64,000 nucleotides of DNA from Podarcis vaucheri (lineage: Eukaryota), in the NCBI GenBank assembly GCA_965113315.1, contig OZ220375.1. The stretch is one strand, 5' to 3'. Of the stretch, positions 1 to 64,000 are shown one piece after another. A program made the translations under genes and the position numbers. Position 1 is the stretch's first letter; each line of letters begins with the position of its first letter. The notes beneath the pieces are model-generated. The model did not search any database. It was not told where the DNA came from and was given only the letters and a program-made list of their open reading frames with translations.

Positions 1-646
1 AGGGTGCCAGTGTACCTATGAAGGATATTATGAAGGCTGTAGTTTCAACCAGATTGGTATCATTGCATGAAAGTCTTATCATTGGGATCAAATCACAGAA
101 GAAATTATTGATTTTGTTGGGTCCACAGAATTGCAGCTGAGATACCAAAAATATTATGAGACTGATAAACAGTGATCCACTGATCCATGATCCAGCAATA
201 AGCATGATACAAATTCTCCCATTCATGAGCATTACATAATGCAACGGTTTGCAAATGGCTAAGTAACGATCATAAGACATCACTGCTAGAAAGTAACATT
301 CTGTAGTTGCAAGATAACCAAAGAAATACAGCTGGGCAAAGCATCCATTAATAGAAATGGTTCTGTCCCCAGTCAGAAAACTGACCAGCATCCTTGGCAT
401 GATGGTTGAGCTGTAGCAAGTCTCCAGGCAGGACAGGTTTCCCAGGAAGAAATACATGGGTGTGTGAAGATGCTGATTGAGGACTACTAGAATAATAATG
501 AGAATGTTTCCAGCCATTGTCACAAGGTAGATAGGAAGAAAAAGTATGGAAAATAATGTCTGTAAGTCCTCACTATTAAAGTCCAAGAGGATGAATGCCA
601 CAGGAGCTGTTTGGTTTTCCTCTTCTGTGTTGACATTCAGTTTCAT
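1..646 (-). CDS. Olfactory receptor, 5' part (3' end outside window)
   Basis: Not in the ORF track. Manual translation from ATG 646 gives MKLNVNTEEENQTAPVAF...LHTPMYFFLGNLS...MSYDRYLAICKPLHY...INNFFCD..., open for 215 codons to the window edge. The acceptor AG (648-647) abuts the ATG. The usual HFFCD reads NFFCD here. Confidence 0.93.
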   Translation of the reverse strand, partial: MKLNVNTEEENQTAPVAFILLDFNSEDLQTLFSILFLPIYLVTMAGNILIIILVVLNQHLHTPMYFFLGNLSCLETCYSSTIMPRMLVSFLTGDRTISINGCFAQLYFFGYLATTECYFLAVMSYDRYLAICKPLHYVMLMNGRICIMLIAGSWISGSLFISLIIFLVSQLQFCGPNKINNFFCDLIPMIRLSCNDTNLVETTAFIISFIGTLAP

Positions 647-2003
647 CTAAGTAACATCAGATAACATTAATGAATATTTAGGTTTGAATATGTGATTGAG
701 AAGTTACAGCCTGTTAGCTGTATTTAGATCAAACGTGATGAAATCAATGAACTTTTTATTATTATATTAACCTTCTATTGTTTTCTCTCCATGAAGTGCA
801 AGGTAATACACATTCTTCTCCCACTAGCTTCTATCCTCACCTTGTGAGGTTAGGATAAGGGGAAGCAAGGATTTGAAACTGGATTTCACTAGGCATGATG
901 TTCTAATCACTACTCCACTCTGGATTTCAATATTAACTTAAGCCCCATTGATTTTAAAAATCAAGCAATGGTTTCTGGTGTATATCTATGAAAGTTAAGC
1001 AACCCACCATAACTCTTTTTAACTATGTTATGAAACTAATAATGCTTTACTTGTAGGTTCTTTTCTAAAGTTTCGAACAGTGATTGGCCACTATGGCTCT
1101 ACTTATGTTATTGGACCACAAGTGCCATTACTCTTGACCATTGACCATGATGACAATGTATAGTGAGAGCTGGAGTCCAAAATCTGGTTTGCAGTATTAT
1201 TATTTTTCAAAAAAATTGCTGTTCTAGTAAAAAATCTGTAGCTTGATCATTTTCCTAGGCCTGTTTTACACATACTGAAGTTCTCTCAGGACGTTACTAG
1301 CCAGCTCATCCTTGCATGGCAAAGAGGAGGAACAAAATTTATAGTCACAAATATTTGACTAGAAATCCTGTCTACTAAGATGTACGTCCTACTGAACTTA
1401 GTGTGGCTTGCTCTGAAACATAGTGTTTATAGGATTACAATCTTAAAAGACTGGAAGCTGCTATGTTACCATAGATATACCAATCTAAAATGTAGAATCC
1501 AAAAAGAAGTTATTTAAATGATGATATCTGAATAACATAATTACATTACATGAGTTCAGAACAAAATGCATTATATCAATGAAGAGACATAGGGGACTCC
1601 AACAGGCATATTTTAGGGTTTGCAGAACAAATAACAGCTAGATTTTAGGGCCACTGTGAATGGGGTCAGGTGTGAAATGGCAAGTCCTAAATCTTAAGTC
1701 CACTAAGTGGGCTGCTGACAAGCCAAAAAGTAACATGTCCCACTACAATGACAACTCTTTCAGCTCTGCCTTAGCAGTTGTGGGTGCCTTAGCAGTTGTG
1801 GGATAGATCCCTCATTACATGATTCCAGTGTACAAGAGACTGGATTGGCTATTATATTTTCATACTCATTTTTAGATCTTTTACATTAAACTGACAGATT
1901 AATGCATTGAATTAAATGGACATTACAAAATCCTAAGCACTTTGTTTGGATTGTGTAGCAGAGCTCCAAATTGGTGCTAAAAGCTTTATTTCCATGGATC
2001 CTT

Positions 2004-2420
2004 ACCTTAACATCAGAACACATTAGATGATGAATCCCATAAAGTTCTGGATCAATCTACCTTTTCATTGTGGTATTCAGCACACATCTGCTCTCAAATG
2101 TAAATTGCATGGATGCCATCCTATTACCGACAATCCCTCAAAACATCCATCTAGAAAATGTCCTTGCATGTTTGACAATTCTCTGTTTATATTGAAAATA
2201 TGAATGTCTCTTCTTGGTTAATGTCATCCATTGCCAAATATATCTTATATAAAGTTATATAATGCACCTGAAAAGTCTCACTGATAAATGGAAAAAACAT
2301 TTCAAAATCATTTGGGAAATCACTGACTCCCCCCTGATCAGTGGGTTATCTTAATGATTGCAAATTCTCTGTAGTTTTCCCTCCCTGAGGTCAAGAGCTA
2401 TGAAGAAATTCACTAGAAAA
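2004..2420 (-). promoter_or_regulatory. Putative promoter and 5' non-coding exon of OR 1-646
   Basis: Donor TTAAG|GTAAG (GT 2005-2004). Paralogue-conserved blocks CTGAAAAGTCTCACTG (~2268) and ATCATTTGGGAAATC (~2307). Confidence 0.65.
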
Positions 2421-2874
2421 ATAATCCCTGCCAGTAAATCTTGCGTTCAGAACTCTATATGATTTTGTATATTTTTTCCACTTTTCCTTTATTTTGCAAG
2501 TTGCAAATCCATCTACCAGCACTGAGATCACCACTCAACCCAGGTTGTTATAATCAAGACAGTGAATACATTATAGTGTAATGCATGTTAGCAATTCATG
2601 AGAAACATGTCATGCCTGGAGCCTTGCTCATTCTTCTGCTTGCTTTTAATGAACTTCTTCACCATACCTAGCTTTGAGATGAGAAGTTAGCTTCACTAAC
2701 TTTGTCTTTTAAGTGCCTAAAGACTCTTTGCAATGTTTTCCTGAAAAAAGACTAACAGGCCTCTGCAAAATTAATTAACATTGAAATGGACACACAGGAA
2801 GGTAATTTATTTGTAAATATTTGTTAAACCATCATTTGATGGCTGATATATGAACTTTTACTGTGTGCTATAAT

Positions 2875-3233
2875 CAGTGCTTTTTTCTAGGGGTATGCAT
2901 ACCCCTAAACATTTTGTGAATCTTTGTACAGTGGACCCTCTGGATATGAATTAAATTTGTTCCGGGGTTCTGTCTGCAACCCGAAAAGTCCATAGGCAGA
3001 GGCGCCACTTCTGCGCATGCATGCATGGTGAAATCCTTAAGTATACGCTTCCCGGTTTGCTGCGTTTGTAACCCGAAAGTTACGTATCCAGAGCAGTATG
3101 TAACTAAAGGGTCCACTGTACTTTTGTCTATTTACGGTATTTATTTCCCTTAATTTGAACTATAAAATGGTGCTTTTCTTGAATCAAAATGAGAGTACCC
3201 CAAAACATTTTTTTAGGGGGGGGGGGAAATGCA
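2875..3233. mobile_element. Non-autonomous DNA element (CAGTGCTTTTT terminus, hAT-like) interrupted by a MITE
   Basis: The two halves join and align with the uninterrupted copy at ~35878-36005. Confidence 0.7.
2929..3118. mobile_element. Tc1/mariner (Tigger/pogo-like) MITE
   Basis: TIR CAGTGGACCCT...AGGGTCCACTG, TA on both sides. Confidence 0.88.
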
Positions 3234-4098
3234 GGCTATAATATATTCTTTTAAAGCAGGGTGAGGAACCTCAGGCCATGTTTGCTCTCTAACCTCCAGG
3301 CACACTTTCCGTCCAGGTCATACCCTTCACTTGTCTTGCTTCCTGGAAGGTCTCTCTGAACTCTAATAAAGCACCCTTGCTTGCTGGATTTGAAAGATGT
3401 CCATGAAGAAACATCTGGCATTTATGAAAAAAGTCCCCCTGCTTTAGTTTTAAAAAATGAATAGCCAATGTGGCTGGTACTTAGAACAAAAGAAACACAG
3501 AAATATAAAGTTGGAAGGAGACCTAATGTTGGATGGTCATCTAATCCAGCCCACTGCAGTGCAGGAGTCTTTTGCCCCTTTGTTTGAATGCCAACAGGAA
3601 GCTTAACTAAATAACAATTAAAAAGAGACTACTTTCCAGAGTCCTGTGTCCAAAGTATAGACCAATACAAAATATATAAAAAGTTTCTTTATTAGACACC
3701 ATACACCAGACACCAGAAACATTCATACTGAGGATATAGAATGGTATCTACTTGATTTCTCATTATGCAGTTTCCCCCATTTCACCCTAAATTTCAACAA
3801 ATTCTATGAGACACCTTGAACACTTTTTTTCTTGGCATGTGCTTTATGCCATTGTTCTTCAAACTGCATATAAGGGGTTGACCAAATCGTCTAAGGCATA
3901 TATTGTGGTTGGAAGAATGACTTCTGATAGTTGTGTCAGTGTTTAATGTCTTTCCAACTTGAGTGTCAACAAGGGCTACAAAGCAGACAATTTTCCAGGA
4001 TCCTGCCTCTAAAATTATGATTTAACAACATGCATTAATATCACTTCCTTTATTAGTCAGCATAAAGCATTCACATTCTGAAGGCAGAAAGTTTTTCC

Positions 4099-5055
4099 TT
4101 AATAATAATGCCTCTGAAGCATCTTGCATGTTTTTTTAATTGCTTCCTTTACCTCTTTGTTCCTCAAGCTGTACACAAGGGGATTGACTAGTGGGGTGAG
4201 CAAAGTGTAGAACAGAGAAAAGAATTTCTTCAAATCACTCAGTGAACTCATGTTTGGTAAGACATAGACTATCATCAGGGAGCCATAAAAGCAAGCAACC
4301 ACAGTCAAGTGAGAGGAGCATGTAGAGAATGCCTTTTGTTTACCAGTGGTGGATGGGATTCTTAAAATGTTTTTGATAATGTAAACATAAGATGACACAG
4401 TTATGACAAAGGGTGCCAGAGTACCTATGGAGGATAGTATGAAGGTTGTAGTTTCAATCAAATCAGTCTCATTACAGGAAAGTCTTACCATGGGGGTGAA
4501 ATCACAGAAGAAATGGTTGATTTTGTTGGGTCCACAGAAATTCAGTTGAGACATGAAGAATATTATTGGACTCATTGCCAGACACGCAATGATCCATGGT
4601 CCAACAATCAGCAGAATGCAGATTCTGTCATTCATAAGTATTGTGTAATGCAATGGTTTGCATATTGCTAAATAGCGATCATATGACATCACTGCTAGTA
4701 AGTAACATTCTGCAGCTGCAAGAGACCCAAAGAAATACAGCTGTGTAAAGCACCCTTTAATAGAAATAGTTCTGTCTCCAGTCAGAAAACTGACCAGCAT
4801 CCTTGGCATGATGGTTGAGCTGTAACAGGTTTCCAGGCAGGACAGGTTTCCCAGGAAGAAATACATGGGTGTGTGAAGGTGTTGATCAGTAACCACTAAA
4901 ATAATAATGAGGATGTTCCCAGCCATGGTTACAATGTAGATAGTTAGGAACAGTATGGAAAATAACATCTGTAGGTCATCATTGTTAAAATCTAAGAGAA
5001 TAAATGCTACAGGAGCTGTCTGATTTTCTTCTTTCTCATTGACAGTCAAGTGCAT
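4099..5055 (-). CDS. Olfactory receptor (class II/gamma type), 318 aa
   Basis: OR motifs LHTPMYFFL, MSYDRYLAIC, HFFCD, KAFSTCSSHL, PLVNPLVYSLRN; N-terminal NQT sequon; ttag|ATG. Confidence 0.97.
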   Translation of the reverse strand: MHLTVNEKEENQTAPVAFILLDFNNDDLQMLFSILFLTIYIVTMAGNILIIILVVTDQHLHTPMYFFLGNLSCLETCYSSTIMPRMLVSFLTGDRTISIKGCFTQLYFFGSLAAAECYLLAVMSYDRYLAICKPLHYTILMNDRICILLIVGPWIIACLAMSPIIFFMSQLNFCGPNKINHFFCDFTPMVRLSCNETDLIETTTFILSSIGTLAPFVITVSSYVYIIKNILRIPSTTGKQKAFSTCSSHLTVVACFYGSLMIVYVLPNMSSLSDLKKFFSLFYTLLTPLVNPLVYSLRNKEVKEAIKKTCKMLQRHYY

Positions 5056-5682
5056 CTAAGGAATAATACATAGCAATTAGGCATGAATATTTGTTTGAGG
5101 ATCCTCAGAAGATTAGTAGAGCAGACTGATATAAATATATCGCTTTAACTCCAAGGAGTACAGCTGCACTCTTACACTAAGCAGCACAACATTCTGTGTC
5201 TCGTGACCAACTTTCCCCCCTTTATTTCAAAGGTTCTATTTTTGTTTTGTGAGTATATCCAGTATTAACTAGGAAAAATTAAACAAGAAATCTTTTGCTA
5301 GAATATGTTGCAAAATTCAGTATAACAATAAAATAATGTGTGTATGTGAAAGAAATGGGTGCAACAGATGTGGGGAGCCTGCGGCTGTCCATCTGGGATT
5401 CGACATTTATTCATGATGGCCACAGATTCCAAATTCCTGGTTTTCATTGGTCTATTTGTTTTGCTTTAGTTACAATAAAGCTCATTCAGTTTAGTCTCTC
5501 AGGAGCTCACACACTTATTCCCTAGTAGTGATGTTGGAAGAGTCTGTTGAACAAAAAAAAAATCAAGCACATTTCCTTATGTTGAGCCCATCCTACCCCC
5601 AAAAAATGTTTGCAATGATTTATTTCACCACACATCTCTACTAATATATTTTTTTAGAAACATGAACACTTTGTTTAAGGTA

Positions 5683-6216
5683 CCGTATTTTTCGCTCTAT
5701 AAGACACACTTTTTGCCTCCTAAAAAGTAAGGGTAAATGTGTGTGTGTCTTATGGAGCGAATGTAGGCTGTGCAGCTTTTGCTGAAGCCAGAACAGCAAG
5801 AGGGATCTCTGCGCAGCGAAAGCAGTGATCCCTCTTGCTGTTCTGACTTCACTTTGCTGGAGAGGCGTTGTGCAGAGAGGGAGATCTGTGCAGTGCCCCT
5901 CGTCTAATCCCCTTTTGAAGTCATCCAAGTTAGTAGCTGTCACTCAGTCTTGTAGCAAGTTCTGTCTTTTAACCATACATTGTGCAAAGTTCTTCCTTTT
6001 GTCTGCCCTGATCTCCTACCTAGCCGCTTCCTTGGATGTGTGTGGGGCGGGGATATAAGTATCTTCAAGGTTCAGGGTATCCTGATGAAACCCTTCGGTT
6101 GTTTATTAAATAGTTTAGTACAACATTTGATTCAGAATATTTTTTTTCTTGTTTTCCTCCTCTAAAAACGAGGTGTGTCTTATGGTTGGGTGCATCTTAT
6201 AGAGCGAAAAATATGA
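5683..6216. mobile_element. Tigger/pogo-like MITE with an internal CR1-like fragment
   Basis: TA then CCGTATTTTTCGCTCTATAAGA ... TCTTATAGAGCGAAAAATATG inverted termini. Internal ~5899-6010 reads ATNLDDFKRGLD on the minus strand (CR1-clade ORF2 end). Confidence 0.8.
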
Positions 6217-6238
6217 AAAATATTTTCATACCACTTTA

Positions 6239-6595
6239 GGTAAAGGTAAAGGATAATTAAGTCCAGTCAAAGGCATCTGGGGTTGCAGTGCTCATCTCGC
6301 TTTAAGGCCGAGGGAGCTGGAGTTTGTCCACAGACAGCTTTCCAGGTCATGTGGCCAGCATGACTAAACTGCTTCTGGTGCAATGGAACACTGTGATGGA
6401 AGCCAGAATGACGGAAATGCCGTTTCCCTTCCCACCACAGCGGTACCTATTTATCCACTTGCACTGGCATGCTTTCAAACTGCTAGGTAGGCAGGAGCTG
6501 GGACAGAAGCTCACCCCGTTGTGTGGATTTGAACTGCCAGCTTTCTGATCGGCAAGCCCAAGAGGCTCAGTGGTTTATACCACAGCACCACCCTC
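6239..6595 (-). mobile_element. Sauria SINE
   Basis: GGTAAAGGTAAAGG tail and GGTCATGTGGCCAGCATGACT core; reverse-complement homologue of 9120-9482. Confidence 0.88.
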
Positions 6596-8008
6596 ATCCA
6601 CTTTATCATTAATATTGCTAAGTAGTACATACTATTCCAAAAAGTAAACTATATAAAATAGAAGAATCATTTCAAAATCATCAAAAAGCTTGCTGATATA
6701 AGAAAGTGTTTTGTCACATGCCAGAAGGTCAATAAAGAGGGTCCCTATCTAAATCTCAGGCCAGGGGGAGTTTATGAGGCTTGGGCCTTGTAAATACGTA
6801 CATAAGTCTATTGGATATGGAAGAGAGAGAAGAGACTGACTGCCACCCAAGAAGATGGTGGCAGATAAAGAGGGCTTAATTCTCCACAAAATCAGATCCT
6901 TATAATGTCTGGAGCCAGTGAGCCAAGCAAAAAGAATGCATATGGAGAACAATTGATTAATCAGGTGTAAATCAGGAAAAGGTTGTTCCTTGTGGTGGCA
7001 CTGTCAGTGATGTGTTTTACTAGTAATTAAAGACATTCCTGTTTGCCTAAGCATTTATTATTTAACATTGTTGTACATTACTGTGAAACATTTTGTGAAA
7101 AGCAATATAAAATATATAAATTAAAAATCAGATAAACAAGCAACAACAACAAAAAATACCCCATTCACTGAGAGGACAGCAAAAATAAAACCAAAGAAAG
7201 GATGGAAGAAGCACAGGATTCAACAGAGTCTTGTATCATTTCCATAATGTTTCAGACTTGAAAAGCCTATTACAACATAGCTGAGTTACATTTTACCTTA
7301 AGACACTGGGAGGCAACTGTGGAGGCCATCAGTGCCACAACCGGAACCATGTGATCAATAATGGGGAACCTATGGCTGTCCAGATGTAAGTCAAGGGTGG
7401 GGAAACTGTCGCCTTCCACATGGACTTGTAGCCAAGCAGCATCTGTAGGGAGAGAAGTTCACCACTTCTGAGCAACAATAAAAATCACTTACACAGTGGT
7501 TGCTCTATCAGCACACCCTCTGTATCAACTGCTCCATCCCACTACCTCAAGGTGTGATTTCCCCCTCCTAGTTTGAACATAATGCAGTAGGCAATGCTAG
7601 TTCAATGTATCAGTGTGCCTCAGAGTATTTCATTTTCCCATAAGGAAGGGAGGGAAATAAAGAGTCCAAGTTGGCAGATCAATTTCTTAAGGGGCCACTA
7701 AGTATATGGAATCAGATATAGAACACAAAAGTCGTAGCTGACATGCTCAAAAGACACAAATGCAATTCCATTGATGTGTCTCTCTTCAAACTTAACAGCC
7801 ATTTGGTTTTTGGTCATTTGACTCCTAGTCCAAGAGAGAATAGATTGACTTATGCCATTTTAAATCTTCATTTTTACATCTTTTAACTCAAACTAGAAGC
7901 TAAATACATAGAAATTTAAATGGGCATGAAACTATGTCCAACAACTTCATTCATATTCTGGACCAGATCACTGAATTCATGCTAAAGTGCTCCTTTCAAG
8001 GAGTTCTT

Positions 8009-8430
8009 ACCTTAAAGCCACAACACACTAGATGGCTGAAGAGTTGGGTTTGCTTCATCTTAGAATGCAAAGTACTTGTAAAAGAATGGAAATAAATGCA
8101 CTTTCTGCTGGTCTTCAGTGCACTCTATCTTTTGAATGTATATTCTATCATGTATTTCATGAAAATGTGGCAATCCTCTGTAATAATGAAAATATTATTG
8201 TCTCTGCTTGAACTGTGCAGCCATTGCTGCATATAACCAATTTATATGCATCTATCACTGCATCTGAAAAGTCTCACTGGGAAAGGAGTATGCAAGAGTA
8301 AAAAAACAAAAACAAAAAACCTATCAAAATCATATGGGAAACCAAGGACTCCACAATGATTAATGAGTTTTCCTCATTCTGAGAAATCCTTTGTAGATTT
8401 CCTCAGACCAAGAGCCCTGGAGAAATCATT
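8009..8430 (-). promoter_or_regulatory. Putative promoter and 5' non-coding exon of OR 4099-5055
   Basis: Donor GGCTTTAAG|GTAAG (GT 8010-8009); TCTCACTGGGA (~8272); ATCATATGGGAAA (~8329). Confidence 0.65.
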
Positions 8431-9119
8431 GCACCATCTGGACTAGGATTCAGGATTTTAGCTGATATATGTTCATTTGTTTTGTCCTTTTGTATGTTTC
8501 AAATGTCTGGCAGCAGGGAGAGTACCACTCTGTCAATATCAGCTTTTCTCAGTCTTGGGTCCCCAGAGGTTGTTGGACTACAACTCCAGTCATCCCTGAT
8601 GTCTGGTCCTGCTAGCAAAGGATGATGTCCATCAGTATCTGGTAACAAGACAAACTAGCTCCAGTTTTTGTCAAGGGTGGGCATAGAAACAATTCTGAAG
8701 TTGCCTTTCCTATCCAATTACTGTTCTGCAAGCAATCCCATTTCATTTCCTTATGAGAATTATTATAAGGAGATGATGGAATGGCTTCTTAAGATGTGTA
8801 TGATGTAGCAACATTCCTGGAGAGAGGACAGATCACATACAAAATGGGAGTACTAGGAGAAATTAATAAAATGCAGATAAAATTTTGTCATTTTTTTTTA
8901 AATGAATGTGGAGAGGTGGAGACCTGAATATAAGAGTGGGGGGGTGGTGATGAGAAAAGTAAATAAACTAAAATTGAAAGGCTCACCAATCCCATGAATG
9001 TGGGCAGTGGAATGCTGATTTGAATAGAAAGCTTCTAAACAAAAAAATATATAATGGAGCTGACAGGTTTTCTGATAGTTGTGTTAGAATTTGAATTTCT
9101 GTCAACTTAAACACAAACA

Positions 9120-9482
9120 CGCGGCACGCGGGTGGCGCTGTGGGTAAAACCTCAGTGCCTAGGACTTGCCGATCGTATGGTCGGTGGTTCGAATCCCCAC
9201 GGTGGGGTGAGCTCCCGTCGTTCGGTCCCAGCTTCTGCCCACCTAGCAGTTTGAAAGCACCCCTAAGTGCAAGTAGATAAAAAGGGACCGCTTTATAGTG
9301 GGAAGGTAAACGGCGTTTCCGTGCGCTGCACTGGTGCTGGCTCGCCAGAGCAGCTTCGTCATGCTGGCCACGTGACCCGAAGTGTCTCCGGACAGTGCTG
9401 GCTCCCGGCCTCTTAAGTGAGATGAGCGCACAACCCTAGAGTTGGACACGACTGGCCTGTACGGGCAGGGGTACCTTTACCT
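9120..9482 (+). mobile_element. Sauria SINE, full length with 13-bp TSD
   Basis: Pol III A/B boxes (GGTGGCGCTGTGG, GGTTCGAATCC), ACCTTT tail, TSD TTAAACACAAACA at 9107-9119 and 9483-9495. Confidence 0.93.
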
Positions 9483-9694
9483 TTAAACACAAACAGGAAG
9501 TCTACATATATGATTGCAAAACAGACTGATTTCTGGACCTTGCCTCCGAAACAAACATTGACAAAATGCATTACGATTTCTTTCTTTATTCAATAGCTTA
9601 AAACATCAACATCATGGGGGGGGGGGAAAGAGGTTTCCACCTTGTTTCCCACACTTTAGAGGTAAAAGAGTTATCCTGGTTTTTCTTCTGAATT

Positions 9695-10651
9695 TTAATA
9701 AATTCTATTGAACATTTTAAAGAGTGTTTTCTTTATGGCTTCCTTCACTTCTTTGTTCCGCAAACTGTATACAAGGGGGTTGACTAGTGGGGTGAGCAAA
9801 GTGTAGAACAGAGAAAAGAGTTTCTTCAAGTCGCTCAATGAATTCATGTTTGGTAAGACATAGACTATCATCAGGGAGCCATAGAAGCAAGCAACCACGG
9901 TCAGGTGAGAGGAACATGTAGAAAATGCCTTTTGTTTACCAGTGGTGGATGCAATTCTTAAAATGCTCTTGATGATGAAAGCATAAGATGTAAGTGTTAT
10001 TAGAAAGGAAGGCAGGATGCCTATACAGGAGACAATAAAGGATGCAATTTCAACAAAATACGTATCATCACAGGAGAGTCTTATCATTGGGATCAAATCA
10101 CAGAAGAAATGATTGATTTCATTTGGTCCACAGAATCTTAGTTGAGATACCAAAAATATTATAAGACTGATAATCAGTGATCCACTGATCCATGATGCAG
10201 TGATTAGCATAATGCAGATTCTGCTATTCATCAGCAATGCATAATGCAATGGTTTGCAAATTGCTAAATAGCGATCGTAAGACATCACTGCTAGAAAATA
10301 GCATTCTGTAGTTGCGAGATAACCAAAGAAATACAGCTGGGCAAAGCATCCATTAATAGAAATGGTTCTGTCCCCAGTCAGAAAACTGACCAGCATCCTT
10401 GGCATGATGGTTGAGCTGTAGCAAGTCTCCAGGCATGACAGGTTTCCCAGGAAGAAATACATGGGTGTGTGAAGATGCTGATTGAGGACTACTAGAATAA
10501 TAATGAGAATGTTTCCAGCCATGGTCACAAGGTAGATAGGAAGAAAAAGTATGGAAAACAATGTCTGTAAGTCCTCACTATTAAAGTCCAAGAGGATGAA
10601 TGCCACAGGAGCTGTTTGATTTTCCTCTTCTGAGTTGACATCTAAGTTCAT
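9695..10651 (-). CDS. Olfactory receptor, 318 aa
   Basis: All OR motifs present, uninterrupted ORF, ttag|ATG. Confidence 0.97.
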   Translation of the reverse strand: MNLDVNSEEENQTAPVAFILLDFNSEDLQTLFSILFLPIYLVTMAGNILIIILVVLNQHLHTPMYFFLGNLSCLETCYSSTIMPRMLVSFLTGDRTISINGCFAQLYFFGYLATTECYFLAVMSYDRYLAICKPLHYALLMNSRICIMLITASWISGSLIISLIIFLVSQLRFCGPNEINHFFCDLIPMIRLSCDDTYFVEIASFIVSCIGILPSFLITLTSYAFIIKSILRIASTTGKQKAFSTCSSHLTVVACFYGSLMIVYVLPNMNSLSDLKKLFSLFYTLLTPLVNPLVYSLRNKEVKEAIKKTLFKMFNRIY

Positions 10652-10819
10652 CTAAATAATTGCAATAAAAATTAAGAAATATTTAGGCTGAACTATTTGA
10701 TTCATTTGTTGTTTTAATTCAGCATATGCTCAAAGATATGAAAGTATGTTTGAGTGTATCTTTAATTATGGTTGCATTGCTGTACACACTTATTAGGGTA
10801 TAAGCTCTATTGAATTATA

Positions 10820-11045
10820 CAGTGGTACCTCGGGTTAAGAACTTAATTCATTCTAGAGGTCTGTTCTTAATCTGAAACTGTACTTAACCTGAAGCACCAC
10901 TTTAGCTAATGGGGCCTCCCGCTGCTGCCGTGCCTCCAGAGCACAATTTCTGTTCTCATCCTGAAGCAAAGTTCTTAACCCGAGGTACTATTTCTGGGTT
11001 AGTGGAGTCTGTAACCTGAAGCGTATGTAACCCGAGGTACCACTG
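10820..11045. mobile_element. Tc1/mariner MITE
   Basis: TIR CAGTGGTACCTCGGGTTA...TAACCCGAGGTACCACTG, TA TSD. Confidence 0.92.
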
Positions 11046-11930
11046 TATTACACTTTGGAATCATGCTTAGGATATGTAATTCAGACAATCACATTTTATG
11101 TATATTACAGTAGTGAAAACAATAATCCAAATAGTGAAATGTGTACATGTTGGCCTGGGGAAAAGAACCTGCTGTTATATTTCTAGTGTTCTAAATCCGA
11201 AGCAGCCATTGTCTGTTCTTCAGATGTTGTTGGACTCTAATTCTTATCAGCTCCCCCCTCCTTCCACCAGCATAGTCAATGATGAGAAATGATGCAGGTC
11301 AGCGGGGGAAAGAAAGTCCACTTTAAGAATGGACTGCACAGAGGGCATTTTGCATAGGTGCATCCAAATCAGGGAAGCATTGCTGCTTTTGCATTCTTTT
11401 ACTGGTGTCTATTAAGGTAGCCAGTGAAGCAGCACTAAAGAAGAGAACAGAAGGGGGGCTAAATTTCCATTAAAACTGCATAATCTAATTTCTATGTAAT
11501 TTTGAAAGGAATGGAGAAAGAATCAATAGGTGTCCAGTATCTCTGTACGGTCCACTTTCTGGAAGCTAAGTGCTCATGGGCTACTTCAAAGTTCCTGTCC
11601 TCCCTTCTTACAGTCATTTATTCTTAAGCCTTGAACCAGAGTGTCCTTCAAATAGATAAATGATGGACCTATGTAAACTAGGACCCTTGGGCACACTAGC
11701 TAACTTTCTGCATGGAAATTATAAGTTGCAGACTCATAAGAAATCATAGAATCATAGAATTGACTCTAGTTGTGACCATGGGGGCCATCTAGTCCAACTC
11801 CCTGCAATGCAAGAATCGTACACCCAATATGGGGCAAAAATAAAGCAGAAAGTGAGTTCCAAATTTCAGTGGCATCTTGGCTTATTTCCTTTATGTCTCA
11901 GTGAAGACAATCCATCAGAGCGCTTTGCTG

Positions 11931-12191
11931 GAGCTCGGTCTCAGCTCCTGCCAACCTAGCAGTTTGAAAGCATGTCAAAGTACAAGTAGATAAATAGGTA
12001 CCGTTCTGTTCCGGCGGGAAGGTAAACGGAGTTTCTATATGCTGCTCTGGTTTGCCAGAAGTGTCTTAGTCATGCTGGCCACATGATCCGGAAAAACTGT
12101 CTGCGGACAAACGTCTGCTCCCTCGGCCAGTAAAGCGAGATGAGCACTGCAACCCCAGAGTCATTTGCGACTGTCAGCAGTCCTTTACCTT
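11931..12191 (+). mobile_element. Sauria SINE, 5'-truncated
   Basis: Aligns with 9215-9482; ends CCTTTACCTT. Confidence 0.85.
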
Positions 12192-12255
12192 CACATATGA
12201 GAAAATATATGTGTCTGGTTCTGAATCAGGTGATAAAGAGTTTTCAGGTGTCATT

Positions 12256-12690
12256 ACCTTAAAGCCAGAATGCCCTCAAAACTTGATTGCTTCTTGTTTT
12301 TCCTATTACAAAAAAAAATCTGGATAATGGACTTTATTGCCCAAACAGCTTCTTTAGCACATAACAACTCTCAAAATGATGAAAGGGGACAATCCTCCAA
12401 CTAGGGACAATCCTGCAAAAAATCCATCTATCTCAAAGATTTTCTTGAAGATTTTGGAATCTTCTGTTATAATAAATATGTAGATAGCTGTCTTCTTCAG
12501 AGGTGCCATCCATTACTGAATATAATCTTTAGCATAAATTAACCTCTCAGTTCTAAGTCTGAAAAATCTCACTGGGATATGAACATGGAGAAGAAAAAAT
12601 AGAAAGCACAAGGGAAATCAATGATTCCCCTTTGACTTCTGGCATATTCTTTTGGGCGATCTGCAATGAATTCCATGAAGAAATCTGTTC
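12256..12690 (-). promoter_or_regulatory. Putative promoter and 5' non-coding exon of OR 9695-10651
   Basis: Donor TTCTGGCTTTAAG|GTAAT (GT 12257-12256); TCTCACTGGGA (~12567); ACAAGGGAAATC (~12608). Confidence 0.65.
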
Positions 12691-13244
12691 AAAACTCACA
12701 TCATCCAATTTAGATCAGGATTCCATCTATGTGAGATCTGTTATTTTTTATGCAAGCCAGGTTGCTCAAACCAGGCAGAAGCTACTGATCATTCTGCATG
12801 TTTAAGATATTTGCTTTGCCTTTTTATTAATTTTACTTGCCACTATTCATACCCCCCCCCAAAAAACCCTACACTATTGTTCAAACATACATATAGCATA
12901 CACACAGCCCGTACCTTCAGATAATCCATGCAGATAATCCGAGGAAGGAAGTTATTGCCCTGTTTGTGCTCATGGAAAGAGGGAGTTGATTATCAGATAG
13001 GAAATTATTTCCACCACCATCACAGTAGTGGGTTTCATCTACTGCAGCACCATAACTGGGAATAAACATCATTCAGTCACAGTTTCTCAATTTCCCAGTC
13101 ATAGCTTCAGTTCTCCAAAATTCCACATCAGTTTACAATTTAATTTTAAGAAGTCTTATTGACAATAGAACTTGTGGACATGCTATGAAACTGGTTGTTT
13201 TAAGATTGAGGAGAAATAAAAGAAATCACTTCTTTATGCAGTGC

Positions 13245-13503
13245 GTAGTTGCCTGCTTCCACAGGATGTGATGATACCCACCAACATGGATGGCTTTAGA
13301 AGAGAATGAGACAAATTCATGCTCTGCCTTTCACAATTGGAGGCAGCAATGTTTCTGAATACCACTTGCTGGAAACCATAGGTGAGGTGAATGCTGTTGT
13401 GCTTGAATCTTGCTTGGTGGATTCCTGCAGCCATCTGGTTGGCCATCGTGAGAACAGGATGCCGGACTAGATGCCAAAGGCCTGACGCAGCAGGCTCTTC
13501 TTA
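13245..13503 (+). mobile_element. CR1-clade LINE 3' fragment (old)
   Basis: ...GATGGCTTTAGAAGAGAATGAGACAAATTCATG...GGACTAGATG... resembles CR1 ORF2 end plus 3' UTR. Confidence 0.6.
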
Positions 13504-13932
13504 AAATTATTGAGAATTACTCAAAATACAAACATTTTTCTATGCAATTATCTCCAACATACACATATTTGCAAATAAATTACCCCTAACATAATGCATA
13601 TTTTCATAATATACGCCTTCTTGTATACATTATGTGACGTCAGAAGTGCATTGGAAAATTCATAGAAGGGAGGATTTTTAAAGACGGCAATGTTGTGGTT
13701 CATGTATTATTTCAGAAAGGGTGAATTTGGTAAATTCACATTGAAATGAGAATCAAAATGAATTATTCCCTCACCAAAATTGTAGGACATTTGAGGGCCA
13801 GAAATTAATTTCTTCAGGTCTTGGATCAAACCTTCAAATTTGGGTTTCATCCACCTCTTCCCTAACTCCAAAACCCCCAATTCTTAGAAGTCCATTAAGA
13901 ATTTCCATAAAGTGCCTGTGAATAGTTCAAAG

Positions 13933-13934
<2 letters not shown>

Positions 13935-13971
<37 letters not shown>
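13935..13971. repeat. (TG)n microsatellite
   Basis: Seen directly. Confidence 0.97.
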
Positions 13972-13972
<1 letters not shown>

Positions 13973-14806
13973 CCTTAGCCTAACAGAATGGAGGGAACAG
14001 ACTCTTGAACCCATTGTCAACAAGGAGTTTGGTATTATCCATCAGCACTCTTTTTAAGTCTATAGCAATTTCCCTTCCATTTTCCGAACCACCTATTTTT
14101 CATTTTTTCAACCATTTGCATGCTCTCACATTATATGACTTCTCAGTTACTTCTCTGATATGTGTAGGTTAGGTGCCTGTGTATTTTGTTATGAAAGATT
14201 ATTGTATTATTTCAGAATCACTTAAAAGTTCTTATTCATACTAATTCTTCTCTTTTGTTTTACACTTAACAGTTGACAGACCTTACCCTTTCTGACCACA
14301 CATATTGTCAACAAATGATGTGCATTTGTTGCTTGCTTGGAATTACACATTGATCCTTCCTGCAGTCAAAAAGTCAACAGCAATCTGTCTATGCCCCTAA
14401 ACTTCCTGTTTCTTAGCTGCCCAAAGCCAGCTTGAATAGCATCACATATGATCGGCATTTAGAATTCTAGAGTTATATGTTACATATTTGGGAACCACCA
14501 TAGTGCCTGAAACTTTGGACTCTATATTGGTCTCCTTCCTTTGTTATTTCTGGGAAATTTTGTGACGTGCTGTGAGATTGTTTCTTTCTTTCATTGCAAA
14601 ACACAACAATGCTGCATTCAATAACCAATATGAAACCAAACTGTAAAATTCATGTAAAACAAAATTATTATTTTTTCAAATTCCTTCCTTGATAGACAAG
14701 GCAGAGGCAAAATACATTAATTAATTACATTAATGACCTGTTTTTGTAAGCATTCATATTGTGAAGACAATGCAATCAATGTTCTCCACACTTTTTGACC
14801 TGAATT

Positions 14807-15760
14807 CTAATCAGTTCTGTGAAGCAGCTTGAAAGTTTTCTTTGCTGCATCCTTTACCTCCTTGTTCCTCAAACTGTATATAATGGGGTTGACCAGTGGG
14901 GTGAGCAGAGTGTAGAACAGAGAAAAAAGTTTTTTCAAATAACTCAGTGAACTCATATTTGGTAAGACATAGACTATCGTCAGTGAACCATAGAAGCAAG
15001 TGACAACAGTCAGGTGAGAGGAGCATGTAGAGAATGCCTTTTGTTTACCAGTGGTAGATGGGATTCTTATAATTTTTTTGATAATGCAAACATAAGATGA
15101 CACAGTTATTACAAGAGGGGGTAGTATGGCTACAAAGGATACAATGAAGGCAGTCTTTTCAACCAAATCAGTGTCATTGCAGGAAAGTCTTACCATGGGG
15201 GTTAAATCACAGAAAAAATGATTGATTTTGTTGGGCCCACAGAATCTCAGCTGAGATACGAAATATAGTACAATGTTCATACCCAAAAAGCCACTGATCC
15301 AAGACCCAGCAATGAGCATGATGCAAATTCTGCCATCCATGAGCGTCACGTAATGCAGTGGTCTGCATATTGCTAAATAGCGATCATATGACATCACTGC
15401 TAGTAAGTAACATTCTGCAGCTGCAAGAGACCCAAAGAAATACAGCTGTGTAAAGCACCCTTTAATAGAAATAGTTCTGTCTCCAGTCAGAAAACTGACC
15501 AGCATCCTTGGCATGATGGTTGAGCTGTAGCAAGTCTCCAGGCAGGACAGGTTTCCCAGGAAGAAATACATGGGTGTGTGAAGACGCTGATCAAGAATCA
15601 CTAGAATAACAATGAGGATGTTCCCAGCTATGGTTGCAAGGTAAATAGGCAGAAACAGTATGGAAAATAAAACCCACAAATCTTCATTCTTAAAGTTCAA
15701 GAGGATAAACATTATGGGCTCTGTTTGATTTCCATCTATATCATTGTTTTTCAGTTGCAT
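14807..15760 (-). CDS. Olfactory receptor, 317 aa
   Basis: All OR motifs present, uninterrupted ORF, atag|ATG. Confidence 0.97.
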   Translation of the reverse strand: MQLKNNDIDGNQTEPIMFILLNFKNEDLWVLFSILFLPIYLATIAGNILIVILVILDQRLHTPMYFFLGNLSCLETCYSSTIMPRMLVSFLTGDRTISIKGCFTQLYFFGSLAAAECYLLAVMSYDRYLAICRPLHYVTLMDGRICIMLIAGSWISGFLGMNIVLYFVSQLRFCGPNKINHFFCDLTPMVRLSCNDTDLVEKTAFIVSFVAILPPLVITVSSYVCIIKKIIRIPSTTGKQKAFSTCSSHLTVVTCFYGSLTIVYVLPNMSSLSYLKKLFSLFYTLLTPLVNPIIYSLRNKEVKDAAKKTFKLLHRTD

Positions 15761-15903
15761 CTATATAAATAAGACAATATCAAGAAAGAATTAGAGTTGC
15801 GTATTTGATGCTGAATTCACTTTAATTCATAGGATTATATCAATGACATGCAAAAGGCTGGGGGTTTGTACACAACCCGCATTTAAGCAAACAAAATTCT
15901 CTA

Positions 15904-16163
15904 CAGTGGAACCTTGGGTTGCGAATGTGATCCATGCGGGAGGCACGTTCGCAACCCACAGCACTCGCAACCCGCATTGCTGTGTCTGCGCACACATGTG
16001 ATGCGATTCGGCAGTTTTGCACATGCGAAAAGTGACATTTAGAGTATCTGCGCATGTGTGATTGCCGAAATCTGGAAGTAATCCATTCCGGTGCATCCGG
16101 GTTTGGCGTGCCCGAAACCCAAAAACACACAACCCGCAGCATTCGCAACACGAGGTATGACTG
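15904..16163. mobile_element. Tc1/mariner MITE in the OR 5' intron
   Basis: TA-CAGTGGAACCTTGG...CGAGGTATGACTG-TA; absent from the paralogous site ~17540; related to 62163-62398. Confidence 0.88.
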
Positions 16164-16582
16164 TATTTCTGTTTCGGGATACATAACAACATTGACAATG
16201 ATTCAGCTATGATATGATTGATGCATGCTATTCACTGCTATTTTTAGAATTAAATCTCTGGCACATTTACAGAGTAATCCAATACTGTACAATACTTATC
16301 TACTCTTAAGCAAATGACTTTGAATTCAATGTCAATTTGTGCAGCAGTCGGTAGAGCTTCTAATCCAAAAACAAATCTAGCACAATCTAAGCCACTGGGT
16401 GGATGATAGGGGCTGCATAAAGCTTTCGGGGAGGTTTATGTTTCTGAGAGTTAAATAATAATCATAAAAAAGCTGAAATCCTATGTTCACTTAACTTGGG
16501 CTAAGTCTCAATGCTGTTAGCAGAATTTACTATTGAAAAAAACCTATAGAGGATTTGCCTGGAAGAGTTTCATGTGCCCCTT

Positions 16583-17030
16583 ACCTTGAAGCCAGAATTC
16601 ACCAGATTCTTGATGAATTCTGAGTTTTCCTCTGTATCACCCAGAATCATAGGTCATGGAAATATTTCACAAGTATCGTTATTTATTTCCAAAGGGCATC
16701 AACTTAATATATGTCTTGCTAGTATCATCCAGTATGTTTCAATATATATCACTAAGATTTTGTGACCATCTAGTGCTGCTCTGAAAATGTGGATACATCT
16801 CTTGTGGATATGGGTCAACTATTGCTGAATGCCATCAATATATAACTTATATTAACATTCACGTCTATCCATCTGTTTGTAAAATCTCAAAGGAGAATGA
16901 ACACAGAGGAGACACCCGATTCATGAGGGAAATTAGTGGCACTCCTATGTCTACTGTAATAGCTTTCTTCCCGGGAAATCACTGATGGATTTGTTGAGAT
17001 CCAAGAAACACCCAGTTATCTAGTAATGAG
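16583..17030 (-). promoter_or_regulatory. Putative promoter and 5' non-coding exon of OR 14807-15760
   Basis: Donor CAAG|GTAAG (GT 16584-16583); TCTCAAAGGAGA (~16885); TCATGAGGGAAATTA (16921-16935); TTCCCGGGAAA (~16968). Confidence 0.65.
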
Positions 17031-17284
17031 GAGCAGCACAATCACTTTGCAAAGCAAGCTGCAGCAGGTTCCCTCTGTGCCTTGTCGCCTTGGGGGGGAT
17101 TACCCCATGTGCCTCCCCAGGCAGTCGGACCTTATTCTCCGGCACTGCTGTGAACACAATTTGTTTAAGCTAAATTGTTTATGCTTTGTTTAAGATTGAT
17201 TAAAACATACAATGTGAAGGGTTTATTTATATATAACAGGAAGCATAAGGGTACTAGTTCTAAACAGGAAATGGAGAGTAGCAA

Positions 17285-17401
17285 TATAGGCAGAAACAGT
17301 ATGGAAAATAAAACCCACAGATCTTCATTATTAAAGTCCAAGAGGATAAACATTATGGTCTCTGTTTGATTTCCATCTCTATCACTGTTTTTCAGTTGCA
17401 T
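17285..17401 (-). pseudogene. Truncated OR: only the first ~39 codons remain
   Basis: MQLKNSDRDGNQTETIMFILLDFNNEDLWVLFSILFLPI aligns to the N-terminus of the 14807-15760 OR. Homology stops abruptly at ~17285, where the sequence joins that gene's upstream region. Confidence 0.9.
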
Positions 17402-17975
17402 CTAAATAAATAAGACATTATTAGGAAAGAATTCGACTTGAGCATTTGATTCTGGATTCACTTTAATTCATAGGATTATATCAATGACATGCTAAAGGAC
17501 GGTAGCTTGTACTCAACCCGCATTTAAGCAAACAAAACTCTCTGTATTGGGTTACATCACAGCACTGACCACAGCGATCCAAATATGATATCATTGACAC
17601 AAGCTATCCGCTGCTATTTTTATAGTCAAATCTCTGACACACTTACAGCATAATCCAATCCAATACATATCTACTCTTAAGCAAATCACTTTGAATTCAA
17701 TGTCAATTTGTGCAACAGTCAGTAGAGCTTCTAATCCAAAGACAAATCCAGAACCATCTGAGCCACTAAGTGGATGGGAGGGGCTGCATAAAGCTTTTGG
17801 GGAAGTATATTCCTTAGTTTCTGAGAACTATAGGTTTTTCTTTTTTAAAAAAACAAAACAAAACACAGAAATCCTATGCTCACTTAACTTGGGGTAAGTC
17901 TCACTGCAGTTAGCGAAACATATTATTGAAGAAACTTATAGAGGATTTTGCCTGGAAGAGTTTCATGTGCTCCTT

Positions 17976-18420
17976 ACCTTAAAGCCAGAATTCACCAGAT
18001 TCCAGATGAATTCTGAGTTTTCCTCTGATTTACCCAAAATTGTAGATCATGGAAATAATTGCACAAGTATCATTATTTCCACAGGCATCAACTTAATGTA
18101 TGTCCTGCTAGTAACAGTCCTACATCCAGTATTTTTCAATATATATCTGGAAGATTTTGTGGCCATCTAGTGCTGCTTTGAAAATGTGGATTATGGATAT
18201 GTGGATATGGGTTAGCTACTGCTGAATATCATCAATCTATAGCTTAAGTTAATATTCACATCTATCCATCTGCTTGTAAAATCTCAAAGGAAAATGAACA
18301 CAGAGGAGACACCTGACTCAAGAGGGAAATTATTAGTGTTTCTAATGTCAAAGCTTTTTCCTGGCAAATCACTGATGGATTTGTTGAGATCAAAGAAACT
18401 CCCAGTTCTCTAGTAATGAG
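17976..18420 (-). promoter_or_regulatory. Retained promoter and 5' exon of the truncated OR 17285-17401
   Basis: Donor TTAAG|GTAAG (GT 17977-17976); collinear with 16583-17030, including TCAAGAGGGAAATTA (~18318). Confidence 0.6.
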
Positions 18421-19874
18421 GATAACATAAAAACATAAAAAATTGTTTTGTGAATAGCAAGCTCCCTCTTCACCTTGTCCCCTTGGGGAGGGTGTTGTCC
18501 CCTTGGGGAGGGCACCCTGTGCACCTGCCCCAGGCAGTGGTACCTTACACTCCACCACTGCTGTGAACACAACTTCTTTAAGCTAAATTTGTTTGAGCTC
18601 ATTTCCCCCCCATCAAATTTGTTTAAGCTTTGTTTAAGATTGATTAAAACATACAATATGAAGGAAGAATAAGTGTATTGGTTCAAGACAGGAAATGGGG
18701 AGTAGCGGTCAGTCACATATGCAAGTCTGGTCTGTCTAAGAAGGATGATAAAAAATAGAAAAATGATTTTTTATTTCCATGTTGAATTGGGCTAAGGAGG
18801 ATCAATTATAGTGCCTGTTCCATTGTCTCTGAAACCAGCAAAAATGGATGCAAAAATGTGTTCAGGAGTGAAAATATTTGCCACACATACACAGCCTCTT
18901 ACACACAAAGCCCTTCTCTTCAGATAATCCATGCAGATAATAGGGTTCATACTACTGTACTCCCTTTTCACTCAGAAAATGATGAGATGACCAAAGAGAT
19001 AGTGATTTTCATGTTCATCAGCTCCACCTGCCCCAGCACTGTGAAGAGGAATGAGCAAAACATTCAGTTTTGGTTTCTCTCAGTTTCTCATTTTTCCATT
19101 CTTAACTCCAGTGGCCAAGGCAGTTTGTATTTTAAAAGCAGAACAAATAATATGTAATCATGAAAATGCTTAAGAATTGTAGTCTGACTCTCTCTAAATA
19201 AACACTTTTTTGCATACAATCTTCTCTGATGTAACATATTTTTGCAAAGCACTTTCCCCTAATATAACAAACCTTTCCATCTTAATTTTACTAGTGTATG
19301 TCTTTTGTACATATTACTTGCTGAAAGGCCTGCATGGCAAAATTTGGAGATGTGCTGATTTTGAAAGACAGCTACTTTTTAAAATGTTGCAGTTAGGTGT
19401 ATAATTTGCATTTTGGGGAGGACCATAGTTCAGTGGTTGTTCGCAGGAAATCCCAAGTAGTTCCAGGCATCTGCTCGTAAGTCTTGCAGAGAGTCCTGCC
19501 TGAAATTCTGGAGAGCTGCCATCAGTCAGTATTGGCAACACAGTGGAACAATGGGCTGACAACATATGATTCAGATTCCTCTTTTCTTTTTAGATAGTTT
19601 TATGATGCAATGCGAGGTTTCTCTTGTTGTAAATCACAACCACAAGGATAAACCACAAGAATAAACCAAAGGATTAATTCTATAATCCTTTCTCTTGATG
19701 CTGGACTCAATACCAATATGAAGCTAAGCTATATAATTCATACAAGGTCGAACTCCTGCTTTGATAAAGAAGTAAGGGGCAAAATATGTTAATTAATCAG
19801 AATCTGTCCCAGTAAAACATTGACATCATAAAGCCAATAGTAGCAGTGGTCTACTCCACATTTTTACCAGAAAT

Positions 19875-20828
19875 TTAGTGAGCTCTCTGAAGCAGCTTGA
19901 AAGTTTTCTTTGCTGCATCTTTTACTTCTTTGTTCCTCAGACTGTACACAAGGGGATTGACCAGAGGGGTGAGCATAGTGTACAACAAAGATAATAGTTT
20001 CTTCAGGTCCATTAAGGAACTCATGTTTGGTAAGACATAGACTATCATCAGCGAACCATAGAAGCAAGCAACCACAGTCAGGTGAGAGGAACATGTAGAG
20101 AATGCCTTTTGTTTACCAATGGTGGATGGGATTCTTAAAATGCTTTTGATAATGCACACATAAGATGACACAGTTATTAGAAGAGGAGGTAGTGTGGCTA
20201 AAGAGGAGACAATGAAGGCTGTCTGTTCAACCAAATCTGTCTTATTGCAGGAAAGTCTTACCATGGGGGTGAAATCACAGAAAAAATGATTGATTTTGTT
20301 GGGCCCACAGAATCTTAGTTGAGATACCAAATATATTAGGACACTAATACCCAATGATCCACTGACCCATGATCCAACAATAAGCATGATGCAAATTCTT
20401 CCATTCATGAGCATTACATAATGCAGTGGCTTGCAAATTGCTAAATACCGATCATATGACATCACTGCTAGGAAGTAACATTCTGTTCCTGCAAGACACC
20501 CAAAGAAATACAGCTGTGCAAAGCATCCATGAACAGAAATGGTTCTGTCTCCAGTCAGAAAACTGACCAGCATCCTCGGCATGATGGCTGAGCTATAGCA
20601 AGTCTCCAGGCAGGAGAGATTTCCTAGGAAGAAATACATGGGTGTGTGGAGGTGCTGATTATTCACCACTAATAGAATAATGAGGATGTTTCCAGCCATG
20701 GTCACAAGGTAGATAGGTAGAAACAACACAGAAAATAAAACCTGCAGATCTTCATTATTAAAGTCCAATAGGATGAATGTTATGTGCTCTGTTTGATTTC
20801 CATCTTCCTCATTGTTCTTCATTGACAT
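19875..20828 (-). CDS. Olfactory receptor, 317 aa
   Basis: All OR motifs present, ccag|ATG. Confidence 0.97.
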   Translation of the reverse strand: MSMKNNEEDGNQTEHITFILLDFNNEDLQVLFSVLFLPIYLVTMAGNILIILLVVNNQHLHTPMYFFLGNLSCLETCYSSAIMPRMLVSFLTGDRTISVHGCFAQLYFFGCLAGTECYFLAVMSYDRYLAICKPLHYVMLMNGRICIMLIVGSWVSGSLGISVLIYLVSQLRFCGPNKINHFFCDFTPMVRLSCNKTDLVEQTAFIVSSLATLPPLLITVSSYVCIIKSILRIPSTIGKQKAFSTCSSHLTVVACFYGSLMIVYVLPNMSSLMDLKKLLSLLYTMLTPLVNPLVYSLRNKEVKDAAKKTFKLLQRAH

Positions 20829-20883
20829 CTGGGGGGCAGGGGAACAGACAATATTGAGAAAAACATTGACATGTATATATGAC

Positions 20884-21020
20884 CAGGGGGTTTTGTCAAC
20901 CAGAAGTCACTGGAACTCAGTTCCGGCCCCTCTCAGGTGGGCCCCATTGCCATTATAAGACAGCAAGGGAGACATTCATGGTGAGTTCTGGCACCCCTTT
21001 TTCTAGAACAAATAGCAGTG
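20884..21020. mobile_element. hAT-type MITE
   Basis: Degenerate CAG...GTG termini; 8-bp flanks TATATGAC / TATATAAC (7/8 match). Confidence 0.7.
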
Positions 21021-22403
21021 TATATAACAGAGGTTCACATTAAGTGAAACACAAATTGAATTACAATGGTAATGACTAGGGCTGTGTAAAGGATTGGACT
21101 GAGATTTAAATTCTGAGCTAAATATGACCTATTTGGAGAGATCCAAGCTTCAGCTGAGTTGGGTTGGGGAAACTGTGGATCCCTTTGTCCTGGGCTGTCA
21201 GGGAGTGGAGTTTCAGGCAGGAAAGAGAGACTGTCATGAGGTAGAAAAAAGAGAAAGAGCAAAAAAACCAAAACCATTTGGCAGCTACATTCTTGACAGA
21301 GAATGTATCTGTGTGAGGTATCTTCCTGCTTGGCCTCTCCTCCTTCCTGCCCTCTAAAGTGGCATAGCACAGGATCAAACTCTCTCTCTTATGAGCTCTT
21401 AACCAGGAAATTTTAACCTCGCACAGTGCTGATCACTAGTTTTTTTGTGAGAGGCTTGCCTTGCTTGTAGGGAAGCTGCTTGTGAAGGAACAGCACCTAC
21501 ATGATTGACTCCTCCTGCTTAATAGCTAGGAAGTGGGAGAATCTGATCCTTCACAGTGCTGGTGCTTTCATTCCTGACTGCATTTTTAAGCTGTATGTTG
21601 ACTCTTTGTTAAATGCAGCAGGGGTAAGTAGTTTCCAGGTTGACCCAAGGCAAATTGGCTCTATCTGGGAGCCAAAGATTGCAGCTGATTGGACATATTT
21701 AGGTTCATGGTGAAAGAGTTGCCTGGGCTTCTTAAATTAAAACCTGAACAGCAGGGTGTGAGAATTCAGGCAGGAAGGATAGGCAAGTATGAGAAAGGAG
21801 GAGGAGGAAGCATAAAATGGAGGGACCTACTGGGCAGCTGCATCTTCAAGGGACAAGGTATGGATGCAGGTGGATCCCTTTCCTTCCCAACCTCTAACTT
21901 TTCCTGCCAGGCCTCTACTTCTTGCTGACCCTAGAAGCAGGACTGCACAGAATTGGATCTTCCCATTTAACAGCTCTCAACCAGGAAATCTGGAAGCTGT
22001 TCAGTACTGGTTGCTTTTCTTTTGTGAGCAGTTTCCTTTCCATATAGGGAATCTGCTCACAAAGGAGCACAATTAGATCCCATTGCTTAAAAACTGGTAA
22101 GTGGGGGGGATCTGATCCTGCACATTTCTGGTACACCCTTTCCCAACCATATGTGTCTTGTATGTTAAAATATGATATAATATTAAAATATTTTAACTAT
22201 GCCTCCCAGAGGCCAAATATTAGAGCCACATGGTAAATACTCCCAGGTATTTGTTTGTTTTCGTTTCTCAGAGCTATTTTGAAGGGAGGGAAGCTGAAAT
22301 CCTATATTGGCTTAACTGAGAGTAAGCGCCAGTGAAACTAGTTGAATTTACTACTGATTAGACACATTATAGGATTGCGCTTAAATAGTTGACTGTGCTC
22401 CTT

Positions 22404-22870
22404 ACCTTAAAGCCAGAACAAACCAGATTCTTGAAGAATTATGGGTTTTCCTCTCTGCATCACACCAAAATGTGTCTCACAGAAAAAATTGCACAAGCAT
22501 CATTTCTGCACGACCAACACATGTCAGATCTTGAATGTATGTCTTGTTAGCAACTGTTCTGCATCTAGTAGTTTCAAGTATACATCTGGAGGATTTCCCT
22601 GAAGTCTTGAAAATCTGATGCTGCACTGAAAATTTTGATGCATTTCTTCTTGATATTTGTCAGCTCTTGCAAGATGCAACCATTCCATAGTTTATGTAAG
22701 CATCCAACTCTATTAATCTGCTTGCAAAATCTCAATGGGAAATTGACACAGAAAAGTCAATGCCTAAATCATAAGGGAAATTAGTGGTTCTCCTAACACT
22801 ATATCCATAACTTCCTTCCTGGCAAATCCCTGATGGATTTGTTTAACTCAAGGGAACCCTGTGATATCTT
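22404..22870 (-). promoter_or_regulatory. Putative promoter and 5' non-coding exon of OR 19875-20828
   Basis: Donor TTCTGGCTTTAAG|GTAAG (GT 22405-22404); TCTCAATGGGA (~22730); TCATAAGGGAAATTA (~22769). Confidence 0.65.
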
Positions 22871-23424
22871 AAGCTCAAGGACAGTTTAGAAATCCATAAG
22901 TATGCATACTACCAAAAAAAAAAAAAATCTGTTAGAACTCATAATTTATAAAAACCTTTCTGGGTTATCCAAAGCCGAGATTCTGTATTCTGACTAAGTG
23001 ATATCTGCCCATTTCATTCTCCATAATATAAATTGGAATACTGGTTTATATGACATGAATGATCCTTCTAGGCTAGCATAGTGAGACTTCCAGGGCTGCA
23101 CCATGTTCATACAGGACCACTATTCAGCATGCCAATTAGAAATTTCATTCTCTCTCCATTAGGACTAGTTTATGTCTAGTAGTGTTGGTCTTTCTTTGTA
23201 GTCTTATTGATTTTATTTCCATGCTTTTTACTTGATTACTAGTTAGTTTGGTCTTTGCCATGGCAAAAAGAAAGCCGCCAAATTGGAGGATAGATGAAAT
23301 ACTACATTATAAAGTCACATGGCCATTGGCTGGCTAAATATGGACATACAACTTTGTTCCATTTGAATCTTTGTGTCAGGGACTGGCTGGATGAGGAAGA
23401 GCTAAGTAAGTGAGTTGGGAGATC

Positions 23425-23477
<53 letters not shown>
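23425..23477. repeat. (AGAT)n microsatellite
   Basis: Seen directly. Confidence 0.97.
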
Positions 23478-23478
<1 letters not shown>

Positions 23479-24033
23479 GAATAGCTCTCCACCACAAGAA
23501 TGGGTTTCAAAGCTTTACTGGACACAGCCTTATAATATTCACAAAGAAACATAACAAAATACAAAGTAACACATAGCTCTTTAACAGCAAGCGATGTGGT
23601 CCCATCTTCTTTTAAGTCCTTCATACAGTTCCAAAAACTTTCCTTTTTCTAGTGCCAGATAGATCCTAAGCAACTTCCTTCCATCAGCATCAGAGTTTGC
23701 TACTTGTGCCTAATGCAAACTTATCTTGTAAAATGTTTTCAAACACAATGCCTACAAAAAAAATGCATTTTATGCGTATTAAACTTACACCTTAAACCAT
23801 TTTTACAATGAAGACAATATAGTAGCATACTAAAAACTGAGAGGAAATAGAAACAACTCAGACTTGGATTGGTTACAGATCAACCAATTGAACGATCTTC
23901 TGAAAATTCAAGTCAACAGCAGCTTTACTAATCCAAGCAACAGTATTGAATCAGGGTGATGCAGGGAGGGGATTGGAATCCACAATGTCCAAACAGCAAT
24001 TGCACCAGTGCTTATTTCTGGTATTCTCCGATA

Positions 24034-24999
24034 TCAATGAATACAGGAACAAAACCCAAATTGGCACAATGCTTTTCTAAGAATATCCTTTACATCTTTG
24101 TTCCTTAGGCTGTATATGAAGGGATTAGCCATTGGAGTTAGAATTGTGTACAAGAAGGAGAAAACCTTATTTAGATCTTTGAATTTACCACTTGTTGGTA
24201 AGATGTAGACAAAGGTTAAAGATCCATAGAAAACCGAAACAACAGTGAGATGAGAAGAGCAAGTAGAAAAGGCCTTTTGCCTCCCAGTCACAGATGGGAT
24301 TTTTAGGATTGTACTGATGATAAAAATGTAAGATGTTACAGTTATGAGAAATGTGGGTAGAATTCCGATGGATGATGTTATGAATGCTGCAGTTTCAATA
24401 ACCCGGGTATCACTGCAAGACAGTCTTACTACAGGTGTAAAATCACAAAAGAAATGGTCAATTTGATATTGACTGCAGAAAGTGAGCTGGGTCAACAAAG
24501 ATGTTAAGATGGTTATAAGTAGCGACCCAATTAACCAGGATACTGAAACCAGCAGGATGCATGTTCTGTTGTCCATAAGCATGACATAATGCAATGGTCT
24601 ACATATGGCTAGGTAGCGATCATATGACATCACTGCCAAGAGGTAACATTCAGTAGCTCCCAAGGTGGAAAATATATGCATCTGTAGGATGCAGCCCACA
24701 AAAGAAATGGTTTTGTCCCCTGTAAGAAAACTGTTCAGCATTCTTGGTAAGATAGTCGAGGTGTAGCATATCTCCACGAAGGACAAATTTGACAGAAAGA
24801 AATACATGGGAGTGTGAAGGTGCTGCTCAGCCATGACAAGTACAACTATGAGGAGATTACCAGACAGAGTCACAATATAGATGACTAGAAATAACAAAAA
24901 GAGGAGTATATTCAAGTTCTCAACATTCCTAAATCCCAGGAGAATGATTTCAGTGATACCTGTTCCGTTTTGCCATTCTGAGTTTTTCAAATGCTGCAT
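24034..24999 (-). CDS. Olfactory receptor, 321 aa (second subfamily)
   Basis: All OR motifs present; near-identical paralogue of 28911-29876. Confidence 0.97.
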   Translation of the reverse strand: MQHLKNSEWQNGTGITEIILLGFRNVENLNILLFLLFLVIYIVTLSGNLLIVVLVMAEQHLHTPMYFFLSNLSFVEICYTSTILPRMLNSFLTGDKTISFVGCILQMHIFSTLGATECYLLAVMSYDRYLAICRPLHYVMLMDNRTCILLVSVSWLIGSLLITILTSLLTQLTFCSQYQIDHFFCDFTPVVRLSCSDTRVIETAAFITSSIGILPTFLITVTSYIFIISTILKIPSVTGRQKAFSTCSSHLTVVSVFYGSLTFVYILPTSGKFKDLNKVFSFLYTILTPMANPFIYSLRNKDVKDILRKALCQFGFCSCIH

Positions 25000-25593
25000 C
25001 TATAGATAGGAAGTAATATACTGAGTAATTGAAAAAAATAGGTTTCCACCCACCCCCATCCCCACACAAGAATTAAGCAACCATCACTCAACACACATAC
25101 ACCATTGTGCCATATACACATCTTTTTTAGCAGGGCCATTTTAAATCAGCACTTGCCTTGGTTTTGCTGCATCTCTTGACAAGTTGCTATGTAATATGTT
25201 TGTTCACTTCTTATGGGCTGCAGAAAATCTGCAGAAAATTCTTGACTCTGAAGATGGGCACTTTCAAACTGCCATTATTTGGGGGTGGGATTCAATCACT
25301 GACTGGCAAATTCAGGGTGCAAAAGTAAAAAAGAAAGAAATGGCTTGTGCTGTTGTGCAACATATCTGGCTCCCCACAAATCCACAATAAGGGGAACTGC
25401 TCTTAAATGTGTGGAATAACAATTGCAACATTGTGTAACTTCCCTGATGCTGCCTATCCTCTCTGCAAACTTTTTGCAAAACAATCAAGATGACTCTTGA
25501 TTCTAAGTCATCTAGAAGCAACTTGAGACATGTGGAAACAGGTGTGCACTTCATAGCAAATATAGATAGGTTGGATGGGTGTAAGGTCTAAAA

Positions 25594-25717
25594 CAGGCAT
25601 AGGCAAACTCTGGCTCTACAGATGTTTTGGAACTACAATTCCCATCATCCCTGACCACTGGTCTTGTTAGCTAGGGATGATGGAAATTGTAGTTCCAAAA
25701 CAGTTTGCCTATGCCTG
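25594..25717. mobile_element. hAT/Charlie-type palindromic MITE
   Basis: Perfect 16-bp TIR CAGGCATAGGCAAACT; 8-bp flanks GTCTAAAA / GTGTAAAA; internal hairpin. Confidence 0.9.
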
Positions 25718-27429
25718 GTGTAAAAGAAAAAGGAGGTGTGTGCAATGTAAGGAAGATTCATGATAGAAGTTTTGAGCCAATGTTAGTCTAAATGTTTTGG
25801 CTGCTGATTATTATCCCCTCCTTTTTTTAAAAAAAAATCATAGCCTCAGTTCCTTTAAACTAGAAATCTAACCCGCAGTGTGGTGAAAAGAGCAGGTAGA
25901 TAGTAGCTTTTGCCATGGATGGGATTTTCAGGTCTGTGCTGCTGTCGAAAATAAAAGGTATCACAGTTTCAAGAAAAATAAACAGAATTCCTGTGGCTGG
26001 TGCTGTAGTTTCAATTACCCAGGTGTAATGGCAAGGACGTTTCACCATGGGTGCAAAACTGCAAAGTAAATGGTTTTATATTGGCTGCAGAAAGGGAGTC
26101 ATGTCTTCTACAACTAACAAATAATATACTGAGTCAAGGACTCTTAAGGAATTAGTCAACAGCAATCCAAAACATACGGTAAATGTTCATGTCAGATACT
26201 GTATCCATCTTTTGAACAATGTTTTATGGTATTTTTTTTTAAATGCATAATTGAGTTCCCTTCTCATAAACAGTGGAAAACATAATAGAATCAAAATAAG
26301 AATTATGAAAGCATGATATTGATGGGAGAACATGGGGTGCATTGCAGGGAAGAGCAGTAATAATGGGGACAGCTGGATTTCAGGAAAACATGCCAAACAT
26401 TGCTGCTCTTCTCATTAAAGATTGTTCCCACTGAGGAATCTTCAATAAGATCCTAAATGAGTCAAAAAAATCCCTGGAAGGAGTAGAATTTTTAAAAATC
26501 TACTTTAAGCAATTTACCTAAAATCTGAGTGTACCTGCTTTTTCACATCCATTTCTAGAAGGTTCTTTCTTTCATGATGTTTGTAACTCCAGGTGATGTA
26601 TTTCTGGCTTACCCATTGATATGTCCAAACTATTAAGAAGAAGGCTACGAAACACTGAATATATTCATTTGTATTTATATTTGTATCTGCACAGTCTCAC
26701 AGACACATTCTCTCTCATATGCCAGGTTAATTGCATTATTCTTTTATTCTCAGTGGGGAAAGCCAAGCAGAACACAAAAGCCCCCAAGAGCCATTGTTGA
26801 TTGCAAATGAAGTTTCTATTCAAGGGAGACTATTGATCAGGTAGGAGAGAGAGGCAGAGCATAAACACTGAGGATGAAAGAATGAACAGATATCATCTTC
26901 TTATGTCTCTCACATATTTAAAATGGCAGCCCTCCAGTCAGGAGAACCAATGTTATCATAATATAACTATGCCTAATTTTCACAGAAATATAAAATAACA
27001 TGGTAGACCTATTTCTGGACTGTATGTCCTCAGACTTCAGGTGACTTCACATGACTGTTCAAGCCAAATATCACCTGCTATCTATATTCATGAAGGGTGG
27101 GATATAAACATTATTAATAGAAATGTCCATCTATAGATAGAGATACATTCTCTGAGCACAGAAATTTAATTAAGAATGAGCCAAAACATATCCAACCCAA
27201 TTAGTTTCCACCTTTGTACGTGGCAAAAATGGCACACCCATTTTGGACTTTTTGTTCAGGGATTATAAATAAGCTTCTAGAACACTAGCTTGGCTTCCCA
27301 GTGGCACTGATGATGATGGTGCTCCTCACAGTTGCTAATGACTAATGCTTTCCCATGGGATGTTGATATATGGTGAATGCCATTGTTCTGAGGCGGCTCC
27401 TTCTGTGAGGGGTTCTGCAGCATTTTGAA

Positions 27430-27763
27430 GTTGCAAGAAGCCCAAATAAACATAGTGGTGCAAAGCATCCATTGATAGAAATGGTTCTGCCTCCAGTCAG
27501 AAAAGTGACCAGTATCTTTGGCATGAGAGTTGAGCTATAGCAAGTCTCCAGACAGGAGAGATTTCCCAGGAAGAAATACATGAGTGTGTGAAGATGCTGA
27601 TCAAGAATCACTAGAATAATAATGAGGATGTTTCCAGCTATGGTTATATAGGTAGAAACAATATAGCAAATAAAACTCATATATCTTCATTATTAAAGTA
27701 CAAGAGGATGAATGTTATGGACTCTGTTTTATTTCCTTGTTTCTTATTGCTTTTCAGTTGCAT
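27430..27763 (-). pseudogene. OR pseudogene, 3'-truncated in TM3
   Basis: ATG at 27763 (MQLKSNKKQGNKTESITFILL). TGA at 27679-27677 where the 14807 paralogue has TGG. Frameshift near 27645. Then GNILIIILVILDQHLHTLMYFFLGNLSCLETCY...GLLAT, after which homology ends. Confidence 0.93.
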
Positions 27764-28910
27764 CTAAATAAATCAGATGATATCTAGAAAAAATTAAGAC
27801 TTGAATATTTGATGCGGAAATCACTGTAATTCATAGGGTAATATAAATGACATATCAAAAGATTTTTGTTTTCAAGTAACCCATTTTAAAGAGACATACA
27901 AAATTATGCTTTTATACTTTCAGCAGTTCTCGTTTTAATAAGATGCCTTGAATCCCATCAAGGAAAAAGAGAGGGTATAAATAAATAAATAATAGCTTTC
28001 CACCACAAGAATGAGTTTCAAAGATTTACTGGAAACAGCCTTAAAATATTTACATAGAAACAATACAAAATACAAAGTAATGCATTGCTCTTTAACAGCA
28101 GTTGAGGAGAGTAAAATGAGCTTCAGTCTATTTTAAGCTGATGCTGAGGCCTTACCTGAGTGATCAAAGTTTGTTCCAACACGAATCACATGGTTGCCCT
28201 TGGTTTTAGAAGAAAACAACTACTGTAATCCTAAGTGGACAGCATCCAGTCTAAAATTGCTGCTAAGTATTGGAATAACTGTCAAATTGTGATTTTATGG
28301 GTATATGATTATTTAAAACCATTCAGTCAATAGTTATCTTGTTTAAGGCATACAATATTGTATAATGCATTTTATACAATTTTTCAATACATTGTGATCA
28401 TATATAATATACACAATCAGCAAATCAATATACAAGGTTTTTGAGATATATAAAATGTAACAGCACATAGACAGCATCCATTAACAGCAAAATAAGAGTA
28501 GAGGCATATTCATCATGGTTTGTATCCATCTAAGAGCAGATCCACACCGAAAATTCAAAACACATCCAAAGTACACTTAAAGCACATGGTTTCTGCCAGA
28601 ATATTCTGGGAAATGTATTTGTTAAAAATGCAGAGAATTGTATCTCTGTAAATGGAAAAATGTAGTTCCCAAGGCTCTTTGGGGGAAAACATGTACCTTA
28701 AATATATGATATGGGTCGGCCCTTAGTCACAATCATAGCAGACCTATTAAAATTGATGGATTTAATTAGTCTTGTCCATGGATTTCAATGTATCTATGAC
28801 TTAGTTGGATTCAAACCCATTCATGTAATTAAACACACAGACGTAAATAACAGATCTCTGTGACCTTCAATAACAGTTACACCAGTCCTTATTTCTGGGA
28901 TTCTCTGATA

Positions 28911-29876
28911 TCAATGAATACAAGAACAAAACCCAAATTGGCACAATGCTTTTCTAAGGGTGTCCTTTACATCTTTGTTCCTTAGGCTGTATATGAAGGG
29001 ATTGGCCATTGGAGTTAGAATTGTGTACAAGAAGGAGAAAACCTTATTTAGTTCTTTGAATTTACCAGTTGTTGGTAAGATGTAGACAAACATTAAAGAT
29101 CCATAGAAGACCGAAACAACAGTGAGATGAGAAGAGCAGGTGGAAAAGGCCTTTTGCCTCCCAGTCATAGATGGGATTTTTAGGATTGTACTGATGATAA
29201 AAATGTAAGATGTTACAGTTATGAGAAATGTGGGTAGAATTCCGATGGATGATGTTATGAAAGCAGCAGTTTCAATAACCCAGGTGTCACTGCAAGACAG
29301 TCTTACTAAAGGTGTAAAATCACAAAAGAAATGGTCAATTTGATATTGACTGCAGAAAGTGAGCTGGGTCAACAAAGATGTTAAGATGGTTATAAGCAGC
29401 AATCCAATTAACCAGGAGACTGAAACCAGCAGGATGCATGTTCTGTTGTCCATAAGCGTGACATAATGCAATGGTCTACATATGGCTAGGTAGCGATCAT
29501 ATGACATCACTGCCAAGAGGTAACATTCAGTAGCTGCCAGGGTGGAAAATATATGCATCTGTAAGATGCAGCCCACAATAGAAATGGTTTTGTCCCCTGT
29601 AAGAAAACTGTTCAGCATTCTGGGTAAGATATTTGAGGTGTAGCATATTTCCACAAAGGACAAATTTGACAGAAAGAAATACATGGGAGTGTGAAGGTGC
29701 TGCTCAGCCGTGACAAGTGCAACTATGAGGAGATTACCAGACAGAGTCACAATATAGATGACTAGAAATAACAAGAAGAGGAGTATATTCACATTTTCAA
29801 CATTCCTAAATCCAAGGAGAAGGAATTCGGTGATACCTGTTACGTTTTGCCATTCTGAGTTTTTCAAATGCTGCAT
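28911..29876 (-). CDS. Olfactory receptor, 321 aa (second subfamily)
   Basis: All OR motifs present; paralogue of 24034-24999. Confidence 0.97.
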   Translation of the reverse strand: MQHLKNSEWQNVTGITEFLLLGFRNVENVNILLFLLFLVIYIVTLSGNLLIVALVTAEQHLHTPMYFFLSNLSFVEICYTSNILPRMLNSFLTGDKTISIVGCILQMHIFSTLAATECYLLAVMSYDRYLAICRPLHYVTLMDNRTCILLVSVSWLIGLLLITILTSLLTQLTFCSQYQIDHFFCDFTPLVRLSCSDTWVIETAAFITSSIGILPTFLITVTSYIFIISTILKIPSMTGRQKAFSTCSSHLTVVSVFYGSLMFVYILPTTGKFKELNKVFSFLYTILTPMANPFIYSLRNKDVKDTLRKALCQFGFCSCIH

Positions 29877-29901
29877 CTATAGATAGGAAGTAATATACTG
29901 A

Positions 29902-30078
29902 GTAATTGAAAAAATAGGTTTCCACCCACCCCCATCCCCACACAAGAATTAAGCAACCATCACTCAACACACATACACCATTGTGCTATATACACGTAAT
30001 TGAAGTCATTGAAAAATTAGGTTCCCCCCTATCCCCACACAAGAATTAAACAACCATCACTCAGCACACATACACCAG
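29902..30078. repeat. Local ~90-bp tandem duplication in an OR intron
   Basis: GTAATTGAA...CCCCACACAAGAATTAA.CAACCATCACTCA.CACACATACACCA occurs twice. Confidence 0.88.
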
Positions 30079-32272
30079 TGCTTGCATTGTTTTTGCTGCA
30101 TCTATTAACAAGTTGCTATGTAATGTGTGTTTTTTTCACTTCTTGTGAGCTGCAGAAAATCCTTGACTCAGAAGAAAGGCACTGTCAAACTGCCACTATT
30201 CAGGAGGAGGTTCAATCACTGACAGGCAAATTCAGGGTGCAAAAGTGAAAAAGAAAATTGGTTGTGCAACAGATCTGCTTCCCTACAAATCCACAATAGG
30301 AGGAACTGCACTTAAAAGTGTGGGATAAAAATAAATTATTTTATATTGGCTCTAGAAAGAGAGTCATGTTTTCTATAAGCAAAAGATAACATACTGAGTC
30401 AGAGATCCTTAAAAATTAGTCAAAAAAATAAATATTCATGTCTGATATCCATATTTTGAACAATGTTGTATGGTATAAAATTTGCAAAATTCTCCCTCTT
30501 ATAAGCAGTGGAAAATCTAATTGAATAAAATTAAAAATTGTGAAACCCTGCGAATCATGGGAGAGAACTGGGTGCATTGCAAGGTAATCTGTAATAATGG
30601 TGAGCTTGCTATCTGGAAAACTTGCCTTTCTTCTCATTAAGGATTGTTCCCATTGAAGAATTATCAACAAGATCCTAAATGAATAAAAAATTCCTGGAAT
30701 GAATGTGAAATTTTTTTTTTTGGGGGGGGGGTTACCTAAAGCAATTTTCCCCAAAATCTCAGTGTACCTGCTGCTGAGGGCAACACGTTTTCACATCCAT
30801 TTCTAGAAAGGTCTTTGTTTCATGATGTTTGAAAGTCCAGGTAACATCATTGATCTGTTTATACTATAAAGAAGAAAGCTCTGAAACACTGAATATATTA
30901 ATTTGTATTTATATTTGTATCTGCACAGTCTCACAGACACATTCTTTCTCATATTCCAGGTTAATTACATCATTCTTTTATTCTCAGTGGGAAAAGCTAA
31001 GCAGAACACAAAAGCCCCCAAGAACCATTGTTGACTGCAAATGAAGTTTCCACCCAAGGGAGACCACTGGTCAGGTGGGAGAGAGAGGCAGAGCATAAAC
31101 ATGGAGAATGAAAGAATGAACAGATATCATCTCATTATTTCTCTCACATGTTTGAAATGGCAGTCCTTCAGCCAGGAGAACTGATCTTATCATAATATAA
31201 CTTACACCTAGTTCTCACAGAAATATAAAATGAAATGGTAAATCTATTTTTAGACTGTTTACCCCAAACTTCAAGTCTGGGCTCACATGAAAGCATTCCA
31301 GATCCCACCTGCTTTCTTTATTCATGAAGGGTTGTATATAAACATTATTAATAAATAAGTTTATCTATAGAAATACATTCTCTGATCACAGAAATTTAGG
31401 ATGTCAAGTAGAAACATATAATTAAGAGCCTAAACATATCCACCCCAATTAGTTTCCACATTTGTACGTGGCAAAACTGGAACACCCATTTCATATATTT
31501 TTGGGGTGATGTTTTTCCTCACAGAACTAATGACTGGTGCTTTTCCATAGAATGATGCTATATAATGATGGGCATTGCTTTGAGGGGACTCCTAGTGGGA
31601 GGGAATCTGGTATCAAGAAACAAGTGTTGGCAAAAACAACCAAAACAAATGCTTGTGTTGAAGTTTCAGAACAATTTTCACTCCCTTTTATTCATCCCAA
31701 CTCAGAAAAGAATGAGTTAAACTTTCAGTCTAGTGCACATTAATTTCAGCATAGGTTAACATCTCACTATTCTGCTTGACAGCCCAGTTTTCTGTGTGCA
31801 TGGAATTTATATTGTATTATTGAACATTGTGTCATTTGCGACTGCTCCTGCTGTTTAGGCTGGCATAGTCCAGAAATGGCTTTACTGTCTCCTCAGTAAG
31901 GAGTGGGCTTGAAGGAGAGATTGTGAAAGTCATACTAGTGGCTGGCATATGAGAGGATTTGAGTCCTACTGTCAGTTGAGGCTTACTTCAGAATTCAGAA
32001 TAGGGAAGGATGAAAAAATTGATTGGTCTGCTCTTCACAATGAAAATATTTTGTGTTTCCAAATGTGATTGTGGATAAGAATGCAACTCACATGCTTCTC
32101 TAGATTTTGCACTGCAGTTTCAATGAGAAAAAGCATATGCAAAAGATGCCTACCTGATTAAGATTTCAACTAAATACATCATGCGGATATAATAGAAGAC
32201 AATGAAAAACATTAAAATAGTTAAATCTATGTTAATGAAGCATCCTCATCGTTCCCCACATTATCCTCAATC

Positions 32273-33217
32273 TTAATGAATTCTATTAATCATCTTAAAT
32301 AAAGTATTCTTTATTGCTTCCTTCACTTCTTTGTTCCTCAAACTGTATACAAGGGGGTTGACCAGTGGGGTGAGCAAAGTATAGAACAGAGAGAATACTT
32401 TCTTCAACTCACTCAGATAACTCTTGTTTGGTAATACATAGACTATCATCAGGGAGCCATAGAAGCAAGCAACCACGGTCAGGTGAGAGGAACATGTAGA
32501 AAATGCCTTTTGTTTCCCAGTGGTGGATGGGATCCTTAAAATGCTCTTGATAATACAAACATAAGATGCCACGGTTATTAAAAGAGGGGGCAGAGTGCCT
32601 ATGGAGGAGAAAATGAAGGCTGTCATTTCAGCCACTTTGGTGTCATCGCAGGAAAGTCTTATCAATGGGGTGAAATCACAGAAGAAATGGTTTATTTTGT
32701 TGGCACCACAGAAACTCAGGTGAGATACCAAGAATATCATGACATTGATAGGTAGTGACCCACTGATCCATGATCCAGCAATCAGCAGAAAGCAAATTCT
32801 TCCATTCATGAGTATTGCATAATGCAATGGCTTACATATTGCTAAGTAGCGATCGTAAGACATCACTGCTAGAAAGTAGCATTCTGTAGTTGCAAGAAGC
32901 CCAAAGAAATATAGCTGTGCAAAACATCCATTAATAGAAATGGTTCTGACTCCAGTCAGAAAACTGACCAGCATCCTCGGCATGACAGTTGAGCTGTAAC
33001 AAGTCTCCAGGCATGACAGGTTTCCCAGGAAGAAATACATGGGTGTGTGAAGATGCTGATCAAGAATCACTAGAATAATAATGAGGATGTTTCCAGCCAT
33101 GATTGCAAGGTAGATTGGTAGAAACAGTATGAAAAGTAGTATCGGTACATCATCACTATTGAAGTCCAGGAGAATAAATGCCACAGGGGCTGTCTGATTT
33201 CCTTCTTCTCGTTTCAT
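32273..33217 (-). CDS. Olfactory receptor, 314 aa
   Basis: All OR motifs present. The codon after the acceptor (33229-33227) is ATA; the first ATG is four codons later. Confidence 0.95.
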   Translation of the reverse strand: MKREEGNQTAPVAFILLDFNSDDVPILLFILFLPIYLAIMAGNILIIILVILDQHLHTPMYFFLGNLSCLETCYSSTVMPRMLVSFLTGVRTISINGCFAQLYFFGLLATTECYFLAVMSYDRYLAICKPLHYAILMNGRICFLLIAGSWISGSLPINVMIFLVSHLSFCGANKINHFFCDFTPLIRLSCDDTKVAEMTAFIFSSIGTLPPLLITVASYVCIIKSILRIPSTTGKQKAFSTCSSHLTVVACFYGSLMIVYVLPNKSYLSELKKVFSLFYTLLTPLVNPLVYSLRNKEVKEAIKNTLFKMINRIH

Positions 33218-34072
33218 GTTGAGGTGTATCTAAATAACATCAGGCAGTGTTAATAAAGATTTGCACTTGTAGAACTGATGCAGGAGTTTCTGTAACTCAG
33301 CTGAGAAAACCACATTATATATAGGTTAAGTAAACAATTCTACTATATTATGAAGTTGACATTCAAATGAGCACAACATGTAATTATTTGCTAAGACTGT
33401 ATTCCTGTCAATGCATAGAAACTTTGCAGGTGGGATCACATTAGAAGAGAAAAGTCTCCCTGTTTCTACTCAGCACCTATTGAGGGTGATTTCATTTCAT
33501 TTATTTTACAAAAGAAACGCTGCATTTCAATTGCATTCAGTCCTTTAACATTATGTGCAGTTAAAGGCCAAAGACAACAATCCAAATAAATTGATGTTTA
33601 CATTTGAGGATGGGATTTGTGGAAAATTCTCAATGTTCTTTGCTTTCAGTGTTAGTTTCACCAATAAATTGTGTAACTCATTGGTTTCTCAGGGATATTT
33701 CTACCAAATATAGCTCACATACATTAGTCAGCAGAACAGATAAAGGGCTGCTTTCAAGTTCATGGGTGAGGCAAAACTTATTTGAATGCTATGCATCAGC
33801 TTCTTCAATTTCTATGCTGGCAGCAACTAAAGTAAATAGTATGTTTGTATGGATAATTTCAATAAAGGAGCTTACATAGCTCATCTGTGCAAGTTCTGTA
33901 TTAAACAATACAGCAGCATGTAAGAGCTCACCAGTATCTAGACACACAAATCCATATGCACATTTAGAGGCATCTTAATTTCTAAAATCATGCAGAATTG
34001 ATCTCATTGGCAAGCAGTTGGCAACAAATATAATGTAGTATGAAATAAAAGAGAGGGTGAAGTTCTGCCAGT

Positions 34073-34770
34073 TGTGTGACCAGGCAGTGACAGCCCCAGC
34101 CCCCAGGGACTATAAGGAAAGAATAAAGACTCTGATGATGTTATATGGAATTACAATTAGGCTACAACTTTATTAAACTTCTGAATGTAGGAAGACCTTG
34201 GCTTAGGCTGTGGGCGTGTATCCCTCCCACCCCCCAGCCAGGGGGAGCTGGGGCTCATCAGGGTAAATGGGATATTGGGGTGCTCTGCGAGACATAAGTG
34301 TAGCAGGCAGCCCAGCCCATATTCCCACATGCAGGGGAGTTTACTGACAACCTTTCAGTGGCCAGTGACACCCATTATATATAACCCCTTTAAGAGGAGA
34401 CCCTGGAATTGCTGCTGCAGGGGGGGAGTGAATCACCACTTCACGCCCTCTCCCCATACAGGGAAGAAAAGACTAAAGGATTCCACCCAAGGCCATAACC
34501 GCCAAAGTTGTGACGAACTGCTACAGGGAAGACGAAACCTGCCAATGCAGGAAAATTTCTCCCTGGTCCTTCAACAGCAACCAGTCAAAGACCGTAGCAG
34601 CGCCCACTAAACAGGAAGAAAAAGTTAACCTGCAAACAAGAGAACATTAAACTAAGGGAGGGTAGAGAGTGTGAATCTCCTAAGCCGACTGCCTGGATAC
34701 TGTCAGCTCCACCTCCCAGCAATGAAACTTGACTACAGAAGCTGGGCATGAACCTCCAAAGATTAACACT
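34073..34770 (-). mobile_element. Interspersed repeat, probably a DIRS/Ngaro terminal-repeat derivative (ends approximate)
   Basis: GC-rich island. Shares GGCYACAACTTTATT (34160) and a core at 34480-34570 with 36770-37480 and 53178-53280. Confidence 0.5.
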
Positions 34771-35499
34771 GAGAGGCAGGCCAGTCCTTGTTTGCCAGTA
34801 AGTTCCCTGGGAACTGTAGCACCGCGTGCAATCCTGTAAAGGGCTCCCACAATGTAAAGTGTGAGTGCTCACTATCAAACTTAAGAATTGTCTGATAAAA
34901 GAGCCTAAATGATTGAAAATACATACTTGTTCACCAACAGACTCAAAAACTACTTGGGACACCTCCAGATGACCTATTTGTTGAGAGAGAGAGATAGAGA
35001 GAGAGAGAGCACTGGACTGGAAAGATGATAAACAAAATGTGAAAAGAGAAATATGAAAACTGTAGTCAGTCACTATGATTATTGCATGACATTCCTGTGA
35101 CTGGAGTCAAGATTATGCCTGAGCATGATCTGCTGCCCAGTCTTGTGCTATTGATGCTGCTGCAATCTCACACCTCTCCTGCCTCTAGCATTGAGTACCT
35201 GGTTCCTATGTTTGTGTGTAAGAGCAGTCTGAGATATTACCTGTTTTCATCCTGATGCTCTGTCAAATAAAACTATTTAATTTAAACAGCTGAAATCTAA
35301 ATGGGAATTGAAAAATAAATATAAAAGAATACTTCACCCAGGCTGTGATCAGGTCACAGGCAAAGAGTGTTCAGGAATCCTGGAGCATGGGAATAGTTGG
35401 ACACATAACATAATTTCTGTTGATCTTCATCAGTTGTATGTTAGGTAGAAGCCATTATATTAGTGAAACATCATTATATCCAACACTTCAAAGCTGTCT

Positions 35500-35710
35500 A
35501 GGTGTCTCTGACACCTTGACAATCTTGCCCTATACTGAAAATGTGGATGAATGTTTTGCGAAATCCCTCCCCCTGCATAATACAATTCATCTATAGGTCA
35601 TATATATATCTCCAAACCAATTAATCAACCTGAAAAAAATCTCAGTAAGAAATGTAAAAGAAGAAGAAAACACTTAAACCATAAGGGAAATTAATGAGTA
35701 AAGTAGAAAT
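35500..35710 (-). promoter_or_regulatory. Putative promoter of OR 32273-33217
   Basis: Homologous to the other upstream blocks: CTGAAAATGTGGAT, CTGAAAAAAATCTCAG, CCATAAGGGAAATTAATGAG (~35679). Confidence 0.55.
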
Positions 35711-35877
35711 TCCTAACAATCAAGAATCAACAAAGGCAAGAAAAAAATAGAAGACACTCAAGGGAGGGAGAGCAATAAGTGCACTTAAGATAATGAGGAA
35801 AAATGTATTATTATGTATGTTTGGGGTGAGTGGGGGGGCATATGAATGAAAGAAAGAGATGTGTCTGAGGGGAAAAC

Positions 35878-36005
35878 AAGGGGGTGCATAACCCTAAATA
35901 TTTTGTGAATCTTTGTACTTTTGTCCATTTACTGCATTTATTTTTCCTGATTTGAACTATAAAATGAGAGAACTCCTAAACATTTTTTAAGGGGGGAAAA
36001 GCACT
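35878..36005. mobile_element. Partial hAT-like element, uninterrupted homologue of 2875-3233
   Basis: TTTTGTGAATCTTTGTACTTTTGTC...TTTGAACTATAAAATG...AAAAGCACT. Confidence 0.7.
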
Positions 36006-36769
36006 CATGAGGGGTTTCATGTAACTCACCCTGACAGCTTTCCTTGAAGGATTAAGAGGGAATAAAATGGTCAACAAAAAAGGAATGAGGTAAGCAAAAA
36101 GCAAAAACTCACATGAGGAGTCCTCTAGCAATCCAGTAAAAAGCTCAGGTGGTTAGCAATGGAAGACCAAGGCAGCAACAGCAATCTTTGCTGGTTGTAA
36201 GCAAGCAATATTTGTAACATTGCATGGTCATGGGATACATTCACTGAGGCATCCATCCTAGCTTCTGATTTCACAATTCTGTGGCAACATGCCATAGTCT
36301 TAACTCTCATCTTAAAATGGCAGGTTGTTCCCCCCTTTTCTTTCTTATCACTGGATTATTTAGACATGAAGAAGAAAATTATGCGATCTGGCTGAGAGTG
36401 CAACAAATGTGATATTTACATGACCAAAAATTCCAATAAATAGGTCATGAGAATACTGGTAAATTCTATAGCTATTTCCAGATAATTTTATTTTACCAAA
36501 CAAGTTTTTCTGTAGCTGACTTGTAGCTAAACAAACACTCTGGTTCTGGTGTGGGTGTTGGATGCTTACAGCAGGGAAGGAAAATCTATGGCCCTCCAGG
36601 TGTGTCTGCATGACAGCTCCAATAACCCCTGACCTATGCTTATTAGATCTGACAAAAGTTGGAACCTAACAATATCTGGAAGACAACACTTTTCAATCCT
36701 TGGGCTCCAGCTACCACACAAGATTATTAACAGAAAGCAGGTATCATTTGCATACCCAGGCACATGATG

Positions 36770-37480
36770 CCTGCTACCTGGTGCACGGTCTCAGTATGAA
36801 ATAAGACATAGGACATTGATGTTGGGTGGAAATTGGCCACAACTTTTATTGATTGCAGATGGAATAGGCTTTGGCCAAAGTCATTGGGTATGTATCTCGT
36901 ATCAAGCAGCCCGACTGCTGGTTGATAAGTAGGTGTAGAAAGGGGGGGGTCACCTGCCAGGGCCACCTTTGGGAAGGTTGCTATGGCCTGTTGGCCCCTG
37001 CGTGGGCTCTCAGGCAGAGACAGCCCCTCCCTGGCCCCTTACCTGATCAGCTAAGTATACAACCCAATGCCTTAACCACCCAAGTTGTGATGTTTTCTAT
37101 GAGGTAGGTGAAAATCTACAGACCAGCCAATTTGTCTGCAGGAAAAATCCTCCCTGGCCCTGAATATGGTGACAACATATACCATAGCAAGGTCCACATT
37201 GTCCTGCCCACACATCTTTGGACAGGACTACATACAGATTATATACAAATGGGAGAGTGGGTGGTGAATCCTGTGGTAAGGTTCAAAAGGGGAGAGGCTC
37301 AGGGTGTGCCCCCCCCTGTTTAAGGCACTGCAACCCTGCTCATAGAGGTGACCTGACTGGCTAATATTTTTATCTCCCCGAATATCTCTGTGAGTGGTAC
37401 TGTTAGCCACCAATCCGGGGGGGGGGATTCCAAAACCCAGTGACCCTGATTTCACTGCTCATGGATGGGACAAAGAAATA
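36770..37480 (-). mobile_element. Second member of the same DIRS/Ngaro-like repeat family (ends approximate)
   Basis: GGCCACAACTTTTATT 36835-36850; 37060-37162 is the reverse complement of 53178-53280 plus 53721-53730. Confidence 0.5.
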
Positions 37481-37529
37481 GAGGTGAGGTTCAACTTAAC
37501 CCTAGATCATGGCATTGTTTATTATTGTT

Positions 37530-37918
37530 ATGTTTTGATCAGTCTTCTTCCTCATTAATATTTCCTGTGGGATTAGAGTTTTGCTTAAGTCTAACAGGAT
37601 GCCCCAGTGGTTTTTCTCCTAATTTCCCTTCTTCCTTGGAGACTCTTGTGCCATTGATTATCATGCTTGCAGTTTAAACTCTTCCTTACTGAAATTAATA
37701 GTCTGTAAATTAACAGGCCATGAGGCAGTTGATATTTAAAAGAATTGAAATCATTCCAAACGATATTTATTTTTTTAGTAACGAACTCTGTTAAATGCTT
37801 TAAAGTGGCATGCTGCAATGCTGTGAGGAATCTAATTGGATGTCTTGTCAGCAAACCACATACTTAATAACTTCTTCAACTGTAAAATCCCAGATTATGG
37901 GCAAAGTATAAGGTAGGA
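37530..37918 (+). promoter_or_regulatory. Putative promoter and 5' exon of OR 38891
   Basis: TTTCCTGTGGGATTA (37561); TAATTTCCCT (37620), the reverse complement of the minus-block motif; donor-like TAAG|GTAGG (GT 37913). Confidence 0.45.
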
Positions 37919-38890
37919 TGAATAATGAAGGAAAAGATGAAAACTGAGACAGCAGTAATAATATTTTTCTTTAATAAATGTTGGAATGGATGAAAATGCA
38001 GAACTGGCTTAGCACTGCTTTTAAAATTGCCCCATGTGACAAAAGCAGCAGGAGAAATGAGACATATCTAAAGAGATTTATCATTGTTGGAAGTTAAAAG
38101 AAAGGTGCAAAAATTAGACACCTTTAAGGTCAACTGGTTCTTTTTCTAGTGGGAGAATTAATCACATTCTTACTTTTTAAAATTTCCCATGGAAATCAAG
38201 AGGTCTTTGAACTAATGTATGATGATGCTTATGAGTCCTGCTCTTAAGATCCAGAGTAGGAGAAAGCAGGAGAGACTGGGAAGACCTGCATTCAAACTCC
38301 TATGTATGCAGCCCCATTTGCAGGGACAATATTTTTTGGTTATTTCTTCAGGTGATGGTAATATGTGGAGCTTGTTTTGTTTTGCTTTGCTTTTAGAAGC
38401 ATAGTTTAGCCTCCTCTCTCAAGAAAAAGTAGTGGCTCTTTTCTGAGTCTGGAGAGCTAACATGTTTCTCCATAATGCCTCGTGTCTTTCAAGTAGAGAT
38501 ATTTCCCATTCTGCATCTGTAATGGAATTGTTTCAAACATGTTTTTAATACATTTATTAATTAATTAATTTTATTACTTATGTGTTTGTTGCCCTAGGTG
38601 CCTTTAGAAGGAAGGGTGGAATATCACAGCAGCAGCAGCAACAACAGCTAAGCTGTAGCACACTGCAGAGAATGTTGTTGTGCATCAGAGAATGTTGCTG
38701 TGCATCAGAATGTTGTTGTGCATCAGTACCATTCACATCATTGAGTTTTAAGCATTTAACTGTGCTTAAGACTCATTGCTTTGATTGCTCTTCTGAATGG
38801 TGAAATTGAAGGTCAACCCATAATATTTGCAATATTGTTTTCCTCTCTTATTTGCACCAGATTATATGTCTGAATATGTTTTACCCAAAG

Positions 38891-39847
38891 ATGCAACTTC
38901 TAAGCAGCACCGATAAGGAAAATCAACCTAATGTGACCGAGTTTGTCCTTATAGGATTTAGTAATCTCCGAGAGCTGCAAATTCTTCTCTTCTTGCTTTT
39001 TCTGCTTTTCTACATGGTTACCTTGGTTGGGAACATTCTCATTGTCATGCTTGTTATAGCTGATAAACATCTTCATACCCCCATGTACTTCTTCCTTGGG
39101 AATTTTTCTGGCCTGGAGACCTGCTATAGTTCTACTATTCTGCCCAAGACTCTGGCCAGCCTTTTAACTGGTGACAGATCTATTGAGTTCAATCTCTGCT
39201 TTGTTCAGCACTATTTCTTTGCATCATTTGGGGCAGCTGAGTGCTATCTCTTATCTGTGATGTCCTATGATCGCTATTTAGCTATATGCCGACCCTTGCA
39301 TTATGCAACCCATATGAATGGTAAGTTCTGTGTGAAGTTAGTTGGTGTCTCTTTCATCAGTGGATTTCTGGCTATTTCCATAACAATAATATTAGTTTCC
39401 AGGTTAGCTTTCTGTGGCCCCAATGAAATAAATCATTTCTTTTGTGATGTCTTTCCACTCATAGAATTGTCTTGCAGTGACACTAGTCTTTTGAGGATTT
39501 TGATATTCCTTGTTGCTTCTGTATTCACCGTTCCTCCATTTTTGCTGACATTGATATCGTATGCTTCCATTATCACTGCCATATTGAGAATCAAGTCCAC
39601 CAGTGGCAGACAAAAGGCCTTTTCTACTTGCTCATCTCATCTTATTGTGGTCACAATTTTCTATTCCACAATAGCCATTGTCTATGTGTTACCAAACACT
39701 GTCACACTGAGAGACCTTAACAAAGTATTCTCTGTTTTCTATGCTGTCCTGACTCCCATGATAAATCCACTTGTCTACAGCCTGAGAAACAAAGAAGTAA
39801 AGAAGGCACTGAAGAGACAGATCCGTCAGTTGCTTGTAGATACATAG
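38891..39847 (+). CDS. Olfactory receptor, ~318 aa
   Basis: OR motifs present. The track start 38852 is a TTG. The likely start is AG|ATG-CAA at 38891 (in-frame alternative ATG at 38876). AATAAA repeats at ~39917-39934. Confidence 0.95.
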   Translation: MQLLSSTDKENQPNVTEFVLIGFSNLRELQILLFLLFLLFYMVTLVGNILIVMLVIADKHLHTPMYFFLGNFSGLETCYSSTILPKTLASLLTGDRSIEFNLCFVQHYFFASFGAAECYLLSVMSYDRYLAICRPLHYATHMNGKFCVKLVGVSFISGFLAISITIILVSRLAFCGPNEINHFFCDVFPLIELSCSDTSLLRILIFLVASVFTVPPFLLTLISYASIITAILRIKSTSGRQKAFSTCSSHLIVVTIFYSTIAIVYVLPNTVTLRDLNKVFSVFYAVLTPMINPLVYSLRNKEVKKALKRQIRQLLVDT

Positions 39848-40169
39848 CTCAAACAAGATGAATCCATATGTTTTCATGTACCAAATAGGAAATTGGATTT
39901 TATCAGACTGTATCACAATAAATAAATAAATAAAACACTGCTCAATTTCAAAACCAGTTTATCTTGACACATGGGAAACATTATCCCAATCTTTCACGTG
40001 AACGCAGATCTACCCACCATGGAGAAAGTGGAAAGAAATAAGATTCACACACATACTCTCATAATGTTGGAAGAGGGGTCATCCAATTAAGTTGAAGGGT
40101 GGGTGATTCAGGACAAGTAAAAGGATATACTTTCATACAGCACACAGTTTAACTATAATGGCCATTCAC

Positions 40170-40960
40170 CAATCCAGCAGTGGGCGATGTTTGTGACCCG
40201 GTGCAAGGCTCTCCCATCATCCCACAGCCATGCCTCTTTCTTCCTGCCCATTGCCATGTCCCCAACAGCCATCACGGTGGCCTCTGGGTTCCCACCAAAC
40301 CCAGATTCAAATTCAGTCAATCTGCAGGGGCTGGGGGCTGGGGTAACAGGAGCAGTCTATGCCAAGGGAAATTTCACTCTGGTCCGCTTGTATAAAAGGG
40401 GGCCAAAGCAATCAGTGGCATGAATCTACCAACTTATAATGTGGTGATAAAGCATTCATGCTGAATTTACATATCATTTAATATTGACTAGTAATTAACA
40501 TAGTGACTGTTGCAGAATTAATGAATTAAGCCAGGTAGGCAAACAGTCAGCCAAATCTGAGTGCATCATCCGAGTCCTTTGCCTCTTGTGTTAGAATGCC
40601 TGCAAGGTAACATTTCATTCTCAATGGTGGCAGCTTGGGGTTTGGATCCTGAACCCATCAAGGCCATGGCATTCCAAAGCATAGAAGGGTTACATCCAAT
40701 GAAGTCAGGAGTCACTGATGAGTTCCCTGTGACCATTCCTTTCCAGGTACACCCAGCAAGCATGTATGGATCCTTGGCCACAGTATCTTACTTTTGGCTG
40801 GTGTCCACGCAGCTGCAAATCAATGGGGAAACACCTGAGCATCCACCCACAAGTCCGCGTATCCTGGATGGGCCAAAGTGAGATATGTTGGGATTCCCTC
40901 ATGTGAAAGATGCAGTGTCCATCTGGCTGAGTAGTCCCAGCCATACTGGGTAATTTCAAA
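40170..40960 (+). mobile_element. Decayed Ngaro/DIRS tyrosine-recombinase retrotransposon fragment
   Basis: Frameshifted relics. 40606-40702 reads SF..AAWGLDPEPIKA/WHSKA*KGYI (recombinase C-terminus). From 40764 it reads VWILGHSI/FW and later SWMGQS..CWDSL (SGNH hydrolase-like). Confidence 0.65.
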
Positions 40961-41076
40961 TCGATAAAAACACAGCAAAACATTGAAAGAGGGATTAGAC
41001 CAAAAAATGGGATTAGACCTTCCCCTCCAGCATGGAATATTTGTTCATATACCCCCGGGTTTACAGTGGTATATAA

Positions 41077-41078
<2 letters not shown>

Positions 41079-41118
<40 letters not shown>
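41079..41118. repeat. (AATC)n microsatellite
   Basis: Seen directly. Confidence 0.97.
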
Positions 41119-41119
<1 letters not shown>

Positions 41120-42172
41120 TACTAGATTTGATGGCTATATGCTAGTTTGCCTCTGAACAGCAGTTACTTGGGTTTAGGAGAAGAAGGATGCTACTGCACT
41201 TATGCCTTTCTTGTAGGCTTCCCATATTAATCTGGTAATTTGAATGCTGGACTCTGATCTCATTGAGCTTGGCTCTCATTATCTTTTTAAGTAATCATAC
41301 TGTTGCACCCCACCCCAATCTCTGAGGGATGCAAGACTCCAGGGGGGTTCCAAGTGGCTTGCCCAGGGTTTGTGTTTTCTTTTGGAAAATGAGGCATAGC
41401 AGAGACTGTGGTGTCATTTATGGTTCATTTATACATATATGTAGCCTGTGTCTAGCCTGATGGAGAGATTCACAGCATTGACACTCCAAGAGGGTCCTAT
41501 TCCTCTCATAGCTGTAGCCCTGGATTCAAGCAGACATCAGACATCATGCTGCCTTTCAGCCTGCAGCTTTCCTTCTCAGTCACATCACAGCAAACTCCCA
41601 TCCTAAATTTGAAATTTCTAACTCACCTTGCTCCTAATTCTCTCTACTCTATGCTGTTTTTACCTGAAGAGTGAGGGACTCTACTCACTTGCCATCCCAC
41701 AATGGGTCCCTCTGATCCACTGTTCTCTTTGTTACATTCACTAGAAGATGCAGATTCTTCCATACACAGCAAATTTCCTCTGGGGATTTCATATTTTCCC
41801 CTTGTGGTTCCAAGGGACTGTCGATGTTGCTGAATACTGTTTTAAAATAGGCATCTTATCCGTAGCAAGAGCTATGCAAAGGAATATGTTTAAAAATAGG
41901 GAGCGAGCTGTTCTCTACAACAAACAATTGCTTTCAAGTCAGTTGTAGTTTTATATATGTCATTTCCAGATATATAGTTTTTTGGGGGGTGTTATTGGAC
42001 TGGATCTATGAATTTGAAAGCAACTGGCTTTCCACATGGAAGAAAAACATGACAGTAAGTAAAACCAGTGTGTTAAGTAGAAATTTTACTTTTTGGACTG
42101 ACTTCTACAGTGGAAGTGTGTGCAACATAAGTAGTGATTAAAGTGATCCACAATATTATTTATTTGGTACAG

Positions 42173-43225
42173 ATGCAAGCTGGTGAAACCCCAGAACTGA
42201 AAAATCAAACAGCCATCAAGGAATTCATTCTGTTGGGATTCAGTCATCTTCAAAACATGAAAATTATTCTGCTACTGGTTTTCTTCCTGATCTACATCAT
42301 GACCATGGCTGGGAATGTCCTCATAGTTGTGCTGGTTGTGACTGATCGACACCTTCACACTCCCATGTATTTCTTCTTGGGAAACTTATCTTGCTTGGAG
42401 TCCCTGTACACTTCAGCTATATTGCCTAGAATGCTGGCTAGCTTCCTGACTGGAGACAGGACTATTTCAGTCAATGGTTGTTTTGTGCAACATTATATTT
42501 TTGCATACCTGGCAGCTGTGGAGTGTTATCTCCTTTCTGCTATGTCCTATGATCGCTATTTAGCCGTATGCAAACCTCTCCATTATGCATCCCTAATGGA
42601 TGGCAAGTTATGCCTCCAAATGGCAGCTGGATCTTGGGTGACTGGCTTTCTCGCTAGTACTACAACAATCATATTGATGTCAAGGTTAGTCTTCTGTGGT
42701 CCTAATGAGATTGACCATTTCTTTTGTGACACTTTCCCAGTCATGAAGTTGTCTTGCAGTAACACAGCTCTTTTAAGAATACTGATTTTAATTTTTGTAT
42801 CTATATTTACCCTTCCTCCATTTACACTAACCTTAATGTCATACATCTATATCATTACTGCCATTCTGAAGATCCCATCCATTACTGGGAGGCAAAAAGC
42901 CTTCTCCACCTGTTCCTCACACCTCACTGTGGTAACCATTTTCTATGGCACAATAGCAGCTGCATATGCCTTACCAGACTCTGCCACCATGGGAGATGTA
43001 AACAAAGCCTTCTCTGTCTTTTACACAATCATAACACCTCTGATCAACCCTCTCATATACAGCCTAAGAAACAAGGATGTAAGGGAGTCTCTTCAGAGGT
43101 CTGCAGTTGTAGCATGGATCAGAACTAGGGTAATTGATCATAAAAGAGGATTCTGCAGAATGTGTAAGCAAAGAGATAGGAAAATAATAAGAAGGAAAAC
43201 GGAAAGTTCTCATGAAAACCATTAA
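42173..43225 (+). CDS. Olfactory receptor, 350 aa, long C-terminal tail
   Basis: OR motifs present. The track start 42134 is a GTG. The likely start is tacag|ATG at 42173. Confidence 0.94.
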   Translation: MQAGETPELKNQTAIKEFILLGFSHLQNMKIILLLVFFLIYIMTMAGNVLIVVLVVTDRHLHTPMYFFLGNLSCLESLYTSAILPRMLASFLTGDRTISVNGCFVQHYIFAYLAAVECYLLSAMSYDRYLAVCKPLHYASLMDGKLCLQMAAGSWVTGFLASTTTIILMSRLVFCGPNEIDHFFCDTFPVMKLSCSNTALLRILILIFVSIFTLPPFTLTLMSYIYIITAILKIPSITGRQKAFSTCSSHLTVVTIFYGTIAAAYALPDSATMGDVNKAFSVFYTIITPLINPLIYSLRNKDVRESLQRSAVVAWIRTRVIDHKRGFCRMCKQRDRKIIRRKTESSHENH

Positions 43226-43498
43226 AAATAAGTGTTTACCTATTATAGCACAATAGGGAAATCAATCCTATGGGAAGGTAGAATCTGGGGCAGAAGAACC
43301 ACCAAATCCAAAATCCTACTGACTTTGTGCCAGTAAGGGTGGAAGGTGGGGTTGACTATGCAATGGTAATTGTAGCAGATATACGTAGCTGGTCTCCTTT
43401 TGTTTGGTTTCAGGGGTTTGTCTGATTTGGGGAAGGTGGCATTTGGCATTTGGGTCCAAACACCTGAAATGAAATAATAGGAGAGTAAGTGCAACATT

Positions 43499-43925
43499 TA
43501 GTGATGTATGGAAGTGAGAGCTGGACCATCAAGAAGGCTGATCGCCGAAGAATTGATGCTTTTGAATTATGGTGCTGGAGGAGACTCTTGAGAGTCCCAT
43601 GGACTGCAAGAAGATCCATCGTATCCATTCTTAAGGCAATCAGCCCTGAGTGCTCACTGGAAGGACAGATTGTGAAGCTGAGACTCCAATACTTTGGCCA
43701 CCTCATGAGAAGAGAAGACTCCCTGGAAAAGACCCTGATGTTGGGAAAGACGGAGGGCACAAGGAGAAGGGGATGACAGAGGACGAGATGGTTGGACAGT
43801 GTTATCGAAGCTACAAACATGAGCCTGACCAAACTGCGGGAGGCAGTGGAAGACAGGAGTGCCTGGCATGCTCTGGTCCGTGGGGTCACGAAGAGTCAGA
43901 CACGACTAAACAACTAAACAACAAC
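43499..43925 (+). mobile_element. BovB: BovB (RTE) LINE, 5'-truncated 3' end with TSD
   Basis: VMYGSESWTIKKADRRRIDAFELWCWRRLLRVPWTARRS...LEKTLMLGK; (CAA)n tail; 12-bp TSD AAGTGCAACATT 43487-43498 / AAGCGCAACATT 43926-43937. Confidence 0.95.
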
Positions 43926-45269
43926 AAGCGCAACATTGTAAAAGGGTTTCCTCTTTTAGGGAATGGGTGTGAAGCAACATACCTATTTTCTTCTCTCTCT
44001 CCCCTTCCCTCTTCCTCCTTCCCTCTAGTATTTGTAGTCATATTTAATATATAGGAATGTAAACATGAAATACCAATATAAATTAATAATCTCATATATT
44101 CATATGGAGACAATAAAATATGGTTTAAATAACATTAAGAATACTTATTCAGTGACCTTGTCTGCTATTATATTTACAGCGTAAAGGGCTGCATAATATC
44201 TTGGAATGATAGATTCCAAAAACTATCAAACACGTTCTATTTTTCAATAAATTTGTTTTCCCCCTCCCCTCGTGTTTTAAAGTCAACATATTTTCTAGTA
44301 ATTTGGGGGTCCTGGCATCAGCTGCAGAGCTTTGTTGGTTGCACTTTTTCTTTCTCGGGGTTGCTCTGATAAGTCCTTCCCCCCAAAAGATTTTATGGAT
44401 AAAATTGCTGCCCTGGAAAAAGCACTGTAATGGCCACCCCAATTTGTTACCTGCAAATGAAGGTGAATTCGATGGCAGGATTTATTCAGTGTTTGTACTC
44501 CAGAAACTATAATATATATAGGTTAAGTTGCATTTTTAATAAGTTTATGAAAAATGGTACTGAACTTCAGAGTTGTACTGTGTGGGAGCCCTCATTAAGC
44601 AGTAATTATGGAAACTTTTTTTAGATTTCAATTTATTCTCCACCCAAGCAAACCATGTGTATTCTCCCATCCACCACAAAAGCCTATGAGTGACTCTTGT
44701 GTGTATTTCAAGTATAAAGTCTAAGAGTTGTTGCAAGGAGAATCCCTGATCTGGACCTTGTGCAGAATAGAAATGCTACAAAATAAACTGCAAAAATAAA
44801 CTAACACATTGTTCTTCAACAACTAGCTATGCGGCCCAGTCTTCTTTAAGTTCTTCATACAGTCCAAGGTCTAGCCTCTCACTGCTCCCAGAGAGAGATC
44901 CATACATGCAACTTGTTTGTTCATAACGCTGAGCTGACTGACTTCTTCTCCTGCTGTGAAAATAAAGTGATCTCCAGTTCCAAGAGATGGGGCATCAATT
45001 AAATTAGACTGGAAAGAAACCTTCACCCCTCCATGCTTCATCACCTACCTAATGCAAACCTCTGCACAGCATTTCAAATACAAGGAATACAAACATAACA
45101 TTTTATGAACAATAAACTTAAGTTTTTAACATGACACACTGCCCAATGGACTCTGTGTGCATCAGCATGCTATCTTGACCCTTATGAGTGGCGGGGCCTA
45201 TGGAATTATTTCATTCTACTCTGCACCAAGCCAGGCCTTTTTGCTTTTTGAAGTACTGTATGTTTAAGG

Positions 45270-45381
45270 AAGTTTTTAAGGCTATCTGTCACGTACAATT
45301 TAGTTGAGATTCCTGCATTGCAGGGGGTTGGACTAGATGAGCCCTGAGGGCCCTTCCAACTCTACAATTCTATAATTCTAA
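45270..45381 (+). mobile_element. CR1 LINE 3' end fragment
   Basis: TTCCTGCATTGCAGGGGGTTGGACTAGATG...CCTTCCAACTCTACAATTCTAT. Similar minus-strand pieces at ~3500-3570, 11736-11818 and 55601-55665. Confidence 0.8.
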
Positions 45382-46169
45382 ATGGCTGTTGTAACGTTAA
45401 GCACATGATGCTCAGAAAAAACATGCAGTGGAAATATAGCTAACATAGGACAGTTTTTTTAAAAAATGGTTAGCCTTGCCTTCTCCATTCTGCTAACCGC
45501 CAGTTGCTCTGGACAACAATTCTTTTCAGCCGACATGTCCCTTGGTCAGGGTTGATAGGAATTATAGTTCAAATCATCTGGAAGGTATCAGGTTGAGAAA
45601 TGCTGGTTAGCCCATGTGGCTCTATTGGGCTCTGGGAATTCCTCTGACTTGAGGAACTACATCTATCCATGTGTATGAATCATAGGGATTAGCTGATTCA
45701 AGGAGCAATTTATGACTGGGCATTGGGATATTTAGCCCCAGGCCTCTGCAGAGATGGGGGGGGCAGTCAGGTACCCTTGCCCTGCACCTTGGAGAGCTAA
45801 GCCATATGAAGGCCCCTGCCAGGGACCAGTTGCTTTTAATGTTTGAGTTTAGAACTTTATTCTAATTTCTTCTAATTATTCTAAACCGACCATGGGCTTA
45901 AGACAAGCCTGTTTGGTCTCAGTCAAAATTCCAACCTTGTTCACTGGTCTCTTGGTCAAGCAGTTTTATATTTCACACAGGGGCAGGGAATGGCATATCC
46001 AAATTAAGCCAGGTAAGGGATTTAATTTAAGGAAGGAGTGGGGAAAATTAAGGTCTGGGAGCCAAATGTTGCCTTCCAGGCCTCTCTGTTTTGCATTTGG
46101 TACCCACCACAGTCAACTCCTCTTTTGCCAGACCACATTCCTCACACTCCTTGTGTATTTTTTGCAATA

Positions 46170-46373
46170 CAGTGGTACCTCGGGTTACAGACGCTTCAGG
46201 TTACAGACTAACCCAGAAATAGTACCTCGGGTTAAGGACTTTGCTTCAGGATGAGAACAGAAATTGCGCGGCGGCAGTGCTGCAGCAGCAGGAGGCCCCA
46301 TTAGCTAAAGTGGTACCTCAGGTTAAGAACAGACCTCCAGAATGAATTAAGTTCTTAACCCGAGGTACCACTG
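46170..46373. mobile_element. Tc1/mariner MITE, inverted copy of the 10820-11045 family
   Basis: Same TIR, TA TSD, interior is the reverse complement of 10820-11045 with deletions. Confidence 0.92.
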
Positions 46374-47203
46374 TATCCTTGGATATTCCCTGCCTTGCTG
46401 GAATGTGTCCTTGCACTCTAATGACACTTGCTTGTTCAGATGGATGGTGGAGATGGGTGTGAGAGTGTGTGTATCCACTACGCTACTGTATAAAAATAAA
46501 ATCCATCTCTCCACCCTCTTTTTGCTTCTTACTCTATCTACCACTGCCACTCTATCTACCTGTTTGCCAGAATTGAAGATTGCCCACTCCTGAATTAAGA
46601 TGCTCAGCAGACATCATTAAAGAAAATAAATTTATATATTGCTGATTGCTCCCTGTCCTGTAAATTCCCCTTGAGTGCAGAATGCACTAGTAATAAGGAG
46701 GGGCATCTTGTAATAATCACTATACCAAGGAGAAGCTAATCTTAATGTATAAAAGGCAACGCACATCCAACAGATTCTTTCAGATGTGATAGGTTCCTTT
46801 CTGTATTTTCTCCAGTAATATAATAATAATGGACATGGTTCTGTTAGCATCTGCCTAGAAATATATATTTGGACTTTGTGATCCAGATTAAGTAGGGTTG
46901 TCTCCCTTTGTTTGTTTAGAGAAAGAGACATGAAGGTGGAAAGGAACCTGGCCACATTTAGGAGGTTTCAATTAACACGTTTCTTGATATTTTGACTTTC
47001 AGTGTCACCCACATTTTTTTCTTCAGACTAAGAACTGCCATATATTAAATGAAAGAACAGCAGAAGAATCACAAAGGAGATATTAGATAGTATGGGTAAG
47101 ACTATCCAACATGACAAAACAAATTCTATAGATGAAGAACTTCTAATGAAATTATGTGTTGGTTGCTGAAACGTTGGACAAAATTAACCTATGTGAATCA
47201 GTC

Positions 47204-47221
47204 ATGACTACCCAATTAAAG
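47204..47221 (+). CDS. Predicted first coding exon segment (MTTQLK) of the OR at 47594
   Basis: gtcATG ACT ACC CAA TTA AAG|GTATGT is a strong phase-0 donor, in frame with the acceptor tttacag|GTG at 47594. Confidence 0.6.
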
Positions 47222-47593
47222 GTATGTGGCCTTTTACTCTCTTTTGAAATATATAAAATGCATGCAATATAGTACTTAACAATGCTTAGAATTACAAGGG
47301 TGCAAGGCTGCTGGAGGTGTGAGTTAGATGGAGAAATGGAAATTTGGCAGGTTGGATTTCTAATGCAGATATTGTAGCTCCATTAGGTGGAAACAGGAAA
47401 TCCATATTCCATTTGAGAAATGAAATTATCATTGTTGGAACTATAAACTCTTGCAAAAACTAGCCAGGTTAAAAGTTGACGCAGCTGAACAATTATCATA
47501 TGGAGAACAAAAGAAATGTGCTCCTTTTGAAGTGTTAAGATCCAAGATATAAAAACCATTCAATTTTGCCATGAACTTGTTTCTTTTTTACAG

Positions 47594-48571
47594 GTGCAGT
47601 TATATGAAAATAAACAACAGCTAAATCATACACGTGTAACTGAATTTATTCTTCTGGGCTTTGGAGATCACCACCAGCTACTGCTGATTCTTCTTTTCCT
47701 TTTGTTCCTTTTTATCTACATTGTGACGATGGCTGGGAACATCCTCATCATTTTACTAGTTGCCACTGACCGACACCTTCACACCCCAATGTACTTCTTC
47801 CTTGGGAACCTCTCATGCTTGGAGACCTTCTGCAGCTCAAACATCTTGCCAAGAATGTTATCCAGTTTCCTTACGGGAAGGAAAGTGATTTCAGTCAATG
47901 CATGTTTTGTGCAACATTACTTCTTTGGTTTTTTTGGAGGTGTGGAATGCTACTTATTATCAGCAATGTCCTATGACCGGTACTTAGCTATATGTAAACC
48001 TCTCCATTATGTCACCATGATGAATGGCAAATTGTGTTTCCAACTCATAGTCAGCTCTTGGTTTAGTGGTTTTCTATCAATTACTATGACAACGATTATC
48101 ATGTCCAAGTTAGTTTTCTGTGGTGACAATAAAATTGACCATTTCTTTTGTGACACCTTCCCCATCATAGAACTATTTTGTGGTGACACTAGCACGTTAA
48201 AGTGGTATATATATGTTTTATGCTCTGCATTCACCTTTCCCCCATCTATATTGACCTTCACATCATATACTTTCATAATTATAGCCATAATGAAAATCCC
48301 TTCTGCAACCGGAAAACAAAAAGCATTTTCTACCTGTTCCTCCCATCTCTTGGTAGTTACAATTTTCTATGGCACACTGATGGCTGTCTATGTGATTCCG
48401 AACACTGACAGACTGAATGCCCTTCACAAAGTCTTCTCTATCTGTTATACCATCTTGACTCCCATGATCAATCCCATCATATATAGTTTAAGAAATAAAG
48501 AAGTAAAGGAAGCATTGAGAAGACATATTTCATTCCTAGTAGTGCAAAATGAGAAGAAAAGACAGACTTAA
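47594..48571 (+). CDS. Olfactory receptor, main exon (begins with GTG after the acceptor)
   Basis: All OR motifs present, NHT sequon; no in-frame ATG until TM1. Confidence 0.93.
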   Translation: MQLYENKQQLNHTRVTEFILLGFGDHHQLLLILLFLLFLFIYIVTMAGNILIILLVATDRHLHTPMYFFLGNLSCLETFCSSNILPRMLSSFLTGRKVISVNACFVQHYFFGFFGGVECYLLSAMSYDRYLAICKPLHYVTMMNGKLCFQLIVSSWFSGFLSITMTTIIMSKLVFCGDNKIDHFFCDTFPIIELFCGDTSTLKWYIYVLCSAFTFPPSILTFTSYTFIIIAIMKIPSATGKQKAFSTCSSHLLVVTIFYGTLMAVYVIPNTDRLNALHKVFSICYTILTPMINPIIYSLRNKEVKEALRRHISFLVVQNEKKRQT

Positions 48572-49814
48572 GATTTGCTAAAGGTGTTCTTTTCTGAAAA
48601 GTGACTTCAAATTTTATAGCATCACTAAACATATATGTTTTCATTTTTATAGATAAATGTGCTCCTTTTTGTGCACATTAGAAAAACACACAAACACACT
48701 GAATGTGGAATGACAGAATCTGGACTAGTTCCATCCCAAATTTAGCAAATTTCTAGCCTCCTTCCACAGGCTGAATCTGGCTAGAGAACCTCAGAAATAC
48801 CTGGGTAGGCCTTGCTCTATATTTTCAGTCAGGAGAGAGGTACAAGTTTATAAGAAGCTACTTTTTCTTTCCCAGGAATCATGCATCTCTCTCACACAAC
48901 TAAACTTTGATGCTTTCACTTGGTTACTGCTAGATCAGAATGGTATGTGGGATTTTTCTAATCTTTTCTTCATTACCTTTTATCCTCCTGTTTTACCTTT
49001 CATTGTTGTCTTTTCCTCTCCCTCTCTCCCCTTGACCCCAAATCCTCTCCTGTCCTGGGAACTCAAGGTCTCTAACTTTTGCAATATTCCTACAAGATGC
49101 AGAGCTTTATATATATATGAAGTACATTTGTAATTGCTATGTAATCATATTGTAACAATGTTGTTGTTGATGACAATGATAACAGTAGTACAGTAGTCAC
49201 TCAATCATTTAATATTGATTTAGAACATGTATCTTGTTTTGATCACAATTTGTAGTTTTATTTTTGCAACAAGTTCACCTTTGGTGGGAATTAAGACTGA
49301 TTTTTTGGTGGGGTGTGCATGTGTGGTTTACCTTTTGTAGTTGTGGTATATATTTATCTTGGATTTAGTGTTTTGTTGAGTATTGTGTGTTCATTTTGTG
49401 TATTAATTTAGACTATTGGTGGCATTGAACAGGGGGAAATTAGCAACTTTAAAAAAATACAGGGCTGAAATGTACATCTTGCAGACTGAGGTGTCTGAAA
49501 ACAGATATGCTTTGCTTCCTTCCTGAAGAGATACAAAAATAGAGCAGATTTTTGTATCTCTTCAGGGAGATTCCACATCCACAGAGTAAATGTGGAAATG
49601 AATTATAATGATATCATAACTTCAGATGATATTGGCACATGGAACAAAGACTGTTGAATGTAAACAACAGTTGGGCGTATCTGGATAGAGGCAATCTGTC
49701 AGTTGTTTTAGTTTGGTTTGGCCTGTATCAAGCTTAAAACAAAAGAATTTACCACAGTTCACCTAGTTCTTCTGGGTGAAATTAGTTTTCTATCTACCTT
49801 GCAATTACTGAAGC

Positions 49815-50000
49815 ACCTGGGTAAATTCCCTCATGCCCCATATTCAGCTGAGGATCATCAGAATTATAGCAATGAAAGGATGTATTAAGAAAAAATGTTG
49901 CAGTGAAAGTGGCTAGGAGTACTTAAGTGAAGCTATAAATAAGACCACCCTTTGGCCTGACCTGACATTTCTACCTCAGATAGGTAGCTCCTAAGTGAGA
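49815..50000 (+). promoter_or_regulatory. Candidate V2R promoter
   Basis: TAAATTCCCTCATG 49822-49835, TATAAATA 49934-49941, donor-like ATAG|GTAG at ~49984. Confidence 0.35.
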
Positions 50001-50498
50001 TTGTGTTTTATAAGCAAGAGGGTTTATATTGAGATTATCTAGTTCATGTGTGGAATATGTTTTTCTAGCCTTCTCAAATCACTTCTTGACAAAATTCTTT
50101 GCATGTTCCATCTGGACCTCTGAGTTGGTCTTGAAATTTTATTTTTGGTGAAGCAGGTGGCAGCACAGAGGTATGAGGCACCTCTGAAAAAATATCCACT
50201 CATTTTAACCCTCCACCCTCTTCAAAATTCCTTGAATATTTCGCAGGAAACACCAAATTCATCTCAAACACCTTTCCCATTTGTGTCCAATTCAGAAGGC
50301 AGAAAGAGAGATAGATTGGAATGTATCTTCATTTGGAGGTTTTCTTCTATTACTTACTTCCTCAGTCTAGGCATGCATCAAAAATCCTTGTTCTTCCTCT
50401 CTCTTATTCAGTCATTCCTTTTTCTAAAGGCGTTACTTTCTTATCATAGCCCTGGGATACATGTGAAGGAAACATGCCCTGGCAGACCTTGTTCTGAA

Positions 50499-50716
50499 AT
50501 GCTCATGATGCTCTCTCTGGTATTCCTTTCGCTGCTGTTTCCAAATGTGGTAGGGAAGGAAACCCACTTTAAGTGTATACGTGAACACCGCTACCCAGAG
50601 GGATACCATAAAGATGGGGACTTCATTATTGGCGCACTTGTATCTCAGTTCCTTACATGGGACAAGCTAGAGGGATTCGATATTCAGCCTCCTCTTGCTT
50701 ACTCATTAGATCCATA
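50499..50716 (+). CDS. V2R exon 1 (signal peptide, [13 protein letters not shown])
   Basis: [19 protein letters not shown] hydrophobic leader; donor TA|GTAAGT (phase 2). The start is uncertain: there is another in-frame ATG at 50373. Confidence 0.85.
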
Positions 50717-53700
50717 GTAAGTCACTCTTCTTCCTTTAACTGTGTTAAAGTTGTTTCAAATATGTTGTGAAATGCTTCTTATAAAATAAAGAAAGTTCAT
50801 TTATTTCAATAAAGATGAATCGCTGTAAGGGTTTTGTTGTTGTTGTTTTTGGTGGGTATACAGACATGTTTCTTCATATTCTTCACACATACTTGAATAC
50901 ATATACAAAAATATTTAAATAAGGGCTAAACTGGGAAGATTTTTTTAAAAAACCTCTTCAGCAATTACATATATTTTCCCCAAACTACTCAATGATCACG
51001 CCAAACCAAGCTGGTATTTCTCTCCATTCCACACATTACGCAGAAGTAAACCTTGGTTTGCCTGTGAATGTTTACTCAACAGCTGCCAACAGTTGTGATT
51101 TCAATGGGGTGTACTTATGATCCAGTTCTATTTTGTTATGATTACTGTATTTTTTATAAGTGGTTTCTTGCAATTACTCTTGAAATTAAATTTTGCAGTG
51201 TGTGTGCATGTGTGGTGGTAATGGAATACTGCATCTTCTGTGCATTTACAGAATTAATTCTCATTGCAGTCCCTTGACTCGCAATTATCAACATGTTCTT
51301 GCCTTGGTCTATGCAGTAGAGGAGATAAACAAGAACCCCAATCTACTACCCAACATGACTCTGGGATTTCACACCCATGAAAACTATTTCAATGCAAGGA
51401 AAACATATGAATGTTCATTAAGTATCCTTTCAGGAAGAGGCAGAACAGTTCCGAACTACACCTGCAGGAAACAGAACAACTTAATAGCTGTTATTGGAGG
51501 GCTAAAGTCCATGTCATCCATTCAGATGTCAACTGTCTTAGGTTTATACAAGATACCACAGGTGTGTATATTGGGAGAGACTTTCATGATAGAACATTCA
51601 GACATCCAGATCTTCTTTTGGCATATTAGCGATATTAGACAGTTTATATGTGAGCGCGCTTTCACCACCAATAGGAAGGATGTTGGGATGTAAATTAATA
51701 TGGAAATGTGTGATACTTTGTTTGTGACTCTAAGTGAAAAGGGTACTTGTCTTCTTTCCCCCTCATTTTAGATCAGCTACGGATCATCTGATGAAGTATT
51801 GAGAAGTAAAACCCTTTTCCCATTTTTCTACCGGACTGTCTCAAATGAAGGTCTTCAGACCTTAGGAATAACCAAATTAGTTTTGCATTTTGATTGGACG
51901 TGGATTGGCCTCATAGCATCTTATAATGATCAAGGTGAAACCTTTGTCCTGAACTTGAAGAAGGAATTTGTCCAAAAGGGTGTGTGCATTGAATTTACAG
52001 AAATGCTTCCCAAAATGCTTGATAAAACTATGCATATAAAAAATAAAATAATTAAGTCATCCTCCAGTATCATTGTGGTGTATGGAGATACAGATTTCCT
52101 CATCTGGGTAAAGATAACTATTGAAAGTTCTGCAGTTTCAGGGAAGGTTTTAATCATCACATCCCAATGGGACTTCCTATCTAGTGTCTCTTATTTGCAT
52201 ATGGGATTTTCTTCCTTCAGTGGCACCTTGTCATTTGCTCTCCATAAACATGAAATTGTGGGATTTCGCCATTTTCTTCAGAACATAACCCTCAGCAAAT
52301 ACCCAGATGATGTCTTTCTGCCACATTTTTGGGGGGCTGCATTCAGCTGTTTCATTCCATCACTAGATTCAGGCAGCATGTTTTGGCAACTATGTACTGG
52401 AAATGAAAGGATTAAGGATTTGCCTAAGTACAAATTTGATTTGCAAACATTGGACTTGAGCTACAATATATACAAAGCTGTTTATGCCATCGCAAAATCT
52501 TTACATGAAATGTATTCATCCAGATACATCTCAACAAAGATGGAGAACAGATCAAGACCAAAGATGCATAAAATTAAGCCATGGAAGGTAGTAAGAATAT
52601 TTACTTTCTACTTATTTAAGGTTATGAGCAATTGCTGCTAGCTTCTGTTTCCACTAAAGAAAAGTATGTCTCAGGGTGGATCTGTGTTAACAAAGGAATA
52701 TTATTATTCAAGGTTTCCATTTGCTGAGAAATTGAAAGATGAATGACAGCAATGATGGTCTCCAGCTTAAAGAAGGGGCAACCAAATTTTCAGTTTTCCA
52801 AAAACCCACCTGTTCCCACCAATGAAACAATTCAGTTGCAGTTGCACTTTCTACTACTTGCTTTAGTGTGTTCTTGTTAGTCAGATTACTATTGTTCTTC
52901 AAACTGTTTTTCCAGTGGCGGCAATCGTGGCTCTGCGTGGCCATGGGAAAACCAGGGGTTCTCACCTGCATGACCACCAGCAGCAATAACAGCTTTTACC
53001 AGTAGCAGGGACTTCTGGGACATCTCTCCAAACTTCAGATTGGCCAATAGTGAGTGTGGTTTGGGAGATGAACATGAGGGAGCTAGTCTCCACTCAGATC
53101 CATCGCCGTTGCATAAATTCTTGCTGTGCTTTGAGTGGCCTTTGAGTTTGCTGTGGAATTAATCAGTTGCTGTATTAAGGGTCAGGGAGGAATTTGCCTG
53201 CAGACAAATTAAGCCTGTCTGGAGTTTTTGCCTACCTCATAGCAACAGTCACAACTTTTGGCAGAAAAGGCATTGGGTTGTGTCAGTGAAGCTCAGATGC
53301 TGACAGTAGAAGAAGAACCAGGCATAGACATAGAACAGTTAACTGCAGAAGACAGAGAGGAGGGGGAGAGCAGCTGTAATCTGAGCTCTGAACAAAGGGG
53401 AGACAAAAGACAGGGCCAAAGTGACAGGCGGCTGTGTGAGAGCTCAAATAGTGAGTTAGATGTTGGAATGCAGGAAGCATTCTCTCCCAAATCTCGCAGG
53501 ATCTCAAAAGTGGCTGAGATGTGTGAAAGATACTGGAAAAGAAGGTGGGGGTTTTCGTGCTGGGGAAGGGGGAGGAGCTCAGTCCGGGCAACTCCATCTT
53601 CTGGGGAGGATGATGAGTAGAGGAGCTCTGTTCTAATTTGTTGTTTTAGCAATAAATCTGAAATAATTAACAGCCAGAGTTGTCTCGCATTTGTGGGAGA

Positions 53701-56700
53701 GACCAAGCCATAACAGGTTGGATCCTTAGTCAAAACTGCAACAAAATGTTAAGGGTACTCTGGTAAAGGGGTCCATGATAAAAGTTTTGATGATTAGCCC
53801 CAGATAGGGGCTAATGGGAGATAAAACATCCCAAATCATGGCCTGCAATACTACTCTGTCCATGTGTTTCAATTAACTGGAGAGATCATGCTCATGGTCC
53901 CACAACTGGGGGTGGCTCATTGAGTGATTACAAAAGACAGGACCTTTCCAGTGGTGACCCTCGGTCTCTGGAATTCCATCCTTGAGGAAATATGGATAGT
54001 CTGTCATTGGTGGCATTTAGAAGCCAGTTAAAGTTTTATCCATTTGCTTGGGCCTTTAAGACCCAGTAGTTGAAAATGCTTGAAAACTTTTTCCAAGTTT
54101 GTGTTTTTAGAGTCTTAATAGTGTTATGAATGCTTTGTGATGATGTTTTTAATTACATTGTTCCCAACTTGGAGGACTTGCAGTATGCACATAAAAGCAA
54201 ATCATACATAAAAATAAAAGTATTACCCTTACTTCCCATTACAAAAACACACACCAGAAGAACCACATTGTCTTCAAAAATGACTTTAAAAATAACAATA
54301 GCTTGCATCCAGACTAAATTAGTTGTACTTAGTTCCCACCAAAATCAATAGGATTTAACATTAGTCATGATTAAAATATCACATAGATTTCACATAGATT
54401 TCATATTGACTCAAGTTTGGGTGTAATATTTGTCTTCCACATTTGAAATTAACCAAACAATTACTTTGGCTTGCCAGGTAACTTGGTTCAACAGCTGTGG
54501 ATCCATCACCGTGAAAGCCCTGCTCTGAGCACAAGAAGAGTCCATGTCTAAAAATGAAAGTGCCGAGAGTCAGGCTTCTGCAACATAGTTCATAGAATCA
54601 TAGAATAGAATAGAATAGAATAGAATCATAGAGTTGGAAGAGACCACAAGGGCCATCGAGTCCAACCCCCTCCCAAGCAGGAAACACCATCAGAGCACTC
54701 CTGACATATGGTTGTCAAGCCTCTGCTTAAAGACCTCCAAAGTAGGAGACTCCACCACACTCCTTGGCAGCAAATTCCACTGTCGAACAGCTCTTACTGT
54801 CAGGAAGTTCTTCCTAATGTTTAGGTGGAATCTTCTTTCTTGTAGTTTGGATCCATTGCTCCGTGTCCGCTTCATAACTTTATTACTCCAAGCATGTATA
54901 CAGAGGATGTCTGTACAGGTCTAATGTTTTTATTATTTGGGATATGAATGCAAAAATGCTATTGCAGTATATTAAAAAATGTTGCTTGCATTTGAGCAAA
55001 AAATACTGACCATTGTGCATTTCCTTCTTTTAATTGATCATGCTATGCAGCTGCATCCTTTTCTGAAGGAAGTCAGATATCATATTACTTCAACAGATGA
55101 TGTCTTTTTTGATGAGAGGGGGGAATCAACATCTGGATATGACATTCTCAATTGGTTTACCCTACCAAACGATACCTTAATTAACAGGAAAGTTGGTAGA
55201 GTCTACATGCACCATCCATCAATTGAACCATTTTTCTTTATAAATTCAACAAGAATTGTTTGGCAAAAGAATTTCAAGAAAGTAAGAATTGCTATGGGGT
55301 TGTTGTTGTGGGTTTTTTTGTTTTGTTTTTTATTTTAATCACTGATAATTAATATAATATACTACTATTCACTAGCAATTTCTCCCCCTACCACACTAAG
55401 TAGTAATTTCATACATCTTTACATCTTTTAAACTGAATGCAATTGTAGATGATAATCAGAAAATCTGTCTATTTCTGCTCCATCATACTTTTGCATTTCT
55501 TTAAAGTATATTCGCTCAAAATATGTATTTAAATATGGAAAAAAATATACACCTGCCCCATACTTTCTGTCTTGACTGACGTGAATCAGCAGGGCTTGAG
55601 ATAGAATCATAGAGTTGGAAGGGATTCCATGGGCCATCTAGTCAAACCCCCTGAAATGCAGGAATGCAGTGGTTTTAAACTCTGACTGAACATGGAGTCA
55701 GCAAGATGGGGGAAGGAGACACTGCATCTCCTTTTCTCCCTCTCAACCACATGTTTAATTAGGTTTTCAAGCCTATTTAAGTGTTAGGCCTCCCTAGGGC
55801 TTGGTTCCAGGATAAATCAGGGCTGATAGGAAGCCCTGGATCAGCCCCAAAATCAGAATGGGAGTCCTGTGTGCAGCTTCAATAAATGCACATTGCATTT
55901 GACCCATGGAAATGTCCACAAATATACAGATTCCCAGTAAAGTACAAAAGAATAAAAAATACATCTGCAGCCTTCATTTGAGCCATTTATTTTGTTTTCC
56001 CAGATATATAAAGTTCGCTTATATTCACAAAAAGCATATGGTCTTTCAGTAATCTCTTTCACATGCTGACATGAACCATTGCTTTCCCCCATCATTTTTG
56101 TGAATCTCTATTCTATTTTTTTCCTATATAAATAAAACATATTTTTATTAAAGATTTCTTGGTTTACAAAAGTACGTGCAATGTCTCTTTTTTCAAGTTA
56201 CATTTTCTACAGATCAGTTTCATTTGTTGAGACATTAGTGTTACCTGAGGAAAAAAAGGGGGAAAGAGGTGGAGGGGGGCATGTTGAGTGGGGGTGGGGT
56301 CGGGTGGCAATGTTTCTATTCTACTTAACATATGTGTGAGGTTTTGTGTCAGCGTTGCTTGTGTGGGTTTTCTTTACTCTTCGCTTGTGTTCCTTTGGTT
56401 GTGAGAGAGGTTGGGGTTGGCCTAAGGTGTGGTTGTTTGTTTGTGATTGGCTGTGGTGAACTTCGTTTTCATGTTGTTTTAGGTTCCACAATCTATCTGC
56501 ACCAAGAGCTGCCTTGAAGGTCAGCATAAGATAGCCATTGAAGGGAATCCTGTCTGTTGCTTTGCTTGTTCTCCATGCCCAGAAGGAACATTTTCTAACT
56601 ACAGAAGTAAGAGCTATGGAGAGATCATGTCTTGCAAAAACCTTAAATATAGTCAATGTCCTGTGAATTTCAGACCCACACATATAGCTCTGAAAAATCA

Positions 56701-58733
56701 GGAGTGACTTCGTTCTTTGCAAATGCTCTGTATGCAAATACTGTATGACATGTAAAGAAGGGTGTTTTTGTTTGTTTGTTTACAATTCATTCATTTTATC
56801 AGAAGGCATCATCATAACCTATTTGATTAGAAAGAAGTGGTCTCAGAATTTTATCTAGCCCAGCCTTCCCCAACCTCTTGCCCTCCAAATGTTCTAAACT
56901 ATAGCACCCATCACTCCCAGCCAGGATGATCCAAAACATTGGGAGGGCATGAGGTTGGGGAAGGGTGATCTAGTTAGTGAGTATAGGCCTTAAGATACTT
57001 GAAAGTGAGTTGGAGACATAGTTTCATGTCAGGCATAAAATCATTTATTTTGACTCACTGTTTCTGTTTCTGATGCAATAGAAAAGCCCAGCAAAACTGT
57101 TTACTTGATGTGACAGTGAAATGAGTGTGGTGCAAACTGCATGGGAAAAAATTTAATACTACCTTCAATGTCTAGCGGAGAGGACACCTATGATTTTTCT
57201 ACAGCCTGATTAAACAAACAAGTGCATATATTTTGTTGTATTAATCTCAGTGGAATCAATATACTAGTTTATCTTAAATTTAAGTCCTGGAGAGTTTAGT
57301 TGGCTTGTGGTTCATTCTCTAATGCAGGGAGGGCCAACCGAAGACCAATTCATGACCCAGCATACTTCTACTGCAGAAACATGGGGGTGGTTGGAACATG
57401 AGCTCTGGCCACTAAACCCCAGAGGGGACATATGGGTGCAGGAGAGATCAGAAGAAGCCCCAAGCTGCCAAACTCACACATTATGACATTTTTTAAAGAG
57501 GATGCTGGCACCAGTGCCACTGCTGCTACTAAGATAAGCAGATCCCCCTCATCTGAACAACTGAGTTTACTTTCCAACCTAAGGGAGATGGAGCTCAGTT
57601 TTCGGTGTGAATCCCAAAACTGGGCAAACAGTTTGTAACTACAGGAGGGAGACACATGCACCTTTAGAGAATATTATCAAACTATCAGGAGCTCACACTG
57701 CATGCCATGTCCGTTGCTGAGACTAAAATGGATTGTCTTTCCATCACTTCAGTTGGATGTCCTGGCTGCAAAACATCCCCCCCTCAATTTTAATGTTTCT
57801 TCCTTTCATTCAGATGCAGATCGTTGTGAGAAATGCCCAGAAGATCAGTACCCAAATCCAGATAAAACAAACTGCATTCCAAAGTCAGTCACATTTTTGT
57901 CATTTCATGAGCCTTTGGGGATTGGTTTGGCTGGGACAGCTGGTTCCCTTTTTCTTATCACAATTTTGGTGCTAGGGGTTTTTATTAAGAACCAGGATAC
58001 TCCCATTGTAAAAGCCAACAATCGGAATCTTACCTACACCCTTCTCGTTACCCTGATGCTCTGCTTTCTTTGTTCCTTCCTATTTATTGGTCAGCCTGGA
58101 AAAGTGACTTGCCTTCTCCGACAAACTACTTTTGGGATTATATTTTCTGCCTCTATTTCATGTGTCCTGGCAAAGACTGTCACTGTGGTTCTGGCTTTCA
58201 TGGCCACTAAGCCTGGAAATAAGATTAGGAAATGGAATGGAACAAAATTGACAAACTCCATCACTCTTTTCTGTACCCTTGCTCAAGTTATCATCTGTAT
58301 TGCCTGGCTTAAATCCTCTCCTCCATTCCCTGATTTTGACTTTGAATCTGAGGCTAATCACATAGTAATCCAGTGTAATGAAGGAGCTGCCCATATGTTC
58401 TACACAGTCCTTGGTTACATGGCCTTTCTTGCTATTGTAAGCTTCTCTGTAGCTTTTCTAGCCAGGAAGCTGCCAGACATTTTCAATGAAGCCAAGTTCA
58501 TCACCTTCAGCATGCTGATTTTTTGCAGCATTTGGATCTCATTTATTCCCACATATTTCAGCACTAAAGGGAAGTTTATGGTGGCTGTGGAGGTCTTCTC
58601 CATTTTAGCCTCCAGTGCAGGCTTGCTGGGGTGCATCTTCTTCCCCAAAGTCTACATTATTGTCATGAGGCCTGACCAGAACACCAAAAGGAAGTTACTA
58701 AAGAAATCAAATGCTGGAACAAATGAGTTATAA
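50499..58733 (+). CDS. Vomeronasal type-2 receptor (V2R, class C GPCR), complete six-exon gene, 866 aa
   Basis: join(50499-50716,51270-51561,51772-52587,55051-55281,56483-56606,57814-58733) = 2601 nt. All introns are GT-AG and the frame stays open. Encodes a signal peptide, Venus-flytrap domain, Cys-rich domain and class C 7TM. Confidence 0.94.
51270..51561 (+). CDS. V2R exon 2 (292 nt)
   Basis: ttgcag|T...CAG|gtgtgt; [29 protein letters not shown]...LYKIPQ. Confidence 0.93.
51772..52587 (+). CDS. V2R exon 3 (816 nt)
   Basis: ttttag|ATC...AAG|gtagta; ISYG...FPFFYRTV...HFDWTWIGL...[14 protein letters not shown]...KPWK. Confidence 0.93.
53281..53715 (+). mobile_element. Solo LTR (435 bp) in V2R intron 3
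   Basis: TGT...ACA ends, perfect 5-bp TSD GGTTG (53276-53280 / 53716-53720), AATAAA at 53651. Confidence 0.88.
53900..54215 (+). mobile_element. L2-like LINE 3' fragment (old)
   Basis: GACAGGACCTTTCCAGTGGTGACCCTCGGTCTCTGGAATTCC resembles the L2 ORF2 end (RAFSVVAPxLWNSLP); A-rich tail. Confidence 0.5.
54591..54870 (-). mobile_element. CR1 LINE 3' end in V2R intron 3
   Basis: [45 protein letters not shown]; (ATTCT)n tail; TTCATA at both junctions. Confidence 0.92.
55051..55281 (+). CDS. V2R exon 4 (231 nt)
   Basis: atgcag|CTG...AAA|gtaaga; LHPFLKEV...FFDERGE...GYDILNW...KVGR. Confidence 0.92.
56141..56470 (-). mobile_element. Possible L1-like 3' UTR fragment in V2R intron 4
   Basis: Begins TTTTTATTAAAG (AATAAA plus A-tail on the minus strand); G/T-skewed body unlike the flanks. 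Confidence 0.35.
56483..56606 (+). CDS. V2R exon 5 (124 nt, Cys-rich domain; not in the ORF track)
   Basis: ttttag|GTT...A|gtaaga; [41 protein letters not shown]. Confidence 0.93.
56861..56967. mobile_element. hAT/Charlie-type MITE
   Basis: CAGCCTTCCCCAACCT...AGGTTGGGGAAGGGTG termini; flanks ATCTAGCC / ATCTAGTT. Confidence 0.8.
57814..58733 (+). CDS. V2R exon 6 (7TM domain)
   Basis: attcag|AT; [11 protein letters not shown]...TPIVKANN...[20 protein letters not shown]...[11 protein letters not shown]...FFPK. AATAAA at 58735-58740 just after the stop. Confidence 0.96.
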
Positions 58734-59160
58734 GAATAAAAGACTCTTTTGCTCTTAAATTCCTAGCAAGGAAAGAAGGACTCTTGGAAAACATGTCCAA
58801 AAAAATCATCATTATGTGCCATCATTCCCATAGTCATTCAGATCAAGTAGTGCAGTAGAGTACAGCCCCCAGCAACCCAAATGCTTCTTCATATTTTGGA
58901 GCAAAGGAAAAGAATATGCAAAACCACTTAATCTAATGACAAAGGTATCTTTGTCATTTTCAGAAATGTATCCCATTCACCTACCATTTCTTGCCAAAAA
59001 GAAAAGCCAGACTAATATTTCTGGTGAAAACTATCATGAAGGTAAGGCCATAGAGAGGATGCATAACAAAAACAACTTTAATACAAATTGTTATGAAGTG
59101 AGAAACAACTGACACAAGCACACAGTGCCTGAGAGATGATACAGGTAGTTCCTGGTCAAT

Positions 59161-59178
59161 ATGATGATGATGATGATG

Positions 59179-59225
<47 letters not shown>
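59161..59225. repeat. Compound (ATG)n(ATA)n microsatellite, probably a LINE tail
   Basis: Seen directly; followed by TTATACACCACCTATCTGGCTGGGTTTCCCCAGCCA. Confidence 0.95.
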
Positions 59226-59470
59226 TTATACACCACCTATCTGGCTGGGTTTCCCCAGCCATGCTACAACTTGTGTGCCTAAATATTTGCTTTGTATTCT
59301 AGAACCTTCTCAACAAGTGTAAATAAAGAGTGTAAATAAAGAGGTCATAAGGGATAAACTAAGTCTCTGTTGTTCTCTCCTCTGATGGAAACTGATGCCA
59401 AGATGGTGCAGGAAATGTGGTCTTTTCAGTCCCACCTAAGAACTCTTTCAGATACCTGCAGCAGAGAACA

Positions 59471-59472
<2 letters not shown>

Positions 59473-59517
<45 letters not shown>
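59473..59517. repeat. (GT)n microsatellite
   Basis: Seen directly. Confidence 0.97.
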
Positions 59518-59518
<1 letters not shown>

Positions 59519-60018
59519 ACATGCACACACACCATTCCATGTAAAGAAGTCAACTGCATAGACAGTTGAATATTTAATAATGGCTATAAGCTAGCAGCTT
59601 CTAAGACACCTCAAGGCAGCAGGATAATTTGGGCTCAGTAGCACACACAACTCTGTCCTTGAACACCACTTCCTGTCTCTCAGTATCTGCCACTTGATGC
59701 AGAGGCCTCAGTCTGCCTAACATCCCTGAAAGAATGACACTTTTGACTACATGCAAAAAGAGGCAGCAGAGTAGTAGAAGTTATCTTACAATTTGGGTAC
59801 CATTTTGTGTAGCAAATTGGTCTTAGTTTAGCACATATAGAATTAAATGAAATGGTTAATCCTAGTGAGATATGTTTCAAAATACACTCCACTACATGAA
59901 CCCTAGAAGTTGCAGTCATGCCCCAGCTGCCTAAAGCTTCTGCACCACAGTATTTCCACCTCATTAGTGTTTTCAGATCAATTTCAAATTCAGACTGAAT
60001 TCTTTGGGAAGGTGGCCA

Positions 60019-60408
60019 TGTTAGTAATGCCAAATCCAGATGGCAATACCCTCAAACATAGTGCCCAGTGATGGCACACACATGAAAGCAGTGGATGGTT
60101 GGTGGAAGGACCCTGAGTGAGAAGTGGGGAAGAGAAGATATCCCAGAGTGAGAGACTGGGAGGAGATGAAGAGTTCCTAGAGAGCTGGGAGGGTCCACCA
60201 CTTTCTGTGCATGACAAGGGTTAAGTACTGCCTTTGAGAGAGGTCTCTGTGTTTTCTCTCTCTCTTCCTTTCTCTGTTTTGTTTAGATTAGTTTCTTTTA
60301 TCTTACTGTATTATGAATTAGCTTTAATAAAATATTATGAGAAAAAGAAGAAGACAGAATTCAACTTGCTTCTTAATGGCTTCCGGGACAAAAGAACTGG
60401 CTATGACA
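60019..60408 (+). mobile_element. Possible solo LTR
   Basis: TGT...ACA candidate ends, purine-rich body and AATAAA (~60325) as in 53281-53715; no TSD found. Confidence 0.4.
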
Positions 60409-60449
60409 TATATTCAGGATAGGCATATGTGAAAGACCAACTTCACTCA

Positions 60450-60678
60450 TATTTTTATTTTCTTTATTATTACATTTAAATTTCACATTTCCTCCAAGAA
60501 GTTTAAGGTCGCAAACATAGAACTCTCTCTTCCCATTTTACGCTCAAACCAACCCTGAGCTAGATTAGGTCAAGAGAAAGCATTTGGCTCAAGGTCACCC
60601 ACTTCATTGCTGAGCTGGGATTTGAACCCTGTCTTCCAGGACCTAGTCCAATACTTTAACCACTACACCACACTGGTT
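60450..60678 (-). mobile_element. tRNA-derived SINE (MIR/CORE-like)
   Basis: GGGATTTGAACCC (B box, reverse) and AACCACTACACCACACTGG (A box, reverse); CAACCCTG..AGATTAGG..CAAGGTCACCCA core. Related decayed copy at ~750-925. Confidence 0.65.
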
Positions 60679-62162
60679 CTCATATGTATCCCATAAGAGC
60701 CTGCTTGCTTATTAAAATAATCAATGGAGACTCTCTTATGCCTGATCTAAATTTATTTACTATGCATATATTATTTAAACAAAAATACTGATGCTAGCTT
60801 TGGGAATTCTGGGTCTTCCACTTTGGGATTTCTGGATGTCTGCAAATAGACCCTAATAATTCCCTCTCTTCATACTCTTACCTTAATTAATTCCCTAGTG
60901 TGTTGAATGTAAACAGATTTGTGGTTGTCATCACAGTAGAGTAGTCCACAAACCTCCATGCATGACAGTTTCATAAGGATATAATGTTGCCTGTTGAGTG
61001 CAGCTCATTTTTCGTCCTGTAAAATTATTCATTTTTTGTTTCTAGAAAGAAAGAAGTGTAACCATGGTTGTTGGGGTACTGTTGTTGCAAATGTGATCTG
61101 GATCATTGTGACTAAATTCATAAGGTGATTTTATTTGAAGTTCTTTGTTCACATTTGATTAGCCGCCCATGCAGGAACTACAAGGAGCAAAGCTGGCTGC
61201 TTGATGGTGCCCAACAACTGGATTCTACTTGAATCTCAAGACAGGGTAACAAATAAAAATGGAGACAGCTTGTTTCACTCTAAGAGGTTGTAGACTCTGC
61301 TCGTTAGACTGTAGTGTAGGTTGTGAGGATGTAAAGTAAAAGCCTTAATGTAGCACGAAGGAGAGATATGATACAGCATCTTCAGATAAGATATTCATGA
61401 TAATTTGGCCTAAAAGCAAAACATGCCATCGCATTATAATAATGAAATCACCATTGCCTTTTAAATATGTTGCTAAACTTGAATGAATTTGCCAATTTTA
61501 GATGACTGGGCAAATGCTTACCAAATTGAAACAGAAGATCTTTAAATAATGCTACGAAATGCTCATTCGTCTTTGCATTTGACATGAGATTGACCTGAAA
61601 GACCATACTCATGTAATATGAGAAAAACATAAATAGAAGAGAAATGTGGTTACATGTAGCACTTGAAATGGCACTTAAGTGGCACTTAAGATCCAATAAG
61701 CTTTACTTACTCTTATTGCACATGTGTTAGTGCTATCTGAGTGCAGTACTGTCAATTTCCATAGGCAACTAGATTGTTTAAATTGCTTCTGACAGAGACA
61801 AATAAGGAACAACAAACGGAAGTCATGAACAATGGGTTTAATTAAACTGAGTTTTACTCAGAATAGACCTGCTGAAATGAATGAACATGAATAAGTCCAT
61901 TCATTTCAGTGGGTCTTCTCTGAGTAAATATTTGCTTATTTCATAAAAGGTAATCTGTACAACTTCATTTTTTTTATTTTTTTGCAAACAAGTAAGTTTC
62001 AAAGTACCAGTAATATTTGTTAAAAATCTACACTGACGTGACCTGTGTCTCACCTATAAAATAATTAGAGAAAAGTATGTTTCCTCTTCTAGAAGCTGTG
62101 TGGTATTATACTTCACTATATATACTTATCTGGACTCTTTAGGACTTCTCAGGAGACATGTG

Positions 62163-62398
62163 CAGTGGAACCTCGGGTTGTGAACGTGATCCATGCGGGA
62201 GGCATATTCACAACCCGCAGCGCCGCATCTACGCACTCGTGAGTCGTGATTCAGCACTTCTGCACATGCACAAAGCACGATGTAGTACTTCTGCACATGC
62301 GTGAGCGCCGAAACCCAGAAGTAACCCATTCTGGGTTCAGCGCGGTGCACAACCTGAAAATACATAACCTGAAGAGTCTGGAACCCGAGGTACCACTG
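62163..62398. mobile_element. Tc1/mariner MITE
   Basis: CAGTGGAACCTCGGGTT...AACCCGAGGTACCACTG-TA; same family as 15904-16163. Confidence 0.88.
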
Positions 62399-62708
62399 TA
62401 TATGGCTACATTTAGTCTGTTCATGGTATCCAAAGAATAGCAGAAAACCAAAGAGATTTATGTTTTATAGAAAAAAACCAAACTTCATCAGAAAACAATA
62501 AATAATCTGCTCCTTTCATCTGCTGAACCAAGGAACTTGCTTATTAAAAGAATGATCTCCACATTCACACACTTGTGCACATGCACATAAAAACTCAGAG
62601 TGTAGTCATACTTGTATATTAAATGGTATGTATCAGATTTGAACGATGAAACCTCTATTTCTACCTATTGCCTTTTGCAGTTCCTTGAAATACCCTGAGG
62701 ATAATTTC

Positions 62709-63653
62709 ATGGATAATAAACAATGGAACAATCAAACAATGGTCAAAGAATTCATCCTCCTTGGATTTGGAAATATACATTCATTTCAGCTCCTTTTCCT
62801 GGTATTTCTAGTGATTTACCTTGTGACCATGTTGGGAAACCTTTTGATTGTTATCTTAGTTGCAGCTGATCAACACCTACACACTCCCATGTACTTTTTC
62901 CTCGCAAATTTGTCTTCTTTAGAGTCATGCTACATCTCAACTATTTTGCCCAGAATGCTGAACAGTTTCATAACTGGGAACCAGTCTATGTCTGTGAATT
63001 CTTGTTTCATGCAACTGTATTTCTTTGGGGCCTTGGCTACTGCAGAATGCTATCTGCTTGCTGCTATGTCTTACGATCGGTATCTAGCAATCTGCAAACC
63101 ATTGCATTATATGACCATTATGAATGCCAGGTTCTCCCTGCAACTTTCAAGTGGTTCTTGGGTCATTGGATTCATCGTTAATACTTTAACGACCTCTTCA
63201 ATGATGCACTTAATATTCTGTGGACCTAATGAAATCGACCACTTCTTCTGTGATTTTGCACCATTACTTCAACTGTCTTGTAACGATACCCTGAAAATAC
63301 AGCTGCTGATTTTTGTTCTGTCAGCTCTGTTTGGATTGGTGCCATTTCTTTTAACACTTATTTCCTACAGCTGCATCATAAAAACCATTCTGAGGATCCC
63401 ATCCACTTTAGGAAGGAAGAAAGCATTTTCCACCTGCTCATCACACCTCATTGTGGTTACACTCTTTTATGGCACTATAGTCATTGTATACGTGTTACCA
63501 AAAACCAGAACACTTAGAGACCTTAACAAGGTCTGCTCTGTCTTCTACACTGTCTTAACACCCTTGGTGAATCCTTTCGTTTACAGCCTGAGAAATAAAG
63601 ACATTAAACAAGCGTTAAGGAAAGCTGCGAGATATTTTGTCGATAGATCATAA
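62709..63653 (+). CDS. Olfactory receptor, ~314 aa
   Basis: OR motifs present. An acceptor-like ttttgcag ends at 62680, so ATG 62709 (MDNKQWNNQT) is preferred over ATG 62646. Confidence 0.95.
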   Translation: MDNKQWNNQTMVKEFILLGFGNIHSFQLLFLVFLVIYLVTMLGNLLIVILVAADQHLHTPMYFFLANLSSLESCYISTILPRMLNSFITGNQSMSVNSCFMQLYFFGALATAECYLLAAMSYDRYLAICKPLHYMTIMNARFSLQLSSGSWVIGFIVNTLTTSSMMHLIFCGPNEIDHFFCDFAPLLQLSCNDTLKIQLLIFVLSALFGLVPFLLTLISYSCIIKTILRIPSTLGRKKAFSTCSSHLIVVTLFYGTIVIVYVLPKTRTLRDLNKVCSVFYTVLTPLVNPFVYSLRNKDIKQALRKAARYFVDRS

Positions 63654-64000
63654 GCATAATCAGGCTTTCTTCTGTATAGTCCAGGAATGGAGAACTGGTT
63701 GGACTTCAACTTACATGAGTTCCAGCTACCATGGATAATGGTCAGGGTTGATGGGAGAAGCAGTTTGGCAACATCTGGAGGGCCTTTTTTATTTAAATAA
63801 AAATGTAAAAGCTGCCACTACTATTTCAATGAGATGGCTACCATGATCATACCTTGCTTCCAGAGAAAAGTGTCTTGTTTGAATTAGAATGCTAAATTGC
63901 ATATACAGCCTCGTCTGATCCATTCAATTAATATGTATGTGATTATGACAAAAATGCAGGAATCGTGCCCACAGCCATTCCTGGCTGGCTTGTACCACAG

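What the first reader, a model, noticed from the sequence alone, without database searches (positions are those of the whole stretch)
50499..58733. A lone, intact V2R gene embedded inside an OR tandem array
Seen: six exons splice into an open 866-aa class C receptor, co-oriented with intact ORs 1.9 kb upstream and 4 kb downstream. No other V2R fragment was recognised in the 64 kb. Established: ORs (class A, main olfactory epithelium) and V2Rs (class C, vomeronasal) are unrelated families that typically sit in their own tandem clusters, and OR clusters are under cluster-wide silencing and single-gene choice. Inference: this V2R moved in as genomic DNA (introns retained, so not a retrocopy). It stayed open despite several intronic insertions and may be exposed to OR-type regulation.
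Basis: partly seen in the sequence, partly recalled or inferred. Interest (0 to 1): 0.8.

Follow-up and report, generated by a model that had tools for sequence, protein, structure and literature searches.

The report
Old single-copy V2R inside OR array
A complete vomeronasal-type (class C) smell receptor gene really does sit alone between ordinary odorant receptor genes in this wall-lizard-like genome, but it belongs to an old receptor lineage already partly annotated in other lizards, and nothing yet shows it is regulated unusually.

Summary
Six GT-AG exons (50499-58733, + strand) join into 2601 nt, giving 866 codons and one terminal stop. The domains are those of a V2R: ligand-binding flytrap, nine-cysteine domain and class C seven-helix domain. 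No other V2R piece lies in the 64 kb. Open OR reading frames lie 1.9 kb upstream and 3.9 kb downstream on the same strand, though the upstream OR starts with GTG, not ATG.

The OR-to-V2R join is not an assembly error on the upstream side. Contigs from two other samples bridge it.

The gene is not a recent arrival by sequence. It is 97-99% identical in exon 6 to partial models in Lacerta agilis and Podarcis muralis (Zootoca and P. raffonei share their 90% clusters). It is 76% identical to single genes in a cordylid and a gecko, and at most 71% to every other V2R. The five form a clade with full support.

The flanking ORs are old paralogues (59-63% identity). Unchecked scan notes report another lone V2R in a second OR cluster and a V2R 0.72 Mb away.

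Expression is unknown. All public orthologue models omit exon 4.

Verdict: a real, ordinary V2R gene in a mildly unusual place. "Moved in" and "OR-type regulation" remain untested.

The parts
50499..50716 (+). V2R exon 1 (start codon, signal peptide, start of the flytrap domain)
   Evidence: ATG at 50499 and GTAAGT donor after 50716. 96% identical to the Zootoca model P0238 and 67-68% to the Hemicordylus and Gekko orthologues.
51270..51561 (+). V2R exon 2 (flytrap domain)
   Evidence: Pfam ANF_receptor 3.9e-10. The CAG acceptor at 51270 keeps the frame; the alternative acceptor at 51252 gives a stop.
51772..52587 (+). V2R exon 3 (main part of the flytrap domain)
   Evidence: Pfam ANF_receptor 9.7e-23. 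CaSR residues 165-458 at 3.9e-34. 65-66% identical over its whole length to Hemicordylus P0121 and Gekko P0122.
52108..52113 (+). Cryptic donor TGG|GTAAAG inside exon 3, used by all public lacertid gene models to jump to exon 5
   Evidence: Models P0001, P0239 and P0238 run ...DFLIWV and go straight on into exon 5 (VPQSI); P0241 aligns to ...DFLIW, then takes in the intron-3 repeat before exon 5. Sequence read.
53140..53500 (.). High-copy interspersed repeat in intron 3
   Evidence: Summed contig depth is 1100-3200 here against 20-60 elsewhere in three DNA runs, with many loose ends. The P. raffonei model P0241 takes 53243-53464 as an exon.
55051..55281 (+). V2R exon 4 (end of the flytrap domain)
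   Evidence: 77 open codons with CAG/GTAAGA splice sites. Aligns to CaSR 466-531, E 2.5e-4. 46-50% identical to exon 4 of turtle V2Rs. Absent from every public orthologue model.
56483..56606 (+). V2R exon 5 (124 nt, nine-cysteine domain)
   Evidence: Pfam NCD3G 1e-14, above the curated cut-off.
57814..58733 (+). V2R exon 6 (end of the cysteine-rich domain, seven helices, short tail, stop)
   Evidence: Pfam 7tm_3 1.5e-84 over the full profile. CaSR 1.4e-85. 99.0% identical to P. muralis P0001, 97.4% to L. agilis P0002, 76% to P0121 and P0122, and at most 70.6% to all others. A polyadenylation hexamer lies at 58735.
47594..48571 (+). Upstream OR reading frame (325 codons, GTG at the start position)
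   Evidence: Pfam 7tm_4 1.3e-53. No in-frame ATG before the first helix.
62646..63653 (+). Downstream OR gene (335 codons)
   Evidence: Pfam 7tm_4 5e-52.

Best explanation
This is an intact gene for a tetrapod-type V2R of the A/B/D kind, a class C receptor with a flytrap domain, a cysteine-rich domain and seven helices. It belongs to a distinct, old V2R lineage that appears as one gene per annotated species. The lineage is present in lacertids, a cordylid and a gecko, so it was already present in early squamates. The gene is a long-standing resident of an old, diverged part of an OR array on a chromosome rich in chemoreceptor genes, not a recent insert and not an assembly error. By inference from what is known of the family, it is most likely chosen and expressed like other squamate A/B/D-type V2Rs. 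That means vomeronasal sensory neurons together with the single family C co-receptor, binding a non-volatile ligand through the flytrap domain. Shown here: the gene structure, domains, open frame, orthologues, the clade, and the upstream join in other samples. Inferred: the tissue of expression, the ligand type, and the age of the placement.
For: Six-exon open model of 866 codons. All three defining domains are present, and exon 4 is colinear with CaSR. The nearest proteins are all annotated V2R '26-like'. Exon 6 is 99.0% and 97.4% identical to the P. muralis and L. agilis models, 76% to one Hemicordylus and one Gekko japonicus protein, and at most 70.6% to every other V2R. The P. muralis and L. 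agilis models also stand for 90% clusters that hold the Zootoca and P. raffonei models. Over full length the Hemicordylus protein is 71% identical to the Gekko protein and at most 52% to the rest. In an 88-row tree of the seven-helix domain, the window, P. muralis, L. agilis, Hemicordylus and Gekko form a clade with SH-aLRT 100 on a stem of 0.27. Independent contigs bridge the upstream OR and V2R exon 1: X3 record 9 covers 47500-50941 and X13 record 1 covers 47500-50561. No listed indel falls in exons 1-3 in three other samples. The ORs around the gene are only 59-63% identical to each other, against 76-94% for the young tandem copies on the other strand. Squamate A/B/D-type V2Rs are expressed one per neuron in the vomeronasal organ together with a single family C gene (PMC3590772). 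Tetrapod-type V2Rs are scattered over several chromosomes (PMC9018814).
Against: There is no expression evidence. The one RNA run laid, of unknown tissue and from another species, put no reads on the gene. No public model of this gene is full length. The four lacertid annotations splice from inside exon 3 to exon 5, and the cordylid and gecko models skip exon 4. The 866-residue product is therefore a prediction, and a shortened or defective transcript cannot be excluded. The downstream join (58733-62646) was not checked with reads. No orthologue was found in the snakes, skink, anguimorphs, iguanians, amphisbaenian or other geckos returned by the searches, so the lineage has been lost or left unannotated often.
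Confidence: 0.65

Rival explanations
1. One reading: the V2R was moved as genomic DNA from a V2R cluster into an existing OR array. It now sits under OR-cluster silencing and one-gene choice, possibly with expression in main olfactory neurons.
For: It is the only V2R sequence in 64 kb of ORs, on the same strand as four ORs, and it keeps its introns. There is precedent for V2Rs outside the vomeronasal organ: earlier-diverging Xenopus v2rs are expressed only in the main olfactory epithelium (PMC4986728).
Against: Nothing marks a transfer. No flanking duplication or paralogous intergenic sequence is interrupted. The lineage has no close paralogue in any V2R cluster, with every other V2R at most 70.6% identical in exon 6. 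The neighbouring ORs are old paralogues. No expression data exist. The only exact O/E palindrome in the window lies at 27351, far from this gene.
Confidence: 0.12
2. The gene is a dying or already non-functional locus. The frame is still open in this genome, but the real transcripts skip the second half of exon 3 and exon 4, giving a receptor without a complete flytrap domain.
For: All five public lacertid models (P. muralis twice, Zootoca, P. raffonei, L. agilis) lack exon 3b and exon 4, and the cordylid and gecko models lack exon 4. The lineage is missing from the annotations of most squamate families searched. Repeats have entered the introns.
Against: 866 codons remain open over six exons with canonical splice sites. 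Exon 3b is 65-66% identical to the cordylid and gecko proteins. Exon 4 still matches turtle V2Rs at 46-50% and CaSR at the right residues, which neutral sequence would not do over that span of time. No listed indel falls in exons 1-3 in three other samples. Of four listed differences in exon 1, two are silent and one is conservative. Gene models for divergent multi-exon receptors are often incomplete.
Confidence: 0.15
3. An assembly mis-join has placed a V2R contig inside an OR array.
For: None was found. The downstream junction was not tested with reads.
Against: The window has no N. Contigs assembled from other samples run without a break from the OR through the 1.9-kb spacer into V2R exon 1 (X3, X13). 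All three DNA runs cover 47500-53140 throughout at single-copy depth; X3 and X13 tile it with overlapping contigs.
Confidence: 0.02

Closest known systems
Squamate A/B/D-type V2Rs (annotated 'vomeronasal type-2 receptor 26-like'), as described by Brykczynska et al. 2013 (PMC3590772)
   Same: It has the same three-domain architecture, the same six-exon plan with a 124-nt cysteine-rich exon, and 62-71% identity in the seven-helix domain.
   Different: It appears as one gene per annotated species with orthologue-level matches in a cordylid and a gecko, instead of belonging to a species-specific expansion. It lies among ORs rather than among other V2Rs.
Partial public models of the same gene: XP_028560101.1/.2 (Podarcis muralis), XP_053218584.1 (P. 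raffonei), XP_034957526.1 (Zootoca vivipara), XP_033024572.1 (Lacerta agilis)
   Same: They represent the same locus by sequence, with 94-100% identity in the shared exons.
   Different: They are 352-626 residues long. None contains exon 3b or exon 4, and one contains a piece of the intron-3 repeat. The window supports a full 866-codon model.
XP_053120527.1 (Hemicordylus capensis) and XP_015265476.1 (Gekko japonicus)
   Same: They are orthologue-level relatives: 76% identity in exon 6, 65-66% in exon 3, and a clade with SH-aLRT 100.
   Different: Their models (787 and 779 residues) go from exon 3 straight to exon 5. Their genomic neighbours are unknown.
Calcium-sensing receptor (nearest solved structures, e.g. 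7dd5, 5k5s)
   Same: It is colinear over the flytrap, cysteine-rich and seven-helix parts, with E values of 1e-85 and 1e-34.
   Different: It is much less similar to CaSR than to V2Rs (290 bits against 376-490 for V2R paralogues and orthologues in exon 6). It has a short tail and a V2R exon plan, so it is not a CaSR orthologue.
Family C V2R (V2R2 / Vmn2r1-type co-receptor), single-copy in anole and snakes
   Same: It is single-copy, old, and lies apart from the large V2R clusters. The rattlesnake's type-1-like V2R is also an isolated gene (PMC12400810).
   Different: Its orthologues are named '26-like', not '1-like', by similarity. In the tree its clade lies inside the squamate A/B/D-type radiation. 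No family C sequence was available here for a direct test.

Membership tests
V2R / OlfC (class C chemosensory GPCR) | N-terminal Venus-flytrap ligand-binding domain (Pfam ANF_receptor) | tested here: met
   Exon 2 gives 3.9e-10 and exon 3 gives 9.7e-23. Exon 4 aligns to CaSR 466-531.
V2R / OlfC (class C chemosensory GPCR) | Nine-cysteine domain between the flytrap and the helices (Pfam NCD3G) | tested here: met
   Exon 5 gives 1e-14 at 54.5 bits, against a cut-off of 38.9.
V2R / OlfC (class C chemosensory GPCR) | Class C seven-helix domain (Pfam 7tm_3) | tested here: met
   Exon 6 gives 1.5e-84 over profile positions 1-251 of 251.
V2R / OlfC (class C chemosensory GPCR) | Closer to V2Rs than to CaSR, GPRC6A, T1R or mGluR | tested here: met
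   The top 120 of 5631 hits are V2R models. Exon 6 scores 376-490 bits against V2Rs and 290 bits against CaSR, 154 against mGluR2 and 110 against T1R2. No CaSR or T1R outgroup was in the tree.
V2R / OlfC (class C chemosensory GPCR) | Six coding exons with a long exon 3, a 124-nt exon 5 and the helices in the last exon | tested here: met
   Exon sizes are 218, 292, 816, 231, 124 and 920 nt, all introns GT-AG.
V2R / OlfC (class C chemosensory GPCR) | Expression in vomeronasal (or microvillous olfactory) sensory neurons | not testable with these tools
   No vomeronasal or olfactory RNA run was on offer. One RNA run of unknown tissue laid no reads on the gene.
Family C V2R co-receptor (V2R2 / Vmn2r1 type) | Orthology to Vmn2r1 / V2R2 and placement outside the A/B/D radiation | tested here: inconclusive
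   The orthologues are named '26-like', and the clade lies inside the squamate A/B/D-type radiation. No family C sequence was in the data set. The evidence leans towards not a member.
Processed retrocopy | Loss of introns | tested here: not met
   Five introns are retained at the canonical V2R positions.

The most novel reading that the evidence does not exclude
An ancient V2R lineage, one gene per annotated species and kept since early squamates, has always lived inside an OR array. It is chosen there by the OR machinery and expressed in main olfactory rather than vomeronasal neurons, as the early-diverging v2rs of Xenopus are. That would be a natural case of a class C receptor under OR-cluster control in an amniote.
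Probability: 0.08. Interest if true: 0.7.

Novelty: new member of a known kind. Interest (0 to 1): 0.3.

Why it matters
If the placement proves old and the gene is expressed, it offers a natural test. The question is whether receptor choice follows the gene's own promoter or the chromatin of the cluster it sits in. As it stands, the practical value is smaller:

- The full six-exon model corrects the shortened public models of this gene in four lacertid species.
- It identifies a rare V2R lineage with orthologue-level relatives in a cordylid and a gecko, in a family otherwise known for species-specific expansions.

Tried and rejected
**Synteny in other species.** The neighbours of the Lacerta, Podarcis, Hemicordylus and Gekko orthologues therefore stay unknown.

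**Joined protein.** The spliced 866-residue protein was not sent to any search or folding tool. Searches were made exon by exon by reference. The exons were joined only inside a script, to count length and stops.

**High-scoring hits that looked like special relatives.** Thamnophis, Tiliqua, Microcaecilia and Sminthopsis models scored well. They turned out to be chimeric models that carry a second piece of the seven-helix domain, so they were rejected as orthologues.

**Self-comparison of the window.** Comparing 48.6-62.6 kb with the rest of the window gave only short repeat fragments. It showed no interrupted OR tandem unit and no target-site duplication, so the limits of any insertion cannot be drawn.

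**O/E-type palindrome.** TCCCNNGGGA occurs once in the window, at 27351, which is no more than chance and far from this gene.

**RNA run X23.** Its only reads fell partly on the intron-3 repeat. This is uninformative.

**Literature.** Seven searches found no paper that describes a V2R inside an OR array in lizards. The nearest is the rattlesnake chromosome Z array (PMC12400810).

**Codon-level dN/dS.** This could not be run, because no orthologue DNA was on hand.

**The search of earlier findings by place.** It does not accept coordinates outside the window.
Full report
**Observation.** The window holds eleven OR reading frames. Seven lie on the minus strand between 4.1 and 33.2 kb. Four lie on the plus strand at 38852, 42134, 47594 and 62646.

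Between the last two lies a six-exon gene on the plus strand: 50499-50716, 51270-51561, 51772-52587, 55051-55281, 56483-56606 and 57814-58733. All introns are GT-AG. The exons add up to 2601 nt, which is 866 codons and one terminal stop. The alternative acceptor for exon 2, at 51252, introduces a stop. I joined the exons only inside a script, to count length and stops. The joined protein was not printed, searched or folded, and all searches were made exon by exon by reference.

The domains are those of a V2R:
- Pfam finds ANF_receptor on exons 2 and 3, and 7tm_3 on exon 6 over the whole profile at 1.5e-84.
- Pfam finds NCD3G on exon 5 at 1e-14.
- Exon 4 has no Pfam hit on its own. It aligns to CaSR residues 466-531, exactly between the part matched by exon 3 (165-458) and the cysteine-rich domain.

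tblastn of all six exon peptides against the window returns only the exons themselves, so there is no second V2R fragment. The gaps to the flanking ORs are 1927 and 3912 bp.

The upstream OR is open for 325 codons, but it has GTG where its paralogues have ATG. It has no in-frame ATG before the first helix, and an acceptor-like ttttttacag lies directly in front.

**Is the join real?** The window has no N. I laid Logan contigs of three DNA runs on 47500-53499. The runs came from another sample of the same organism label and from two close species.
- In run X3 a single 4337-bp contig covers 47500-50941.
- In run X13 a 3967-bp contig covers 47500-50561.
- Both contigs run from the OR through the spacer into V2R exon 1.
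- All three runs cover 47500-53140 throughout at single-copy depth; X3 and X13 tile it with overlapping contigs. No listed indel falls in V2R exons 1-3.

A mis-join on the upstream side is therefore excluded.

**What is it?** The nearest proteins are all V2R models named '26-like'. Exon 6 compares as follows:

| Compared protein | Identity in exon 6 |
|---|---|
| Podarcis muralis model P0001 | 99.0% |
| Lacerta agilis model P0002 | 97.4% |
| Hemicordylus capensis P0121 | 76% |
| Gekko japonicus P0122 | 76% |
| All other V2Rs returned | at most 70.6% |

The window therefore comes from a Podarcis-like lacertid. The 90% clusters add Zootoca vivipara and P. raffonei models of the same gene.

Over full length, the Hemicordylus protein is 71% identical to the Gekko protein and at most 52% to anything else. 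In a tree of 88 seven-helix domains, the window, P. muralis, L. agilis, Hemicordylus and Gekko form a clade with SH-aLRT 100 on a stem of 0.27. That clade lies inside the squamate radiation of A/B/D-type V2Rs (quick IQ-TREE search, rooted on amphibian and marsupial V2Rs, with no CaSR or family C row available).

Some hits scored higher than their identity warranted (Thamnophis, Tiliqua, a caecilian, a marsupial). These are chimeric models with a second seven-helix piece.

The gene is thus a distinct, old V2R lineage that appears as one gene per annotated species. Because geckos branch near the base of squamates, the lineage was present in early squamates. It was not found in the snake, skink, anguimorph, iguanian, amphisbaenian or other gecko annotations returned by the searches.

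**The gene model against public models.** No public model is full length. The lacertid models are 352-626 residues long. Three of them (P. muralis twice, Zootoca) leave exon 3 at a cryptic donor (TGG|GTAAAG at 52108) and go straight to exon 5. The P. raffonei model leaves exon 3 at about the same point and takes in 53243-53464 of the intron-3 repeat before exon 5. The L. agilis model holds only exons 5 and 6. The Hemicordylus and Gekko models contain all of exon 3 but skip exon 4.

Three points argue that exon 3b and exon 4 are real coding sequence:
- Exon 3b is 65-66% identical to the cordylid and gecko proteins.
- Exon 4 is 46-50% identical to exon 4 of turtle V2Rs and colinear with CaSR.
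- Both are open, with canonical splice sites.

That is not what sequence left unused for this long would look like. Still, the full product is a prediction. A shortened transcript, or a lesion in the other species, cannot be excluded without their DNA or without RNA.

**Context.** The four plus-strand ORs around the V2R are only 59-63% identical to each other. The minus-strand ORs are young tandem copies at 76-94%. So the V2R sits in the old part of the array. A self-comparison of the spacers and introns shows only short repeat fragments and no interrupted OR unit. Intron 3 carries a high-copy repeat at about 53140-53500.

Notes of this scan, which I did not check, report the following in the same genome:
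- a V2R 0.72 Mb upstream, near a stretch noted as an OR cluster;
- V2R clusters 12-18 Mb away on the same piece;
- a second 'lone, intact V2R' inside another OR cluster on another piece.

In the literature:
- Tetrapod-type V2Rs are described as scattered over several chromosomes (PMC9018814).
- The rattlesnake has a large gene array on chromosome Z, shown in a figure colour-coded for ORs and V2Rs. Its Z-linked V2Rs branch near the base of the V2R tree (PMC12400810).
- Squamates have one family C V2R, co-expressed with one A/B/D-type V2R per vomeronasal neuron (PMC3590772).
- I found no paper describing a V2R inside a lizard OR array.

**Mechanism.** The best-supported reading is an ordinary ligand-binding V2R that has long resided among ORs. 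By family knowledge it would be expressed in vomeronasal neurons.

No RNA run from the nose was on offer. The one RNA run laid gave no reads on the gene. The one exact O/E-type palindrome in the window is far from the gene.

That idea is not excluded either. Early-diverging Xenopus v2rs are expressed only in the main olfactory epithelium (PMC4986728).

**What could not be done.** That is the decisive test of how old the placement is. No orthologue DNA was available for dN/dS.

**Verdict.** The claims of 'moved in' and 'OR-type regulation' are untested. This is a new member of a known kind and of modest interest.

Noticed in passing
window 47594-48571 (+): The OR upstream of the V2R has GTG where its paralogues have the start ATG. 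It has no in-frame ATG before the first helix, and a strong acceptor-like ttttttacag lies directly in front. Either the start codon was lost or it lies in an upstream exon.
   Followed up: partly
window 52108 (+), and proteins P0001, P0239, P0241, P0238: The public lacertid models that include exon 3 leave it at or just before a cryptic donor TGG|GTAAAG. Three go straight on to exon 5, dropping about 237 codons of the flytrap domain; the P. raffonei model inserts a repeat-derived exon first. This may be a real alternative splice, a shared lesion, or an annotation habit passed from one species to the next.
   Followed up: partly
proteins P0121 (Hemicordylus) and P0122 (Gekko) against window 55051-55281: Both distant orthologue models go from exon 3 straight to exon 5 and lack the 77-codon exon 4. 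In the window that exon is open and conserved.
   Followed up: partly
window 53140-53500 (intron 3): A high-copy interspersed repeat, with summed contig depth above 1000 in three DNA runs. The P. raffonei gene model takes 53243-53464 of it as a coding exon. RNA reads of run X23 touch only this repeat.
   Followed up: partly
window 4099-33217 (-) against 38852-63653 (+): The array has two parts. The minus-strand part holds seven young tandem ORs: five at 76-82% identity, plus a pair at 94% to each other that is about 60% identical to those five. The plus-strand part holds four old ORs at 59-63% identity. The orientation switches between 33.2 and 38.9 kb.
   Followed up: partly
window 54620-54683, 55601-55664, 45310-45373: Three copies of a 64-bp repeat fragment at 81-83% identity. 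Two lie in V2R introns 3 and 4 and one lies between ORs. This is probably a SINE-like element.
   Followed up: no
window about 59160-59200: An (ATG)n/(ATA)n microsatellite lies 0.45 kb downstream of the V2R stop. It produces the spurious poly-Y/poly-H reading frame at 58981-59262 on the minus strand.
   Followed up: no
window 48204 (inside the upstream OR), run X4: In one close species, about half of the contig depth carries a 2-bp insertion (GT) inside the OR reading frame. This could be a frameshift allele or a paralogue.
   Followed up: no
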